Part shown: positions 1 to 64,000 of the stretch, one piece after another | How the letters are laid out: each line of letters opens with the position of its first letter | Numbering within the stretch: the stretch's first letter is position 1 | Assembly (NCBI GenBank): GCA_963712515.1 | Contig: CAVQIG010000018.1 | Span: forward strand, 17,401 to 81,400 | Length of the DNA: 64,000 nucleotides | From: an uncultured delta proteobacterium | GTDB lineage: Bacteria > Desulfobacterota > Binatia > JACPRU01 | Direction: 5' to 3' | The notes under the pieces: generated by a model | Seen by the model: only the letters and a program-made list of their open reading frames with translations | Database searches by the model: none | What the model was told of the DNA's origin: nothing | Made by a program: the position numbers and the translations under genes

Positions 1-93
1 CACGGAGTGGACAAAACAGGCCAGCAGGGCTGACAGGAGCACGGCACGGGCGGTTCTGGTCGTGGCTTTCCGCCTGGAAGCTTCCGATCCCAC
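1..93 (-). CDS. Possible 5' end of a secreted protein running off the window
   Basis: GTG at 93 after a GGGGAGG RBS-like motif; reads MGSEASRRKATTRTARAVLLSALLACFVHSV (signal-peptide-like). Confidence 0.35.
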   Translation of the reverse strand, partial: MGSEASRRKATTRTARAVLLSALLACFVHSV

Positions 94-164
94 GAGCCGC
101 GATCTTGCCTCCCCGTTCCTTTGAGGTTGGTGAACGGGGGACGCGGCAAGCCAGGGTGACCTCT

Positions 165-1625
165 TCACCCGCCGTTTACATTCACGCGGGTGAAATACGT
201 TTGCTCCTCCAGATGCGGGTGATAGGTGATCGTGCAGCCTTTGCCCAGACGCACCTCGGCTTCCGCCAAGGCCGCGTCGATCGTAGGGAACGGCTCAAAG
301 CCCATCTGGCGCGCGACTCCCTCATTCTCCTTGGGCACTCCGGCAGCAAGCACGGCGCTCAGATGGTTGAGCGCGTAGAGTCCCTGACCGTAAAGAATGC
401 AGGGGTGGGCGCCGTGGAAGGCAAAGCCGGTGCGATATTTATGCACGAACTCCGGTCGGTGGGCGTATTCTTCCGAGTAAGTGTCCCAGACTTCCACTGG
501 GTCTTTCGTCGCCGGCAGGACCTCGTTGTAGAGCGCATAGTACGAGGGATGGTTGAGCAGACTGAACTTCGGCTCGAACGGGTTGGCAACGATGAAAATC
601 CCGCCCTTCCGCACCAAAGGATTCTCGTGGTAGGCATTGAAGAGCGCAGAGAGGGCTTTGTTGCGGCAATGGATGGGATTGAATACCGAAAGGCGTGAAT
701 AGCCGTCGCCGTCGCTCATACCCACCAGCAACACGTCCGTTTGTCCCTCTACGTCCGTCACCAGCTCGGAAATCAGCGTATCGAGATGCATCTCGCGCAC
801 CGGCGTGATGAGGCCAGCATCGATTGCGGCGAACCGTTGCGGTTTACTGGTGGTGAGCACACCTTCGATTTTCATGATCGGCGGATGCCCGCGACGTTCC
901 AGCTCAGCATCGACCAGCGCGCCCATTTCGTTCAGAAGCTTGTGAAACGAACTGTTCTTGGGGTCCTGCACCGAGTGCCCGGAGGCAAAAGGCCAAGGGC
1001 GGTGGTGGTAACGGATCGACTCCCAGTTGCTCATGCCGACGAGAATCGATTTCCAGCCGCCCTGGAAAAACCCCTGCGGCGTGGACATGAAGATGAAGAG
1101 GTCGGACTCGACTACCGAGCGGTGGACCATGACTTCCATCCCGCGCTTGGTCATACCCAAGGGCACGAACTGGCTCGTGTCTGTCGCATCGATGCATGAC
1201 AGCCGACCACCCAAGGTGTAGGGCAGCCTCGGACCGAGAATGTGGACCATCTCCTTTCGGGTCCACATGCGATGCAACGCATTGGCGACCTTGATCTGAA
1301 TGTCTTCCGGTCGCACGCCGTACTGTTCCAGAAGACCCAACAGGATCGGCAGGCCAAGGATGCGCAGGTCCTGGTCCTCTGGATGATAGTGAGTCGCCCG
1401 ACCGTCCTGAATACCGATCGTAACTTTGGAGCCTTTCTGCACCAGCTTGTCCAGCGGCCGCATGCCGACTGGATTGGCCAGCGCGCGGCGAAAGGCCGCT
1501 GCGGCATCAGGCAGGGGTGGCGCCGACGGAGGCGGAGCGGGCGGGATGCGAGTGCGATCGACCGGCAGATGGGCGGAGCTCTTGGTCGTGCCGCAACTCA
1601 CCATGAATTCCTTCGTCTGTGCCAT
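165..1625 (-). CDS. Lactate racemase (LarA/DUF2088) domain protein
   Basis: ALANPVGMRPL...VTIGIQD, NALHR and GGWKS motifs of the LarA N-terminal family; start set at MAQTKEF with a GGGGG RBS. Confidence 0.75.
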   Translation of the reverse strand: MAQTKEFMVSCGTTKSSAHLPVDRTRIPPAPPPSAPPLPDAAAAFRRALANPVGMRPLDKLVQKGSKVTIGIQDGRATHYHPEDQDLRILGLPILLGLLEQYGVRPEDIQIKVANALHRMWTRKEMVHILGPRLPYTLGGRLSCIDATDTSQFVPLGMTKRGMEVMVHRSVVESDLFIFMSTPQGFFQGGWKSILVGMSNWESIRYHHRPWPFASGHSVQDPKNSSFHKLLNEMGALVDAELERRGHPPIMKIEGVLTTSKPQRFAAIDAGLITPVREMHLDTLISELVTDVEGQTDVLLVGMSDGDGYSRLSVFNPIHCRNKALSALFNAYHENPLVRKGGIFIVANPFEPKFSLLNHPSYYALYNEVLPATKDPVEVWDTYSEEYAHRPEFVHKYRTGFAFHGAHPCILYGQGLYALNHLSAVLAAGVPKENEGVARQMGFEPFPTIDAALAEAEVRLGKGCTITYHPHLEEQTYFTRVNVNGG

Positions 1626-1828
1626 GTCACATCCCCCTGTCCGACGAGTCGTGCCCCAGCGGGTTCGCGAGCGCACGCATCTACCAATGAACCGAACGAT
1701 CCTCGATGACAAGTTGCGGGCGGATGCTGCGAGCGACGATTGAGCCTCGTCCAATCCCGGCAAATCGTGATAGGGCGTTACGCTGGAAACGAGTCCGCTG
1801 GATCGCGCAAAGCTAACGGAGAGCGAAC

Positions 1829-3322
1829 ATGAGCGAAGCGATTGCCGTCAATCTCAAGTACCCTGATCGATTCTTCGTCGGGGGCGAATGGGTCAAGCCC
1901 TCGAGCGAACGGATGCTCGACGTCGTGTCGCCGAGCACCGAGCAGACGATCCTGCGCGTGGCCGAAGCGCGCGAGGCAGACGTCGATCACGCGGTCGCGG
2001 CTGCGAGGAAGGCGTTCGACGAAGGTCCGTGGCCGACGTGGACCCACGCGGAGCGCGCCGAGCGGCTGCGCGCGATGGGCAAGCATCTACGCGAGCGCGC
2101 GGGCGAGATCTCGCATGCGTGGACCGGCCAGGTCGGCGTCGTGCTCTCGATGACCAAGGGCGCAGGAAATCGTTGCGCCGACATCTTCGACCTCTACGCG
2201 AACCTCGCCGCGACGTATCCCTGGGAGGAGCATCGCAAGCCCTCGTACGGCAAAGGCATCGCGCTGCTGGTGCGCGAGCCGGTCGGCGTCGTCGCCGCGA
2301 TCACGCCGTGGAACGCTCCCCTCGAGGTGATGACGATCAAGCTCGCGCCCGCGCTGCTCGCGGGCTGCACGGTGATCATGAAGCCGTCGCCCGAGACCCC
2401 GATCGAAGCGTACATCCTGGCCGAAGCCGCGGAGGCGGCGGGCCTTCCTCCCGGGGTGCTGAATCTGCTGACCGCCGACCGCGAGGTCTCGGACTACCTG
2501 GTGCAGCGCCCCGGAGTGGACAAGGTGAGCTTCACCGGCAGCACGGCCGCGGGCCGGCGCATCGCTTCCGTCTGCGGTTCGCGCATCGCCCGCGTGACGC
2601 TCGAGCTAGGCGGCAAATCGGCGGCGATCGTCCTCGACGACTTCAGCGTCGCCGACGCGGTCACGAGCTTGTCGCGCAGCGGCTGCATGATGAGCGGGCA
2701 GGTGTGCGCGGCGCTCACGCGGGTGGTCGTGCCGCGCGCGCGTCACGACGAGTTCGTCGACGGCTTCAAGGATGCGTTCGGCAAGGTGCGGGTCGGAGAT
2801 CCCTTCGATCCCAACACGCAGATGGGGCCGCTCGCGATGAAGCGCCAGCTCGCGCGGGTCGAGGGGTACATCGCCAAGGGCAAGGCGGAGGGGGCGACGC
2901 TCGCGACTGGCGGCCACAAGCCGAAGGGCCTCGATCGCGGCTACTACATCGAGCCCACGCTTTTCGCGAAGGTCGATAGCTCGATGACGATCGCCCAGGA
3001 GGAAATCTTCGGCCCGGTCCTCAGCCTGATTCCCTACGACACGGTCGACGACGCGATCCGCATCGCCAACGACACGATCTACGGCCTGAACGGCGCGGTC
3101 TATACGAACGACAACGATCGCGCGTACGCCGTCGCCCGACGGGTGCGCACGGGCAACTTCGCGCAGAGCGGATTCAAGCTCGACTTCACGATCGCGTTCG
3201 GCGGCTTCAAGCAATCCGGCATCGGCAGGGAAGGCGGCACCGAAGGTCTGCTGCCGTACCTGGAAACGAAGACCGTCTTCTTGAACGGCGAGCCAGCCCG
3301 CCGCAATCGTCCCGGGAATTGA
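1829..3322 (+). CDS. Aldehyde dehydrogenase
   Basis: PWN, FTGST, LELGGK, GQVC (catalytic Cys), EEIFGP, FGGFKQSG motifs. Confidence 0.97.
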   Translation: MSEAIAVNLKYPDRFFVGGEWVKPSSERMLDVVSPSTEQTILRVAEAREADVDHAVAAARKAFDEGPWPTWTHAERAERLRAMGKHLRERAGEISHAWTGQVGVVLSMTKGAGNRCADIFDLYANLAATYPWEEHRKPSYGKGIALLVREPVGVVAAITPWNAPLEVMTIKLAPALLAGCTVIMKPSPETPIEAYILAEAAEAAGLPPGVLNLLTADREVSDYLVQRPGVDKVSFTGSTAAGRRIASVCGSRIARVTLELGGKSAAIVLDDFSVADAVTSLSRSGCMMSGQVCAALTRVVVPRARHDEFVDGFKDAFGKVRVGDPFDPNTQMGPLAMKRQLARVEGYIAKGKAEGATLATGGHKPKGLDRGYYIEPTLFAKVDSSMTIAQEEIFGPVLSLIPYDTVDDAIRIANDTIYGLNGAVYTNDNDRAYAVARRVRTGNFAQSGFKLDFTIAFGGFKQSGIGREGGTEGLLPYLETKTVFLNGEPARRNRPGN

Positions 3323-3353
3323 ACGAGGCAGCGCGCCGCCGACCGAGCGAGTG

Positions 3354-4097
3354 TCAGAATTCCTGCGCCGTCGGACGCAGCAGGATCTCGTTCACGTCGA
3401 CCTCGGACGGTTCGGCAATCACGTAGGCAATCGCCCGCGCGATCACCTCCGCAGGAATCGCCATCGCGTAGAGCGCTCGTGTTCGCTCCTGAAGGTCAGG
3501 CTCGGTCACGCTGTCGGCTAGCTCCGTCGCCACCGCGCCCGGAGAGATGATCGTCGTGCGGATCCCGTAGGGTTTGACCTCCATGCGGAGGCCTTCGGAG
3601 ATGACCCGCACTGCGTGCTTGGTCGCCGCGTAGACCGCGTTCCCGGGTCTCACCTTGTGGCCAGCGACCGAGGACACGTTGATGATGTGGCCGCTTCGTT
3701 GCTCTTTCATGAGCGGCAGCGCCGCTGCGATTCCGTAGAGCAAGCCCTTCACGTTGACGTCGATCATGCGGTCCCAGTCGTCGACCTTCAGCCGCTCGAA
3801 GGGCGACAGAGGCATGATCCCCGCATTGTTGACGAGCACGTCGACTCGGCCGAAGGTCTCCCGCGCGCCGCGCACGAGAGCCTCGACGTCGGCGCGGCGG
3901 ACCACGTCAGTCACTGCGGTATGCGCCTTGCCGCCCGCCTTGCGGATCTCTCCGGCGAGACGATCGAGACGATCCTTGCGCCGCGCTCCGAGCGAGACCA
4001 GGGCACCGTTGGCGGCCAGATGCTTCGCGGCTGCTTCACCGATGCCGCTGCTCGCGCCCGTGATGACCACGACCTTACCTACGATCGAATCGTTCAT
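3354..4097 (-). CDS. SDR-family oxidoreductase (YdfG-like)
   Basis: [17 protein letters not shown] motifs. Confidence 0.95.
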
Positions 4098-4302
4098 GAT
4101 CCCTTCCTATAGCCTCGAAGCGTCGGCGAGGCGACCCTCTGCCTCGCGATCTCGATCTCGGCGCGGACGCCGTAGCGAGCTTCGCGGCATCCTCGCTGGC
4201 CGCACCGATCCGCCGGCACGCGATTCAAATCCAGGGAAGATTTCTACTGTGCGCGCTGATCGGGCGCGCCTTAAAAGCGCCGGCTGCGCATTTTTCGATT
4301 TC

Positions 4303-4318
4303 CGGCACGAACCTTGCC
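4303..4318 (+). promoter_or_regulatory. Putative sigma-54 (-24/-12) promoter upstream of the dlt operon
   Basis: cGGCACG-aacc-TTGCc with exact GG-N10-GC spacing. Confidence 0.6.
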
Positions 4319-4639
4319 TTTCGCGGGGGGATCGACCGGATGATGACCATTCTGTGTTGCCGCGTCGCGGGTCGAGCGCAGCCGAGCTCCTGGCAGCTGC
4401 ATGCGTCAACGGGTACGTGAGAAGGACCGTTATTCGTGTCGAGTGAAGCCTGAGCCTAGCGGGACATCCGTCCATCGCGGGTTCTTACCGGTGAAGCGTC
4501 ATAGCGAACACGAATGCTCACGGGCCTGACAACGCAGGAGATTGTCGTCGTACTTGGGAGAGCGCTGCTTGTCATCGTCGCAGGGATGTATTCGCTCTTG
4601 CGCCACCTCACCTCGTTGCAGCCCTATTCGTGATCGCGG

Positions 4640-5944
4640 GTGTCACGCCGGCTCTCTCACGAGGAGGTCCACCAACGCTCGACTATCCCCGCCTTCGTGG
4701 CCCGTGGATTGGCCGGGGCGCCTTCTTCCCCTACCGGCGAAAAGGTGACGCGGTTCGCCGAAGCGACGTTTCCGGCTCGCTTGTCGGGGGCAGCGGCCAG
4801 CCATCCTCACCTGACGGCGGGACTTCTCGCGATCGGGATCTTCGCGGCGGCCCTCGTCGGCGGGGTGGTCTATGCCCGCCAACTGGAGAGTCGCTATGTG
4901 CGGAGCCTTGCCGAGTTGAAGCTGCGGAAAGCGTACCGCTCGGCGGCGCTTTCCGTAGCTGCCCTCCGTCACCCAGACCTCCTCCTCTTCTACGGCAGCT
5001 CGGAGCTCGAGGCCCCGAATCCGCTCCGCGCGACCGATTTGTTTCGCACGTACCCGACCGGGTTCCAAGTCTTCCCGGTCGGCCGCGGCGGCAGCACCCC
5101 GTTGATCATGTTGCAGGACCTCGCGGCCGTCGGCTCGACGATCCGCGGCAAACGGGTCGCGGTGTCGCTCTCGCCGACGTGGTTCTACGGGATCTCGATG
5201 GCTCAGCTCAAAAATATCTATGCAGGCAATTTCTCCCCGCTCGAGGTGTACGCTCTGACCTTCAGCACGGACTTCAGCCGGGGTCTTCGACGGGCCGCGG
5301 CCCGTAGCATGCTCCGCTACAGCCGTACGCTCCGAGATCCCTTTCTCAAGCTCTCGCTGCAGGCGCTCGCCAGCCGCAGACCGTCGAGCCGTGCGCTCTA
5401 CGCCCTCGTCTGGCCGCTGGGTAAGCTCGAGGAGCTCGTTCTCGGGCTGCAAGATCATTGGAAGTCTGTGCGCCTGGTCCGGGGGTATTCCGACCTGCCG
5501 AGCCGGACACTTCACGAGCCGCTGAAGCTCGATTGGACGGAGATCTTGAGCGAGGCTCAAGAAGAAAACGCCTACCGACCTCCAATCAAGGACAGGCCGT
5601 ACGGCAAGGAGATGGAGTCGAATCTGAGACTATCCGTGCAGTGGGCGGACCTCGAGCTCTTACTCGAGGGTCTGAAGCAGCTCGGCGCGCGCCCGTTGTT
5701 ACTCAGCATGCCGATCGCCGGCTCCTTCTACGATAGGCAGGGAATTTCCCGCGAAACGCGCCACGAGCTCTACTACGAGCGGTTGAGGGAGCTCGCGAAG
5801 CGTCACGGCGTCCCGCTCATCGACTTCGAGAACGAGGACGAGGACGCCGAGTTCCTGAGCGGCGTCGGATCGCACCTCTCGTCCAAGGGATGGGTCTACT
5901 ATGATCAGACGCTCGATCGCTTCTATCACGGCGCTCTGGACTGA
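4640..5944 (+). CDS. dltD: D-alanyl transfer protein DltD (start uncertain, possibly 4745)
   Basis: N-terminal TM helix, YGSSEL, SLSPTWF, C-terminal HLSSKGW; operon context. Confidence 0.88.
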   Translation: MSRRLSHEEVHQRSTIPAFVARGLAGAPSSPTGEKVTRFAEATFPARLSGAAASHPHLTAGLLAIGIFAAALVGGVVYARQLESRYVRSLAELKLRKAYRSAALSVAALRHPDLLLFYGSSELEAPNPLRATDLFRTYPTGFQVFPVGRGGSTPLIMLQDLAAVGSTIRGKRVAVSLSPTWFYGISMAQLKNIYAGNFSPLEVYALTFSTDFSRGLRRAAARSMLRYSRTLRDPFLKLSLQALASRRPSSRALYALVWPLGKLEELVLGLQDHWKSVRLVRGYSDLPSRTLHEPLKLDWTEILSEAQEENAYRPPIKDRPYGKEMESNLRLSVQWADLELLLEGLKQLGARPLLLSMPIAGSFYDRQGISRETRHELYYERLRELAKRHGVPLIDFENEDEDAEFLSGVGSHLSSKGWVYYDQTLDRFYHGALD

Positions 5945-6074
5945 GCCGGGAAGGGCGCCGGCACTCCGGATCGTCCTCCTCACGGCCTTTTACCTCGCCG
6001 TTTTCGCTGGCCTCGTCGTCCTCTATGGCCGCGGCCACTTTCGTGCGCCCCGCTTCGTCTACCAGGATTTCTGA
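5901..6074 (+). CDS. dltX: DltX small membrane protein, 57 aa (not in ORF track)
   Basis: MIRRSIASITALWTEPGRAPALRIVLLTAFYLAVFAGLVVLYGRGHFRAPRFVYQDF*; one TM helix and C-terminal FVYQDF matching the DltX FxYxxF tail; AAGGGA upstream; directly before dltA. Confidence 0.85.
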   Translation: MIRRSIASITALWTEPGRAPALRIVLLTAFYLAVFAGLVVLYGRGHFRAPRFVYQDF

Positions 6075-6083
6075 AAGAGGCCG

Positions 6084-7547
6084 ATGCACGTACTCGATCG
6101 CGTCGACTCGGCCTGCCACCGCGTTCCGGATCGCGTCGCTCACAGGAGCGAAGGCCGGACCCTTACCTACGCGGAGCTCCGGCGCTCCTCGGACGCGCTT
6201 GCCGCGAGCATCGAGCGGCTACTCCCGGGCGATCGCTCGCCGATCGTCGTCGTCGGCCACAAAGAGCCCGAGATGCTCATTGGCTTCCTCGGCGTCGCCA
6301 AGGCCGGGCATGCCTACGTGCCGCTCGACAGCAGCCTCCCCCGCGCGCGGCTCGAGCAGACGGTCGCGGCCGCGGACGCAAGGCTCGTCCTCACGCCGAA
6401 GCGCGTCCGCGAGCTCGCCGAAGGCGACGTGCCCCCGCCGCCCCGGCGCCTCAGCGGCAACGATCCTTTCTACGTGATCTTCACCTCGGGGAGCACCGGC
6501 GACCCGAAAGGTGTGGTGATCACCGCCGGATGCCTCGAGAGCTTCGTCGACTGGCTGATCGACGAGCATCGCTTCGGCGAGGACCGCGAGGTCTTTCTCA
6601 ACCAGGCGCCCTTCTCGTTCGACCTTTCGGTCATGGATCTGTACCCGTGCCTATCGACGGGCGGGACGCTCGTGAGCGTCACGGCCGACGAGATCGCGAA
6701 CCCAAAGCGTCTCTACCGGACACTCGCTGGTTCCGGCGTAACTGTTTGGGTATCGACACCCTCCTTCGCGCGCATGTGCCTCGCGGAGCGGAGCTTTGGC
6801 GAAGCAATGCTGCCGGCGCTCCGACGCTTCCTGTTCTGCGGTGAGACGCTACCGCCGGAGGTGGCTGCCGCTCTCCTCGACCGCTTTCCGCGAGCCGAGG
6901 TCTGGAACACTTACGGCCCGACGGAGGCCACTGTCGCAACGACGTCCGTGCGCATCGACCGTGCCCTTCTTGCGCGTGAATCGCCGCTCCCGGTCGGCCG
7001 TACGAAGCCGGGCACGCAGATCGTCGTCGTCGGAGAGGACGGCGCACCCGTACCGGCGGGCGCGCGTGGCGAGATCGTCATCGCCGGACCGAACGTCGGC
7101 GTCGGATACGTCGGGCGGCCGGAGCTGACCGCGCAGGCGTTCTTCGAGCTCGACGGGGTACGTGCGTACCGGACCGGCGATCTGGGTCGGTTCGAGGGGA
7201 GCCTTCTCTTCTTCGAGGGCCGAGCCGACGATCAGGTGAAGCTCCACGGTTACCGCATCGAGCTCGGGGACGTGGAGGCGAACCTGCGGGCGCTCGCCCG
7301 CGTGCGGGACGCCGTCGTGGTGCCCGTCCTGAAGGACGGCGTCGCTGATTCGCTTGCCGCTTTCGTCGTGCTCGACGGCGCCGCGGCCGCCGAGACGCCC
7401 GCCGAGGTCACGCGGTCGCTTCGTGCCGAGCTCCGCGAACGGCTCCCGGGTTACATGCTGCCGCGGCGCCTGGAGTTCCTCGATTCGTTGCCGACGAACC
7501 TCAACGGCAAGGTCGATCGCCGCCGCCTCGCGGAGATGCTCCGGTGA
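6084..7547 (+). CDS. dltA: D-alanine--D-alanyl carrier protein ligase
   Basis: FTSGSTGDPKG, NQAPFSFDLSVMDLY, FLFCGE, NTYGPTE, NGKVDR. Confidence 0.95.
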   Translation: MHVLDRVDSACHRVPDRVAHRSEGRTLTYAELRRSSDALAASIERLLPGDRSPIVVVGHKEPEMLIGFLGVAKAGHAYVPLDSSLPRARLEQTVAAADARLVLTPKRVRELAEGDVPPPPRRLSGNDPFYVIFTSGSTGDPKGVVITAGCLESFVDWLIDEHRFGEDREVFLNQAPFSFDLSVMDLYPCLSTGGTLVSVTADEIANPKRLYRTLAGSGVTVWVSTPSFARMCLAERSFGEAMLPALRRFLFCGETLPPEVAAALLDRFPRAEVWNTYGPTEATVATTSVRIDRALLARESPLPVGRTKPGTQIVVVGEDGAPVPAGARGEIVIAGPNVGVGYVGRPELTAQAFFELDGVRAYRTGDLGRFEGSLLFFEGRADDQVKLHGYRIELGDVEANLRALARVRDAVVVPVLKDGVADSLAAFVVLDGAAAAETPAEVTRSLRAELRERLPGYMLPRRLEFLDSLPTNLNGKVDRRRLAEMLR

Positions 7548-8728
7548 CGCCGTACGCGGGCTTCACGTACTTCGGCGTCGCGCTCTATCCGAGCGTGCCG
7601 GCCGTCGCGCAGGGATTGTTTGGCGCGCGAGGGCGACGCACGGTGCTCGTCGTCGCGGTCGTTGGCATGACGATCGTACAGTACTGGCAGGCCACCCGCT
7701 TGGTGGTCGGTGGCGCCCATTCATCGGTGCGCGAGCTCTGGCTCGTTGCGGGCTTTGCGGCCCTGCAGTGGACGGTTGCCCGCGGCATGCTGGCCGGCCG
7801 GACCGTAGGTAGGCCGTGGCCGCTCGTCGTCTCGATCGGCTTGTCGCTCGCGCCCCTTGCCGCGGCGAAGCTGGCGCCGGTCTTCTCTTCTGGCTCGCGG
7901 GTCGAGTTCCTCGGCCTCTCCTACGTGACGTTCCGGAGCCTCGACGTGGTCTTCTGCATCAACGATGGCGCCGTCCACAGGCTTCCGGCCGTAGAGTATC
8001 TCGCCTACCTATTCTTCTTTCCGACCGTTTCGGCGGGACCCATCGACCGCTTCCGGCGCTTCGAGCGCGACTGGAAGGTCGAGCGCGATCGCGCCGCCTT
8101 CCTCGCGGACTTGGACGGAGCCGTGCAGCGGATCGTCCGCGGCTTCTTCTACAAGTTCCTGATGGCGGGGATGGTGCAGCGGCATTGGATGAACGCCGCA
8201 GCGGCCGGCACGGGGTTCGCGGCCACGCTCTCTTACATGTATGCCTACAGTCTCTACCTCTTCTTCGACTTCGCCGGCTACAGCGCTTTCGCGATCGGGT
8301 TCAGCTATCTCTTCGGCGTCCACACGCCCGAAAACTTCGATCGGCCTTTCCTAGCGAGGAACATCCGTGACTTCTGGAACCGCTGGCACGTTACGCTGTC
8401 CGGCTGGTTTCGTGACCACGTCTACACGCGCTTCGTGCTCGCGGCGGCGAAGGGACACTGGTTCTCGGACATCCGCACGGCATCGTATCTCGGGCTCTTC
8501 CTAGCCATGGGCCTCATGGGCCTCTGGCACGGAACGACTTGGTACTACGTCGCCTACGGACTTTACCACGGCGCGTTGCTCGTGGGTCACGACGTCTTCG
8601 TGCGCTGGAACAAGGAGAGGCGTCTTTGGGGCGACGGTCCCGTCTGGCAAGCGGCGGGCTCCTTCGTCACGTTCCATGCGGTCGCGTTCGGGTTCTTGAT
8701 GTTCTCGGGTCGCCTAGCTCGCTCATAG
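7544..8728 (+). CDS. dltB: MBOAT D-alanyl transfer protein
   Basis: GPIDRFRRF, LFFDFAGYS, DFWNRWH, GLWHG (catalytic His); coupled to dltA by a GTGA overlap. Confidence 0.95.
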   Translation: MTPYAGFTYFGVALYPSVPAVAQGLFGARGRRTVLVVAVVGMTIVQYWQATRLVVGGAHSSVRELWLVAGFAALQWTVARGMLAGRTVGRPWPLVVSIGLSLAPLAAAKLAPVFSSGSRVEFLGLSYVTFRSLDVVFCINDGAVHRLPAVEYLAYLFFFPTVSAGPIDRFRRFERDWKVERDRAAFLADLDGAVQRIVRGFFYKFLMAGMVQRHWMNAAAAGTGFAATLSYMYAYSLYLFFDFAGYSAFAIGFSYLFGVHTPENFDRPFLARNIRDFWNRWHVTLSGWFRDHVYTRFVLAAAKGHWFSDIRTASYLGLFLAMGLMGLWHGTTWYYVAYGLYHGALLVGHDVFVRWNKERRLWGDGPVWQAAGSFVTFHAVAFGFLMFSGRLARS

Positions 8729-8736
8729 GAGGCATC

Positions 8737-8997
8737 ATGTCTAGTGCAGAGCGGATCCTCGCGATCCTCTCCCGCGTAGCGCAGACGGAAGAGGTGAAGG
8801 ATCACCCGGATCTTCCGCTCTACGAACTCGCGATTCTCGATTCCCTGAGGACCGTTGAGCTGATGGCCGCATTTTCGGCGGAGCTCGGCGTCGAGGTTTC
8901 GCCCGCGGAGCTCGATCGCGAGGACTGGGAGACGCCCGCCAAGATCGTCCGCTACATCGAGAATCGGCTTGGCTCGCGAACCGCCGTGCATCATTAG
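8737..8997 (+). CDS. dltC: D-alanyl carrier protein
   Basis: GGAGG RBS; LDSL phosphopantetheine site; DREDWETPAKI typical of DltC. Confidence 0.93.
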   Translation: MSSAERILAILSRVAQTEEVKDHPDLPLYELAILDSLRTVELMAAFSAELGVEVSPAELDREDWETPAKIVRYIENRLGSRTAVHH

Positions 8998-9255
8998 ACG
9001 GGCAATCACTTCTTCTTCCACTCTCGGCTCTCGCCATCGGCGGCGGCTCTGCGAGCCTGCCGGTAATGGCGATCCGCTGCTTCCTCGGTCTTGACGAGGC
9101 GGACGAGTTCGCGGTTCCTGTGGGGCGGGTGGATGCGCATGGTCACCGCGGACGATATCGTCGACGCCACCGTGCTCTTGCAGAGACGCGGAAGGTGAGC
9201 AGTCCCTCGTGGTCGGGCAAACGACGCCGGATGCTCGCGGCGGCAAGTCGCCTCA

Positions 9256-10989
9256 GTGCCGCATGAGTCTATGAGCGCGGCTCCTTCGCCGCTATCGCAG
9301 CGTTCCGTAGCAGTCCGGTCGCAGGTGCCGGTCGAGATCGCTCCCCCCCGCCTCCACGCGCTCCGCGCCGCCGAAGCCTGGAGCGCCGCCGTGCTGCTCG
9401 CCCTGCAGTTCGCGCTGCGCATCGCCTATGCCCTGCGCGAAAGGGTCGACACGGACGAGCCCCAGCACCTGCACGTTGCCTGGGCGTGGACGCAGGGGCT
9501 CGTGCCCTACCGGGACGTCTTCGACAACCATGCCCCGCTGTTCCATCTGCTGATGGCGCCGTTCGTGGCGGCGCTCGGCGAGCGCGCGGACCTGCTGATC
9601 GCAATGCGCCTGGCGATCCTGCCGCTCACGGCGATTCTGTTGTGGTCCGTCTACCGGCTCGGCCGTGAGTTGTTCTGCGATCGAGTCGGCTTGTGGGCGG
9701 CGACGCTCTTGGGAGTGATGCCGGCCTTCTTCCTGACATCGCTCCAGTTCCGTGCCGACGATCTGTGGGCGGCGCTCTGGCTGGCCGCTCTCGCGACGGC
9801 CGTCACCGGTCGGTTCGGCGCCGGGCGCGCGCTGGCGACGGGAGCACTGATCGGCGCGACGTTCGCCGCGTCGATAAAGACCTGTATGCTCCTCGCCACC
9901 TTGCTCGCCGCTTTGGCCGCGTCGCTCGCGATGGATCGCCGACGCACGATCGATCTTCGCGACCGGCGGACTTGGATCTCGGCTGGCGCGTGCCTCGCGG
10001 GCATGGCGATGGTCGCGACGGTCGTCTTAGGCCTCTTCACGTGGCTCGGGGCGCTCGCGGAGATGCGCGATCTCTTAGTCCTCCACAACCTCGCCGCCAG
10101 CGCGCGATGGGACTACCCGGGAGCGCGGGTGACGATGTTCGCCGTGATGTTCCCCGCAACCGTCGCGCTTGGTGCCTTCGTTTTGCGGGGCCATTCGACG
10201 CGCGCGTTCGCACGATGTGTGGTCCTGGTGAGCAGCTTGCTCTACATCATCACTCTGAACGGGTTCTGGCCGATCGTCACCCGTCAGGATTGTCTCCCTT
10301 TCTATCCCGTGCTCGCCGTGTTCCTGGTAGCCGCGCTGCTCGAGCTCATGCCGGCGCCCAACCGCAATACGTCGGCGGTCCTCGTATTGATCGCGGTCGT
10401 GCAGATCTCTATGACGCTCTGGGTGTCGCCGCTGCGCAAGAACGGGACGCGCTCTCACGTCGGCCTCGTCGGCGACGTCCTGCGTCTGACTCCCAAGACC
10501 GCTCCCGTCATGGACCTGAAAGGCGAGGCCCTGTTTCGGCGCCGGCCGTTCTTCTACGCGCTCGAGGACGTCACGCGGGTGCGACTGCGTAATGGAGATC
10601 TCGCCGACGACATCGCCGAGCGTCTGATCGCCACGCGCACGTACGTGAGCGTCAACGATAGCCCGAGATTTCCGCCTCGCGCCCGCGCCTTTCTGTTCGA
10701 GAACTACGTGCCGGTCGGCCACTTGCGGGTGGCGGGCAAGCTCTTCGGGGTCGATGCCGCCGGCCGCGGCACGTTCACGATTGCGGTTCCCGGCCGCTAC
10801 GCGGTGCTCGCGCCCAGCGGTCGGGTCGCAGGCGCGCTCGACGACCGTCCTCTCGAGGGGGCGCGGATGCTCGAAGCGGGTCCACATTCCTTTCAGCCAT
10901 CCTCGCCCGCGACGATGCTCGCGGTGGTCTGGGCTGACGCGGTCGAGCAGGGGTTCTCGCCGTTCCACCCCGGGGATGTGCACCAGTGA
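9256..10989 (+). CDS. GT-C fold (ArnT/PMT_2-like) membrane glycosyltransferase
   Basis: DTDEPQHLH first-loop motif, PYRDVFDNHAPL, many TM helices, C-terminal periplasmic domain. Confidence 0.8.
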   Translation: MPHESMSAAPSPLSQRSVAVRSQVPVEIAPPRLHALRAAEAWSAAVLLALQFALRIAYALRERVDTDEPQHLHVAWAWTQGLVPYRDVFDNHAPLFHLLMAPFVAALGERADLLIAMRLAILPLTAILLWSVYRLGRELFCDRVGLWAATLLGVMPAFFLTSLQFRADDLWAALWLAALATAVTGRFGAGRALATGALIGATFAASIKTCMLLATLLAALAASLAMDRRRTIDLRDRRTWISAGACLAGMAMVATVVLGLFTWLGALAEMRDLLVLHNLAASARWDYPGARVTMFAVMFPATVALGAFVLRGHSTRAFARCVVLVSSLLYIITLNGFWPIVTRQDCLPFYPVLAVFLVAALLELMPAPNRNTSAVLVLIAVVQISMTLWVSPLRKNGTRSHVGLVGDVLRLTPKTAPVMDLKGEALFRRRPFFYALEDVTRVRLRNGDLADDIAERLIATRTYVSVNDSPRFPPRARAFLFENYVPVGHLRVAGKLFGVDAAGRGTFTIAVPGRYAVLAPSGRVAGALDDRPLEGARMLEAGPHSFQPSSPATMLAVVWADAVEQGFSPFHPGDVHQ

Positions 10990-11795
10990 GCCTTCCCACG
11001 CCTGCCTCGAGAACACTGCCGGAACCCGCGCGCGCCGCGGTCGGCGCGGGATGTGTCACCGTCATCATTCCGATCTACAACGAGGCGGCGCACGTCGAGG
11101 AGATTCTCAGCGCGGTCGAAGCTTCTCCCGTGGCAAAAGAGATCGTGATCGTGGACGACGGATCGACCGATGGCACGCGCGACAAGCTGCGGGCGCTGTC
11201 CGCGGCTGACGGGCTGACCATCGTCTTTCACGAGAAAAACTACGGGAAGGGCGCGGCTGTCCGGACGGGCTTGCAATACGCGCAAGGGGAGTACGTCCTG
11301 ATCCAGGATTCTGACCTGGAGTATGATCCTCAGGACTATCCCGCTCTCTTGCGTCCGCTGCGGGAGGGCAAAGCAAACGTGGTCTATGGCGTGAGACCGG
11401 ACCGGCCGGAGCGCGGCTTACGGTTCTATCTCGGGGCGAAGTTCCTGACCTACCTGACCAACCTGCTGTACGGCGCGGGCATTCAGGACGAAGCCACTTG
11501 CTACAAAGTCTTTCGTCGTTCACTCCTCGAAAACATCCCGTTGCAGTGCCGTCGCTTTGAGTTTTGTCCCGAGGTCACGGCCAAGCTCTGCCGCCGGGGA
11601 GAAAAGATCTGGGAGGTGCCCATTTCCTATTTCCCGCGCAGCCACGAACAGGGCAAGAAGATCCGGTACTCGGACGGCTGCACCGCCATCTGGGCCTTGG
11701 TGCGCTTTCGCTTTTCGTCTCGCCGGACCCTTCGCCTGGAGACGAAGAAGCTCGACCCCTTTCCAGTCAGTTTCGTCCGCCAGCCGTCGCGTTGA
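10986..11795 (+). CDS. GT2 polyprenol-phosphate glycosyltransferase (DPM1/ArnC-like)
   Basis: IIPIYNE, VDDGSTDGT, NYGKGAAV, QDSDLEYDP, RFEFCPEVT. Confidence 0.93.
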   Translation: MSLPTPASRTLPEPARAAVGAGCVTVIIPIYNEAAHVEEILSAVEASPVAKEIVIVDDGSTDGTRDKLRALSAADGLTIVFHEKNYGKGAAVRTGLQYAQGEYVLIQDSDLEYDPQDYPALLRPLREGKANVVYGVRPDRPERGLRFYLGAKFLTYLTNLLYGAGIQDEATCYKVFRRSLLENIPLQCRRFEFCPEVTAKLCRRGEKIWEVPISYFPRSHEQGKKIRYSDGCTAIWALVRFRFSSRRTLRLETKKLDPFPVSFVRQPSR

Positions 11796-11877
11796 GTGCG
11801 TCTGCGGCGCTCGCGCCCGAGAGCTTCTGCACTAGGAACAGGCTGCCTGCCCATTCGATGGGCCGCGCGGCCGCCCA

Positions 11878-11915
11878 GCGCCGACGCCACCCACGCGAAT
11901 TTCGGGTCGAGGTTA
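11878..11915. mobile_element. Single end of the MITE-like element found at 42512-42697
   Basis: 35/38 identity to the reverse complement of 42512-42549; ends in TA overlapping the stop codon of the 11913-13025 gene. Confidence 0.75.
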
Positions 11916-13025
11916 GGAAAAGCATTTCATCCACCGGACAAGCTCCTCGTCCACCTGATGCACCTCGCTCGGCCGCTCCAGGAACCACCGGCGAGATTTC
12001 CAATTGGTCGTGATCGCTTTGAAATGCCGATGGGTGACAAGCGACGCGACATCCGCATCGGGCAGCATTTCGGTCACGAGGTGGACGCACCATTGCGCGT
12101 GCGCGGGGCATCGCGACGGTACCAGGGTCCATTTGTTGAGCGCATGCGCCGGCAGCACTCTGCGGTAAATGTAGTGGCAATGCCGGCGTGCGTCTCCGTC
12201 ATTCATTTCTGTGGCGTTTTCGATCATGATACCCGGGTATGCGAGATACCCGGTTCGGCTGCGCCGCGCGAGATCGAAGATCGATTCCCCGGTACGGGTC
12301 ACAACCAGCTCATCGATGTCCGCATTCACCACCGCATCCGCGCAGGCAAGAAAACGTAGACGGGCATGCTCCATCACGCCGTACTGAGAAAAATCCGAAT
12401 CCCACATCCATGACGGACCACCGCCAGGACCGAACTTAAAGGGCCAATTCACCACGACAGCCGTTTCCAGACCGGCGATCGACGAAAGCGTCTCGTGAAT
12501 TTCCTCTATGCTGTAGCGGGCCGACGCATTGTCGTAGATCAGCACGGCATTGCAACCGTGGTTGGCGACGTAGAATATCGCCCAGTCGCGAATCCACGTC
12601 AGATCGTTGTCTTTCGACTTCGTGACCAGCACTCGCTTGCTGCGAAACAATTCGCAGTGACTGGGTTGGATGGCGAGGGCTCGCTGCTTGAAACATTGCC
12701 CGTCGAACTCGACGCGGGATGCACGCGGCGCAACCCAAATCTGCATATTCCGATCGAGATGACGGACTTCGCAACGAGAAAAAAGCCGCCTCGCCAACGC
12801 GCGCTGGACCGTGGCCACGACGGGCGACTCTAGATTGTACAGCGGCGGTCCGAGACAGACGGCACGACGCCCGCCGGGCGTCCAGAAACAATCGTAGAAT
12901 ACAGTGTAATAGTCGAAAGCTTCTTCGAACCCGGGTTGCCGGTGCTCCGGCGGGCGCGCCGGGATGCGGCGCAGGTCGTTTGCTTCGTCGAGATCCAGCC
13001 GCGAGAGCGCGATCGTCCGCGTCAC
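11913..13025 (-). CDS. Glycosyltransferase, GT92/GT2-like
   Basis: LIYDNAS and NADIDE (DxD) motifs; HRHFKAI near the C-terminus. Confidence 0.7.
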   Translation of the reverse strand: MTRTIALSRLDLDEANDLRRIPARPPEHRQPGFEEAFDYYTVFYDCFWTPGGRRAVCLGPPLYNLESPVVATVQRALARRLFSRCEVRHLDRNMQIWVAPRASRVEFDGQCFKQRALAIQPSHCELFRSKRVLVTKSKDNDLTWIRDWAIFYVANHGCNAVLIYDNASARYSIEEIHETLSSIAGLETAVVVNWPFKFGPGGGPSWMWDSDFSQYGVMEHARLRFLACADAVVNADIDELVVTRTGESIFDLARRSRTGYLAYPGIMIENATEMNDGDARRHCHYIYRRVLPAHALNKWTLVPSRCPAHAQWCVHLVTEMLPDADVASLVTHRHFKAITTNWKSRRWFLERPSEVHQVDEELVRWMKCFS

Positions 13026-13139
13026 ATCGCCTCCGGCGTCCTTTACGGGTCGCCCCAGCGGCGAAGCAAAACCTGTCGCAGCATTGCCTCGGCCTGTTCG
13101 GCGTGCACGTCGAAATATCCAGCCATGTTCGCCGCCGTT

Positions 13140-14738
13140 CTATGTACCGCTAAGCCATTCGACGGGCTTGCCATCGACGTCCTCGAGGGACACTCCTAGG
13201 CGGCTGGAGATGCTGGGAGCAATATCCTCCAAATCGATGGGCGGCAGTGACCTGGCAGTCGGAATACCGGGGCCATAGGCGAGCAGCAAGCCGTCAGGGC
13301 GATGGTCGCCGCTGCGCCAGTTTAGATAGGGCGCATGGACCATCCCCGTCTTGGGCGACCAGACGGTCTCGATGGGACCCCGACGCACCCAGTCGATGAA
13401 CAGGTCCGGTATCCTGTCGTCCGGACGGCGCCGATAGTGGGCATCCGCCCGGATGACGGATCGAATGACCGGATCGCCGGTGGCGACATTGACCAGCGAG
13501 AGCAAATCCTTTGTCAGCGCGGCGCAGGTCTTGTCGAAGTCATCGGGGTGGACGGTGCCGCGCGGCTCGCGGCCCGTCAGATTGAGGCGCACGCCGCCAT
13601 AGACGTAGTTGTTCGGTTCCATGAAAAAATGCTGCTGCGCCCTGGCCGCCGGCGTGGCGTATTCGGCGGCCGACGGCAGATGCCGGGATAGGGCGCGCCG
13701 GCGCAGCGCCGGGGTGGCGAAGGCCGTCAGCTGCCGCAGCAGGGGGCGGGGCAGGGACAGGCTCGCGCGCTTGAGCCCATCCAGGACACTCCTGACTGGC
13801 GGAGGATTGCGATCGAAAGCATCGATCCGCGTCAGTACCTCGTCGAGCATATGCGTGCCGTCGTGATGGGGGCCCATGCCGTGACTGAGATGGACGAGCA
13901 CGGCGGCGTCCGTGGGAGAGTGAGAGAGAAGCTCACCGAGGGCGCGATCGAGCGCGGCGTAGGTCGCCCGCAAAGGATCTCTTCCTATGGCTGCCAGGAC
14001 GTTGCGGTCGAAGCGGGGATGGTTTTCGTCGTGGAGATGCCATTGTTGATGCCCGACGGAGTGGCTTTCCCCGAAGACGGTGAGGAACAGATCCCAATTG
14101 CCCTCTCTTAATAGGGCCGCGGAGAGCTTGCACTTCGCGTGGGTGCCTTGGACCAGTCCCTCCAACAAAGTGACCTCTTCCTCCACGCTGCGAAGCGGTC
14201 CTTCGCGATGGGCATAGTCATCCGGCGCAAACTCGCGGACGCTATGGGCGTCGAGCCCGAGAACCGGATGCAGGCCGAAGGCGGATTCGATCTGCACGGC
14301 GGCGCTGGGCGGCCAGCTATGGAAGCCGAAATGCCGGTCGTGGCAGCCCCATTCGACGATCTGCAAGCCGTTGACGGCGGTCTTGGCCGCGGAATGAGGC
14401 ACGTCGATGATCGCTGAGCGGCGCCCGGCATCGCCGAGCGCGTGCCAGAACGGCGCGGGGGAGCCGCCGGTGGGCGGCGCCGTCAGGCGTCGTTCATAGG
14501 TGGAGACCTCGATCTCGTCCCAGCAATGAAAATGGTGGCGGTCCGGGCGAAGAGCGGTTGCGAAACTCATCCAGAGCGCGCCCACGAACAGGCCGACGGG
14601 ATTGCGCACGAGAGCGCGAGCGGTGTGGTCGAAGAGCCGGGCCAGCGTCGGAAGCTCGCCGGTCTTTGCCAGGGCCCGCGCGATCTCATGATCGCAAGCA
14701 TCCAGGGCGACGAATATAACCGGGCCCCTAGAGTTCAT
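13140..14738 (-). CDS. Alkaline phosphatase superfamily protein (nucleotide pyrophosphatase/phosphodiesterase-like)
   Basis: FVALDA, HSVGHQQWH, SHGMG, SGDHRPDG; start MNSRGP overlaps the upstream gene's stop. Confidence 0.85.
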   Translation of the reverse strand: MNSRGPVIFVALDACDHEIARALAKTGELPTLARLFDHTARALVRNPVGLFVGALWMSFATALRPDRHHFHCWDEIEVSTYERRLTAPPTGGSPAPFWHALGDAGRRSAIIDVPHSAAKTAVNGLQIVEWGCHDRHFGFHSWPPSAAVQIESAFGLHPVLGLDAHSVREFAPDDYAHREGPLRSVEEEVTLLEGLVQGTHAKCKLSAALLREGNWDLFLTVFGESHSVGHQQWHLHDENHPRFDRNVLAAIGRDPLRATYAALDRALGELLSHSPTDAAVLVHLSHGMGPHHDGTHMLDEVLTRIDAFDRNPPPVRSVLDGLKRASLSLPRPLLRQLTAFATPALRRRALSRHLPSAAEYATPAARAQQHFFMEPNNYVYGGVRLNLTGREPRGTVHPDDFDKTCAALTKDLLSLVNVATGDPVIRSVIRADAHYRRRPDDRIPDLFIDWVRRGPIETVWSPKTGMVHAPYLNWRSGDHRPDGLLLAYGPGIPTARSLPPIDLEDIAPSISSRLGVSLEDVDGKPVEWLSGT

Positions 14739-15679
14739 CGCTTGTTCTTCTCGCGCACATAGTCGAAGTCGGCCTCGTAGGTAGGGCCGTGGCTTAATCG
14801 ATGGGGTGCGTCCGTGGTGTAGAAGCAGGCGATGACCGGCAGACCCAGCGGCGGTGCATCGCGGGTGAGTCGCAGGAAGAGATCCCAATCCCCCATTTCC
14901 CGCAAGGACACGTCGAAATGGGCTTCCGCTAGGCCGGCGCGATGCGCGATGCAGCCCATATCGGCGATGTTGCTCTTGGTCACCGCATGATGGTCGTAGG
15001 GCCAGTAGTAGAGCTTCGGCAGGTCGCCGCGGCCTTTCCCGTCGATGCGCGCGGTGTCATCCACCACGAAGGCACCATAGAGGACATTCGTCTCAGGCCG
15101 CTGCTCGAATGCCCAGACGACCGACCTCAGCCATTCGGGATGCATGACATTGTCGTCGTCGAGATAGGCGATTAGCCCGCCGCGCGCCTTCGACAGCGCC
15201 TCATTGCGCGCTGCGCAAACGCCGGCGCCGGCGGAGCGAAGTCTCCTGATTCGGGGATCGCTCAGCCGATCGATGACGGCCGCCGTGTCGTCCCGACTGG
15301 CGTCGTCGACAATCAACAATTCCCAGTTTCGATGCGTCTGCGCCATGACCGAGCCCACCGCGCGCAGGAGGAGGGCACAGCGGTTGCGGGTCGGCAGGAT
15401 GACGGAGACAAGTGGGACCTCCCTCGGGGGCAGGTACTTGATCCAGTCCATGACTGCGCGGACGGTGAGTTGCCGCTCGTGCTCGTCGAGCGACAGCTGG
15501 AGGAGATCCATCCTCTCGAACGCTGCGGCGTGGTAGCCATCGAGTCGATTTTCCAGGGCAGTGATTCGCGCCAGCGAGGCCGCAAGCTTGATCTCGAGGT
15601 CCGCGACCTGCTGCTCGCTCGCTAACAGCCGCGCTCTTACCGCGGCGACGCGCCGGAAGATTTGCAATCGCGGCCACAA
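14735..15679 (-). CDS. GT2 glycosyltransferase with N-terminal coiled coil
   Basis: VSVILPTRNR, VDDAS, YLDDDN, GDWDLFLRL. Confidence 0.9.
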   Translation of the reverse strand: MWPRLQIFRRVAAVRARLLASEQQVADLEIKLAASLARITALENRLDGYHAAAFERMDLLQLSLDEHERQLTVRAVMDWIKYLPPREVPLVSVILPTRNRCALLLRAVGSVMAQTHRNWELLIVDDASRDDTAAVIDRLSDPRIRRLRSAGAGVCAARNEALSKARGGLIAYLDDDNVMHPEWLRSVVWAFEQRPETNVLYGAFVVDDTARIDGKGRGDLPKLYYWPYDHHAVTKSNIADMGCIAHRAGLAEAHFDVSLREMGDWDLFLRLTRDAPPLGLPVIACFYTTDAPHRLSHGPTYEADFDYVREKNKR

Positions 15680-15738
15680 TGCCTGGTAACTTACCGCACT
15701 TCCACCCTTTTTTGTATTTCCTGTTCGGAACAGCGCGC

Positions 15739-15873
15739 CTGTATCTTTCTCCCGCCGAGTACGTGGACAGCGACCACCCCGACGTGCGCGCCTTCGCCCG
15801 CGAGGTCGTTGTCGAAGGCGCGACCCGCCAAGGAGAAGGGGAGGGCGCTCTACGTTGCCGTTCGGGAGATCCG
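15739..15873 (+). pseudogene. Frameshifted N-terminal fragment of a transglutaminase-like protein
   Basis: LYLSPAEYVDSDHPDVRAFAREVV, then in another frame KEKGRALYVAVREIR; similarity then stops. Confidence 0.6.
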
Positions 15874-16431
15874 CGCTCGCTCGAGAAGCGGATACCCTAC
15901 GTATCGCTTTCTCGGAGCTCGGAAGACGTCCGCCGTCTCTTGATCAAGAACCTGGTCAGCGAAGAGGGCCTCGGTGGAGAACCACCGCATTTGCAGCTGC
16001 TGATCGAGTTCGGCGAAGAGATTGGACTGAACGCCACGGAGTTCTACAGTGCCGAACCCATCCTCGAGGTCGATGGCTTGTGCAACTTCTACGCCCGCAT
16101 TTTCTACGGCGGAACGATCGTCGAAGCGGCCGCTGGGTTCAATCTCGCCTTCGAGGGATTGCTTGCGCGCGAGTACCCGAAGATCGCAGAAGCCCTCAAG
16201 AGCCACTACCACGTGAGTCCCAAAGGTCTCCGCTTTTGGGAAATTCACGTCGAGGCGGACGCCGAGCACAGTGGAGACGGCGAGACGATTCTCAACAAAT
16301 ATGCGACGACCGCGGAGCTGCAGAGCAAAGCGCGCCGGGCTGCATTGGTCGGGCTCGAGCATCGTTACGTGGCGATGGACGGGATATTTCGTCGCTTCTC
16401 GGCTGCCTCGAACCACCTGCACCCGGTTTGA
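15874..16431 (+). pseudogene. TenA/PqqC/CADD-like (heme-oxygenase-like) protein, apparently N-terminally truncated or fused
   Basis: NLVSEEG...H, LAFE, FWEIHVEADAEH diiron-type ligands; continuous ORF 15679-16431. Confidence 0.65.
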
Positions 16432-17358
16432 TCACGCGAGGCGGATCCAGTCCCGAGGTCGGAGAAATTTCTCGTAAAGCTCTGCTTCCGGCGTCCCCGG
16501 CTCGGGTCGCCAGTCGTAGCGCCACGAGACGAGCGGCGGCAACGAGGCGAGGATCGACTCGACACGCCCGCCCGATTGCAGACCGAAGCGCGTACCGCGG
16601 TCGTACATCAAATTGAACTCCACGTAGCGACCGCGACGGAAGAGCTGGAACGAGCGCTCGCGTTCCCCGTACGAGTGGCGCTTTCGGCGTGAGAGGATCG
16701 GCCGATAGCCGAGGAGGTAGTGCTCGGCGACGCTCTGGACGAACGCGAACGAACGCTCGAAGCCACCCTCGGTCAGGTCGTCGAAGAAAAGACCGCCGAT
16801 GCCGCGGGGCTCGTCGCGGTGCTTGAGGACGAAATATTCGTCGCATGCTCGCTTGTAGCGTGCGTAGAGGTCGGCGCCGAAGGGGTCGCATGCGGCCTTC
16901 GCCGTGCAATGCCAGTGAACCGCATCCTCTTCGAAGCCGTAGTATGGCGTCAGGTCGAACCCGCCACCGAACCACCAGACGGGCTCCTGGCCGTCGCGTG
17001 CGGCGAGGAACAAGCGGAAGTTCGCGTGGCTCGTCGGCGCGTACGGATTCCGCGGATGCACGATCAGGGAGACCGAGATCGCGTCGTAGCTCGCGCCGGC
17101 GAGCTCGGGCCGCCGCGTGGTCGCGGTGGCGGGGAGATCGCGGCCGACCGTGTGCGAAAAATTCACGGCGGCGCGCTCCAGAACGGGTCCGTCCGCCAGT
17201 ACCCGCGGCCTCGCGAAGCCGCCTCCGTCGCCTTCGATACGCTCGTCAAGGAAGCGGGCTTGCCCGTCTTCCTCCTCGAGCGCGCTCGTCACGCGGTCCT
17301 GGTAGTCGAGGAGGAACGTCTCGACCGCCGCCAGGTGCGAGAATTCCCGTCTGGCCAT
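16432..17358 (-). CDS. hemF: Oxygen-dependent coproporphyrinogen III oxidase
   Basis: [36 protein letters not shown]. Confidence 0.97.
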
Positions 17359-17456
17359 CTCTCGAACCGAGATTCTACTCGACCCTGGGGAAGGGGTCAC
17401 GTCCCCACTGCCCCTCTCCCTTGCAGGTGTGCGGCGCTCCCAGTAACTTCCGCCGC

Positions 17457-19130
17457 ATGGAAAAGGACATCCGTGCGAAGAGCCGCCGCCTCCTCGACGG
17501 CCCCGACCGCGCTCCGGCTCGGTCCTACTTCAAAGCCATCGGCCTCACCGACGCCGACCTGAAGAAGCCACTGGTCGCCGTGGCGAACACGTGGACCGAG
17601 GCGATGCCTTGTAACTTTCATCTGCGCCGTCTGTCCGAGAAAGTGAAGCAAGGCGTTCGCGCCGCGGGCGGCACGCCACTCGAATTCAACACCATCGCGG
17701 TCTCGGACGGGATCAGCATGGGGACGGAGGGGATGAAGACGTCGCTCATCTCCCGCGAGGTGATCGCCGACTCGATCGAGCTCGCCACGCGCGGGTATCT
17801 CTTCGACGCCGTGGTCGCGATCTCCGGCTGCGACAAGACGATTCCCGGCACCGTGATGGCGCTTGCGCGCCTCGATCTCCCGTCGTTGATGCTCTACGGC
17901 GGCTCGATCGCTCCCGGTCACTTCCGCGGCAAGAACGTCGCGGTAGGGGACATCTTCGAGGCGGTCGGCGCTCACGCCGCCGGCAAGATCTCGGACGCGG
18001 ATCTGGCCGAGCTCGAGAACGTCGTCTGTCCCGGCCCGGGGGCCTGCGGCGGCCAATACACGGCGAACACGATGGCGATGGCCTTCGAGATGCTCGGCAT
18101 CTCGCCCATGGGAGCGAACGGCGTCCCGGCGATGGTCGAGGAGAAAGATCGCGTCGCCTACCGCTGCGGCGAGCTGGTGATGGAGTTGCTCCGCGGCGGT
18201 GTGACGGCCCGCGCGATCATCACCCGCGCGTCGATCGAGAACGCGATCGCCGGGGTTGTGGCCTCGGGCGGCTCGACCAACGGTGTGCTGCATCTTCTTG
18301 CTCTTGCCCGCGAGGCGGGTGTGCCGCTGACGATCGACGACTTCGACGTCATCAGCCGCAAGACGCCACTGATCGTAGATCTGGTTCCCGGAGGCAAGTA
18401 CGTGGCGACCGACCTTCACCGCGCCGGCGGAGTGCCACTGGTGGCGCAGCGGCTCGTCGCCGCCGGCCTGCTCCACGAAGCCCAGCCGACCGTGACCGGC
18501 AAGACCGTCGGTGAGGAAGCCCGCGCCGCAAAGGAAACCGCCGGCCAGAAAGTAGTGGTGACGCTCGATCGGCCGCTCAAGCCGACCGGCGGCCTCGTCA
18601 TCCTCAAGGGAAACCTGGCGCCCGAGGGCTGTGTGGTGAAGGTGGCAGGCCACGAGCGATTGACCCACCGGGGTCCGGCGCGCGTCTTCGAGTGCGAGGA
18701 AGACTCCTTTGGCGCGGTACGTGCCGGAAGGATCAAGCCCGGAGACGTCGTCGTCATCCGTTATGAGGGTCCGAAAGGCGGGCCCGGAATGCGCGAGATG
18801 CTCGGCGTGACCGCGGCGTTGGTCGGCAACGGGCTCGGCGACACGGTGGCGCTGCTCACCGACGGCCGGTTCTCGGGAGCCACCCGCGGACTGATGGCCG
18901 GCCACGTTGCGCCCGAAGCGCAAGTGGGGGGTCCGATCGCCGCGCTGCGCGACGGCGACGTCATCTCGTTCGACATCACCGCTCGTCGGCTCGACGTCGA
19001 GATCGATGACGCTGAGATGAAGAAGCGCCTCGCCGGTTGGACGCCTCCGGCGCCTCGCTACGCAAGCGGCGTGATGGCGAAATACGCGCGCGGCGTATCG
19101 TCGGCATCACTTGGCGCCGTGACGTCGTAA
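17457..19130 (+). CDS. ilvD: Dihydroxy-acid dehydratase
   Basis: [35 protein letters not shown]. Confidence 0.97.
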
Positions 19131-19223
19131 GGACACGCTTTGGAATTCCAAGCCGCGTGTTGGTCGAACAGAGACGGGACCGCGAACAACGAGAGCGATC
19201 TGTGACGCAGGCTCCCTACCCGG

Positions 19224-19904
19224 CTATCGCTTGGCCTCCGTCTGTGTGGACGGCGGCCCGATCTTCTCCAAGAGCGTCGTCGCGCGGCGGATGAACACGG
19301 GCTTTCCCTGCTCAGTGGCCAGGCGCAGCGCCGTGCGGGTGAGATCGCGCGCTTCGTCGCGGCGAGCGAGATCCACGTAACGATCTGCGAGCTCGAGGCG
19401 GGCGCCCACGGCGGCGGGATCGAGCTCGATCGCGCGCACCAGCAGTACTTCGGCCTTGGCGCCGTCGCCGCCGAGAAAGCGCGGTAGCTGGTTGTAGAGA
19501 CCACCCTTGGCTGCGAGCGCGTCCGCATAGTTCGGATCGAGCTCGAGCGCACGGTCGAGCTCGCTGCGAAGGGCCGGAAGGTGGAGCGCGTTCTTGAACC
19601 AGCCGTCGGTCTGCAGCCATCGGCCCCAGTTCGCGAACAGAGCGAAATGGGCCTCGGGGCTCCCGTCGTCTTGGCGGATGGCCTGCTCGGCGAGATCCTT
19701 GCCTCGAGTGTACCAATCGAGCTTGACGGTGTCATCGTCGCTTCGATCGCCTCGGTCGAGACAGTCGAACGATTCACGAGTGGTTGCGGCCGCTGGACCG
19801 TCCTTGACGTGGTCGGCCAGCGAATGAGAGGCGAGAGCCGGCGCGGTGGAGACCGCCATCAGTGCGAGAGGAGCCGCGAGCAGGGTGAGAGCGGTATTCG
19901 GCAC
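19224..19904 (-). CDS. Secreted TPR-repeat protein (start uncertain)
   Basis: Signal peptide ending APALA; TPR repeats RALELDP/RAIELDP; LPRFLGGD. Confidence 0.75.
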   Translation of the reverse strand: MPNTALTLLAAPLALMAVSTAPALASHSLADHVKDGPAAATTRESFDCLDRGDRSDDDTVKLDWYTRGKDLAEQAIRQDDGSPEAHFALFANWGRWLQTDGWFKNALHLPALRSELDRALELDPNYADALAAKGGLYNQLPRFLGGDGAKAEVLLVRAIELDPAAVGARLELADRYVDLARRDEARDLTRTALRLATEQGKPVFIRRATTLLEKIGPPSTQTEAKR

Positions 19905-19923
19905 GCCTTTCGAAGGTACGCGA

Positions 19924-20211
19924 ATGCCCGGGAAGGGTAAAGGGATTGCAGGTGCAGCGGCGCTCGGCGCCATCGCGATTCTCGCGGGTTGCGCGAAGCC
20001 ACTCCCGGAAGAGGGCTCGCCCTCGGCGGATGTCTATCGGCGACGGTGCGGTGGCTGCCACCGCCCAGTGCAACCTTCGAGCATGAAGTATGCGCTGTGG
20101 AACATGTTACTTCCCCGAATGGAACAGCGCATGCGCGAGGCTCGCGAGCCACCGCTCAGCGCAGACGAACGTGCGACGATCGAGTCCTATCTTCGGCGAA
20201 ATGGCGGTTGA
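19924..20211 (+). CDS. Monoheme cytochrome c lipoprotein
   Basis: Lipobox LAGC; CGGCH heme motif; distal Met. Confidence 0.8.
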   Translation: MPGKGKGIAGAAALGAIAILAGCAKPLPEEGSPSADVYRRRCGGCHRPVQPSSMKYALWNMLLPRMEQRMREAREPPLSADERATIESYLRRNGG

Positions 20212-20249
20212 AGCGCTTAGGAGACCTTGTGTCGAACTTTCGTGGTCGG

Positions 20250-20453
20250 TTACGCCGCGTCTACGAGCTCGACCTCTTCAGGAAAGAGCACGCTGGAACC
20301 TCCCTTGTCCCAGTCCACGAGCACGATCAATCGTCCGACGTTGTCGGACACGTAGCGGATTTTTCCCTCGGACATCGGCGCGACCCGTCCGGCCGGACCG
20401 TTCACCCCTTTGTTGGTGCGGCATCGCTTCCCGGCGAGCGTCGTGCTGGTCAT
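20250..20453 (-). CDS. Small hypothetical beta-rich protein (67 aa)
   Basis: GGAGG RBS; MTSTTLAGKRCRT...VLVDWDKGGSSVLFPEEVELVDAA. Confidence 0.7.
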   Translation of the reverse strand: MTSTTLAGKRCRTNKGVNGPAGRVAPMSEGKIRYVSDNVGRLIVLVDWDKGGSSVLFPEEVELVDAA

Positions 20454-20480
20454 CGCTATCGGCCTCCTGCTCCCGATGCG

Positions 20481-20497
20481 AAGCAAACCCCGTGCCC
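20481..20497 (-). promoter_or_regulatory. Putative sigma-54 promoter of the 67-aa gene
   Basis: Minus strand GGCACG-gggt-TTGCT, GG-N10-GC. Confidence 0.65.
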
Positions 20498-20643
20498 GCC
20501 CTCGAGTTGCAGCATTCACGGCCCCTTTTCGCCGCGCCGCGGCAAAGCGCGACGTTTTTTTGTGCACGCTGCGCTGAAAAAAATGCCACGCCGGCGGCAT
20601 CGGTCACGGCGCGCGTGAGCACGGATTCGACGAGCGGGAAGAC

Positions 20644-21969
20644 CTACTGGAGACGCTCACGGGCGAGCTGCTCGAGCTCTCCGATCTCCTTCGGGATGTC
20701 GGCCGTGAGGATCTCCCGGCCGTGCTCGGTCACGAGCACGTCATCCTCGATGCGGATACCGATGCCCTGGAACCGCGCCGCTTCACCGGCTCCGTTCCCG
20801 GCGAAGTAGAGCCCGGGCTCGACGGTCAGCACCATGCCAGGCTCGAGAACCCTCGATTTGTCGCCGAGCCGATACTTGCCGACGTCGTGTACGTCCATCC
20901 CGAGCCAGTGGCTCGTGCGGTGCATGTAGAAGGGCCGGTACGCGCTCTTCTCGATCGCTTCGTCGAAGGACACGGAAAGGACGGCGAGCGAGCGAAGACC
21001 CTCGACGAGAACGCGCAGCGCCGCGTCGTGGACGTCGTCGAACGTCGCGCCGGGCGTCACCTTTTCGATAGCGGCCTTCTGGGCGGCGAGCACGATTTCG
21101 TAGATCTGCCGCTGCGCCCCCGAGAAGGTAGGACCGACGGGGTAGGTTCGCGTCACGTCCGCGCAATAGTGGTCGTATTCCGCGCCGGCATCGATGAGCA
21201 GCAATTCTCCGTCCTCTAGGTCCCGGCAGTTCTCCGTGTAGTGAAGTATCGTGGCGTTTGGCCCCGAGGCCACGATCGACGGATAGGCCGGTCCCATGCC
21301 GCCGAGCCGCCGGAACGCGAAGTCGATGGCGGCCTCGATCTCGTGCTCGTTCCTACCCGACCGAGCGGCAAGCAGCGCCTCGCGGTGCGCGACCGCGCTG
21401 ATCGCCGCCGCCCGCCGCATGCGCTCGAGCTCCTCAGGGCGCTTGTGGAGACGCATCTCGTGGAGCACGTCGGCCGGCGAGACTACGCCGAGCGCCGGCG
21501 CGCCGGTGCGCTCGCGAGTCGCCTGCGACCGCCGCACCTGCTCGAGCACGCGCTGATTCGCCCGCTCGTCGCGACCGAACGTGAAGTAAAGTCGCTCGCG
21601 CGCGTCGAGAAGCTTTGTGAAGACGCCTTCGAAGTGCTCGAGCGTATGCGCGGCGTCGGCCTGGAAGCGCTCACGCGCCCCCTCGACGCCGAAGCGCCTT
21701 CCCGTCCACGTCTCGCGGTCGGGATCGCGTGGAAGCACGAAGAGAATGAAGCGCTCCTCCCCGACCGTGTCGAGCAGGCAGAGCGCCTCCGGCTCTGGAA
21801 AACCCGTCAGGTAGTAGAAATCGTTGTCTTGGCGATAACGGTACTCGACGTCGCCGGAGCGGATCGCGGTGGGCGCGGCCGGGAAAAGCGCGAGCGAGCC
21901 GGCGGGTAGCGCCGCGAGAAAGTGGTTGCGGCGGTCGGTGAACACGGAGGGATCCAACGGTACGCGCAT
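20644..21969 (-). CDS. pepP: Xaa-Pro aminopeptidase P
   Basis: YRQDNDFYYLTG, DAGAE..DVTRT, HWLGMDVHD, TVEPG, RIEDD. Confidence 0.95.
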   Translation of the reverse strand: MRVPLDPSVFTDRRNHFLAALPAGSLALFPAAPTAIRSGDVEYRYRQDNDFYYLTGFPEPEALCLLDTVGEERFILFVLPRDPDRETWTGRRFGVEGARERFQADAAHTLEHFEGVFTKLLDARERLYFTFGRDERANQRVLEQVRRSQATRERTGAPALGVVSPADVLHEMRLHKRPEELERMRRAAAISAVAHREALLAARSGRNEHEIEAAIDFAFRRLGGMGPAYPSIVASGPNATILHYTENCRDLEDGELLLIDAGAEYDHYCADVTRTYPVGPTFSGAQRQIYEIVLAAQKAAIEKVTPGATFDDVHDAALRVLVEGLRSLAVLSVSFDEAIEKSAYRPFYMHRTSHWLGMDVHDVGKYRLGDKSRVLEPGMVLTVEPGLYFAGNGAGEAARFQGIGIRIEDDVLVTEHGREILTADIPKEIGELEQLARERLQ

Positions 21970-22182
21970 CTTTGCAATTCCGACAACGATGAGAGTAGTG
22001 GACGCTCGCGGTCGTGGCAAACTTGGACGACGAACCGCGTCTGAAAGACTGCCGTCGGCGACGGGCCGCGAGCTTCCGCAGAAATACTCGGTTTTCCGGG
22101 AGTCGGTAGCCGATCCAGCCGATCCATCGCGCGGTTGCTACTCCCAGCCTTATCCTCTAACCTCGCCGCTGGACGAGTGCTC

Positions 22183-22626
22183 GTGAACCGCAATCTGCGC
22201 TTCGTGATCGGCTCGATGGTGATCGTCGCCACCATCGGCTACCTCATGTACACCGCAATCCGTGAAACCTCGGCGTACTACCTGACGATCCAAGAATTCC
22301 TGCCGAAGAAGGCCGAGTACGGAAACGTGCCGTTGCGCGTCGCCGGTCGCGTCCAACCAGGCTCGATCGACTACGATGTGACGACCCTTCACCTGCGCTT
22401 TCGGCTCGCGGCCTTCTCGGACGCGAATCGGCCCGAGCTCTCGGTGCCGGTTTCGTTCAGTGGCATCAAGCCCGACATGTTCGCCGACGGCCGTGACGTG
22501 ATCGTCGAGGGTCGCTACACGAGCGGCGTGCTCGAGGCGAACCAAGTGCTCACGAGCTGCCCGTCGAAGTACGAGGCCAAGACGGCGGCCGAAACCGGCG
22601 AGTCCGCGCAGGACCGCCAGGGCTAG
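22183..22626 (+). CDS. ccmE: Heme chaperone CcmE, CxxxY type
   Basis: N-terminal TM helix, PDMFADGRDVIVEG, SCPSKYE. Confidence 0.92.
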   Translation: MNRNLRFVIGSMVIVATIGYLMYTAIRETSAYYLTIQEFLPKKAEYGNVPLRVAGRVQPGSIDYDVTTLHLRFRLAAFSDANRPELSVPVSFSGIKPDMFADGRDVIVEGRYTSGVLEANQVLTSCPSKYEAKTAAETGESAQDRQG

Positions 22627-22788
22627 GAGTCCGTCCGAGTAATCCGGACCGAGCCGATGAGTCGAGGGCCAAGCATCGCACCCGGAAAATTCCGACGAAT
22701 ACTCTTGTGGTATTCCGAGGAATTTTGCGGGTGCGAGGCGCTGGCGATCGGCTCATCGGCGACGGGAGCGATTACTCGGACGGACTCC
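22626..22788. mobile_element. 163-bp MITE-like element between ccmE and ccmF
   Basis: 19-bp perfect TIR GGAGTCCGTCCGAGTAATC, TA on both flanks, internal nested inverted repeats. Confidence 0.8.
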
Positions 22789-22803
22789 TAACAGCCAGCA
22801 CAC

Positions 22804-24825
22804 ATGGATCGGATCCAACTTTCCGATCTCGGCACGCTCGTCCTCCAGCTCGCTTGGTGCCTCGCGCTCTACTCCATCGCTTCCAGCGTCTACGGCGCGC
22901 GCGCGGCGAGAAACGAGTTCGTCGCCAGCGGCCGCCACGCCGCGATCGCGGTCTTCGGGTGCGTCGTCTCGGCGGTCGCGATCATGTTGCACGCCCTGGT
23001 CACGCGCGACTTCCAGATCGAGTACGTCGCCAGCTACTCCTCGAGCACGCTGCCGCTCCCGTACACGGTGGCCGCGCTCTGGGGCGGCATGGCGGGTAGC
23101 CTGCTCTTCTGGCTCTTCATCTTGAATCTCTCCGCGACGATCGTTCACGTACAGAATCGCGATCGTCATCGCCTGCTCATGCCCTACGTCACGGCGACGC
23201 TCATGACGATCAGCCTCTTTTTCCTGTCGCTGGTCGTCTTCATCGTTCCCGCCTTCCGGCGGCTTCCGTTCGCGCCGAGCGAGGGCTCCGACCTGAATCC
23301 GCTGCTCCAGAACTACTGGATGACGATCCATCCCCCGTCCCTCTACACGGGGTACGTGACGGTGAGCGTTCCCTTCGCCTTTTGCATGGCGGCGCTCGCC
23401 ACCGGCGAGCTCGGCGACGCGTGGATCCGCTCCACACGGCGCTGGACGCTCTTCGCCTGGTTCTTCTTGACGCTCGGCAACGTGTTCGGCGGCGCCTGGG
23501 CGTACGAGGTGCTCGGTTGGGGAGGCTACTGGGCGTGGGATCCGGTGGAGAACGCCGCCTTCATGCCGTGGTTGGTGATGACGGCGTTTCTCCACTCGGT
23601 GATGATCCAGGAAAAGAAAGACATGCTGAAGGTGTGGAACGTCTCGCTCATCATCCTCGCCTTCGCGCTGACGATCTTCGGTACGTTCCTCACGCGCTCG
23701 GGAGTGATCTCGTCGGTGCACAGCTTCACGCAGTCGGGGCTCGGGCCGTTCTTTCTCTGGTTCCTGGCCGGCGTGCTCGTCGCGGCCGTCGGCCTGGTGA
23801 CTTGGCGACTGCCGCTGCTTCGCTCGCGGAACCAGCTCGAGTCGTTCTTCTCGCGCGAAGCCGCGTTTCTCTTCAACAACCTGATTCTCCTCGGCATCTG
23901 CTTCACGATCTTCTGGGGAACGATCTTTCCGGTGATCTCCGAATGGGTTCGAGGCGTGAAGATCACGGTCGGGCCACCGTTCTTCAACAGGGTGAACGCT
24001 CCGCTCGGGCTCAGCTTGCTGTTTCTGACCGGCATTGGACCGATCATCGCCTGGCGGCGCGCCACGCCACGGAATCTCCAGCGGAACTTCGCGGGGCCGC
24101 TCGGCTTCGGCTTGGCCTGCGGGCTCGCGCTCTTCGCGCTCGGCATGCGGCAGCTGGCCGGCCTCGTCTCGTTCTCGCTCTGCTCGTTCGTGGCCGCGAC
24201 GATCGTCCTCGAATTCTACCGCGGCACGCGCGCCCGCCAGACGCTCGTCGGAGAATCGGCCGCCGTCGCGCTCGCGCACCTCGTATCGAAGAATCACCGC
24301 CGGTATGGAGGTTACGTGATTCACGCCGGGGTCGTCTTGATCTTCCTCGGCATCACCGGCTCTTCGCTCTTCAAGGACGAAGTCCAGGCCACCGTCGCCC
24401 CAGGCCAGACGTTCTCGATCGGTCGCTACCAGCTACGCTACGATCGCCTCGCCGAGGAGGACGATCCGCATGTTTCGATCACCCGCGCCGACGTGACCGT
24501 GCTTGACGGTGGTCGATCGATCGGGGTGCTCCGGCCCGAGAAGCGCTTCTACAAGCGGCCCGGGCAGCCGACGACGGAGGTCGCGATCCGCAAGACTCTC
24601 CGCGCGGACCTCTATCTGGTCCTCGGCGCGCTCGATCCGTCGAGCGGACTCGTCACGTTCCAGACGTTCTTGAATCCCCTCGTGTCCTGGCTCTGGATCG
24701 GCGCCGGCGTGATGGTGATCGGCACGGCCGTCGTGATGACACCGACGCCGGCGGAGCGGCACGCGCGCGTGGCGGTCCACGCGCGGGAGGAGTCGGCCGC
24801 GCTCTCGCGAGCCGAGGAAGCCTGA
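22804..24825 (+). CDS. ccmF: Cytochrome c heme lyase
   Basis: WGGYWAWDPVENA (WWD domain), IHPP, SVHSF. Confidence 0.97.
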   Translation: MDRIQLSDLGTLVLQLAWCLALYSIASSVYGARAARNEFVASGRHAAIAVFGCVVSAVAIMLHALVTRDFQIEYVASYSSSTLPLPYTVAALWGGMAGSLLFWLFILNLSATIVHVQNRDRHRLLMPYVTATLMTISLFFLSLVVFIVPAFRRLPFAPSEGSDLNPLLQNYWMTIHPPSLYTGYVTVSVPFAFCMAALATGELGDAWIRSTRRWTLFAWFFLTLGNVFGGAWAYEVLGWGGYWAWDPVENAAFMPWLVMTAFLHSVMIQEKKDMLKVWNVSLIILAFALTIFGTFLTRSGVISSVHSFTQSGLGPFFLWFLAGVLVAAVGLVTWRLPLLRSRNQLESFFSREAAFLFNNLILLGICFTIFWGTIFPVISEWVRGVKITVGPPFFNRVNAPLGLSLLFLTGIGPIIAWRRATPRNLQRNFAGPLGFGLACGLALFALGMRQLAGLVSFSLCSFVAATIVLEFYRGTRARQTLVGESAAVALAHLVSKNHRRYGGYVIHAGVVLIFLGITGSSLFKDEVQATVAPGQTFSIGRYQLRYDRLAEEDDPHVSITRADVTVLDGGRSIGVLRPEKRFYKRPGQPTTEVAIRKTLRADLYLVLGALDPSSGLVTFQTFLNPLVSWLWIGAGVMVIGTAVVMTPTPAERHARVAVHAREESAALSRAEEA

Positions 24826-25293
24826 GTGCGAAGGCTCTTGACCCTGGCGGTTTTCGTGCACGTGCTTTTCGCGGGGCTTGCGGCGTCGGCCGCGGTGACC
24901 ACGAAGGAGATCGAGGAAGCCCTCACCTGTCAGTGTGGGTGCGGCTTGACGGTCCATTCGTGCAATCATCTCCAGTGCGGCTCGGGGATTCCGCTGAAGC
25001 AGGAGGTGCGCACGCTCGTCTCGCAAGGCCTCGGCCGGGACGAGATCCTGCTCCACTTCCGCGACACGTATGGCGAGAAGATCCTCTCCGCGCCGGTTCC
25101 GGAGGGCTTCAATCTGAGCGCATGGATCCTGCCGTTCGCGGTGATCGGCGCGGGCGCGGGGGTGCTGGTGACGAGCGTGCGGCGCTGGACCAGGCTCGCG
25201 CGGGCGGAGGCGGCATCCACCACTGCGCGACCCGAGATCTCCGAAGACGATCGCCGCCGTCTGGACGCGGAGCTGGCGAAGGGCCAGCGGTGA
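24826..25293 (+). CDS. ccmH: CcmH/NrfF-family protein
   Basis: LTCQCGC; FRDTYGEKILSAP; C-terminal TM helix. Confidence 0.85.
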   Translation: MRRLLTLAVFVHVLFAGLAASAAVTTKEIEEALTCQCGCGLTVHSCNHLQCGSGIPLKQEVRTLVSQGLGRDEILLHFRDTYGEKILSAPVPEGFNLSAWILPFAVIGAGAGVLVTSVRRWTRLARAEAASTTARPEISEDDRRRLDAELAKGQR

Positions 25294-25586
25294 GTTTTCT
25301 CGTCTACTTCGTGGGCCTCTTGGTCATCGCCGCCGTCGCCTGGGCCGTGGCGAGCCCGCTGTTTCGACCGCCGCGTCTGCTTCTGACCGAGCGCGAGCCG
25401 CTTCGCGAAGAGCGCTGGCGCAAGCAGAAAGAAGAAGCGCTCGCGGCGATCAAGGAGGCGGAGTTCGACCTGCAGATGGGCAAGCTCTCGGACGACGACT
25501 ATCGGCACCTTCGGGCTCGTCTCGAGAGGCAAGCTCTCGAAGCGATGACGGTGCTCGAAAGGCGGGGTGATGGCGACGCTGGCTGA
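25290..25586 (+). CDS. Small membrane protein resembling the CcmI N-terminal region
   Basis: GTG overlapping the ccmH stop; TM helix then AIKEAEFDLQMGKLSDDDY. Confidence 0.75.
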   Translation: MSFLVYFVGLLVIAAVAWAVASPLFRPPRLLLTEREPLREERWRKQKEEALAAIKEAEFDLQMGKLSDDDYRHLRARLERQALEAMTVLERRGDGDAG

Positions 25587-25890
25587 CTTTCAGCAACTCG
25601 ACTTGCGGGTGGCGACCGTGATCTCGGCGGAGCTTCACCCGAACGCCGACCGGCTTCTCGTCCTGCGAATCGACCTCGGCGGCGCCGAGCGCCAGATCGT
25701 CGCTGGCATCCGCGCGAGCTACGAGCCGGCGGCGCTCGTCGGCAAGCAGATCGTCGTCGTCGCCAATCTCGAGCCCGCGAAGCTTCGCGGGCTCGAAAGC
25801 CAGGGCATGCTGCTCGCCGCCCGCGATGCCGATCGTGTGGTGCTGGTGACCCCCGAAGCCGCCGTTTCTGCCGGCAGGAAGGTCTCTTGA
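25570..25890 (+). CDS. tRNA-binding OB-fold protein (CsaA/MetRS C-terminal-like)
   Basis: DFQQLDLRV, HPNADRL, VANLEPAKLRGLESQGMLL. Confidence 0.92.
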   Translation: MATLADFQQLDLRVATVISAELHPNADRLLVLRIDLGGAERQIVAGIRASYEPAALVGKQIVVVANLEPAKLRGLESQGMLLAARDADRVVLVTPEAAVSAGRKVS

Positions 25891-26261
25891 CCCAACGAGA
25901 GCAATTTGTCGGGAGGATACCGGAATCGGCGCTCGGGCGAGATCGTTCGAGCCGAGAAGCGTGTCGAGCCCGCACCCGGCTCGAGCTCTGCGGGCCTGTT
26001 ATTTTCGCTTCAAGGTAGGGGTTGGCCGCCCAAAGCTGCTATACCTCGAAGCGGGGGATCGGGCATGGTGCCGAGGATGAGGGAGATCACCAGCCGCCGG
26101 AACGCTCTTCTCGAGGTGGGCGGGCCGACGATCGACTTCGTTCTCACGTTCCTCCGTTCGATTTCAACGAGCAGATCGATCCGGAGCTCGAGAGCTGGCT
26201 CGAGCTCCGTCAGAAGGGGCACGCGCAGCCGGAGCGGCTTCGCTGCCCGCGAAGGATATCC

Positions 26262-26843
26262 ATGATTCCATTCATCGCCATCGCCATTGCCTTTTGCGCC
26301 CTCGGCTTCACGCTGTTGTCGCTGCGCCACGCGCAAGAAAAGATCGAAGCGCTGGAGAGCGACATCGATGCCGTCGAAGGCCACAACCGAACCCTCCAGG
26401 AGCAGCGCGACGCGTTGAAGAGCTCGCTCGCGGAAGCGTCGGCGGGGCTCGAGACGGCGAAGCAGCGCGTGGAGACGATCGAGGCGGAAAAGCGCGAGCT
26501 CGAGCAGCAGCGAGCCGCGCTGGCGGAGACCGCCGCGCGCCTCGAAAAGGTGCGCGCCGAGCTCGAGGGTGAGCTCGCCAAGGCCCGCCGCGAGCACGAA
26601 TCACTCGAGCGACGGGTGGTCGACTTTCAGGGACAGTGGTCGCACCAGTTGACCACGCTGGAGGCCGAGATCTCGACCCTGATCCGCCAGCTCGGCGAGT
26701 TCCGCAAGGGAACGCAGCTGCCGATTCCGAAACCGGAGGCTCCCGGCGTGTCCACCATTTCCGCCGCGGTTTCGCTGCCGAAGGGCGAAAGCCGAAAGGC
26801 GATCGCGATCAGCGATCCAGCCGCAGCACGGCCACTCCGGTAA
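26262..26843 (+). CDS. Membrane-anchored coiled-coil protein
   Basis: AAGGA RBS; N-terminal TM helix then a long heptad-rich region. Confidence 0.75.
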   Translation: MIPFIAIAIAFCALGFTLLSLRHAQEKIEALESDIDAVEGHNRTLQEQRDALKSSLAEASAGLETAKQRVETIEAEKRELEQQRAALAETAARLEKVRAELEGELAKARREHESLERRVVDFQGQWSHQLTTLEAEISTLIRQLGEFRKGTQLPIPKPEAPGVSTISAAVSLPKGESRKAIAISDPAAARPLR

Positions 26844-27216
26844 CTCGCCGCTCGCCGCCCTGCTCGAGAATGAGGTCGCATTCGAGCTCGATGGCGGCGT
26901 CGCTGTCGCGCCGGTCGGTGACGAAGCCGCTGCAGACGATCGGCTTGCCAGGCTGGACGATGCCGCGAAACGTGACGCCGAGCGTCTCGAGCCGTGCCTC
27001 GGGAAGCCAAGCCGTGAGCATCCGCGAGAGCAGCGCCATGCTCATGTTGCCCGGGAGGATCTGTCCAGGAAGCCCCTCTTTGCGCGCGACCTCGTCGCTG
27101 AAGAACCGTTGCCCGGGCATCTGGCCCGCGGTGGCGTAGCGACGCACCTGGTCGCCCGAAAGCACGATCTCGAGCCGCGGGATCTCGTGTCCAATCTCGA
27201 GTGGCCCGGTGCTCAA
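26809..27216 (-). CDS. MaoC/hotdog-fold protein (HadB-like)
   Basis: VRRYA...ARKEGLPGQILPG, VTFRGIVQPG. Confidence 0.82.
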   Translation of the reverse strand: MSTGPLEIGHEIPRLEIVLSGDQVRRYATAGQMPGQRFFSDEVARKEGLPGQILPGNMSMALLSRMLTAWLPEARLETLGVTFRGIVQPGKPIVCSGFVTDRRDSDAAIELECDLILEQGGERRVTGVAVLRLDR

Positions 27217-27659
27217 GTCTCCTCCTCCGGACGGAGCATGAAGCGGCTGTCGATCCTCGCCACCACCTCGCCGCGCTGGTTCGTCATCGTCTGGCGCGAC
27301 ACGACGAACACCATCGATCCGGTTCGTCCGGTTTTCTCGTAAACTTCGTGCAGGACGTTCCGCGTGTGGATGACGTCACCGGCGCGGATCGGCGCGCCGA
27401 AGTGGATGTCCTTGCCCGCATCGAAACCGCGCCGGAACGCCTGGGGCGGAATCCCGGGGTGAGAGAAGCGGTTGCCCCGGAACCGCACGCAGAAAGTAGG
27501 CGGTGCGACGGGGTCGGGACCGAAATAGGCGGCATGGGTCTCGCCGAGTGATGCGGCGTACTCGCGGATCTCTTCCGCCGTGACCGGAGCCGACGTGCTG
27601 GCGTCGAACTCGCCGCCGATCAGCGCGGGGTCGAGCCCCCAGGGAAGTCGCTCGCTCAT
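27213..27659 (-). CDS. MaoC/FAS1-like dehydratase subunit (HadA-like)
   Basis: IREYAASLGE, VAPPTF, PIRAGD, YEKTGRTGSMVFV, NQRGE. Confidence 0.88.
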   Translation of the reverse strand: MSERLPWGLDPALIGGEFDASTSAPVTAEEIREYAASLGETHAAYFGPDPVAPPTFCVRFRGNRFSHPGIPPQAFRRGFDAGKDIHFGAPIRAGDVIHTRNVLHEVYEKTGRTGSMVFVVSRQTMTNQRGEVVARIDSRFMLRPEEET

Positions 27660-28306
27660 TGACCCTTCAAGCGGTCGCGAAAGTCGAGCGCGCGGTAACC
27701 GCCCTCGCGCAGCGCGCGCACCAGGTCTTCTTCATCGCTCACTTCGCGCGGAAATTCCGTCGCGCAGATTCCGATGAAGGAAACCAGGTGCGAGTCGCTG
27801 CCGCCGATCGCGCCGTAACCGTACTTCTTGACGAGCTCCTCGACGCGCTCGTTCTCGCCCTTGCGGCTGCCGCCGTTCAGCATCTCGACCGCGCGTACGC
27901 CGTCGAGCGGCGGTTTGGTCCGGTAGTGTTCGCAAAGCCCGACGGTCGGCCGGCCCGGATGACAAGGGACGGCGATGCCCCCGAGCTCCTCGACGTCGGT
28001 GATGAGCTCCTGAGCGGGCAGGCGCACATTGGAAAAATCGAAGCGTTCGAGCATCGTGTCGTTGACTCCGTACACCAGCACGTGACCGTAGTCGGTCTCG
28101 ACTTCCGAGCCCTTGAAGATGCGGATTCCGTATTCGTCTTCGAGGTGCCGATAGTCGCTGCCGCCGTCGAATTGGCGGTGCTCGGTGAGCACCAGGCCGT
28201 CGACCGGCAAGACGTCCTTCTTCTTCAACAGCCACTGCAGGTAACCGACGACCGTCGCGCGGCTGTCTTCGGATTTCTTGGAGTGGACATGCAGGTCCAG
28301 TATCAC
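27656..28306 (-). CDS. PHP-domain metal-dependent phosphoesterase
   Basis: DLHVHS, LTEH, GSEV..GH, CHP, GGSDSH. Confidence 0.9.
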   Translation of the reverse strand: MILDLHVHSKKSEDSRATVVGYLQWLLKKKDVLPVDGLVLTEHRQFDGGSDYRHLEDEYGIRIFKGSEVETDYGHVLVYGVNDTMLERFDFSNVRLPAQELITDVEELGGIAVPCHPGRPTVGLCEHYRTKPPLDGVRAVEMLNGGSRKGENERVEELVKKYGYGAIGGSDSHLVSFIGICATEFPREVSDEEDLVRALREGGYRALDFRDRLKGQ

Positions 28307-28722
28307 GCTCTAGCCCTCTGGAATTTGGGGATGGCGAGCCCCTCGTCGATGTCTTCGAACACCACCTCGACCGGCATACCGATCGTCACCGCGTCCGCAG
28401 GCGTATTGATCACGTTGGTGAGGATGCGCGGCCCCTCGTCGAGCTCAACATACGCCATCACGTACGGCAGTTCATCCCGGAAACCGGCGGCCTGATTCTG
28501 GTAGGTGACGGTGAACGTGTACACCTTACCGTAGCCGCTCGCGCGCAGGTAGTCCGTTTTCGACGAGAGGCACGAGGGACAGACCGCTCGCGGGTAGAAG
28601 CGGAGCGTCGAGCAGGCGGCGCACTTCTGGAGATAGAGCTCGTGGCGCGCGCAGGCTTCCCAGAACCAGCGGTTCTCCTCGTCGAGGTGTGGAAGCGGCT
28701 TCTTGTAGTCCTTGCGGTCCAT
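28303..28722 (-). CDS. DUF35 Zn-ribbon/OB-fold protein
   Basis: CAAC...CPSC; VELDEGPR. Confidence 0.93.
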   Translation of the reverse strand: MDRKDYKKPLPHLDEENRWFWEACARHELYLQKCAACSTLRFYPRAVCPSCLSSKTDYLRASGYGKVYTFTVTYQNQAAGFRDELPYVMAYVELDEGPRILTNVINTPADAVTIGMPVEVVFEDIDEGLAIPKFQRARA

Positions 28723-29876
28723 CAGGGCGAGTCACCGAGAATCAGCGTCGCGCCGCTGTGCCGGCGCGAGATGACGCCTCCCGTGCCGTGGCAGAGAGCC
28801 ACCGAGCATTTCTTGATCTGTCGCGACCCCGCTTCGCCCCGGAGCTGCTTCACGGCTTCGATGACGAGGAAGATGCCGCGCATGCCGGGATGATTCGACG
28901 AGAGCCCGCCCCCGTCGGTGTTGGTGGGGCACGGCCCGTCGTAGGCGAGTCGCCCTTCGGAGACGAACGCGCCTCCTTCGCCGCGCTTGCAGAAGCCCAG
29001 GTTCTCGAGCGTGAGCAGCACGGTGATCGTGAACGAATCGTAGATCATGCAGAGGTCGACGTCGCGATGGCTGATCCCCGCCATGGCCATGGCCTTCGGG
29101 CCCGATTGCGCTCCCGCGACCTCGAGCAGATCCTCGCGGCCGATTCCGGTGTGGCGCACCGCCTCGGCGGCGCCGAGCACGTAAGCGGGTTTCTTCCTCG
29201 AGTCACGCGCGCGCTCGGCGGAGGTCACGACCAGCGCGCCGCCGCCGTCGGAGATCATGCAGCAGTCGAGGAGATGGAGCGGCGCCGAGACCAGGCGCGA
29301 AGCGAGCACGTCTTCGACCGTGATCGGGTCGTGATACTTGGCCGCGGGATTGAGCAACGCGTGCCGACGCGTGGTCACCGCGATCTCGGCGAGCTGCTCG
29401 GAGCTCGTGCCGTATTCGTGCATGTGGCGCATCGCAGCCATTGCGTAGCCGCCGACCACGGTGGGGCCGTAGATCGCCTCGTAGGCGTCCGGCGGGTCGC
29501 CGAACGCGCCGCCGCCGGTGCCGACCGCGAAGCGCTCCGAGGCGGCGGTCGAGCCGTAGAGGACGAGCGCCGTGCCGCAAAGGCCGGCGGCGATGGCCGC
29601 GGAGGCGTGCGCGACGTGGGCGACGAACGACGAGCCGCCGAGGTTCGTCGAATCGAGATAGCTCGGCCGCAAGTTCAGATGGTTGGCGAGGGCGAGCACG
29701 CCGATCGGCCCGACGCCCGCCGTGCAAAGCCCGTCGACGTCGCCGATCGACAAGCCCGCGTCTTCGAGCGCGCCGCGCGCGGATTCGGCCATGATCTGAT
29801 AGGGCGTCAGATGCGGCGCGTAGCGGGTCGGATGCTCGTATACCCCGACGACGGCGCTCTTGCCCCGGAAGCTCAT
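28722..29876 (-). CDS. SCP2-type thiolase-superfamily protein (Ltp2-like)
   Basis: LDCCMISDGG, IYDSFT, NTDGGGLS..HPG; GGSS at the canonical Cys site. Confidence 0.9.
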   Translation of the reverse strand: MSFRGKSAVVGVYEHPTRYAPHLTPYQIMAESARGALEDAGLSIGDVDGLCTAGVGPIGVLALANHLNLRPSYLDSTNLGGSSFVAHVAHASAAIAAGLCGTALVLYGSTAASERFAVGTGGGAFGDPPDAYEAIYGPTVVGGYAMAAMRHMHEYGTSSEQLAEIAVTTRRHALLNPAAKYHDPITVEDVLASRLVSAPLHLLDCCMISDGGGALVVTSAERARDSRKKPAYVLGAAEAVRHTGIGREDLLEVAGAQSGPKAMAMAGISHRDVDLCMIYDSFTITVLLTLENLGFCKRGEGGAFVSEGRLAYDGPCPTNTDGGGLSSNHPGMRGIFLVIEAVKQLRGEAGSRQIKKCSVALCHGTGGVISRRHSGATLILGDSP

Positions 29877-30679
29877 GGCAGCCGCTCCAGGAACGCGTCG
29901 ATCGCCGCGTGCAGCGCGTCGGGTCGTTCGCGGTAGAGATAGTGGCCCGCGCCCGCGAGCTCTGCTCGCTCGGCGCCGCGAATACCGCCAGCGAGCGCCT
30001 TGACATCGGCGGGCGTCGCAATCGTGTCCTTGGAGCCGTGGATCACCAGGACAGGCAGGCGGAGCTCGCCGAGGCGCGTGCGAAAGTCCGCTCGGCGAGC
30101 GGCAACGAGGTCGAAATAGCGCACGCGCGGGTCGGTCTGGACCTGCAGCGCCCAACCCTCGCGCATGACCTCGAGCGGCACGTCGTCCCCGTATCCCGCA
30201 TTGCTGAACGGCTGGGGTGATCGCCCTGTCATCACGTTTCGCCAGATCTCGACCGACTCGTCCGACACCGTGATGCGGGCCGCGGTGGACATCAGCACGA
30301 GCGCTTCGATTCGTTCTGTCGCGCGCAGCGCGAGCTCGAGCGCGACGAGGCCACCCATGGAAGTGGCGACGAGCACGGCGCTCGCGATGCCCAGTCGATC
30401 GAGCACCGCGATCGTCGAGTCGGCGTAAGCTTCGATCGAGGGCAGTGCCTCGGTGCCCGAAGATCGCCCGTGGCCCGGCCAATCGAAGGCGATCGGGCTG
30501 TGTCGTCGCGCGAAGTATCGAACCTGACGCTGCCATACGGCGGCGGTCGAGCCGGCTCCGTGCAAGAAGACCAGCCGCTGGCCGCGCGACAGATCGGGCG
30601 GCACCCCGGGCAGCGTGGTCGGCGGCGCGTGAAGAACGTTTACCGCGTGGCCGGCGATCTCGAAGTGCTTACTCGGCAT
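29873..30679 (-). CDS. Alpha/beta hydrolase
   Basis: FLHG, DWPGHG, TSMGG, GSKD, AGH. Confidence 0.9.
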   Translation of the reverse strand: MPSKHFEIAGHAVNVLHAPPTTLPGVPPDLSRGQRLVFLHGAGSTAAVWQRQVRYFARRHSPIAFDWPGHGRSSGTEALPSIEAYADSTIAVLDRLGIASAVLVATSMGGLVALELALRATERIEALVLMSTAARITVSDESVEIWRNVMTGRSPQPFSNAGYGDDVPLEVMREGWALQVQTDPRVRYFDLVAARRADFRTRLGELRLPVLVIHGSKDTIATPADVKALAGGIRGAERAELAGAGHYLYRERPDALHAAIDAFLERLP

Positions 30680-30755
30680 GGAAGGGTCGGATGCAATACC
30701 ACCCGCGCGGGTAAATCAACCTGCCCGCAAACCGCAAAGCGGACCTCGTCCCTTT

Positions 30756-31055
30756 TCACCGACGAGACTTGTTCTGATCTTTTCTCGCCGCCCACTCCGT
30801 CGGATCGAGCGTCTGGAGCGCAAGCGCGTGCACCTCGTGCTTCAGCAGATCGCCGAGCGCTCGGTAGACGGCTCGATGGCGCTCCAGCGTGGAACGGTCG
30901 TGAAACGCGGCGGAGACGATCACACAGGAGAAATGGCCTCCGCCCGCGGCCGCTCCGGCGTGTCCGACGTGTTTGCTGCTCTCGTCGAGGATCTCCAGGT
31001 GGACCGGCGCGAACTCCTGCCGCAGCCGGCTTTCGATTCGTTCGGCGGTAGTCAT
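30756..31055 (-). CDS. bolA: BolA family protein
   Basis: DESSKHVGH, GGHF, ERHRAVY, HALAL. Confidence 0.9.
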   Translation of the reverse strand: MTTAERIESRLRQEFAPVHLEILDESSKHVGHAGAAAGGGHFSCVIVSAAFHDRSTLERHRAVYRALGDLLKHEVHALALQTLDPTEWAARKDQNKSRR

Positions 31056-31058
31056 GCT

Positions 31059-31538
31059 TCAGTCGAGCTCGGTCAGCGGCCACGATCGAAAATCGCGCTG
31101 ATAGATGACCTCTCCCTCGCGGCTGAACACGAGAAAACGGTCGACCGGCTCCGGGAGTGAGTCGTCCTTCAGATATTCTGCCCGGCGATGCTCGAGCACT
31201 TCGTCGCCGTTCCCGCGGCCGGAGTTGGCGAGCTTCCAGGCCTGCTCGTCGTCCCAGACCGAGAGCCCCGCCCGCTCCTGCTTCTGCGCCGCACGCGCGA
31301 CATAGTTGCCGAATCCGGCGAGCTTCCGCTCGCCGAGCGTCGGCGCCACGAGCACGGCGTCATCGGCGAGCCAGCGAAACGGCAACGGCGAATCCTCGGC
31401 ATCGAGCGACAAGCGAGGGATCGGTGCCGGCGGCGCGGGAGCCGCACGCCGGCTCGCCGAGCAGCTCGCGAGTCCGAGCGCGGTCGCGCAGAGCGCCGCC
31501 GAGGCGAAGCCGCCGAGACGTCGCACCGAAACCGCCAT
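31059..31538 (-). CDS. Hypothetical lipoprotein
   Basis: Lipobox LASC; Pro-rich linker. Confidence 0.65.
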   Translation of the reverse strand: MAVSVRRLGGFASAALCATALGLASCSASRRAAPAPPAPIPRLSLDAEDSPLPFRWLADDAVLVAPTLGERKLAGFGNYVARAAQKQERAGLSVWDDEQAWKLANSGRGNGDEVLEHRRAEYLKDDSLPEPVDRFLVFSREGEVIYQRDFRSWPLTELD

Positions 31539-31767
31539 GGCGAAAGCGTAGCAACCGAATCATCGAAAAGCGACGCGGCGAGAAAGCGCCTAGAGGGGGT
31601 CTGCGCCACGGATGGGTCCCGCCGGTCACGATACAAGCTGTGTGCGCGCTCCCGTTGGTCGCGGGCGTGTATCTCTTGTTGGTCCTACCACGTTAGCGCC
31701 GGCGACTCCTCACTTCGAGCGCCGAGGCTGGCAACGAGATGGGTGTCCTGCTAGATGCGGCCGTCGC

Positions 31768-32427
31768 ATGTTCCATGCCCTCCTCCGATTCTGGTTCGAG
31801 CTGGTGCGCGATTGGGGCTACTGGGGTGTGGCCTTGATGATGGCGATCGAGTCCACGGTGTTCCCGCTCCCGAGCGAGGTCGTCGTGCCGCCCGCCGCCT
31901 ACTGGGCAACGCAAGGACGAATGAGCTTCTGGGGCGTGGTGGTCGCGGCCACGGTAGGCTCGTGGCTCGGCGCCGGGCTCTCGTACGGCGTCGCACGCGC
32001 TCTCGGCCGCCCGTTGATCCTTCGTTACGGAAAGTACGTGCTGATTCCAGAGAAGAAGTGGCTTCTCGCCGAGCAATGGATCCGTCACTATTCGGTGGCT
32101 GGGATTTTCTTTGCGCGGCTCCTGCCCGTGGTCCGCCATCTGGTGTCGCTGCCGGCCGGCGCGGCGCGCATGCCGTTCGCCCTCTTCACCACGATGACGC
32201 TTCTCGGTTCGTTTCTCTGGTGTACGGTGCTCGCCTGGTTCGGCGCGCGCGTGCTGGCGGACGAGCCGCGTCTCCTGCAGGACCCCGAGGCGCTGGTCCA
32301 CGTGCTCAAGGAGAAGCTCTTGTGGTTCGCGGCCGCGGCGCTGGTGTTATTCGCGCTCTACGTGGCGGTGGACCTGATCGGCCGTCGCTTTCGGCGCGAG
32401 GCCATGAGCGAGGCCGATCTGCGCTGA
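31768..32427 (+). CDS. DedA family membrane protein
   Basis: ESTVFPLPSE, FFARLLPVVRHLVSLPAG. Confidence 0.93.
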   Translation: MFHALLRFWFELVRDWGYWGVALMMAIESTVFPLPSEVVVPPAAYWATQGRMSFWGVVVAATVGSWLGAGLSYGVARALGRPLILRYGKYVLIPEKKWLLAEQWIRHYSVAGIFFARLLPVVRHLVSLPAGAARMPFALFTTMTLLGSFLWCTVLAWFGARVLADEPRLLQDPEALVHVLKEKLLWFAAAALVLFALYVAVDLIGRRFRREAMSEADLR

Positions 32428-32563
32428 GGCGGCCGAAGCGTCCGGCGCTGCGATCGTACGGCTCGGATCGCGGACGATCCCGCGGCTGCGCTTGCGGCGA
32501 GCGCCTTCATCGCAAGGCCGCGACACTACCGAGTGACGGGTTCCGTCGTCCAGCGAGGTCGGG

Positions 32564-32650
32564 GAGGCTTCGAGCTGCGACGGGCTTCAGATTTCCGGAG
32601 GAATCCGCCAAGTGCGTTCCCAACGCCGGAAGCGTGAAGCTCGAAGTCTC
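32564..32650. repeat. Degenerate heptamer palindrome between convergent dedA and lysR
   Basis: gaggcttcgagct ... agctcgaagtctc (12/13 IR). Confidence 0.5.
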
Positions 32651-32657
32651 TCGCCGC

Positions 32658-33575
32658 TCACCCTGCCCTCGCTTTCTCCTCGACCTCGTCGGGCGTCTTC
32701 TTGCTCGTCAGGAACTCGATGAAGCGCTCGGCGGCGAGGGAGAACTGCTTTCCCTTGCGATGGATGATGGCGAGTGGTCGAGAGAGCTTCTCGTCGCTGA
32801 ACTGCACGATGGTCAGCGTTTCGCTCTTGACCTCGGACTGAACCGCGGGCTCGGGAACGATGGCGACCCCTTGGCCGACCTCGACGAAGCGCTTGATGGT
32901 GTCGATGTTGTCGACTTCCGACACGTAGCGCAGCGCCACACCGCGGGCCCGCAACGCGCGATCGATCGCGCGCCGCGTGGCGATGTCGCGCTCGAAGCCG
33001 ATCGCCGCCTCCCCGTGGATCTTGTGGACCGAGATCTGCTTGTAGGAGGCGAGGGGATGCTGCGGATGGGAGATCAACACCAGACGGTCCTCACGGAAGG
33101 GCACCACGGCCAGCTGTGGACGCCGGGCCGGGTAGGCGACGATCCCGAAGTCGATCGAGCCGCGCAACACGTCTTCCTGGATCTCGCTCGAACGGCTGTA
33201 GTCGAGCTGGACCTTCACCTGCGGGTAGGCACGCAGAAAGCGCCGGAGCGGGGACGACAATTCGTAGAGGCCCACGCTATAGACGGTGGCGATCCTGAGC
33301 GTGCCGCCGACGCGATGATTCAACGACTGCAGGCCGCCTTCCATCTCGAGATATCGCTGCACGATCTCCTTGCTGGCTTGGTAGACGATCTCGCCCGCCG
33401 GCGTGACCTGCACGGCGCCGCGCGTGCGCTCGATCAGCTTGCATGCGTATTTCGTCTCGAGCGCCCGGATCTGCTGGCTGACCGCCGACTGCGTGACGAA
33501 GTTCTGCGACGCCGCGGTCGAAAAGCTGCGCGTTTCGACGACGTCGCAGAATACCTTCAGGGTCTCGATGTGCAT
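32658..33575 (-). CDS. LysR-family transcriptional regulator
   Basis: SFSTAA..NFVTQSAVSQQIRALE HTH plus substrate-binding domain. Confidence 0.95.
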   Translation of the reverse strand: MHIETLKVFCDVVETRSFSTAASQNFVTQSAVSQQIRALETKYACKLIERTRGAVQVTPAGEIVYQASKEIVQRYLEMEGGLQSLNHRVGGTLRIATVYSVGLYELSSPLRRFLRAYPQVKVQLDYSRSSEIQEDVLRGSIDFGIVAYPARRPQLAVVPFREDRLVLISHPQHPLASYKQISVHKIHGEAAIGFERDIATRRAIDRALRARGVALRYVSEVDNIDTIKRFVEVGQGVAIVPEPAVQSEVKSETLTIVQFSDEKLSRPLAIIHRKGKQFSLAAERFIEFLTSKKTPDEVEEKARAG

Positions 33576-33577
33576 GA

Positions 33578-33592
33578 ATAAGACTTCTTTAT
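33578..33592. promoter_or_regulatory. LysR-type T-N11-A operator
   Basis: ATAAgacttctTTAT palindrome adjoining the lysR start in the divergent intergenic region. Confidence 0.6.
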
Positions 33593-33666
33593 GGAAACTG
33601 AGTCTCGAATTAGATCCCGAATTAGACTAACGTCATTCGTCGACCTCGGGCAAGGAGGAAAAGGGC

Positions 33667-34017
33667 ATGATCCGACCGGGTAGACTTCATCACGCGGCGC
33701 TGCGTATCGCAGACTTCGAGCGGTCGAGGGCATTTTACGAGGGGTTGCTCGGCATGAGCACCGTGCCGCGTCCCGACCTCGGCTTTCCAGGCGCTTGGTA
33801 TGGGCTCGGCGACTCGCAGCTTCATCTCATGCAGTGCCAGAAGTACGGCGAGGGGCCGATCGATCCGACCGAAGCGCACGTGGCCATCGAAGTCGAGGAT
33901 TACGAAGCCACCAAAGCCACGCTTCGGCAGCGTGGCATCAAGTTTCTCGAGATCGGGCCTCAGCTGTGGATCCGCGACCCCGACGGCTACACAGTGGAGC
34001 TGCGGCAGAAGGGATAG
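33667..34017 (+). CDS. VOC/glyoxalase family protein
   Basis: LHHAAL, FYEGLLG, HVAIEV, RDPDGYTVEL; AGGAGG RBS. Confidence 0.9.
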   Translation: MIRPGRLHHAALRIADFERSRAFYEGLLGMSTVPRPDLGFPGAWYGLGDSQLHLMQCQKYGEGPIDPTEAHVAIEVEDYEATKATLRQRGIKFLEIGPQLWIRDPDGYTVELRQKG

Positions 34018-34090
34018 CGCCGCGAGAACCTTGCGGGCTCCGGCGATTCGCTCTCATCTCCTGGCCGATCTAGCCGAGTAGGAACGAAAC

Positions 34091-34504
34091 ATGGCGAAGC
34101 ATTGGCTTTTCAAGACCGAACCCTCCACGTACTCATTCGCGGAGCTCCGCGCCGAGGGCCGCACCACCTGGGATGGGGTCAAGAACCCCCTCGCGCTGAA
34201 GCATCTGGCGAACGTCGCCGAAGGCGATTCCGTGTTCATCTATCACACGGGAGACGAGAAGGCGGTCGTCGGTGTCGCGCGCGCCGCGAGCGGCGCGTAC
34301 CCCGACCCGAAGGGCAAGGACGCGAAGCTCCTCGTCGTCGATCTCACGCCGCTCCGGTCGCTCGAGGTGCCAGTGTCGCTGGCGGCGATCAAGGCGATCA
34401 AGCGCTTCGCCGGCTTCGACCTCGTGCGCCTGCCTCGATTGTCGGTCATGCCCGTTTCCGAAGAGCAGGCGGTCGAGATCGAGAGGATGGCGAAGGCGCG
34501 CTGA
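34091..34504 (+). CDS. EVE domain protein
   Basis: WLFKTEP, WDGVKN, YHTG, RLSVMPV. Confidence 0.93.
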   Translation: MAKHWLFKTEPSTYSFAELRAEGRTTWDGVKNPLALKHLANVAEGDSVFIYHTGDEKAVVGVARAASGAYPDPKGKDAKLLVVDLTPLRSLEVPVSLAAIKAIKRFAGFDLVRLPRLSVMPVSEEQAVEIERMAKAR

Positions 34505-34577
34505 CTTCTATACAAGCGTCTTTTTGCGGACCGCACGGTGTCTGCGGGAACTCCGCGCGGCGGCGTTTGGGGGTCCG

Positions 34578-35513
34578 ATGAAATCGCGCAAGCTGAAGTT
34601 CGGCGTCACGCTGCCTCAATGGGGGGCGACGTGGGCGGAGGTGAGGGAGATCGCGCTCCTCGCCGAGGAGGCCGGCTTCGACTCCGTGTGGGTGGCGGAT
34701 CACTTCCTCGGCCTCGGCTCCGAGGATCCGCTCGAAGCGTGGACGGAGATGACGGCCGTGGCCGCACTGACGAAGCGGATCGAGATCGGTTTTCTCGTTC
34801 TCTGCAACAGCTACCGGCCGCCGGCGTTGCTCGCAAAGATGGCCACGACGTTCGATGCCATCTCCGACGGTCGCTTGATCGTGGGTTACGGCGCCGGCTG
34901 GTTCGTCCAAGAGTACGAAGCCTACGGCTACGAGTATCCCAAGATCCGCACTCGCCTCGAGCAGCTCGAGGAAGGACTCGAGATCCTGAAGCGCATGTGG
35001 ACGGAGGATGCGCCGACGTTTCACGGCGTGCACTACCACATCGAAAACGCACGCTGCTGGCCGAAGCCGGTCCGCAAGCCTCACCCGCCGATCCTGGTGG
35101 GCGGCGGCGGCGAAAAGATCCTGCTGAAGCTCGTCGCCCGCTATGCGGACATCTGGAACAACCCCGGCGTGTTCCACACCGAGATCGGCCAGAAGCTGTC
35201 CGTCCTGCGCTCGCACTGCGAGAGGGTCGGGCGAGCCTTCGAGGACATCGAGATCTCACAGCAGACCATCGCCGCGATCGCGCTCGAAAAAGACGAGGCG
35301 CGCCGCCGCACCGAGGCGGTCCACCAGGAAGTCGGCTTCCTGACGAATGCACCCGAGCTCTGTCCGACCGGAACGCCGAGCGAGATCATCGAGCGCTTGC
35401 GGAAAAGCGTTGCCACGGGCGTGACCACCTTCATCATGAGCTTCGGCCGCCACGACACGGCGGAGAGCGTTCGGCTGTTCGGCAGGGAAGTCCTGCCGGT
35501 TCTCCGCTCTTGA
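34578..35513 (+). CDS. LLM-class (probably F420-dependent) oxidoreductase
   Basis: GFDSVWVADH, GYGAGW, PKP..PHPPILVGGGG. Confidence 0.9.
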   Translation: MKSRKLKFGVTLPQWGATWAEVREIALLAEEAGFDSVWVADHFLGLGSEDPLEAWTEMTAVAALTKRIEIGFLVLCNSYRPPALLAKMATTFDAISDGRLIVGYGAGWFVQEYEAYGYEYPKIRTRLEQLEEGLEILKRMWTEDAPTFHGVHYHIENARCWPKPVRKPHPPILVGGGGEKILLKLVARYADIWNNPGVFHTEIGQKLSVLRSHCERVGRAFEDIEISQQTIAAIALEKDEARRRTEAVHQEVGFLTNAPELCPTGTPSEIIERLRKSVATGVTTFIMSFGRHDTAESVRLFGREVLPVLRS

Positions 35514-35521
35514 TTCGGCGC

Positions 35522-36154
35522 ATGCGGGGGAGACTCGCGTGGCTCGCGTTGGTCCTCGTTGCGGGTTGCCGACATGCGCCGCCGCCGCAAGCGCCCCGAC
35601 CGGTCGAGCGGCAGGAGCGGTTCACCTGCTGCAACCTCCACTACAGCTCCGACGCCATCAGCGACGCGAACTACTGGATCGGGACCAAGCTGCCCGCGGG
35701 CACCCCCGTGCGGATCGAAGGGCTGACGGACGATTCGGTGACGTTCTCGACGGGCGAGGTCCTGCTCACGCTCACCCACGAGTACGGTACGAAGGGAGAA
35801 TCCTTCCAGCAGTACCTGGACAAAGTGCTCGTCGCCACCGACCCGCGACCACGGATCGGGGGCTTTCCCATCCGCGTGCGCCGCGCGATCGGCAACGCCA
35901 AGATCGAGCGGGGAATGACGCGTGAGCAGGTGCTGTTGTCGCTCGGCTATCCGCCGACGGACCGCACGGCTTCCGTCCAGGATCGTGAGTGGACGTACTG
36001 GTGGAACCGCTCCCTCTATTACAAGGTCGTCTTCGACGACGCGGGTAAGGTCGCCGACGTCGTCGGTCGGCCGGCGCCGACCGCCGAGGTAGCCATTCCC
36101 AATGCCGATCAACCGCCTCCCGCGAAGGCCTCGAAGAAGCACAAGGGCCACTAG
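35522..36154 (+). CDS. Lipoprotein with BamE/SmpA-like domain
   Basis: Lipobox VAGC; GMTREQVLLSLGYPP...WTY. Confidence 0.8.
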   Translation: MRGRLAWLALVLVAGCRHAPPPQAPRPVERQERFTCCNLHYSSDAISDANYWIGTKLPAGTPVRIEGLTDDSVTFSTGEVLLTLTHEYGTKGESFQQYLDKVLVATDPRPRIGGFPIRVRRAIGNAKIERGMTREQVLLSLGYPPTDRTASVQDREWTYWWNRSLYYKVVFDDAGKVADVVGRPAPTAEVAIPNADQPPPAKASKKHKGH

Positions 36155-36560
36155 CAAGGAAGAATGGGACTCATCAGATCGGCTCGCCCTTCTGATGACC
36201 ACGAACGTGATCCCCTTTTTCGGGTGCTGTCCGAATTAGGACATTCGGCGGTTGAAACTAGGACACCGGGATCGGCGGACTTCTTGCCTCGGGCAAAGGG
36301 TCGCTGCTGTCCGAACGACATTGAGGGAAAATTAGGATGCGCGGCGCGCCTTTGCGGAACATAGCAAAATCCTGTATCGGCGTGCTCGGGTGGCGCTACT
36401 TACTGGGTGCCATGTTATCGCGAAAGGCGATCCGATCGTCGCGGCTCAAATCGCGCCGCAGATTCTCGCCCGTGGATTGCAGGTTTTGGGGTTCCGAAAC
36501 CTTTCGATTGCACCAGCTTATCTTGGGGTTATAGTTTACTTTTGACCTGGGAGTGGAGCC

Positions 36561-36818
36561 GTGCTGAGCGAAAACTGGTACGTTCCGGGATCAATCAAAT
36601 CGACGGTGGAAAACATTGTCGCTGCCGGGGATCCGACATTTGTGCGGCAGCTGGCCAGTGTCGTCGAATTTGAGCGTCGGCTAATCGACGAGGTCGGTAT
36701 GCTCGGCGTGTTCCCGGCCGATGAGGAGCGGCGAATCGAAAACTACATCCATACTCACCGGGAAGAGCTGTTCGATTACGCGCGCCGCACGCTGCTTAGC
36801 GAATCTCGCGCCCGCTGA
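36561..36818 (+). CDS. Hypothetical protein in an AT-richer segment
   Basis: GGAG RBS before GTG; helical 85-aa ORF. Confidence 0.5.
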   Translation: MLSENWYVPGSIKSTVENIVAAGDPTFVRQLASVVEFERRLIDEVGMLGVFPADEERRIENYIHTHREELFDYARRTLLSESRAR

Positions 36819-36835
36819 AGCAGTCTTTCTGCGTT

Positions 36836-37110
36836 TCACTTCTGGCGTCCCTGAACGAGCCGAAGCACGGGCCTACGGTGCGTGCCGATCTCGCCCTTTG
36901 CACGCCCTGCACTCATGCCCCTGTGCGGCTCCGGCGCTGTGGGCGTCGGCTTGATCGGGGCGTTCAGCGCTTCGCCCACCAGCTCCGCGATGCTCCACAC
37001 GTGGTCGGCCACGCCGAGTGCCATCGCTGGCGTCGTGCGGAGCCTCTCGTGGACTCGGCAAAGGTTGTAGTGCGCGACGTGAAGAGCGATCAGGACAGCA
37101 CCCTTTTTCG
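36836..37110 (-). mobile_element. 3' remnant of an IS1-family-like transposase
   Basis: ALHVAHYNLCRVHERLRTTPAMALGVADHVWSIAELV; no upstream DDE portion. Confidence 0.75.
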
Positions 37111-37202
37111 TCCAATCTTGACTTGCTCGGCGACATTGAGGCAGGAATGCTCGATTATTCTCACGAGACAACGCTGAAAAGGATTCAAGGAGGATCTCAA
37201 CT

Positions 37203-38135
37203 ATGGGTCTACTCGATGGCAGGGTCGCGCTGGTCACCGGCGCAGGGCGCGGAATCGGTCGCGAAGAGGCGCTGCTCCTCGCCAAGCACGGCGCGGCGGT
37301 CGTCGTCAACGACCTGGGCGGCGGCTTCGACGGCAGCGGCAAGGACGTCGGTCCCGCGCAGGAGGTGGTGAACGAGATCAAGAAGGCGGGCGGCAAGGCG
37401 GTGGCCAACGGCGACAGCGTGTCGGACTTCAAGGGTGCCAAGCGCATGCTCGATTGCGCGATCGACAACTTCGGTTCGCTCGACATCGTCGTCAACAACG
37501 CGGGGATTCTCCGCGATCGAATGATCTTCAACATGTCGGAAGAAGATTGGGATGCGGTGATCGCGGTCCACCTCAAGGGAACGTTCGCGGTCACGCGTCA
37601 CGCCGCCGAGTACTGGCGGAACAAGAACAAGGAGACCAGCCAGTCGGTGAACGGTCGCGTCATCAACACCTCCTCCGACTCCGGGCTGCTCGGCAACGCG
37701 AGCCAGTCGAACTACGGTGCCGCCAAGGCGGCGATTGCGGCTTTCTCGGTGATCGTCGACCAAGAGCTCAAGAAGTACGGCGTCACCGTGAACGCGATCG
37801 CGCCGGTCGCGCGCACCCGACTCACGGTCGATGCGACGCCGGCGACCGCGGCGATCATGGGCCAGAAGCCGGCAGCAGGCGAGTTCGACGTCTTCGATCC
37901 CGCCAACGTGGCGCCGCTCGTTGTCTGGCTGTCGAGCGACGACGCCAAGGACGTGCACGGAATGGTCTTCCGCGTCGGCGGCCGCTCGGTGTGGGTCATG
38001 CAGAATTGGCACTCTGCGGCGCAGATCAAAGGCAGCGGAAGGTGGGATCCGGCGGCGATTGGCAAGGCCCTCAAGCCCGAGCTCGGCAAGGTCAAGAAAG
38101 AAACCACGAGCGACGTGTTTGCAGGAGGGCTGTAG
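37203..38135 (+). CDS. SDR-family oxidoreductase (3-hydroxyacyl-CoA dehydrogenase-like)
   Basis: TGAGRGIG, VNDLG, NNAGILRD, NYGAAK; GGAGG RBS. Confidence 0.95.
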   Translation: MGLLDGRVALVTGAGRGIGREEALLLAKHGAAVVVNDLGGGFDGSGKDVGPAQEVVNEIKKAGGKAVANGDSVSDFKGAKRMLDCAIDNFGSLDIVVNNAGILRDRMIFNMSEEDWDAVIAVHLKGTFAVTRHAAEYWRNKNKETSQSVNGRVINTSSDSGLLGNASQSNYGAAKAAIAAFSVIVDQELKKYGVTVNAIAPVARTRLTVDATPATAAIMGQKPAAGEFDVFDPANVAPLVVWLSSDDAKDVHGMVFRVGGRSVWVMQNWHSAAQIKGSGRWDPAAIGKALKPELGKVKKETTSDVFAGGL

Positions 38136-38159
38136 AGCCCTTCCTCCCCGCCCAGCGTA

Positions 38160-38231
38160 GGCATCGGGCTTCAGGCTCCGGCAAGGGCTTCGCGAGTCCC
38201 GGCCGGAGCCCGAAGCCCGATCCCCGAAGCC
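38160..38231. repeat. Heptamer-array palindrome
   Basis: GGCATCG GGCTTCA GGCTCCG ... CGGAGCC CGAAGCC CGATCCC CGAAGCC. Confidence 0.8.
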
Positions 38232-38235
38232 TCCT

Positions 38236-38760
38236 TTGAACATCCTCTTCGTCTGCCACGCCAATACCAGCCGATCGATCATGGCGGAGACGCTGCTCCG
38301 CCACATGCTGCAGGAGCGCGGGCTCGCTCGTGCCATCAAGGTCCACTCGGCCGGCGTCGCACCGTTCGCCCGCGACGGCGCGCTCGTCTCGCTCGATACG
38401 CGCTTCGCGCTGCGTGACCATGGGATCGAGCTCGCCGATGGTAAGACTTCGACCGCTCTCAAGCGCAATCTCCATCTGCTCGAGACGGCCGACCTCGTGC
38501 TCGCCATGACGACCGACCAAAAGGTGATCGTCGAGTGCTTTCCGCAAGCTGCGGGAAAAGCGATCCACACCTTGCGAGAGTTCGCCGGCGATGGCGGGGA
38601 CATCGCCGATCCGGCGAGCCGAGACGAGAGCTTCTTCCGCGAGACGTGCGCGCTGATCAAAGAGGCGCTCGAGAAGGCGCTGCCGCGACTGATCGAGGTT
38701 TCGGCCCTCCCGCCCCGGGCTTCCGAACCCGACAAAGGACCAGGCGGGGCGACGCGCTGA
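38236..38760 (+). CDS. Low-molecular-weight protein tyrosine/arginine phosphatase
   Basis: ILFVCHANTSRS (CX5R), HSAG, DIADP; TTG start. Confidence 0.9.
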   Translation: MNILFVCHANTSRSIMAETLLRHMLQERGLARAIKVHSAGVAPFARDGALVSLDTRFALRDHGIELADGKTSTALKRNLHLLETADLVLAMTTDQKVIVECFPQAAGKAIHTLREFAGDGGDIADPASRDESFFRETCALIKEALEKALPRLIEVSALPPRASEPDKGPGGATR

Positions 38761-38852
38761 AGCCGTCAGCCTGAGTACCAAGCGCTTCACGTTTGCGCCG
38801 TCGTCGACCTGTCGACTCTCCCTTCAGCCGCTGGTACACCCTTCTGTTCAGC

Positions 38853-41800
38853 GTGATCGAGGGACGGAGCATAAACGAGACCGTCCGCGCTCTTGCCGAC
38901 ACGGGAATCGCTTCCCGGCAGCGAACGCGCGTGTTCGGCCTACGCGGCGGGGCGCCGGCGTACCTCGTGACGAGGTTTCTGACCGAGCGGCCAAGCCCAT
39001 CCGTGGTGGTCTCTCCATCGCTGCGAGAGGCTGAAGCGTGGGTGCGGGCGCTTCGCTTCTTCCTCGGCGATGATGAAAGCGCGTCGCCGCTCGAGCGTCG
39101 CGTCCATTGGATGCCCCCCTGGGACGCCGAACCGCTGTCGAGCGCCTCGCCGACCGAAGAAATCGTGGCCGAGCGCTTGTCGACGCTCTATCAGCTGAAC
39201 CAGGCCAAGGCCCCGATCGCCGTGACCACGGCGCAAGCGCTGCTGCAACGGGTGCCGCCGCGCGAAGCGCTCCTCGAGCTTTCGCAATATTGGGTCGAGG
39301 GTGAAGAAGCCGGATTCGAGCGCGTCGCGGAGCGCCTTGCAAGCGCCGGCTACCAGCGAGTGCCGCAAGTCGAGGACCGCGGCGAGTTCGCCGTGCGGGG
39401 CGGTATCATCGACGTCTTCCCGGCGGTGGTGGCCCTGCCGCTCCGTCTACAATTCGACGCAGACGTGCTCGAGGCAATCCGCGCGTTCGATCCCGCCACG
39501 CAGTGCTCGCTCGGCCGCGTTCCGGAGGTGCTGATCACGCCCTGGCGCGAGTATCCGCTCGAACGCTGGCGCGACCCTGCCGTGCGTCGCGCGGTCGAGA
39601 CGCGTGCTCAGGATCTCGACGTCGCGCGGCCCGAGCGGCTCGCCGCGCTCGATCGAATGGAAGCTGGCCTCGGGTTTCCCGGGAGCCCATTCCTGCTCCC
39701 GTTCGTCCACCCGGCGCTCGCCACGTTCGCCGACTACTGCCCCGCGGGGACGCTCTTCTGGATCGATCAAACCGCGGCGGTCGAAGCCGCCGAGGAGGCG
39801 TTCGCGCGTAGCCTCGCCGAGCATGCCGCGATGGCCGCGGCGGCCCACCGGCTCGTGCCGCGGGTGGAAGAGCTCTACCTCGAGCCTTCGGCCTCGAGGT
39901 CGCGTCGCGAGTCCTTCGCCCGCGTAGAGCTCGATGCCATCGATCTCCTCGCCGGCGAGGACGCACGGTCGGGGGTTTTTCGCATCAAGAGCTTCACGAC
40001 GGGCGATCTCGGTGTGGTAACCAAGGCGAGCGGACGGGAGACCTCGATCCGCCCTCTCGTCGACCGGATCGAGCGTTGGGAGAAAGACGGTGACCGGGTC
40101 GTGCTCGTCGTCCATGACCGCGCCCAGGCCAATCGCTTGAAGGGGCTCTGCGCGGTTCACGACCTCGAGGTGGCGATTCTCGATCGCAAGTTTCCCGAGC
40201 TCCCCGCCGCGACCCGTCGGGCGATCCTGATCGGAGACCTCGAGAGCGGCTTCCATCTGCCCGTCGATCGATTGGTGGTCGTGTCCGAGGAAGAGATCTT
40301 CGGGGAGCGTCGCCGCCGTCGGGGCCGCGCCGTCGACGTCGGCAAGTTTCTGGCCGGGCTCGCCGAGCTCAAGGCCGAAGACTACATCGTCCACATCGAT
40401 CACGGCATCGGCCGCTACAAGGGCCTTCGACATTTGACGGTCGCCGACACCGAGGGCGACTACCTGCATCTCGAGTATCAGGGCGGAGACCGGCTCTACG
40501 TACCGGTCGATCGCATCAACGTGGTCGAGAAGTACGTCGGCGCCGACGGCTCGGCGCCCGAGCTCGACAAGCTCGGCGGCGCGTCGTGGGAGAAGGTCAA
40601 GGCGAAGACCCGGGAGGCGGTCTTCGCGATGGCCCACGAGCTGCTCGACGTCTATGCCGCCCGCGAGGTCATGGAGGGACACTCCTTCGCCCCGCCCGAC
40701 GACTATTTCCGTGAGTTCGAGGCACGGTTCCCGTTCGAAGAGACCCCTGACCAGGAGCGCGCCATCGTCGACGTCCTCGCGGACCTGAACAAGTCCCGTC
40801 CGATGGACCGCCTGGTGTGCGGTGACGTCGGCTTCGGCAAGACCGAGGTCGCGCTGCGTGCTGCCTTCGCAGTGGTCATGGAAGGCAAGCAGGTGCTCGT
40901 GCTGGTGCCGACGACCGTGCTCGCACAGCAGCACTTCGAGACCTTCCAGAGGCGGTTTGCCGGCTTTCCCGTGCGCGTCGAGCTCCTGTCGCGCTTTCGC
41001 CGCGGCGAGCAAGCGAGGGTAGTGCTACGCGCCCTGCAGCGGGGCGAGGTCGACATCGTGATCGGCACGCACCGACTGCTGCAGGAGGACGTCGAGCTCA
41101 GGGATCTCGGGCTGCTCGTCATCGATGAAGAGCACCGGTTCGGTGTGGCACACAAGGAGAAGATCAAGAAGCTGCGCAAGCTGGTCGACGTGCTCACGCT
41201 CACCGCGACGCCCATCCCGCGCACCCTCCACATGGCGCTGTCCGGGATCCGCGATCTGTCGATCATCGAGAGCCCGCCGGTCGATCGGCAAGCGATCCGC
41301 ACGTACGTGACCCGCTACGACGAGGGGCTCATACGCGAGGCGACGCTCCGCGAGCTCGCCCGCGCCGGCCAGGTCTTCTTCGTCCACAATCGGGTCGAGA
41401 CCATCGACAAGGCCGCCGCGCACCTGCGTGAGCTCGTTCCCGAGGCTCGCTTCGGCGTCGCGCACGGACAGATGGTTGGATCGGCGCTGGAAAAGGTCAT
41501 GCTCGATTTTCTCGAGAAGCGGCTCGACGTGCTGGTGACGACGGCGATCATCGAGTCCGGCCTCGACATCCCGAATGCCAACACGATCTTCATCGACCGC
41601 GCCGATCACTTCGGGCTGGCACAGCTCTACCAGCTGCGCGGCCGGGTCGGGCGCTCGCACCAGCGCGCATATGCGTACCTCCTGCTCCCCGGAGAGATGC
41701 TCATCGGCCGCGACGCACAGAAGCGGCTCGAGGTGCTCGCCTCGCTCGACGATCTCGGCGGAGGCTTTCGGCTGGCCGTCCACGACCTCGAGATCCGCGG

Positions 41801-42422
41801 CGCGGGCAACTTGCTCGGCAAGCAACAGTCGGGTCAGGTCGCCGCAGTCGGCTTCGAGCTCTATACGCAGATGCTCGAGGACGCGATCCGCGAGCTCCGC
41901 GGCGAGCGGCGGCGGGTCGAGGTGGAGCCCGAGATCCAGCTCGGCATCTCGGCGTTCATTCCGGAAGAATACGTGGCCGACGTCGGCCAGCGCCTCGCGC
42001 TGTACAAGCGGATGGCGCGCGCGCAAAGCCGTGAGGAGCTCGACGAGCTGCGGGGTGAGCTCGAGGACCGTTTCGGCGCCGTACCGGCACGCGTCGTGGC
42101 GTTGCTCGCGGTCATGGACCTGCGTCGGCACCTGAAGCGCGCCATGGTCGTGCGCCTGCGGCGTCAGGCGGCGAGGCTCGTGCTTCGTTTTCACGATACG
42201 AGTGAGATCGATCCCGCTCGCCTGGTGACGTTGGCCCGCTCTCGCCGTGACGTCCGCGTGATGCCAGACAACGAGGTCTCGATCCCCGTCCTGCACATCG
42301 ACCTCGAGGGCATCACCCATGCCGTGCTGTCCCTCCTCCGCGAGCTCGGCGTCGGAGGCGACGGCGAGATGGACAGCGACGAGAAAAAACGACTAAGGAA
42401 TCCAGTGGAGGTTCGCCGATGA
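38853..42422 (+). CDS. mfd: Transcription-repair coupling factor (start approximate)
   Basis: RGGIID, HGIGRY, GDVGFGKT, DEEH, QLRGRVGR, TRCF C-terminal domain. Confidence 0.97.
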   Translation: MIEGRSINETVRALADTGIASRQRTRVFGLRGGAPAYLVTRFLTERPSPSVVVSPSLREAEAWVRALRFFLGDDESASPLERRVHWMPPWDAEPLSSASPTEEIVAERLSTLYQLNQAKAPIAVTTAQALLQRVPPREALLELSQYWVEGEEAGFERVAERLASAGYQRVPQVEDRGEFAVRGGIIDVFPAVVALPLRLQFDADVLEAIRAFDPATQCSLGRVPEVLITPWREYPLERWRDPAVRRAVETRAQDLDVARPERLAALDRMEAGLGFPGSPFLLPFVHPALATFADYCPAGTLFWIDQTAAVEAAEEAFARSLAEHAAMAAAAHRLVPRVEELYLEPSASRSRRESFARVELDAIDLLAGEDARSGVFRIKSFTTGDLGVVTKASGRETSIRPLVDRIERWEKDGDRVVLVVHDRAQANRLKGLCAVHDLEVAILDRKFPELPAATRRAILIGDLESGFHLPVDRLVVVSEEEIFGERRRRRGRAVDVGKFLAGLAELKAEDYIVHIDHGIGRYKGLRHLTVADTEGDYLHLEYQGGDRLYVPVDRINVVEKYVGADGSAPELDKLGGASWEKVKAKTREAVFAMAHELLDVYAAREVMEGHSFAPPDDYFREFEARFPFEETPDQERAIVDVLADLNKSRPMDRLVCGDVGFGKTEVALRAAFAVVMEGKQVLVLVPTTVLAQQHFETFQRRFAGFPVRVELLSRFRRGEQARVVLRALQRGEVDIVIGTHRLLQEDVELRDLGLLVIDEEHRFGVAHKEKIKKLRKLVDVLTLTATPIPRTLHMALSGIRDLSIIESPPVDRQAIRTYVTRYDEGLIREATLRELARAGQVFFVHNRVETIDKAAAHLRELVPEARFGVAHGQMVGSALEKVMLDFLEKRLDVLVTTAIIESGLDIPNANTIFIDRADHFGLAQLYQLRGRVGRSHQRAYAYLLLPGEMLIGRDAQKRLEVLASLDDLGGGFRLAVHDLEIRGAGNLLGKQQSGQVAAVGFELYTQMLEDAIRELRGERRRVEVEPEIQLGISAFIPEEYVADVGQRLALYKRMARAQSREELDELRGELEDRFGAVPARVVALLAVMDLRRHLKRAMVVRLRRQAARLVLRFHDTSEIDPARLVTLARSRRDVRVMPDNEVSIPVLHIDLEGITHAVLSLLRELGVGGDGEMDSDEKKRLRNPVEVRR

Positions 42423-43651
42423 AGACGAGTGGGTCCGGGCTTCAGGCTCCAGGATTCGGGAAGAGGCTCCGAGCCGTCTTTGGCGAAGCCCGAGGCCTGA
42501 AGCCGCAAGCCTATCCTCGATCCGAAATTCGCGTGGGTGTCGTCGGCGCGCCGAACAGTCTACGCGACTGTTCGGCCCCGCGCCGCGCGCAGCGAATGCG
42601 GGGCGAAGGCCCGGGGTGGCGCAGCGGCTGGGAGGGGCGCCCAGCGAGCACGGCGCGGGCTGCGCCGACGACAGGGCCCGCGCGAATTTCGGATCGAAAG
42701 GGCACCACGGGAATTACGCTTCGGGGCTATCTACTCGCCGCGTGGCTCGTGCTGGCCGCGTCCCCGCTCCGCGCGGAGGTCGTGAACCGCATCGTCGCCA
42801 GCGTCGACGGCGAGCCGATCACGCTCTATGAGCTGAATCAGTTCGTCGCCAAGCAGCGGGCGCTGACGCCGAGCCTACAGATGCCGGACCAAAACGAGGC
42901 GTTGCAGGCGTTGGTCACGGAGAAGCTCCTCGCCAAGGAGATCGCCGCCAAGGGCATCCACGTGCGCGACGAGGACATCGACCGCTACATCGATCACATC
43001 AAGCAGGCGAACCATCTCGATGACGATCAGCTGAAGGAAGCGCTGAAGCAGCAGGGCATCGACTACCCGAAATACCGCGATCAGGTGCGTCAGGAGATCG
43101 AGAAGGTACAGCTCATGAACCGCGAGATCCGCAGCAAGGTGAACGTCTCTCCCGAGGACGTCAATCGCTACTACGAGGCTCACAAGAAGGAGTACGAGCG
43201 CCCCTCCCGGGTGAAGGTCCGCCAGATCATGCTGCGCCTCGATGGGAACGCGCCCGACGAGATCGTCCAGGCGGTCACGCAGCGGCTCGAGGATCTGCGG
43301 GCGAAGATTCTCAAGGGAGCGGACTTCGCCAAGGTCGCCAAGGAATCTTCCGAGGATCCAGCCGCGGCCGACGGCGGTGATCTCGGTGAGGTCGAGCTGT
43401 CGAAGGTGATTCCCGAGTTCGAGGCGGTGCTGGCGAAGATGAAGGAAGGCGATGTGAGCGAGCCGATCCGCACGAAGATGGGATTGCACATGCTGAAGCT
43501 CGAGAAGCGGATCGAGGCTGGCTACCAGCCCGAAAGCGAGCTCGCGGCGGACATCAAGGAGAAGCTCTACAACGAAGCGCTCGACGAGCGTTACAAGCGT
43601 TGGCTGCTCGAGGACATCCAGAAGCACCACTACGTCGAGACCAAGCTTTGA
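42419..43651 (+). CDS. surA: SurA-like chaperone/parvulin PPIase; N-terminus contains in-frame repeat elements
   Basis: ATGA overlap with mfd; EVVNRIVASVDGEPIT; SEDP..GGDLG rotamase; mfd-surA-pdxA synteny. Confidence 0.85.
   Translation: MKTSGSGLQAPGFGKRLRAVFGEARGLKPQAYPRSEIRVGVVGAPNSLRDCSAPRRAQRMRGEGPGWRSGWEGRPASTARAAPTTGPARISDRKGTTGITLRGYLLAAWLVLAASPLRAEVVNRIVASVDGEPITLYELNQFVAKQRALTPSLQMPDQNEALQALVTEKLLAKEIAAKGIHVRDEDIDRYIDHIKQANHLDDDQLKEALKQQGIDYPKYRDQVRQEIEKVQLMNREIRSKVNVSPEDVNRYYEAHKKEYERPSRVKVRQIMLRLDGNAPDEIVQAVTQRLEDLRAKILKGADFAKVAKESSEDPAAADGGDLGEVELSKVIPEFEAVLAKMKEGDVSEPIRTKMGLHMLKLEKRIEAGYQPESELAADIKEKLYNEALDERYKRWLLEDIQKHHYVETKL
42431..42511. repeat. Heptamer-array palindrome
   Basis: GGGTCCG GGCTTCA GGCTCCA GGATTCG ... 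CGAAGCC CGAGGCC TGAAGCC GCAAGCC. Confidence 0.8.
42512..42697. mobile_element. ~186-bp MITE-like structured element
   Basis: 17-bp perfect IR TCGATCCGAAATTCGCG (42517-42533/42681-42697), inner IR TGTCGTCGGCGC, internal hairpins; partial copy at 11878. Confidence 0.75.
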
Positions 43652-44675
43652 GAGGCTTCGGGCATCAGGCTTCCCGGCGTGGCGCTCTCTTGCCGACGCC
43701 TGAAGTCAGAAGCCTGAAGCCGACGAACAGGAAACCCACCATTGCGGTGACCATGGGCGATCCCGCCGGGATCGGGCCGGAGGTGGCGCTCCGCGCCACG
43801 GCGCGCCTGCGGCGCCATGCTCGCTTCGTGTTCGTCGGCGATCGCGCTGTTTTCGAGGTGACAGCGCGCCGGCATCGGGTCGGCGGCGAGCTGGCGGTCG
43901 TCGAAGTGTCTTCGCTATCCTCCGCAGAGCGCCGACCAGGGAAGCCCTCCGGCGGTGGAGCCGAGGCTGCCTACCGTTCCATCCTCCGCGCCGTCGAGCT
44001 CGTCCAGCGCGGCGAGGCCGATGCGATCGTCACGGCTCCCGTGAGCAAGCACGCGATCCAGGCGCTCGGCGTCGACTTTCCAGGCCACACGGAGGTGATC
44101 GCCCGACTCGCCGGTGGTGCCGAGGTGCGCATGATGATGGCCGGCGCGACTTTGCGGATCGTGCTGGTGACGACGCACATCCGGCTCCTCGACGTGCCTC
44201 GGGCTCTCACGACCGCATCGGTCGTACGCACCGCGGAGATCGCCGCGGGTTCCTTGCGGCGCCACTTCGGGATCCGCCGCCCGCGCCTGGCACTAGCCGG
44301 CCTGAATCCCCATGCCGGTGAGGCCGGCGCGTTCGGGGACGAAGAGATCCGCACTCTCGCCCCTGCCATTCGGCGTGCGCGCACCTGCGGCGTCCATATC
44401 GACGGGCCGTATCCGCCGGACACGGTTTTCTTCCGCGCGCGCGCGGGCGAGTTCGACGCGGTGATCGCGCTCTACCACGATCAGGGACTCATCCCGTTCA
44501 AGCTCGTCCACTTCCACGACGGCGTGAACGTGACGCTCGGGCTGCCGTTCCCGCGGACCTCTCCCGACCACGGTACCGCTTACGACATCGCGGGGCGGGG
44601 CGTCGCCGACCCGTCCAGCATGGCGGCCGCGATCGGTCTCGCGGCCCGGATGGCGTCGCACCGGGGCGAGTCCTG

Positions 44676-44676
<1 letters not shown>
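43648..44676 (+). CDS. pdxA: 4-hydroxythreonine-4-phosphate dehydrogenase
   Basis: [37 protein letters not shown]; TTGA overlap with surA. Confidence 0.95.
43654..43721. repeat. Heptamer-array palindrome in the pdxA 5' region
   Basis: GGCTTCG GGCATCA GGCTTCC ... CGACGCC TGAAGTC AGAAGCC TGAAGCC. Confidence 0.8.
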
Positions 44677-47495
<2,819 letters not shown>

Positions 47496-47527
47496 TGTTC
47501 TTTCTCCGGTGACCGGCAGGAGCATGC

Positions 47528-47583
47528 GTCACAGATCGCTCCAGTCGTTGGTCGCGATCCCGTCTCCGGTCGGACATCCTAGC
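47528..47583 (+). repeat. ~55-bp dispersed repeat, copy 1
   Basis: Core 47546-47572 is 26/27 identical to the reverse complement of 63760-63786. Confidence 0.7.
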
Positions 47584-47607
47584 CTGTTGGGCGAAGATTC
47601 CCCTGCG

Positions 47608-47651
47608 TTGACAGGGTCTGGGTGCGGCCCTATACAGGACCAGAGTGGTCC
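47608..47651 (+). promoter_or_regulatory. Sigma-70 promoter with adjacent IscR/Rrf2-like operator upstream of iscS
   Basis: TTGACA-N17-TATACA followed by the palindrome GGACCA-gag-TGGTCC. Confidence 0.7.
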
Positions 47652-47670
47652 GATTACTCGAGGACCACGA

Positions 47671-48870
47671 GTGGCTTTGCTCGTGACCAAACCGATCTAC
47701 ATGGACTACCACGCGACGACACCCGTGGATCCACTGGTTCTCGACGCTATGCTCCCGTTTTTCAAGGAGAATTTCGGAAATGCGTCGAGCAGAAATCATC
47801 CCTTCGGATGGCAGGCCGAAGCGGCCGTGGAGGCAAGTCGGGAGCAGGTTGCGAAGCTCTTCGGGGGGCGCGCGAAGGAAATCGTCTTCACGGCCGGCGC
47901 AACCGAGTCGAACAACCTGGCACTCAAGGGAGTGCTCGAGTTTCACCGCGAGAAGGGAAGCCACGTCATCACCTGCGCCACCGAGCACCGCTCGGTGATC
48001 GACACGGGCCGCTCGCTCGAGCGGAAGGGATTGGCGCGGGTAACGGTGCTTCCCGTCGATCGCTACGGCCGCGTCGACCCCGACGCCGTCGATCGCGCGA
48101 TCACGCCAAAGACCGTGCTCGTCTCGATCATGATCGCGAACAACGAGGTCGGCACCATCCACCCGATCGCCGAAATCGGCAAGATCACCAAGCGGCGCGG
48201 GGTGCTCTTTCACACGGATGCGACCCAGGCCGTGGGCAAGATACCCGTCGACGTCGAGCGGATGGGCATCGATCTCCTCTCGTTGTCCGGGCACAAGATC
48301 TGCGGGCCGAAGGGAGTCGGCGCTCTGTACGTGCGCTCCAAGGATCCGCGTGTGCGACTCTCGCCGCTCATCGAGGGCGGCGGCCAAGAGCGCGGCCTGC
48401 GCTCGGGGACGCTGAACGTGCCGGGGATCGTCGGCTTCGGCAAAGCGTGCGAGATCGCCGGCGAGGTGATGGCAGAGGAAGCGCGTCGGCTCACCGCCCT
48501 ACGCGAACGGCTCGAGCAGATGATCACGAGCGAGCTCGATCGCGTGATGCTGAACGGTCATCCGAGCGAGCGCCTACCCGGGAATCTCAACTTGAGCTTC
48601 GCCTACGTCGAGGCCGAATCACTCCTCATGGCGCTGAACCGCGAGGTTGCTCTCTCGACCGGCTCGGCATGCAGCTCCGCCACGCTCGAGCCCTCTTACG
48701 TCCTGAAGGCGCTCGGTCAAGGAGACGAGATCGCGCATGGGTCGATCCGCTTCGGGCTCGGTCGGTTCACGACTCTCCACGAAGTCGAAACGGTGGCGAG
48801 ACGAGTGATCGCCGAAGTGCGCCGCCTGCGCGCGATGTCGGCGCAATACGCGATGGCGAGCGCCGGCTGA
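47671..48870 (+). CDS. iscS: Cysteine desulfurase
   Basis: [28 protein letters not shown]; GAGGA RBS. Confidence 0.95.
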
Positions 48871-48891
48871 CGTCACGGAGCCGACAACACG

Positions 48892-49206
48892 ATGATTACG
48901 ATCTCGGAGAGCGCAGCGCGGAAGATCAAAACGCTGATCGGGGAGCGACCCGGGAAGGTGCTCCGCGTGAAAGTCGTCGGCGGGGGCTGTTCGGGGCTCC
49001 AATACAAGCTGGACGTCGACGAGCCGCGGCCCGGCGATCGCACCTTCGAGAGAGACGGCGTGTCCGTGGTCACCGACCGCAAGAGCTATCTCTATCTTCA
49101 CGGCACCGAGCTCGACTATTCCGAGGCTTTGATGGAGTCGGGCTTCAAGCTGAACAACCCGAACGTCAAGAAGAGCTGCGGCTGCGGCGCTTCGTTCAGC
49201 GTCTGA
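48892..49206 (+). CDS. iscA: A-type Fe-S carrier (IscA/HesB)
   Basis: GGGCSG, CGCGASF. Confidence 0.92.
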   Translation: MITISESAARKIKTLIGERPGKVLRVKVVGGGCSGLQYKLDVDEPRPGDRTFERDGVSVVTDRKSYLYLHGTELDYSEALMESGFKLNNPNVKKSCGCGASFSV

Positions 49207-49324
49207 CCCTCCGATTCCGTGGCGGTACACCGAGCCGCCGCCCTTTGAAGACGGAGGATTTCCGCGACAGCTTTCGAATAATCTCGGCGTTCGGCGCGTC
49301 TAAAAATTCAAAGGTAGTTCGACG

Positions 49325-49759
49325 ATGAGTGAAATTCGACAGGAGCCACTCGAGGAGATCGCCGTGCCGGTCTTGCAACCCGATACGCTTCTCCCGAGTC
49401 AGTTCTTCACGAGCTTGAGGCAGAAGGTCTTCGTGGAGGGCGAGAAGCGCCTGATGGCGGCGGTGCTCGCCGACGCTGTCGAGGTCTACATGAAGCAAGC
49501 CTTCAACCCCGACGCACGTGCCCAGCAGCTGTTCCGCGACGCCGAGGCGTGGATCTTCTCGGACGAGCCCGGTCCGTGGTTCTTCTCGTTCAACAACATC
49601 TCGGATATGCTCGGTCTCGAGCCGGAGTACATTCGCCGCGGTCTTCTCGAGTGGCGCCGCAAGCGCGTGCCTACGATTCGGCCGAGCGAAGCATTTCGCC
49701 GCGGACCGCGCACCGAGCGCTCTGCCGCGCCGCGTCAGCAACTGAAGAAGGTCGGCTGA
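49325..49759 (+). CDS. Conserved-looking hypothetical protein
   Basis: PDTLLPSQFF, GEKRLMAAVLADAV, AEAWI, FSFNNISDMLGLEPEYIRRGL; typical codon usage. Confidence 0.8.
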   Translation: MSEIRQEPLEEIAVPVLQPDTLLPSQFFTSLRQKVFVEGEKRLMAAVLADAVEVYMKQAFNPDARAQQLFRDAEAWIFSDEPGPWFFSFNNISDMLGLEPEYIRRGLLEWRRKRVPTIRPSEAFRRGPRTERSAAPRQQLKKVG

Positions 49760-49779
49760 TCGCTCGCGTGGGTGGTGAC

Positions 49780-49847
49780 GTTGCGGCATTAACGGAATAA
49801 GTCCGGCGCGGAACTCCTGGCCTGCCTTATTCCGTCAATGCCGCAAC
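49780..49847. repeat. 22-bp inverted repeat (one mismatch) upstream of korA
   Basis: GTTGCGGCATTAACGGAATAAG ... CTTATTCCGTCAATGCCGCAAC. Confidence 0.8.
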
Positions 49848-49944
49848 TCCCGCTTCGAAGCGACGCGCCATAAAGACCCCGGATGATTTGAAACTCCGAG
49901 GGTCGGGAGCTATAAACCATTGGTTACCTCGAAGGAGATCACCG

Positions 49945-51804
49945 ATGTCTGTCCCGCCGCGAGAAGCACAACAAGCCAAATCGATCCAGGAAAAGGACTC
50001 CGTTGTCATTCGCTTCGCCGGCGACTCGGGCGACGGCATGCAGCTGACCGGCATGCAGTTCACGACCGAATCGGCGCTCGCGGGGAACGACATCGGCACG
50101 CTGCCCGACTTTCCGGCTGAGATCCGCGCCCCGGCCGGAACCCTCGCCGGCGTCAGCGCATTCCAAGTCAACTTCGCCAGTCGGGAAGTGTTCACCCCCG
50201 GCGACGACGTAGACGTGCTCGTCGCCATGAACCCCGCCGCGCTTCGAACCAACGTCGCCGACCTTACGAGCGGTGGGATCCTGATCGCCAACACCGAGGC
50301 CTACAGCGAGCAGAACCTTCAGCGCGCCGGCTACGCCAAGAACCCGCTCGAGGACGGCTCGCTCGATCGCTATCAGCTCTTCAAGGTCGACATCACCAAG
50401 CTGACCGTCAACGCGTTGCAGGATCTCGGGCTCAGCAACCGAGAGGCGCTTCGCTGCAAGAACTTCTTCGCGCTCGGCCTCATCTCGTGGCTCTACCATC
50501 GGCCGATCGAGTCGACCGAGCACTGGATCCACTCCAAGTTCAAGAAGACCCCGGAGCTCGTCGAGGCGAATCTTCGTGCGTTGCACGCGGGCTACAACTA
50601 CGGCGATACGGCCGAGCTCTTCGCCGTCTCGTACGAGGTGAAGCCGGCGCCCATCGCTCCGGGCTTCTATCGCAACATCACGGGCAACAGCGCGACCGCG
50701 ATGGGGTTCGTCGCCGCCAGCCGCAAGGCCGGGCTGCCGCTGTTTCTCGGCAGCTATCCGATCACCCCCGCCAGCGACATTCTGCACGAGCTCTCGGGCT
50801 ACAAGCACTTCGGCGTGACGACGTTCCAGGCCGAGGACGAGATCGCCGCTGCCGGCGCCGCGCTCGGGGCAGCGTTCGGTGGATCGATCGGCATAACCAC
50901 GTCGAGCGGTCCTGGCATAAACCTCAAGATGGAGACGATCGGCCTCGGCGTCATGGTCGAGCTGCCGATGGTGATCGTCAACATCCAACGCGCAGGCCCG
51001 TCCACCGGAATGCCCACCAAGACCGAGCAAGCGGATCTTCTTCAGGCGCTGTACGGCCGGCACGGCGAATCGCCGATCCCGATCATCGCGGCGATGACGC
51101 CTTCGGATTGTTTCTTCGCGGCGTTCGAGGCAGTACGCATTGCGATCCGCTACATGACCCCCGTCATCCTCCTCACCGACGGCTACCTCGCGAACGGCGC
51201 CGAGCCCTGGCTGGTGCCGAGCTTTGGCGAGCTGCCGAGCATCCCCGTAGAGTTTCGTACGGACCCGCAAGGATTCTTCCCGTACATTCGCGACGAGCAG
51301 ACGCTGGCGCGACCATGGGTGCGACCGGGCACGCCGGGCCTCGAGCACCGCATCGGCGGCCTCTCGAAGGAGCACCTCACCGGTAACGTCAGCTACTCGC
51401 CCGCGAATCACGAGCAAATGGTCCGTATCCGCGCGCGCAAGATTGCCGGCATCGCTCGCGAGATCCCGCCGACGAAGATCGGGGGCGCACAAGAGGGCGA
51501 CGTGCTGGCGGTCGGCTGGGGCGGCACGTACGGAGCAATCGCCGGGGCCGTGAAGGATCTCGTCGCACGGGGTAAGGCGGTCGGTCACGTGCACATCCGC
51601 CACATGAATCCGCTGCCTCCGGATCTGGCCGACATCTTCGCGCGATTCAAGAAGATCCTCGTGCCGGAGCTGAACATGGGTCAGCTCGTCAAGATCCTGC
51701 GCGCCGAGTTCCTCGTCGACGCCATCGGCTTTAACAAGATCCAGGGCAGGCCGTTCAAGATCTCCGAACTGGTGACGCGAATTCAGCGTCTCTTGGACGC
51801 GTGA
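49945..51804 (+). CDS. korA: 2-oxoacid:ferredoxin oxidoreductase alpha subunit
   Basis: FAGDSGDGMQL, YPITPAS, QAEDE, GPSTGMPT; AAGGAG RBS. Confidence 0.95.
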   Translation: MSVPPREAQQAKSIQEKDSVVIRFAGDSGDGMQLTGMQFTTESALAGNDIGTLPDFPAEIRAPAGTLAGVSAFQVNFASREVFTPGDDVDVLVAMNPAALRTNVADLTSGGILIANTEAYSEQNLQRAGYAKNPLEDGSLDRYQLFKVDITKLTVNALQDLGLSNREALRCKNFFALGLISWLYHRPIESTEHWIHSKFKKTPELVEANLRALHAGYNYGDTAELFAVSYEVKPAPIAPGFYRNITGNSATAMGFVAASRKAGLPLFLGSYPITPASDILHELSGYKHFGVTTFQAEDEIAAAGAALGAAFGGSIGITTSSGPGINLKMETIGLGVMVELPMVIVNIQRAGPSTGMPTKTEQADLLQALYGRHGESPIPIIAAMTPSDCFFAAFEAVRIAIRYMTPVILLTDGYLANGAEPWLVPSFGELPSIPVEFRTDPQGFFPYIRDEQTLARPWVRPGTPGLEHRIGGLSKEHLTGNVSYSPANHEQMVRIRARKIAGIAREIPPTKIGGAQEGDVLAVGWGGTYGAIAGAVKDLVARGKAVGHVHIRHMNPLPPDLADIFARFKKILVPELNMGQLVKILRAEFLVDAIGFNKIQGRPFKISELVTRIQRLLDA

Positions 51805-51815
51805 GGGAACCGACG

Positions 51816-52835
51816 ATGAGTGAAGCATCTGCCGTCAAGCTCTCGAAGAAAGATTTCGCGTCCGATCAGGAAGTGCGCTGGTGCCCGGGTTGCGGCGACT
51901 ACGCGATCCTCAACCAGGTGCAGCGCGTGATGCCCGAGCTCGGCGTGGCGCGCGAGAACCTCGTGTTCATCTCCGGGATCGGTTGCTCGAGCCGTTTCCC
52001 CTACTACATGAACACCTACGGCTTCCACACGATCCACGGGCGGGCGCCGGCGATCGCCACCGGCCTCAAGGTGACCCGTCCGGAGCTGCAGGTGTGGGTC
52101 GTGACCGGCGATGGCGACGCGCTGTCGATCGGTGGTAACCATCTGATCCACGCCCTGCGCCGCAACGTGGACCTGAAGATCCTCCTCTTCAACAACCGTA
52201 TCTACGGTCTCACCAAGGGCCAATACTCGCCGACCTCCGAGTCGGGAAAGGTCACCAAGTCGACTCCCATCGGATCGCCGGACTATCCCTTCGATCCGAT
52301 CGCCATCGCCCTCGGCGCGGAGGCTTCGTTCGCAGCGCGCTCGATCGACGTCGACGCCAAGCATCTGCACGACATCCTGCGCCGTGCGCACGAGCACAAG
52401 GGAGCGGCGTTCATCGAGATCCTGCAAAACTGCAACGTCTTCAACGACGGCGCCTGGGCCGATCTCACCGAAAAGGCCACCAAAGCCGATGCGCAGCTCG
52501 TGCTCGAGCACGGCAAGCCGCTCGTCTTCGGCAAGAATCGCGATCGCGGAATCCGCTTGAATGGTCGGCTCGAGCCCGAGGTCGTGACGCTCGGGAACGG
52601 CGTCGGCGAATCCGATCTCGTCATCTACGATGAGCGCAATCCGGCGCTTGCGTACTTGCTCTCGCGGCTCGAGCCGCCGCAGTTCCCGACGCCGATCGGT
52701 GTGTTTCTCGCGGTGCCGAAGCCGACCTACGAGCAACGCGTCGCCGCGCAGCTCGCCTCGGCGCGGGAGAAGCTCGGGGAGGGTGACGTGGACGCGTTGC
52801 TCCGCCAGGGCGATACCTGGACGGTGAGATGGTAG
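51816..52835 (+). CDS. korB: 2-oxoacid:ferredoxin oxidoreductase beta subunit
   Basis: WCPGCGD, SGIGCSS, GDGD..IGGNH, YGLTKGQ. Confidence 0.95.
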   Translation: MSEASAVKLSKKDFASDQEVRWCPGCGDYAILNQVQRVMPELGVARENLVFISGIGCSSRFPYYMNTYGFHTIHGRAPAIATGLKVTRPELQVWVVTGDGDALSIGGNHLIHALRRNVDLKILLFNNRIYGLTKGQYSPTSESGKVTKSTPIGSPDYPFDPIAIALGAEASFAARSIDVDAKHLHDILRRAHEHKGAAFIEILQNCNVFNDGAWADLTEKATKADAQLVLEHGKPLVFGKNRDRGIRLNGRLEPEVVTLGNGVGESDLVIYDERNPALAYLLSRLEPPQFPTPIGVFLAVPKPTYEQRVAAQLASAREKLGEGDVDALLRQGDTWTVRW

Positions 52836-52938
52836 TGGGGACGTTCTTAACCTTCGTAACCTTCGTCGCGTCAGCTTAACTTCGCCGGTTAAGCGTCGAT
52901 TGTCGACGAAGGTTACGAAGGTTAAGAACGTCCCCACT
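52834..52938. repeat. Perfect 35-bp inverted repeat filling the gap between convergent genes
   Basis: AGTGGGGACGTTCTTAACCTTCGTAACCTTCGTCG (52834-52868) and exact complement (52904-52938); nested GCTTAAC/GTTAAGC hairpin. Confidence 0.9.
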
Positions 52939-53478
52939 TTACGCTCCGTCCCGATCCTTCCCCACGTCCAGCCCAGGCTCCGGCGGGACGTTGTGGACTG
53001 CCGTCGCGAAGAAGTCCGCGATGTAGTCGACGATGTCCTTGACGGAGATCACGCCGACCGGACGTACGTCGTCGTCGATCAGGGGGATGTGGCGAAAGCC
53101 GCCGAGGCTCATCTTGTTCAGCGCGAATACGATCGAGTCGCTCGGTTTCAACGATTCAGGGTTCACCGTCATGAAACGATCCACCGGCGTGGCCTCGGGA
53201 TCGAGCTTCGAACCGAACACCTCGGCGAGGAGATCGCGCTCGGTGAAGATCCCCGAGAGCTTGCCCCCCTCCACGATCAACACGCAGCCGATGTGATGAT
53301 CCTGCATCTGCCGAACGACGTCGGCGACCGAGGTGCCGCGCTCGGCACAGACCGGGCTCGGCGGACGGAGCACACTGATCGGCTCGCGTAGGAAACGGTC
53401 GTCGAGCGTCCTTGGTGTCTGCTCTTCGTTCTCTAGGTACTCCAGGTATTCTTCGGATTCGGAGAGCACGCGACTCAT
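52939..53478 (-). CDS. CBS-domain protein
   Basis: GIFTERD, GFRHIPL..VGVISVKD; GGAGG RBS. Confidence 0.9.
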   Translation of the reverse strand: MSRVLSESEEYLEYLENEEQTPRTLDDRFLREPISVLRPPSPVCAERGTSVADVVRQMQDHHIGCVLIVEGGKLSGIFTERDLLAEVFGSKLDPEATPVDRFMTVNPESLKPSDSIVFALNKMSLGGFRHIPLIDDDVRPVGVISVKDIVDYIADFFATAVHNVPPEPGLDVGKDRDGA

Positions 53479-53620
53479 GACATCCTCCAGCTCCCGTCGA
53501 GAGAGCGCGGAGAAGATCACAGGTCGAACCACGGATCAACCGCGGGGCACTCCCGCCGGGGATGGAAATTGGTTATGTGAGCGAGGAGCCTCACGCCCGA
53601 TCGGATCTTTGGAGGTTTGC

Positions 53621-55105
53621 GTGCTCGAGATCCGTTTCTCAACCAAACGCGTTGCTGACCCGGCCGCGGTCGCGGCCGACTTCTTGATCGTTCCGGTCGC
53701 CGAGGGAGACGCGGACGCGCCGACGCTGCGCCGACTCGACCGTACGCTCGGCGGTTCGTTGCTGCGCCACGCCCGAGAGCTCGATTTCCGCGGCCAGGAG
53801 GGTAGGGGAGTCCTTCATCGCGTGGAGGATCGCGCCGCGCCGAAGAAAATCTACCTGGCGGGGCTCGGCAAGCCCGCCGATCGCACGCTCGAGCATTGGC
53901 GGCGGATGGCTGCAGGGGCGGCACGCGCGGCGCGCGGCGAGGGTGCGCGTCGGGCCGTGGTATTCTTTCCGAAAGCCAAGAATGAGGAGGTCATCGCGGT
54001 TGCCGAGGCGATCGCGCTTTCGGGATACCGCTTCGAGCGCTACCGTCAGCGGCCGAAGGAGCGCAAGCCGGAGCTCTCCCAGGTCACGCTCGCCGGGCCT
54101 CTCGTCGACCCCCGGCGCGCCGGTCAGGCCCTGACCGACTTGAACGCCGTGCTTCCGTCCGTGTTCGCCGCCCGCGACCTCGTCAACGAGCCCCCTTCCG
54201 TGATGACCGCGTCCGCGCTCGCCCATCGGGCGGTCGAGATGTGCCGCGGCGGAGCCGTCCGCGTCGAGGTGATGGGCCTCGCCGCGATCCGCCGCCTGCG
54301 GCTCGCCGGGCTTCTCGCCGTCAATCGGGGCAGCGTCGAGGAGCCACGCTTCATTCGCATGCGCTACCGACCGCGCGGGCGCTCGAGGCTCAAGGTAGCG
54401 CTGGTCGGGAAGGGGATCACCTTCGATTCGGGGGGCTTGTCGCTCAAGCCGGCTGGGTCGATGGAGACCATGAAGCAGGACATGGCGGGCGCCGCGGCGG
54501 TATGCGGCGTCATGGCGGCCATCGGCCGGTTGAAGCCGGCCGTCGAGGTGACGGGATACGTCTCGTCCACGGACAACCTGCCGAGCGGCAGCGCTCAGAA
54601 GCCCGGCGACGTCATCCGGTACCGAAACGGCAAGACCGTGGAAGTGCTGAACACCGACGCCGAGGGACGACTCGTCCTGGCCGATGCGCTGGCGCTCGCC
54701 TGCGAAGAGGGTCACGACGTGATCGTCGATCTCGCGACGCTGACCGGGGCATGTCGCATCGCGCTCGGCACTCAAGTGGCGGGCATAATGGGCAATCAGC
54801 GGGAGCTCGTCGATCGCCTCGTCGACCACGGCCGCGACGCCGGCGAGATGCTCTGGCCGCTGCCGCTGGTCAAGGAGTACCGCGACGATCTCAAGAGCGC
54901 AGTGGCGGACCTGAAGAATGTCGGCGGGGGGTTTGCCGGCGCCATCACCGCCGGGTTATTTCTCCAGGAGTTCGTCGACAGCGGGGCCTGGGCGCATCTC
55001 GACATCGCGGGACCTGCGTTTGCCGACAAGGATTGGGCCTATTGCCCGAAAGGGGGAACCGGTTTCGGAGTGCGAACGCTCGTCCGATACCTCATGAGCC
55101 TATGA
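53621..55105 (+). CDS. pepA: Leucyl aminopeptidase (M17)
   Basis: VGKGITFDSGG, NTDAEGRL, DLATLTG, HLDIAG. Confidence 0.95.
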   Translation: MLEIRFSTKRVADPAAVAADFLIVPVAEGDADAPTLRRLDRTLGGSLLRHARELDFRGQEGRGVLHRVEDRAAPKKIYLAGLGKPADRTLEHWRRMAAGAARAARGEGARRAVVFFPKAKNEEVIAVAEAIALSGYRFERYRQRPKERKPELSQVTLAGPLVDPRRAGQALTDLNAVLPSVFAARDLVNEPPSVMTASALAHRAVEMCRGGAVRVEVMGLAAIRRLRLAGLLAVNRGSVEEPRFIRMRYRPRGRSRLKVALVGKGITFDSGGLSLKPAGSMETMKQDMAGAAAVCGVMAAIGRLKPAVEVTGYVSSTDNLPSGSAQKPGDVIRYRNGKTVEVLNTDAEGRLVLADALALACEEGHDVIVDLATLTGACRIALGTQVAGIMGNQRELVDRLVDHGRDAGEMLWPLPLVKEYRDDLKSAVADLKNVGGGFAGAITAGLFLQEFVDSGAWAHLDIAGPAFADKDWAYCPKGGTGFGVRTLVRYLMSL

Positions 55106-55614
55106 AAACCTGCCGTGTGCTCTGTGCGTTGCTGATCGCCACGCTGCTCCCTGCCTTCGCTTCGTGCGTCTCGCATCGCGGCTCTTCCCAGGAGGTCGCG
55201 ACCGATCTCCACAACTACACGGTGGAGCTGCAAAAGTGGGAGGAAAAGGAGAAGGCCATCTTTCAGTCGATCGACGACGTCGAGGAGTCGCAGTACGTCG
55301 ACGACGACTTCGTGACGCGGACGCTGAAGGGATCCTTGCCGATGCTCGACGAGCACATCCGCGAAGTGTCGGCATACCGCCCGACGACGGCGGAGCTCGG
55401 CGACCTTCACAACCACTACCGGAAGGGATGGGAAGACCTACGCGCTGCCGTCGACTCGATGATCGGCGCCGTGACGAAAAAGGACTACGTGGCGCTTGCC
55501 AAAGCGAAGGGTCAGATGAAGGCCGCTCGCGGCCTCCTACTCAAGGCCTTTGCGAGCATGGACGCGCTCATGGAGGAGAACGACGAGGCGGTGAAAAACT
55601 CGCACAAATCCTGA
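55102..55614 (+). CDS. Hypothetical helical lipoprotein
   Basis: ATGA overlap with pepA; lipobox FASC. Confidence 0.75.
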   Translation: MKTCRVLCALLIATLLPAFASCVSHRGSSQEVATDLHNYTVELQKWEEKEKAIFQSIDDVEESQYVDDDFVTRTLKGSLPMLDEHIREVSAYRPTTAELGDLHNHYRKGWEDLRAAVDSMIGAVTKKDYVALAKAKGQMKAARGLLLKAFASMDALMEENDEAVKNSHKS

Positions 55615-55616
55615 GC

Positions 55617-55669
55617 GGCTACCGGACAGCGCCCTCGGCAAGAGACCCGTCGTCGGTAGCCGGGTAGCC
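55617..55669. repeat. GGCTACC-type heptamer palindrome (degenerate)
   Basis: GGCTACC ... GGTAGCC gGGTAGCC. Confidence 0.5.
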
Positions 55670-55680
55670 GATGCCGATTC

Positions 55681-56451
55681 ATGAGCGATTCCTTCGAGCG
55701 CATCGAAGCCCACGTCGTCGCGATTGGCGAGCTCCTCGAGCAAAGCCGCCGCTACCGGCCGCTCGCGGGAAAAGCCGAGCGGCTCTACCTCTGCGCGAGC
55801 CGCATCACCGCGCGGGTGCGTCGGTCGAGCCGCGAGGCGGACGCTGCGGACGGAGACGTGGCGCGGCTCGAGCGCGAGATCGAATCGGTCGCTGAGAGTG
55901 CACGACGGATGGTCGGCGATTTCCTCGTTGGCCCAACTTACCGTGCGATGCTCGCGAGCCTCGAGCGTGAAGACTCCCGCGATTCGTCGCGTCTCGTTGC
56001 CGAAGTCTTCGCCGACGTCGAGCCGGCGACCGCTCGAGACACTCTTTTCCTCGCGCTGCCTGCCAAGCGTGGACAGCGTGTTCTCGATCCCGAAACGGTC
56101 GCCGACATGGTCGGCCGGATGGTGCGAGAGGGCATAGAGCCGCAGTCGACACCCGGGGTGGGAGGCGACGCGAACGTTCATCCGATCCGCTTCTTCGAGG
56201 GTGTGACGGGTATAGAAGCGGCTGTGCTCGTCGTCGTGTCGGGGAAGGACGTGCGGGCGCCGACCGTTCACGCTTCGGAGGTCGGCGAGTTTCTCGTCTA
56301 CACGCGACGGCTGAAGGTGCCGCTCTGCGCGGGCCTTCGTAGACAGAGCCCCGATGACTGGCTGGAGGTCCGTGCCGGCGGCTACGGCGAGTATCGCGAG
56401 CGATGCCGCGAGCTCATCGCGGCGCAAGGTATCTCGATCGCCGACCTCTAG
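55681..56451 (+). CDS. Hypothetical protein
   Basis: 256-aa ORF with protein-like composition and codon usage. Confidence 0.7.
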   Translation: MSDSFERIEAHVVAIGELLEQSRRYRPLAGKAERLYLCASRITARVRRSSREADAADGDVARLEREIESVAESARRMVGDFLVGPTYRAMLASLEREDSRDSSRLVAEVFADVEPATARDTLFLALPAKRGQRVLDPETVADMVGRMVREGIEPQSTPGVGGDANVHPIRFFEGVTGIEAAVLVVVSGKDVRAPTVHASEVGEFLVYTRRLKVPLCAGLRRQSPDDWLEVRAGGYGEYRERCRELIAAQGISIADL

Positions 56452-56463
56452 CTTCCTAGAGGT

Positions 56464-56817
56464 TTAGGAGCTGAGGCCCCACTTCTTCTTGTTCTCGGTG
56501 ACCTGATCGGCGCTCGGGTGCGGGATCTTCTCGAGCTGCGCAACCTTGAAGTCGGCCATGTTTTCCATGATCACGTAGTTGAGCTTGGTATCGTCGGCAA
56601 AGGGTGCGGGCACGGCTTCTTCTTCGTAGATCGCTTGCCAGGGGCATTCCGGTTCGCAGGCGCCGCAATCGATGCACTCGTCGGGGTGGATGTAGAGCTG
56701 GTTGGGAAACTGGGCCGTGTCGCTTCCCTGATAGCGGTAGATGCAATCGACAGGGCACACGGCGACGCAGCCTGTGTCTACACAATCTCGGCACAGTCTG
56801 GTGATGATGTAAGCCAT
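56464..56817 (-). CDS. fdxA: 7Fe-type ferredoxin
   Basis: [18 protein letters not shown] and [12 protein letters not shown]; GGAGG RBS. Confidence 0.92.
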
Positions 56818-56961
56818 CCGGCCTTTCCTCCGTTCTCAGTGATTGCTCGCTAGTCTCCAATAGCGAGCTTGCCAGCCGCGCCTCCACCCTCGGCGACAAG
56901 AAGAGGTGCATCTAGCACGTTGATTTTTCTGGGGGAAGAGCGCCCAGACGATGCTAGGAGC

Positions 56962-57165
56962 CTAACGGGCGCGCAGGTCGAAGGCTTGAGGGCCCTTCTC
57001 GCCAGGCCGAACCTGGAACTGCACCTCGTCGCCCTCGCGGAGGTCTTCGAACTGCGTCTTCGCGCCGAGCCGCGAGCGGTGAAAGAACACGTCGTCGCCG
57101 CCGTCGTCGGGCTCGATGAAGCCGAACCCTTTGTCCTTGAGGATCTTCTTGATGCGGCCAGTCAT
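56962..57165 (-). CDS. Cold-shock domain protein
   Basis: KGFGFI, VFFH, KGPQA. Confidence 0.93.
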   Translation of the reverse strand: MTGRIKKILKDKGFGFIEPDDGGDDVFFHRSRLGAKTQFEDLREGDEVQFQVRPGEKGPQAFDLRAR

Positions 57166-57181
57166 CGGTCGGCGCGGGAAG

Positions 57182-57370
57182 CTACTTCGGCGCCGTGGGC
57201 ATTGCCGGGCTCCAGCGATCGACGGGCTCGCGGCCCCACCGATCGAGCGTGCCACCGACCCGCCGACGCAGCGCCGTCAGCGCGTAGGTGCCGAGGAGCA
57301 TGCAGGTGCCGGTGATGAATGCGAGAAGCTTCACGACCGTGTGCCTCAACAACCCATAGCCTGCATCCAT
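57182..57370 (-). CDS. Possible small membrane protein
   Basis: One hydrophobic segment (VVKLLAFITGTCMLLGTYALTAL). Confidence 0.4.
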   Translation of the reverse strand: MDAGYGLLRHTVVKLLAFITGTCMLLGTYALTALRRRVGGTLDRWGREPVDRWSPAMPTAPK

Positions 57371-57469
57371 CGTCGCCGCAACCGTTGATCGGCTTCCCGG
57401 CAATTTTTCGCCCGACGCGCGGCGGCAGGAAATACTGGTGAAATGCGGTATGGGCCTGCGGGCGAAGAC

Positions 57470-58408
57470 TCAGTTGGTTTTTTCGGCCAACTCCTCGAGT
57501 TCATGCATTCCCCGAAACAGGGCTAGCGCGTCGATCGGACGATCGAACGGCTCACCGCGAAGCTCGCGGTAGGCGCGCTCGACGTTGAAGACGACGCGCG
57601 CGGGCTCAGTCCAGCCCGCATAGGGGCCGAGATCGATCCGCTTGGCAGCCTCCAGCGCCGTCAAGCCCTGCGCAAAGAACCGCTTCGATTCACCGCGCAC
57701 ATATTCGAGGTATGCCTTCATCTCCCGCGGTCCCTCCACGCCGCAGAGTGGGCCGTGGCCCGGGACGACGACCTGCGGGCCGAGCGCGACGATCGCGTCG
57801 AGCGCGGCGATCCACTTGTCGTACGTGCCCTCCCAACCGATCGGGGTGCAGCGGCGGAAGAGAACGTCCCCCGTGAATACGATCCGCTCGTTCGGGAGAT
57901 GCACGATCACGTCGCCGGCCGTGTGCGCGGGCCCGACGTAGAGAAGCTCCGCCGCGAGCCCATCGAGGTCGAGGGTCAGCCGATCGTCGATCAGGCGCGT
58001 CGGTGGACGGAGCTCGATGCCCGAGAAATCCCAGTCTGCGAGCTTCCGCCCGAGCGACGCGAGAGCAGGGTCATCGCCGTCGGCCGCCGCGCGCAGCGCC
58101 TGCAACATCGCGGGGCTCTCCTTGGCGAAGCCCGCCGCGCACAGCCGGTGGCCGATGAGCTCCGCCTGGGGAAAGAGCTGGTTCCCCCAGCAGTGGTCGC
58201 CGTTCGAATGCGTATTCACCACGCGGCTGGCCGGCTCCTTCCACACGCGCGCGTACTCGGCGATGAGCTCGCGCGTGTGGGGCAAGTCCCAGAAGGTGTC
58301 GACGACGAGCCCGCCGCCGCGATTGATGAAGCCCGAGTTGCTGTAGCCGAGCCCGCGGTCCGGCTGGAGGCAAGCGTAGACGTCCTTGGCGATCTCGTGG
58401 AGCGTCAT
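57470..58408 (-). CDS. MBL-fold metallo-hydrolase (cyclase-like)
   Basis: NTHSNGDH, AHTAGD, FTGD, PGHG. Confidence 0.92.
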   Translation of the reverse strand: MTLHEIAKDVYACLQPDRGLGYSNSGFINRGGGLVVDTFWDLPHTRELIAEYARVWKEPASRVVNTHSNGDHCWGNQLFPQAELIGHRLCAAGFAKESPAMLQALRAAADGDDPALASLGRKLADWDFSGIELRPPTRLIDDRLTLDLDGLAAELLYVGPAHTAGDVIVHLPNERIVFTGDVLFRRCTPIGWEGTYDKWIAALDAIVALGPQVVVPGHGPLCGVEGPREMKAYLEYVRGESKRFFAQGLTALEAAKRIDLGPYAGWTEPARVVFNVERAYRELRGEPFDRPIDALALFRGMHELEELAEKTN

Positions 58409-58429
58409 GTGTGTCTCCCAGTCGAGCGT

Positions 58430-59410
58430 TCAGGGCTTGGCGATCACCTGCTCGCCGAATGCTTGCATCGCACCGAGGTCGGTGAAGCGCAAGAAGAAGT
58501 ACGAGACGCCGAGCTCGCTCTGCCGACGGCGAATCTCGTCGCGGCATTGGTGAGCATCACCGCAGAGCACGTTCGGCGAATGGCGTGCCCGTTCGCGGTC
58601 GCTGAGGCCCATCATCTGCGCCATGGCCTCGAGCATCGCATCCGCCGAGGCGGGGTCCGCGCCGAGCGTCACGAAGAGGAACTGCGAGAGCTCGAGATCC
58701 TCAGGATCCCGACCGGCGGCGCGTGCATGCGCGCGAGCGATGGTGGCGCGGCGCTGGAATTCAGCGACGTCGAACTTCATGGCCTCGTCGATCAGCAGCT
58801 TGCCGTACTTTCCGCCGGTCGGCGGAATCAGATTCAGGATGTCCGCCTCCTCGCCGGCGACCTTGAGCAGCGCCGGGCCGGAGCCGCCGAGGATGATCTT
58901 CGGACGAGGCTTCGAGAGAGGCTTCGGCTCCGCGTAGGCGTTGCGGATCTTGTAGTGCTCGCCTTCGTAGCTCACCACCGGCTCGCTCCAGAGCTTCTTG
59001 ATGATCTGCAGCGCCTCGCGCATCTCGGCGATCCGCGCCTTTGGAGGTGGGTAGGGAATGCCGAGCGCGTCGTATTCCTCGCGGAACCAGCCAGCGCCGA
59101 GACCGAGCTCGAATCTTCCGCCGCTCACGTGATCGAGGCTCGCCGCGATCTTCGCGGTCAGCGCGGGATGACGGAAGGAGTTGCAGGCGACGAGCTGCGC
59201 GAGCTTCACGCGGCGGGTGAGCATCGCCACGGCGGTGAGCGCGGTGAAGCATTCGAGGCGAGGATCCTCAGGTTGCGCCATCGGGCTCCGCATGAAGAAG
59301 TGGTCCTCGACGGCGACCGCGTCGTAGCCGACCGCTTCCGCACGGGTGGCGAAGTCACGGGTCTCGGCGAAGCTCTGGGTCGGCAGAATGACGTTGAAGC
59401 GCGGCGTCAC
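58430..59410 (-). CDS. LLM-class oxidoreductase
   Basis: VEDHF, LGLGAGW, PKP..PRPKIILGG. Confidence 0.9.
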   Translation of the reverse strand: MTPRFNVILPTQSFAETRDFATRAEAVGYDAVAVEDHFFMRSPMAQPEDPRLECFTALTAVAMLTRRVKLAQLVACNSFRHPALTAKIAASLDHVSGGRFELGLGAGWFREEYDALGIPYPPPKARIAEMREALQIIKKLWSEPVVSYEGEHYKIRNAYAEPKPLSKPRPKIILGGSGPALLKVAGEEADILNLIPPTGGKYGKLLIDEAMKFDVAEFQRRATIARAHARAAGRDPEDLELSQFLFVTLGADPASADAMLEAMAQMMGLSDRERARHSPNVLCGDAHQCRDEIRRRQSELGVSYFFLRFTDLGAMQAFGEQVIAKP

Positions 59411-59416
59411 GATCGT

Positions 59417-59788
59417 TCACCTCCGGCCGAAGATCTTGTCGTTCTCGCGAGCGTCGCGGGCGAGCTCGGCGACCCAGTCGCGCTTGCGCGGCCGGGCGGA
59501 GCGAAAGCGCGCGTAGATCTCGCGGGCCATCTCGAGCCGGCTCACCCCCTCCGGCGCCATCATGACATCGACTTGCGCATCGGCCATCTCGAAGTCGCTG
59601 TGAACGAAGACCTCGGGATCCATGCGGAAGTCGGCGAGCAGCTGACGAATCACGCTTGCATTCGTGCCGAAGCGCCGGGCCACCTGATGGATGTTCTGGA
59701 ATCGATAGCCGCCCTCTTCCGTGATGCCGAGATGGTAGGCGCAGAACAGGCTGAAGGCGTCGATGCCGTATCGCTCGCCGAGACTCAC
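59417..59788 (-). CDS. Hypothetical protein
   Basis: 123-aa ORF with typical codon usage; possible HTH-like segment. Confidence 0.7.
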   Translation of the reverse strand: MSLGERYGIDAFSLFCAYHLGITEEGGYRFQNIHQVARRFGTNASVIRQLLADFRMDPEVFVHSDFEMADAQVDVMMAPEGVSRLEMAREIYARFRSARPRKRDWVAELARDARENDKIFGRR

Positions 59789-59902
59789 GACGGGCGAGTG
59801 TTTCAGAGCCGCTTGGGCGACTCAACCGGTGCATTGCAGAGCGCGCGAACCGGGGTGCGCTTTCCGAGGGATGGAAGCTCTCGTCGCGACGGAGCGGAAC
59901 GC

Positions 59903-60403
59903 TCAGTTGCGCCGATCGGAGATCAGGCTCCAAAAGAAGGGCTCGAGACTGGCGAGGTCGCCGAGCGAGGCGGGGCCGAGAGCGGGCTCGGTGGTGATCC
60001 AGATGCCTCTCGCCGGGTCGGCGACCAGCGCCGATTCGAGAACGGCCAAACCGGTTTCCTCGCCGCGCAGCACGAAGATGCGGATGAGCGGAGTCGTCTC
60101 TCCGAAGAGCTCGCGGAGCTCCGGCTCCTCGGGGGTCGGCGGCGAATAGCGGAGCGGGCATTCGACGCGCAGGTGCGACCGGCCGATCACCAGCTCGCCG
60201 ATTTCTCGGTCTGCGTCACCTTCGAGCCGTCGCGCCGCGAGAACCGTGTCGCGGAAGTGGCTGGCGAGCGCGGAGCGGGTGGCGACGATCAACTGCACGA
60301 ACTCCGGCCAGACGACGTCCCACACACCGCGCGCGGCGAGCGCCGCGAGGCGCCGCTCAGCGTTTGCTCCTCCGACCACCGGCATGATCGAAAGCGCACG
60401 CAA
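59903..60403 (-). CDS. Hypothetical protein
   Basis: 166-aa ORF in the same orientation as its neighbours. Confidence 0.55.
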   Translation of the reverse strand: MRALSIMPVVGGANAERRLAALAARGVWDVVWPEFVQLIVATRSALASHFRDTVLAARRLEGDADREIGELVIGRSHLRVECPLRYSPPTPEEPELRELFGETTPLIRIFVLRGEETGLAVLESALVADPARGIWITTEPALGPASLGDLASLEPFFWSLISDRRN

Positions 60404-60500
60404 ACGGCGTGCCGTAGCCTTTCTACTGCAATCGTGTGCAATCGTGTGCTCTGCCCCGCGGTTGCGCCGCGTTGCCGCGAAACGTCTGAAACGAAGTGTT

Positions 60501-61283
60501 TCAGCGCGCGGAGACGATCGCAGCGAAAAAGCTTTCGATCGCGGTGATCACGGCGTTCGCCTCGACATCCTCGGTCACGATGTGACCGCTCATCGGAAAG
60601 CGGATCCGAGATTTGACCGGCGAGCCGAGGGCCGACTCGGTCGCTGCCCCCGCCGTCTGCGCGACCGTGTCGTCGCGGCCACCTTCGATGATGAGGGTCG
60701 GCGTGGTGATTTCAGGAAGCTCGCTTCGCACCCGCCGTTGCAGTGCGATCATCGAAGCGAGCGAGCGCAGCGGGATCTCGTCGTAGGCGGGAGTCTTTCG
60801 ACCGATCCCCGGCAGCTTCGAGCTCCGTTTCGGGACGATGACGTACCGCCTGGGCAGCGGCGGCAGCCAGCGCACCCAGCGCGCAATCTCCGCGCTGCGC
60901 TGGCTGACGAGCTCGATCGCCGGGGCGAGGGCCGCCAAGGCAGAGACCTCGTCCCGTCGCGCGTGGGCGAGATGAAGCGCGAGCAGCGCGCCCATCGACA
61001 GCCCGGCGACGACGCGAGCCACCGTCTTCGTGCCGAGCTCTTGCCAGCTCGCGAGCGCGGTCGCGTACCAATCCTCCCAGGTCGTCGGCGCGAGATCCTC
61101 GACGCGTGTGCCGTGGCCCGGCAGGAGCGGCGCGCGTACCGTGTAGCCGCGCTCGGCCAGCCGCTCGCCGAGCGGGCGCATCTCGCAAGGCGTGCCGGTA
61201 AAGCCGTGAAGCAGGAGACAACCGACCGTGCCTCCCTCGAAGGCGAATGCGCGGACACGCTCGTCGCCGGAGAGGTCGATCAT
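60501..61283 (-). CDS. Carboxylesterase/monoacylglycerol lipase-like alpha/beta hydrolase
   Basis: LLHGFTG, LPGHG, GLSMG, DDTV, SGH. Confidence 0.92.
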   Translation of the reverse strand: MIDLSGDERVRAFAFEGGTVGCLLLHGFTGTPCEMRPLGERLAERGYTVRAPLLPGHGTRVEDLAPTTWEDWYATALASWQELGTKTVARVVAGLSMGALLALHLAHARRDEVSALAALAPAIELVSQRSAEIARWVRWLPPLPRRYVIVPKRSSKLPGIGRKTPAYDEIPLRSLASMIALQRRVRSELPEITTPTLIIEGGRDDTVAQTAGAATESALGSPVKSRIRFPMSGHIVTEDVEANAVITAIESFFAAIVSAR

Positions 61284-61363
61284 GGAAGAACGGCTAGAAG
61301 CGAGCCGCTACCGGCAAAGAGCCCACGAATCCTTTCCCGAAGCACGAAGACACGTCGCCCTCG

Positions 61364-63274
61364 TCAGGCCGCTGCCATCGCCGCCGAATTGATCTGAATC
61401 TTGGCGCGCTGCTTGAGCTGGTTCAGCAGGGCTTCTACGGCAGCCTGACGCTGGCCATCGATGTGCCGCTTCACGATTTCCGCCTTCTTCTTCTCGAATT
61501 CTCCCATGTCGGCGGGCTCGTGCTCCTTCAAGGCGACGACGTAGGCGTCTGCGCCGATCACATATGCTTGCGCACTGACCGGGTTCTCTTTCGTGAGCGT
61601 GAATGCTTCTTTCTTCAAATCGGGCGCCGAGCCGATCCTCGGCACGTATTCGCCCATCCGCGTGAAGGAGCCGGTCTCCTCGACGGTGAGCTTCTCGGCA
61701 GCCGCGACCTCGCCGAGCGCCTTCTTCTCCGACATCGTCTTGCGCAGCGCTTCGGCGCGCTCGCGCGCCTTGGCCGTCGCCTGCTCGTCACGGATCGCGC
61801 CCGCGACCTTTTCGTGGATATCCTTGAGCTCGGGTAGGTGGGCCGGGACCTTTTCGCGGACGCGGAAGAGGAGCAGTGAATCGTCGAGCTGCACGACTGG
61901 GCCGACCTGCCCCGGAGACGTCGCGAAGGCCGATTTGGCGAGCTCGGCGGCGCGCGAGAAGCCCGTGATCTCTTCGTTCTGCGCAAACGGCGGCGGGCTT
62001 GCGACCTCGAGCCCTCGGCCTTTGGCGATCTCTACGATCGACGTGCCGCGGTTGGCCTTCTCCGAGTCTTCGAACGCGGCGTCGCGCGCGGTCATGAGCG
62101 CGCGTTCCGCGCGCAGGCTCTTGACGATCTCCTCCCGTACTTCGGAGAGCGGCTTTTCGCGCGCGGCCTTGCGCTCGTCGACCTTGATGATGTGCAGCCC
62201 GCGGCGGGTCTCGACCACGTCGGAGAGCCCGCCCGGTTGAAGCGCGAATGCCGCGGTCTCGAACGCCTCTTCGGTGTGGCCGCGACGGACGAAGCCGAGG
62301 TCGCCGCCCTTGTCCTTGTTCGACTGGTCCTCGGAAAGCTCCTTGGCCACGGCAGCGAAGTCCTCGCCTTTCTTGAGCCGCTCGAGCACGGTGGCGGCAT
62401 GCGTGCGGATCTCCCCGCGCTTCTTCTCGTCGGCATCGGCCGGTACCGTGAAGAGGATGTGCCTGACGTGAACCTCCTCGGGCTCGCCGTAGCGATCCGC
62501 TCGGTGGGCGTCGTACTCCTGCTCGACATCGGCGTCGCTCACGGATGTGCTCTTCTCGAAGTCGCTCGCGGAATATCGGACGGCGTCGATCGCCACGCGG
62601 TCCGGCTCGCGGAACGCCTCACGATGCTCTTCATAGTACTTCGCGACGTCGGCATCGCTCGGCGTGATCTCCTTGGCGAGGTCCGAGCCCTTCACCCGGA
62701 CGAACGCCAGGTTGACCTTCTCGTTCTCGAACGCGTAGACGTCCCGCGCGCCCGCTTCGTCCGCTCGGATGGAGCTCGCCACCAGCTCTTGGACCTTCTG
62801 CACGAGCAAGCGGTCGCGCTGCTCGGACTCGAAATCCGTAGGAGTGACGCCCTCCATGCGCAGATAGCGAAAATAGACGTCGCGTTGAAAGCGGCCGTCG
62901 ACGGTGAGCCCCTGCATGCTCTCGATTGCGGCGCGCACTTCCTCGTCGGTGACGGAAAAGCCGAGGCGTTGCGCCTCCTGCTTGAGCAGAGCGGTGTTGA
63001 TCATTTGCTCCAGCGCGCGATTCTTGAAGTCCAGATTCTTGACCAGCTCGGGCGTGAGGTTCTCCCCGTAGAGCTGGCGGTAGAAGCGCTCGAGCCGCTG
63101 GGCGGCGCGGCGCACTTCCTTCGGCGGGATCGTCTCGCCATTGACCGACGCGACGTAGAGCGAGTCGCTGCCCGTGAAGGTGCCGACCCCCCACAGCACG
63201 AAGACGGCGATGATGATCCAGAACAGAATCTTGATCGTCGTCCCCTGAGCATGACGACGCATGTAGTTGAGCAT
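61364..63274 (-). CDS. ppiD: PpiD-like periplasmic chaperone/PPIase
   Basis: N-terminal TM helix, SurA_N domain, HILF..SED..KGGDLG rotamase. Confidence 0.88.
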   Translation of the reverse strand: MLNYMRRHAQGTTIKILFWIIIAVFVLWGVGTFTGSDSLYVASVNGETIPPKEVRRAAQRLERFYRQLYGENLTPELVKNLDFKNRALEQMINTALLKQEAQRLGFSVTDEEVRAAIESMQGLTVDGRFQRDVYFRYLRMEGVTPTDFESEQRDRLLVQKVQELVASSIRADEAGARDVYAFENEKVNLAFVRVKGSDLAKEITPSDADVAKYYEEHREAFREPDRVAIDAVRYSASDFEKSTSVSDADVEQEYDAHRADRYGEPEEVHVRHILFTVPADADEKKRGEIRTHAATVLERLKKGEDFAAVAKELSEDQSNKDKGGDLGFVRRGHTEEAFETAAFALQPGGLSDVVETRRGLHIIKVDERKAAREKPLSEVREEIVKSLRAERALMTARDAAFEDSEKANRGTSIVEIAKGRGLEVASPPPFAQNEEITGFSRAAELAKSAFATSPGQVGPVVQLDDSLLLFRVREKVPAHLPELKDIHEKVAGAIRDEQATAKARERAEALRKTMSEKKALGEVAAAEKLTVEETGSFTRMGEYVPRIGSAPDLKKEAFTLTKENPVSAQAYVIGADAYVVALKEHEPADMGEFEKKKAEIVKRHIDGQRQAAVEALLNQLKQRAKIQINSAAMAAA

Positions 63275-63298
63275 GTGGCGGCTCCCCCGGAACGAAAC

Positions 63299-63361
63299 GG
63301 CTACCGGCTTCCGCCTACCGAGGGTGGAACGAGCCCCTGCGATAGCCGGTAGTCGGTAGCC
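63299..63361. repeat. GGCTACC-type heptamer palindrome upstream of ppiD
   Basis: GGCTACC GGCTTCC GCCTACC ... GATAGCC GGTAGTC GGTAGCC. Confidence 0.75.
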
Positions 63362-63416
63362 GCTGAGCCCGTTGAAGCTATTGAAGCGCCGTGGGAAAAG
63401 CAAATTCTCAAGGTCG

Positions 63417-63693
63417 ATGCGCGATCTCGTCGAGATTTTCGTCCGTCTCCACCCGGAAGACATTGCTTACCTGAAGTTCATCTTCGAATCGTACGAAACG
63501 GTCGGCTTCTTGCGCACGATCGATCCCAAAGCCGCCGACACTCGTCGTCTTCCTCGTGCCCGATTTCGCGGAAGTGGGTCGTCGAATCCTCGATTCGGTT
63601 TCCCGCGACATCGAGATCGAGCGAGTCGACCGTCCGGCCGATCTCGGGGATGACTGGCTCGTAGGCGCCGTCGCCCGTGAAATGGGCGACTAG
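63417..63693 (+). pseudogene. DUF4911-like protein with a +1 frameshift near 63536
   Basis: DIAYLKFIFESYE...RTIDP continues in another frame as TLVVFLVPDF...AREMGD*. Confidence 0.7.
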
Positions 63694-63739
63694 CCGCGGC
63701 GACGCGTTTCAGATCACGGACGAGATCTCGTCATCGAGG

Positions 63740-64000
63740 CTAGCTCGGTAGGCATGCGTCGACCGGAGATGGGATCGCGACCAACGGGAGCGAGCCGTGA
63801 CTCGAGGCTTCTGAGTCCGGAGGCTCGTCGGCGGGCGAGCGAGTTGCTCCTCGAGCAGGCCGGCCGAACGCGTAGGCCACGCCGATGCTCGCCGACGTAG
63901 AGCACGAGCAGCGGAGTGGCCATCAGCATCTGCGAGGCGACGTCGGGCCCCGGGGTGAACACGGCGGCGACGATGAAGATGCCGACCATGGAATAGCGCC
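63740..64000 (-). CDS. tatC: 3' end of TatC, partial, with an apparent frameshift near 63892
   Basis: AAVFTPGPDVASQMLMATPLLVLY; SIGVAYAFG resumes in another frame. Confidence 0.85.
63750..63801 (-). repeat. ~55-bp dispersed repeat, copy 2
   Basis: Homologous to 47528-47583. Confidence 0.7.

Follow-up and report, generated by a model that had tools for sequence, protein, structure and literature searches.

An intact dltDXABC operon in an LPS-making diderm bacterium of the class Binatia

The stretch of DNA analysed here (the window, 64,000 nucleotides) carries at positions 4640-8997 an intact dltD-X-A-B-C operon with all five genes, followed on the same strand by a GT-C/GT2 pair and faced by three minus-strand genes (Table 1). 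All five dlt genes claimed in the first-pass annotation are present, with DltX, DltA, DltB and DltC scoring above the cut-offs of their family models and DltD above that of Pfam. Against further models, DltC also passed (TIGR01688, 68.4 bits; cut-off 52.35), DltD fell 3 bits short (TIGR04092, 147.1 bits; cut-off 150) and DltA about 15 bits short (TIGR01734, 545.2 bits; cut-off 559.85). The five frames are all open and full length, and the genes are tightly coupled: dltD overlaps dltX, dltA overlaps dltB by 4 bases, and dltC starts with the ATG at 8737, preceded by a ribosome-binding site (AGGAGG).

Table 1. Genes and intergenic features at positions 4640-15679 of the window
Feature	Position	Strand	Description
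dltD	4640..5944	+	membrane-anchored SGNH-type transferase; PF04914 153.8 bits (cut-off 22.7)
dltX	5901..6074	+	57-aa microprotein, one TM helix; PF12459 25.6 bits (cut-off 25)
dltA	6084..7547	+	D-alanine--carrier protein ligase; NF003417 556.4 bits (cut-off 476)
dltB	7544..8728	+	MBOAT membrane acyltransferase; TIGR04091 401.6 bits (cut-off 375)
dltC	8737..8997	+	86-aa D-alanyl carrier protein; NF003464 74.4 bits (cut-off 68)
spacer, dltC to GT-C	8998..9255	.	258 bases; unique in genome
GT-C (PMT_2 / ArnT-PMT type)	9256..10989	+	PF13231 31.7 bits (cut-off 26.1)
GT2, polyprenol-phosphate sugar synthase type	10986..11795	+	PF00535 120.2 bits; 4-base overlap with GT-C
REP-like repeat	11865..11912	.	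48 bases, intergenic; 33 other genome copies
370-aa protein, distantly GT92-like	11913..13025	-	179 homologues
AlkP-superfamily protein (type I phosphodiesterase family)	13140..14738	-	PF01663 56.8 bits
GT2, coiled-coil-like N-terminal extension	14735..15679	-	PF00535 103.5 bits

The best solved matches of the encoded proteins were B. cereus DltA 3fcc (497.8 bits) for DltA, DltB 6bug (237.9 bits) for DltB and DltD 6pfx for DltD. In the alignment to 3fcc, DltA keeps the blocks FLNQAPFSFDLSVMD, FLFCGE and NTYGPTEATVA; DltB keeps the histidine of MGLWHG, and DltC the carrier serine in ILDSLRTVEL. The DltX C-terminus, FVYQDF, matches the FXYXXF motif, whose acyl-shuttle role is described in the available part of PMC12148441, and an ORF ending in F-x-Y-x-x-F-stop lay directly 5' of dltA at 75 of the 81 loci examined. 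DltD is predicted to have an N-terminal TM helix (about residues 55-82) followed by an extracytoplasmic domain, although its start codon is uncertain, the alignment with relatives beginning only near residue 46-58. Of the catalytic triad, DltD retains the Ser (FYGSSELE) and the His (GSHLSSKGW); the Asp column holds Gly in an alignment of 71 DltD rows, in which the Udaeobacter group is also non-Asp.

The spacer downstream of dltC had no Rfam match, and its promoter- and terminator-like sites were no more frequent than expected by chance. The GT-C that follows is predicted to contain about 10 TM helices and a C-terminal soluble domain, with no solved relative by sequence, while the overlapping GT2, in which no TM helix was found, had ArnC, DPM synthase and GtrB as its best solved matches. 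The co-oriented GT-C and polyprenol-phosphate GT2 described in the first-pass annotation are present. At least seven PMT_2-like GT-C genes are dispersed through the host genome in the company of envelope genes. A second, FAAL-loaded Dlt-like MBOAT relay also occurs in this genome, with PMT_2 GT-C genes nearby, downstream of it.

The facing GT2-AlkP-GT92-like cluster was likewise found as described, all three minus-strand genes being present and intact. The closest NCBIfam models of its GT2 were WcaA and TuaG, far under their cut-offs. The AlkP-superfamily ORF extends to 14888, and a metal-site-like VIFVALDACD follows a Met at ORF residue 51; the gene probably starts at the Met near 14738, and the protein has no predicted TM helix. 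The 370-aa protein had no Pfam match even at E 10 and no NCBIfam match, and the label GT92-like is fair because 9 of the 120 homologues listed (179 were found) carry PF01697 (GT92). The REP-like repeat beside it is matched in family genomes too.

The host is an LPS-making diderm. The claim of a diderm host had rested in part on SurA, PpiD and Ccm, and the genome indeed encodes SurA, a PpiD-like protein and CcmF, as well as LpxC, BamA (634.7 bits) and LptD. The searches for lpx and ltaS/tag genes proposed in the first-pass annotation thus yielded LpxC, and in this MAG (82% completeness, 2.5% contamination) they gave no match to the TagF-type glycerophosphotransferase (PF04464) and no LtaS equivalog, the best protein reaching 90.4 bits where the cut-off is 970. 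That best protein is an LtaS-superfamily membrane enzyme of 676-682 aa (G000:C16:26920-28968) that combines TM helices at its N-terminus with a sulfatase-type domain. A search of the 82%-complete genome for alanine racemase (PF01168) gave no clear canonical enzyme, its two matches lying in a 232-aa frame (81.8 bits) and a 493-aa frame (33.8 bits). Three of five named dlt-bearing genomes, each from a different phylum, had LpxC, and none had a TagF-type gene or LtaS over its cut-off.

The distribution of the operon points to a rare accessory gained by horizontal transfer. DltD was found in 10 of 401 genomes of the class and in none of seven of the host's family, an absence read from MAGs; among 401 genomes of the phylum, the host alone had PF04914 above the cut-off. 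In five family genomes, DNA matches within 4640-8997 were never longer than about 135 bases. Five same-class DltA+DltB rows do not form a single clade (AU test, p 4.8e-5). Instead, the DltA+DltB tree places the host operon with those of Verrucomicrobiota, Chloroflexota, Planctomycetota, Gemmatimonadota and Acidobacteriota (99% SH-aLRT), members of this clade being complete dlt operons. A literature search found no paper on this diderm dlt clade, and Dickeya or Bordetella records were absent from the 80 best DltB loci.

We considered whether the operon is genuine and functional in this host. Misbinned or misassembled DNA from a monoderm organism is almost certainly not the source of the dlt block, even though the host genome is a MAG of the quality given above and the sequence left of 16429 is non-syntenic with the same-genus genome. 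The block lies within one 84.8-kb contig with host genes on both sides, the housekeeping genes of this contig sharing 90% DNA identity with the same-genus genome and the adjoining GT-C 83%; its GC and GC3 match the flanks, and its tetranucleotide make-up ranks at the 33rd percentile when set against random windows of the genome. Moreover, four other runs (four studies) contributed short contigs, nearly identical in sequence, that tile dlt, the spacer and the start of the GT-C, and the closest DltA+DltB relatives belong to other phyla of diderms rather than to Bacillota. Composition, host-gene context and tiling contigs together thus speak against a misassembled foreign piece. We also regard as very unlikely that the transfer left only a silent or decaying relic, functionless in the host. 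Its rarity in the lineage, the unclear alanine racemase and the DltD triad lacking Asp would fit such a relic; the last is weak counter-evidence to function, because many clade members with intact operons are non-Asp too. Against decay stand the five full-length frames, their overlaps and the ribosome-binding site before dltC, a composition ameliorated to that of the host, and the retention of all other key residues.

The remaining alternatives concern what DltD would modify. The first-pass annotation described dlt as joined to the GT-C/GT2 module and offered a polymer built by the neighbouring glycosyltransferases as one possible acceptor. The genes are indeed adjacent on one strand, but joined can mean only this, because the 258-base spacer separates dlt from the GT-C, and a single operon is not supported. 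In such a unit, the GT2 would make a polyprenol-phosphate sugar with which the GT-C glycosylates a periplasmic envelope polymer, subsequently D-alanylated by DltD. The shared strand and a gap with no predicted terminator-like site would fit such a unit. Homology to the same-genus genome sets in only at 9237, near the GT-C end of the spacer; the upstream region of the GT-C in that genome is therefore not kept here, and read-through from dlt could drive the GT-C. The junction itself is covered by contigs from other runs (9048-9344 and 9195-9408), and the second MBOAT relay likewise has GT-C genes after it, so local functional coupling is possible. Nevertheless, we consider this arrangement unlikely. 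At 91 other dlt loci, surveyed over flanks of up to 10 kb as the contig permitted, a GT-C-like gene was never found and any GT2-like gene only seven times; the glycosyltransferase module therefore does not recur with dlt in relatives. No cluster of neighbouring genes was common across lineages at dlt loci, and the conserved neighbours inside Verrucomicrobiota are housekeeping genes. The GT-C has a counterpart of 79% amino acid identity in the same-genus genome (G001), where dlt is absent, and counterparts of 45-49% in another three family genomes without dlt. By contrast, no homologue occurs anywhere in six of the nine other dlt-bearing class genomes, and in the other three it is not beside dlt, lying on another contig (G095, G119) or off the 3.1-kb dlt contig fragment (G179). 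The dispersal of PMT_2-like genes through the host genome also argues against such a unit. By these comparisons, the GT-C is native to the host's family and lies outside the dlt module, and the pair and the facing GT2/AlkP/GT92-like cluster appear to be unrelated to dlt, their stretch of DNA being rearranged and rich in accessory genes; the idea that they build the acceptor is accordingly not upheld. Distinctly improbable, too, is a glycerophosphate-substituted acceptor with Firmicutes-like chemistry, in which an LtaS/OpgB-family enzyme would supply an LTA-like polymer or a phosphoglycerol-decorated periplasmic glucan. The LtaS-like host protein, with its TM helices and sulfatase-type domain, has VP1736 and the LtaS/LtaP ectodomains as its best solved relatives and LtaS and phosphoglycerol transferase I as its best NCBIfam models, and Firmicutes DltD binds a glycerol-phosphate chain according to the available part of PMC13653941. 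The model scores are, however, far under cut-offs (90.4 vs 970 and 77.7 vs 572 bits, respectively), and homologues at E<=1e-30 are scarce (20 of 401 class genomes, including the host and the unpublished G350), missing from all nine other dlt-bearing class genomes yet present in dlt-free G001 and G006. The lack of LtaS over cut-off in the five named dlt-bearing genomes points the same way.

Comparison with known systems places the operon close to the teichoic-acid pathway of Bacillota, DltXABCD (3fcc, 6bug/8jem, 6pfx), with which it shares all five components at or near equivalog-level scores as well as the DltA Cys and adenylation blocks, the DltC Ser, the DltB His, the DltX FXYXXF motif and the DltD Ser and His. 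Compared with Bacillus loci, DltA is about 47% identical, DltB 39-43% and DltD 26-29%. In contrast to Bacillota, the host is an LPS diderm with neither a TagF-type gene nor an LtaS equivalog, its genes run D-X-A-B-C and not X-A-B-C-D, its DltD has Gly in the Asp column, and its operon falls in the separate clade described above. The neighbouring GT2 and overlapping PMT_2 GT-C resemble the two-step periplasmic glycosylation of the ArnC/ArnT and GtrB/GtrC type, from which they differ in that the GT2 lacks a TM helix, no flippase gene was seen and sequence comparison gave no solved relative for the GT-C. In the AlmEFG system of Vibrio cholerae, a DltA-like ligase and a DltC-like carrier serve the transfer of glycine or diglycine onto lipid A of a diderm; AlmG is an LpxL-type acyltransferase acting at the cytoplasmic face and, to our knowledge, AlmEFG includes no MBOAT, DltX or DltD, so its membrane-crossing route differs from that of the host Dlt system. 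The MBOAT-SGNH pairs of the PatA/PatB (peptidoglycan) and alginate AlgI/AlgJ type also pass an acyl group from the MBOAT through an FXYXXF tyrosine and an SGNH protein to an extracytoplasmic polymer, as the available part of PMC12148441 describes. Unlike the host system they use acetyl-CoA as donor, with no carrier protein or adenylating enzyme, and their motif is fused to the MBOAT instead of residing on a microprotein. Similar in setting are Dickeya/Pectobacterium dltBAC plus dltD (pbpG) and Bordetella pertussis dra, likewise Dlt-type genes in diderms lacking teichoic acids. In the available parts of PMC3544676, PMC5541007 and PMC9410548, these homologues are tied to cationic-peptide resistance and the acceptor is left open. 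Given these published Gram-negative examples and the canonical machinery found here, the suggestion of an undescribed system was overstated. The available text of PMC3544676 describes Dickeya dltBAC and dltD as separate units, whereas in the host the five genes, DltX included, form one compact operon.

Together, we favor as probable a complete and intact Dlt system of canonical type, acquired by transfer in an LPS-making diderm, which would act on a non-teichoic acceptor and to which the glycosyltransferase neighbors would be unrelated. In this system, DltA would adenylate D-alanine, the presumed cargo, and, still in the cytoplasm, load it onto the DltC phosphopantetheine arm; the MBOAT protein DltB would then move the D-alanyl group across the inner membrane onto the DltX motif tyrosine, from which DltD, anchored in the inner membrane, would take it onto its serine and esterify the acceptor at the periplasmic face. 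A non-teichoic acceptor, as previously proposed, remains a reasonable inference because the host makes LPS, lacks a TagF-type gene and an LtaS equivalog, and carries a dlt block that is not a foreign misassembly. Most likely, by analogy with Dickeya and Bordetella, D-alanine is esterified onto a periplasm-exposed molecule of this kind, for which LPS or its precursors, another periplasmic glycan or a protein would be candidates, and the modification may shield surface charge against cationic peptides.

Profile searches with Pfam and NCBIfam identified five co-oriented and closely packed genes in the order dltD-X-A-B-C, in which dltD overlaps dltX, dltA and dltB share a 4-base overlap, and dltC begins with an ATG at 8737 preceded by AGGAGG. 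Profile scores and an end-to-end alignment to the B. cereus DltA structure 3fcc (497.8 bits) place DltA in the DltA subfamily of stand-alone adenylation enzymes, with the FLNQAPFSFDLSVMD, FLFCGE and NTYGPTEATVA blocks conserved; FLFCGE contains a Cys that has a role in D-selectivity and falls at position 269 of 3fcc as counted on the alignment. DltB, an MBOAT protein, aligned with the DltB structure 6bug at 237.9 bits, retaining the WHG histidine and carrying no fused C-terminal shuttle helices, and DltC is a small carrier protein with its phosphopantetheine serine in ILDSL. The C-terminus of DltX fits the FXYXXF 'acyl shuttle' motif. The residues needed for the mechanism are present in DltA, DltB, DltC and DltX. 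DltD, a putative SGNH-like transferase, has an N-terminal TM helix and keeps both the serine of GSSE and its C-terminal histidine, with Gly in the triad Asp column, a non-Asp state common to the Udaeobacter group among 71 aligned DltD rows. The profile scores, the packing and the conserved residues confirm the intact dltDXABC operon claimed in the first-pass annotation, whose gene list, extending to the GT-C and GT2 genes and the facing GT2, AlkP and GT92-like genes, was also right. A promoter and terminator scan returned 0 promoter-like sites, and its 6 terminator-like sites are about the number that chance would give (5.4), an uninformative outcome; positions 3900-16500 gave no Rfam match at E<=0.1.

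Features of the operon, its surroundings and related loci elsewhere in the host genome (G000)
Feature	Position	Strand	Evidence and remarks
LarA-like, aldehyde dehydrogenase and SDR genes	178-4142		86-91% DNA identity to genomes from a different genus of this family; comparable match absent from the same-genus genome
dltD-X-A-B-C	4640-8997
DltD			PF04914 153.8 bits (cut-off 22.7); TIGR04092 147.1 bits, 3 bits under cut-off 150
DltX			PF12459 25.6 bits (cut-off 25); 57 residues, one helix, C-terminus FVYQDF
DltA			NF003417 556.4 bits (cut-off 476); TIGR01734 545.2 bits, slightly under 559.85
DltB			TIGR04091 401.6 bits (cut-off 375); 394 aa
DltC			NF003464 74.4 bits (cut-off 68); TIGR01688 68.4 bits (cut-off 52.35)
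GT-C, PMT_2-type	9256-10989		follows a 258-base spacer
GT2 beside GT-C			overlaps GT-C by 4 bases; best solved relatives ArnC, DPM synthase, GtrB
REP-like intergenic repeat, first kind	11865-11912		~48 bases; 33 other genome copies; also matched in family genomes
GT92-like/AlkP/GT2 block	11913-15679		tetranucleotide make-up atypical, 2.5th percentile of random genome windows
370-aa protein, facing cluster		-	no own family match; PF01697/GT92 in 9 of the 120 homologues listed
AlkP-superfamily protein, soluble, facing cluster		-	PF01663
GT2, facing the GT-C/GT2 pair	14735-15679	-
CADD/haem-oxygenase-like di-iron protein	15679-16431		PF14518 69.7 bits; between glycan cluster and hemF, gapless both sides
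HemF-IlvD backbone	16429-19129		90% DNA identity to same-genus genome
REP-like intergenic repeat, second kind	19165-19215		~48 bases; 31 other genome copies; also matched in family genomes
Second Dlt-like relay	L171:2934-11329 (= G000:C9:45933-54328)		outside the window
LtaS-like protein	G000:C16:26920-28968		90.4 bits against LtaS equivalog cut-off 970
Locus of the LtaS/OpgB-family enzyme	L172:669-10478 (= G000:C16:22668-32477)		GT4, PA14-domain protein and PMT_2 GT-C genes around the enzyme

From the conservation of the pocket-bearing blocks of DltA we infer that the cargo is D-alanine. A search of the host genome for an alanine racemase gave an ambiguous result, with one PF01168 match of 81.8 bits in a 232-aa frame and another of 33.8 bits in a 493-aa frame. 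The mechanism of DltX was reportedly established by a 2023 study. The FXYXXF tyrosine ferries D-Ala from DltB to DltD (PMC12148441), and the Firmicute mechanism set out in PMC12148441 and PMC13653941 served as the template for the steps proposed here. DltA would load D-Ala onto DltC, DltB would pass it on to the tyrosine of DltX on the outer side of the inner membrane, and DltD would transfer it to an acceptor hydroxyl. In a diderm the DltD domain would lie in the periplasm while anchored in the inner membrane, and the acceptor, which we likewise infer, would therefore have to pass or reside there; candidates would include lipid A-core or O-antigen intermediates before export, periplasmic glucans, peptidoglycan, exopolysaccharide intermediates and exported proteins.

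The setting is that of an LPS-making diderm. The metagenome-assembled genome (5.84 Mb in 27 contigs, 82% complete with 2.5% contamination; the window lies in an 84.8-kb contig) encodes LpxC (260 bits), BamA (634.7 bits) and LptD, and the window itself encodes CcmF, SurA adjoining PdxA and a PpiD-like protein, bearing out the diderm host proposed from the sequence. No TagF-type glycerophosphotransferase (PF04464) was matched in this 82%-complete genome, a result short of proof of absence. One of the sixteen sulfatase-domain matches found shows the LtaS/OpgB architecture; among solved structures VP1736 and LtaS ectodomains match it best, and it scored far below the LtaS equivalog cut-off. This LtaS-like enzyme was rejected as a partner of dlt because co-occurrence is absent: it was detected in 20 of 401 genomes of the class at E<=1e-30 (the host and an unpublished genome, G350, included) and in none of the nine other dlt-bearing class genomes. 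The acceptor is probably no teichoic acid. The locus of the LtaS-like enzyme is another envelope-modification neighbourhood, and the host genome holds at least seven PMT_2-like GT-C genes.

Dickeya dltBAC with dltD, and Bordetella dra, are likewise dlt-type genes in outer-membrane-bearing hosts without teichoic acids, and we know of no Gram-negative dlt case in which the acceptor is known. The mechanism proposed here agrees with these published Gram-negative cases. For Dickeya, PMC3544676 reports induction of dltBAC and dltD within insects and polymyxin sensitivity in a dltB mutant, and PMC5541007, citing Pandin 2016, gives LPS as 'probably' the target.

Several lines of evidence rule against the dlt block being a misassembled foreign piece. 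The GC of the dlt genes fits that of the genome, as does that of the contig (0.649), GC3 is 0.76-0.85 for the dlt genes against 0.73-0.88 for the flanks, and the tetranucleotide correlation between the dlt block and the genome is 0.966, at the 33rd percentile of 400 random windows. Short contigs that differ from the window at few positions over dlt, the spacer and GT-C came from four other public runs (four studies), none of which contains more than 0.15 of the sampled words; 8375-8816, for example, spans dltB/dltC, and 9048-9344 and 9195-9408 both span the spacer and the start of GT-C; at the dltC/spacer boundary two run pieces abut and none bridges.

The operon is, as sequence comparison indicates, an acquired element that is rare in its lineage. 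When window positions 1-20000 were compared with five family genomes, the HemF-IlvD backbone and GT-C (83% DNA identity) matched the same-genus genome, and all matches to 4640-8997 were about 135 bases or shorter. DltD turned up in 10 of the 401 class genomes sampled, distributed over three other families of the class (7 of 25, 1 of 18 and 1 of 26 genomes in f9, f11 and f13) with 0 of 7 in the host family, and PF04914 exceeded its cut-off in one of 401 sampled phylum genomes, the host itself. The same-class operons land in three places in a DltA+DltB tree (70 rows, quick search, LG+G4, SH-aLRT), and uniting them is rejected by the AU test (lnL difference 173, p 4.8e-5). An attempt to outline a dlt island by synteny with the same-genus genome was given up because synteny between the two genomes is broken everywhere into ~8-10-kb blocks, and a clean insertion boundary cannot be drawn. 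Upstream, the pattern of matches of the LarA-like, aldehyde dehydrogenase and SDR genes reflects either mosaic ancestry or gaps in the same-genus assembly.

Relatives were surveyed through the best 80 DltB loci among species-representative genomes, which belonged to Verrucomicrobiota (43, mostly Udaeobacter/Chthoniobacterales), Chloroflexota (15), Bacillota (13), Planctomycetota (3), Acidobacteriota (2), Gemmatimonadota (2), Pseudomonadota (1) and an unnamed phylum (1), with no Dickeya or Bordetella record among these 80. In the 70-row tree the non-Bacillota rows come together in a 55-member clade, supported at 99% SH-aLRT, which excludes the Bacillus-type operons; the window groups with one Acidobacteriota and two Gemmatimonadaceae loci, a grouping not strongly supported (93). 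Gene order varies, the commonest being D-C-X-A-B (25 loci), and apart from the window the D-X-A-B-C order is confined to three Planctomycetota loci. An ORF for DltX ending in FXYXXF lies upstream of dltA in 75 of the 81 loci examined. Five named dlt-bearing genomes from five phyla contained LpxC in three cases, and TagF-type proteins or LtaS above its cut-off in none. Tandem dltD genes occur in Chloroflexota and Verrucomicrobiota, with three copies each in loci L106, L140, L099 and L092 and two each in L071, L094, L100 and L103; such tandem paralogues would fit several acceptor specificities.

A literature search, with supplements and subscription papers outside its scope, found nothing on a dlt-operon clade of environmental diderm phyla and no paper that names dltA and dltB together with Verrucomicrobia, and none of the titles and abstracts listed as matches for DltB/MBOAT D-alanylation in diderms concerned environmental diderms. 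Apparently, this large clade of complete dlt operons from environmental diderm phyla is unreported. Among other observations on these loci, a gene of the beta-lactamase/DD-peptidase family PF00144 lies upstream of dltD at L073:4951-5934 (minus strand), with members of its cluster in L077 and L079. The PF00144-bearing Planctomycetota loci have the D-X-A-B-C order of the window, and their PF00144 gene is reminiscent of Lactiplantibacillus DltE and Dickeya pbpG/dltD. Five Verrucomicrobiota loci (L079, L089, L097, L107 and L110) encode a DltB that is 52-55% identical, the other dlt genes being undetected within their flanks, and two loci from the class (L048 and L052) carry a solitary DltD paralogue each.

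The proposal that the operon is joined to the GT-C and GT2 genes as a distinctive module proved wrong. Among 91 other dlt loci (11 from the class and 80 named, with flanks of up to 10 kb), tblastn found a homologue of the window GT-C in none, phmmer with three different GT-C queries found a GT-C-like ORF in none, and a GT2-like ORF was present in seven (phmmer). Orthologues of GT-C occur in dlt-free relatives: the same-genus genome has one at 79% amino acid identity and three further family genomes have one at 45-49%, each in a different context. A GT-C homologue is present in three of the nine other dlt-bearing class genomes, never beside the dlt operon. By these comparisons GT-C is a native gene of the host's family, and it was rejected as a dlt partner for lack of co-occurrence. 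Conserved neighbours were likewise set aside as a clue to the acceptor because, when 1,265 ORFs from 92 loci were clustered, sharing across lineages was limited to DltA, DltB and DltD; neighbours specific to Verrucomicrobiota were an NtrC-type regulator, a kinase fragment, PGI and an S9 peptidase. The interpretation offered at first pass stands for the diderm host and for an acceptor that is probably not teichoic acid, and falls for the dlt-GT module.

A different reading is a local coupling of dlt with GT-C, specific to the host's lineage. The two lie on the same strand with no terminator predicted between dltC and GT-C, and a second native five-part Dlt-like relay of the host genome, at locus L171, is likewise close to GT-C genes; such coupling may therefore exist. 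The L171 relay comprises, in order, a carrier protein, a microprotein ending in FLYIGF (which matches FXYXXF), a fatty-acyl-AMP-ligase-like enzyme, a DltB-like MBOAT (170.8 bits, below cut-off), an SGNH-like protein, two unknown genes and two tandem PMT_2 GT-C, and the cassette is kept in another family genome (G007) at 48-86% amino acid identity. Beyond GT-C, a DNA search of five family genomes with the GT92-like/AlkP/GT2 block gave nothing beyond one 36-base match, and the block looks like an accessory insertion more recent than dlt.

What gives the survey its value is this large and apparently unreported clade; the dlt-GT glycan module, which had made the operon look special, does not hold. 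The Dlt pathway is usually presented as a Gram-positive trait; here a canonical five-gene Dlt machine, DltX included, has settled in an LPS-making host, and it is not a one-off, as close relatives fill Chthoniobacterales/Udaeobacter and are present in four other non-Bacillota phyla. The sampled genomes of the clade are without TagF-type and LtaS-type teichoic-acid synthases. We tentatively propose, as a possibility that falls somewhat short of an even chance, that the window operon belongs to a transfer-spread clade of complete five-part Dlt systems in soil and freshwater diderm phyla, which would D-alanylate an undescribed kind of acceptor (LPS, another outer-envelope glycan or protein), with tandem DltD proteins, up to three, setting specificities, and which would provide a general cationic-charge shield of environmental Gram-negatives. 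The clade supplies a set of organisms, including some cultured genera, for a chemical answer on the target of Dlt in diderms, and, since D-alanylation makes cells less susceptible to cationic peptides, it bears on how soil resistomes are read.
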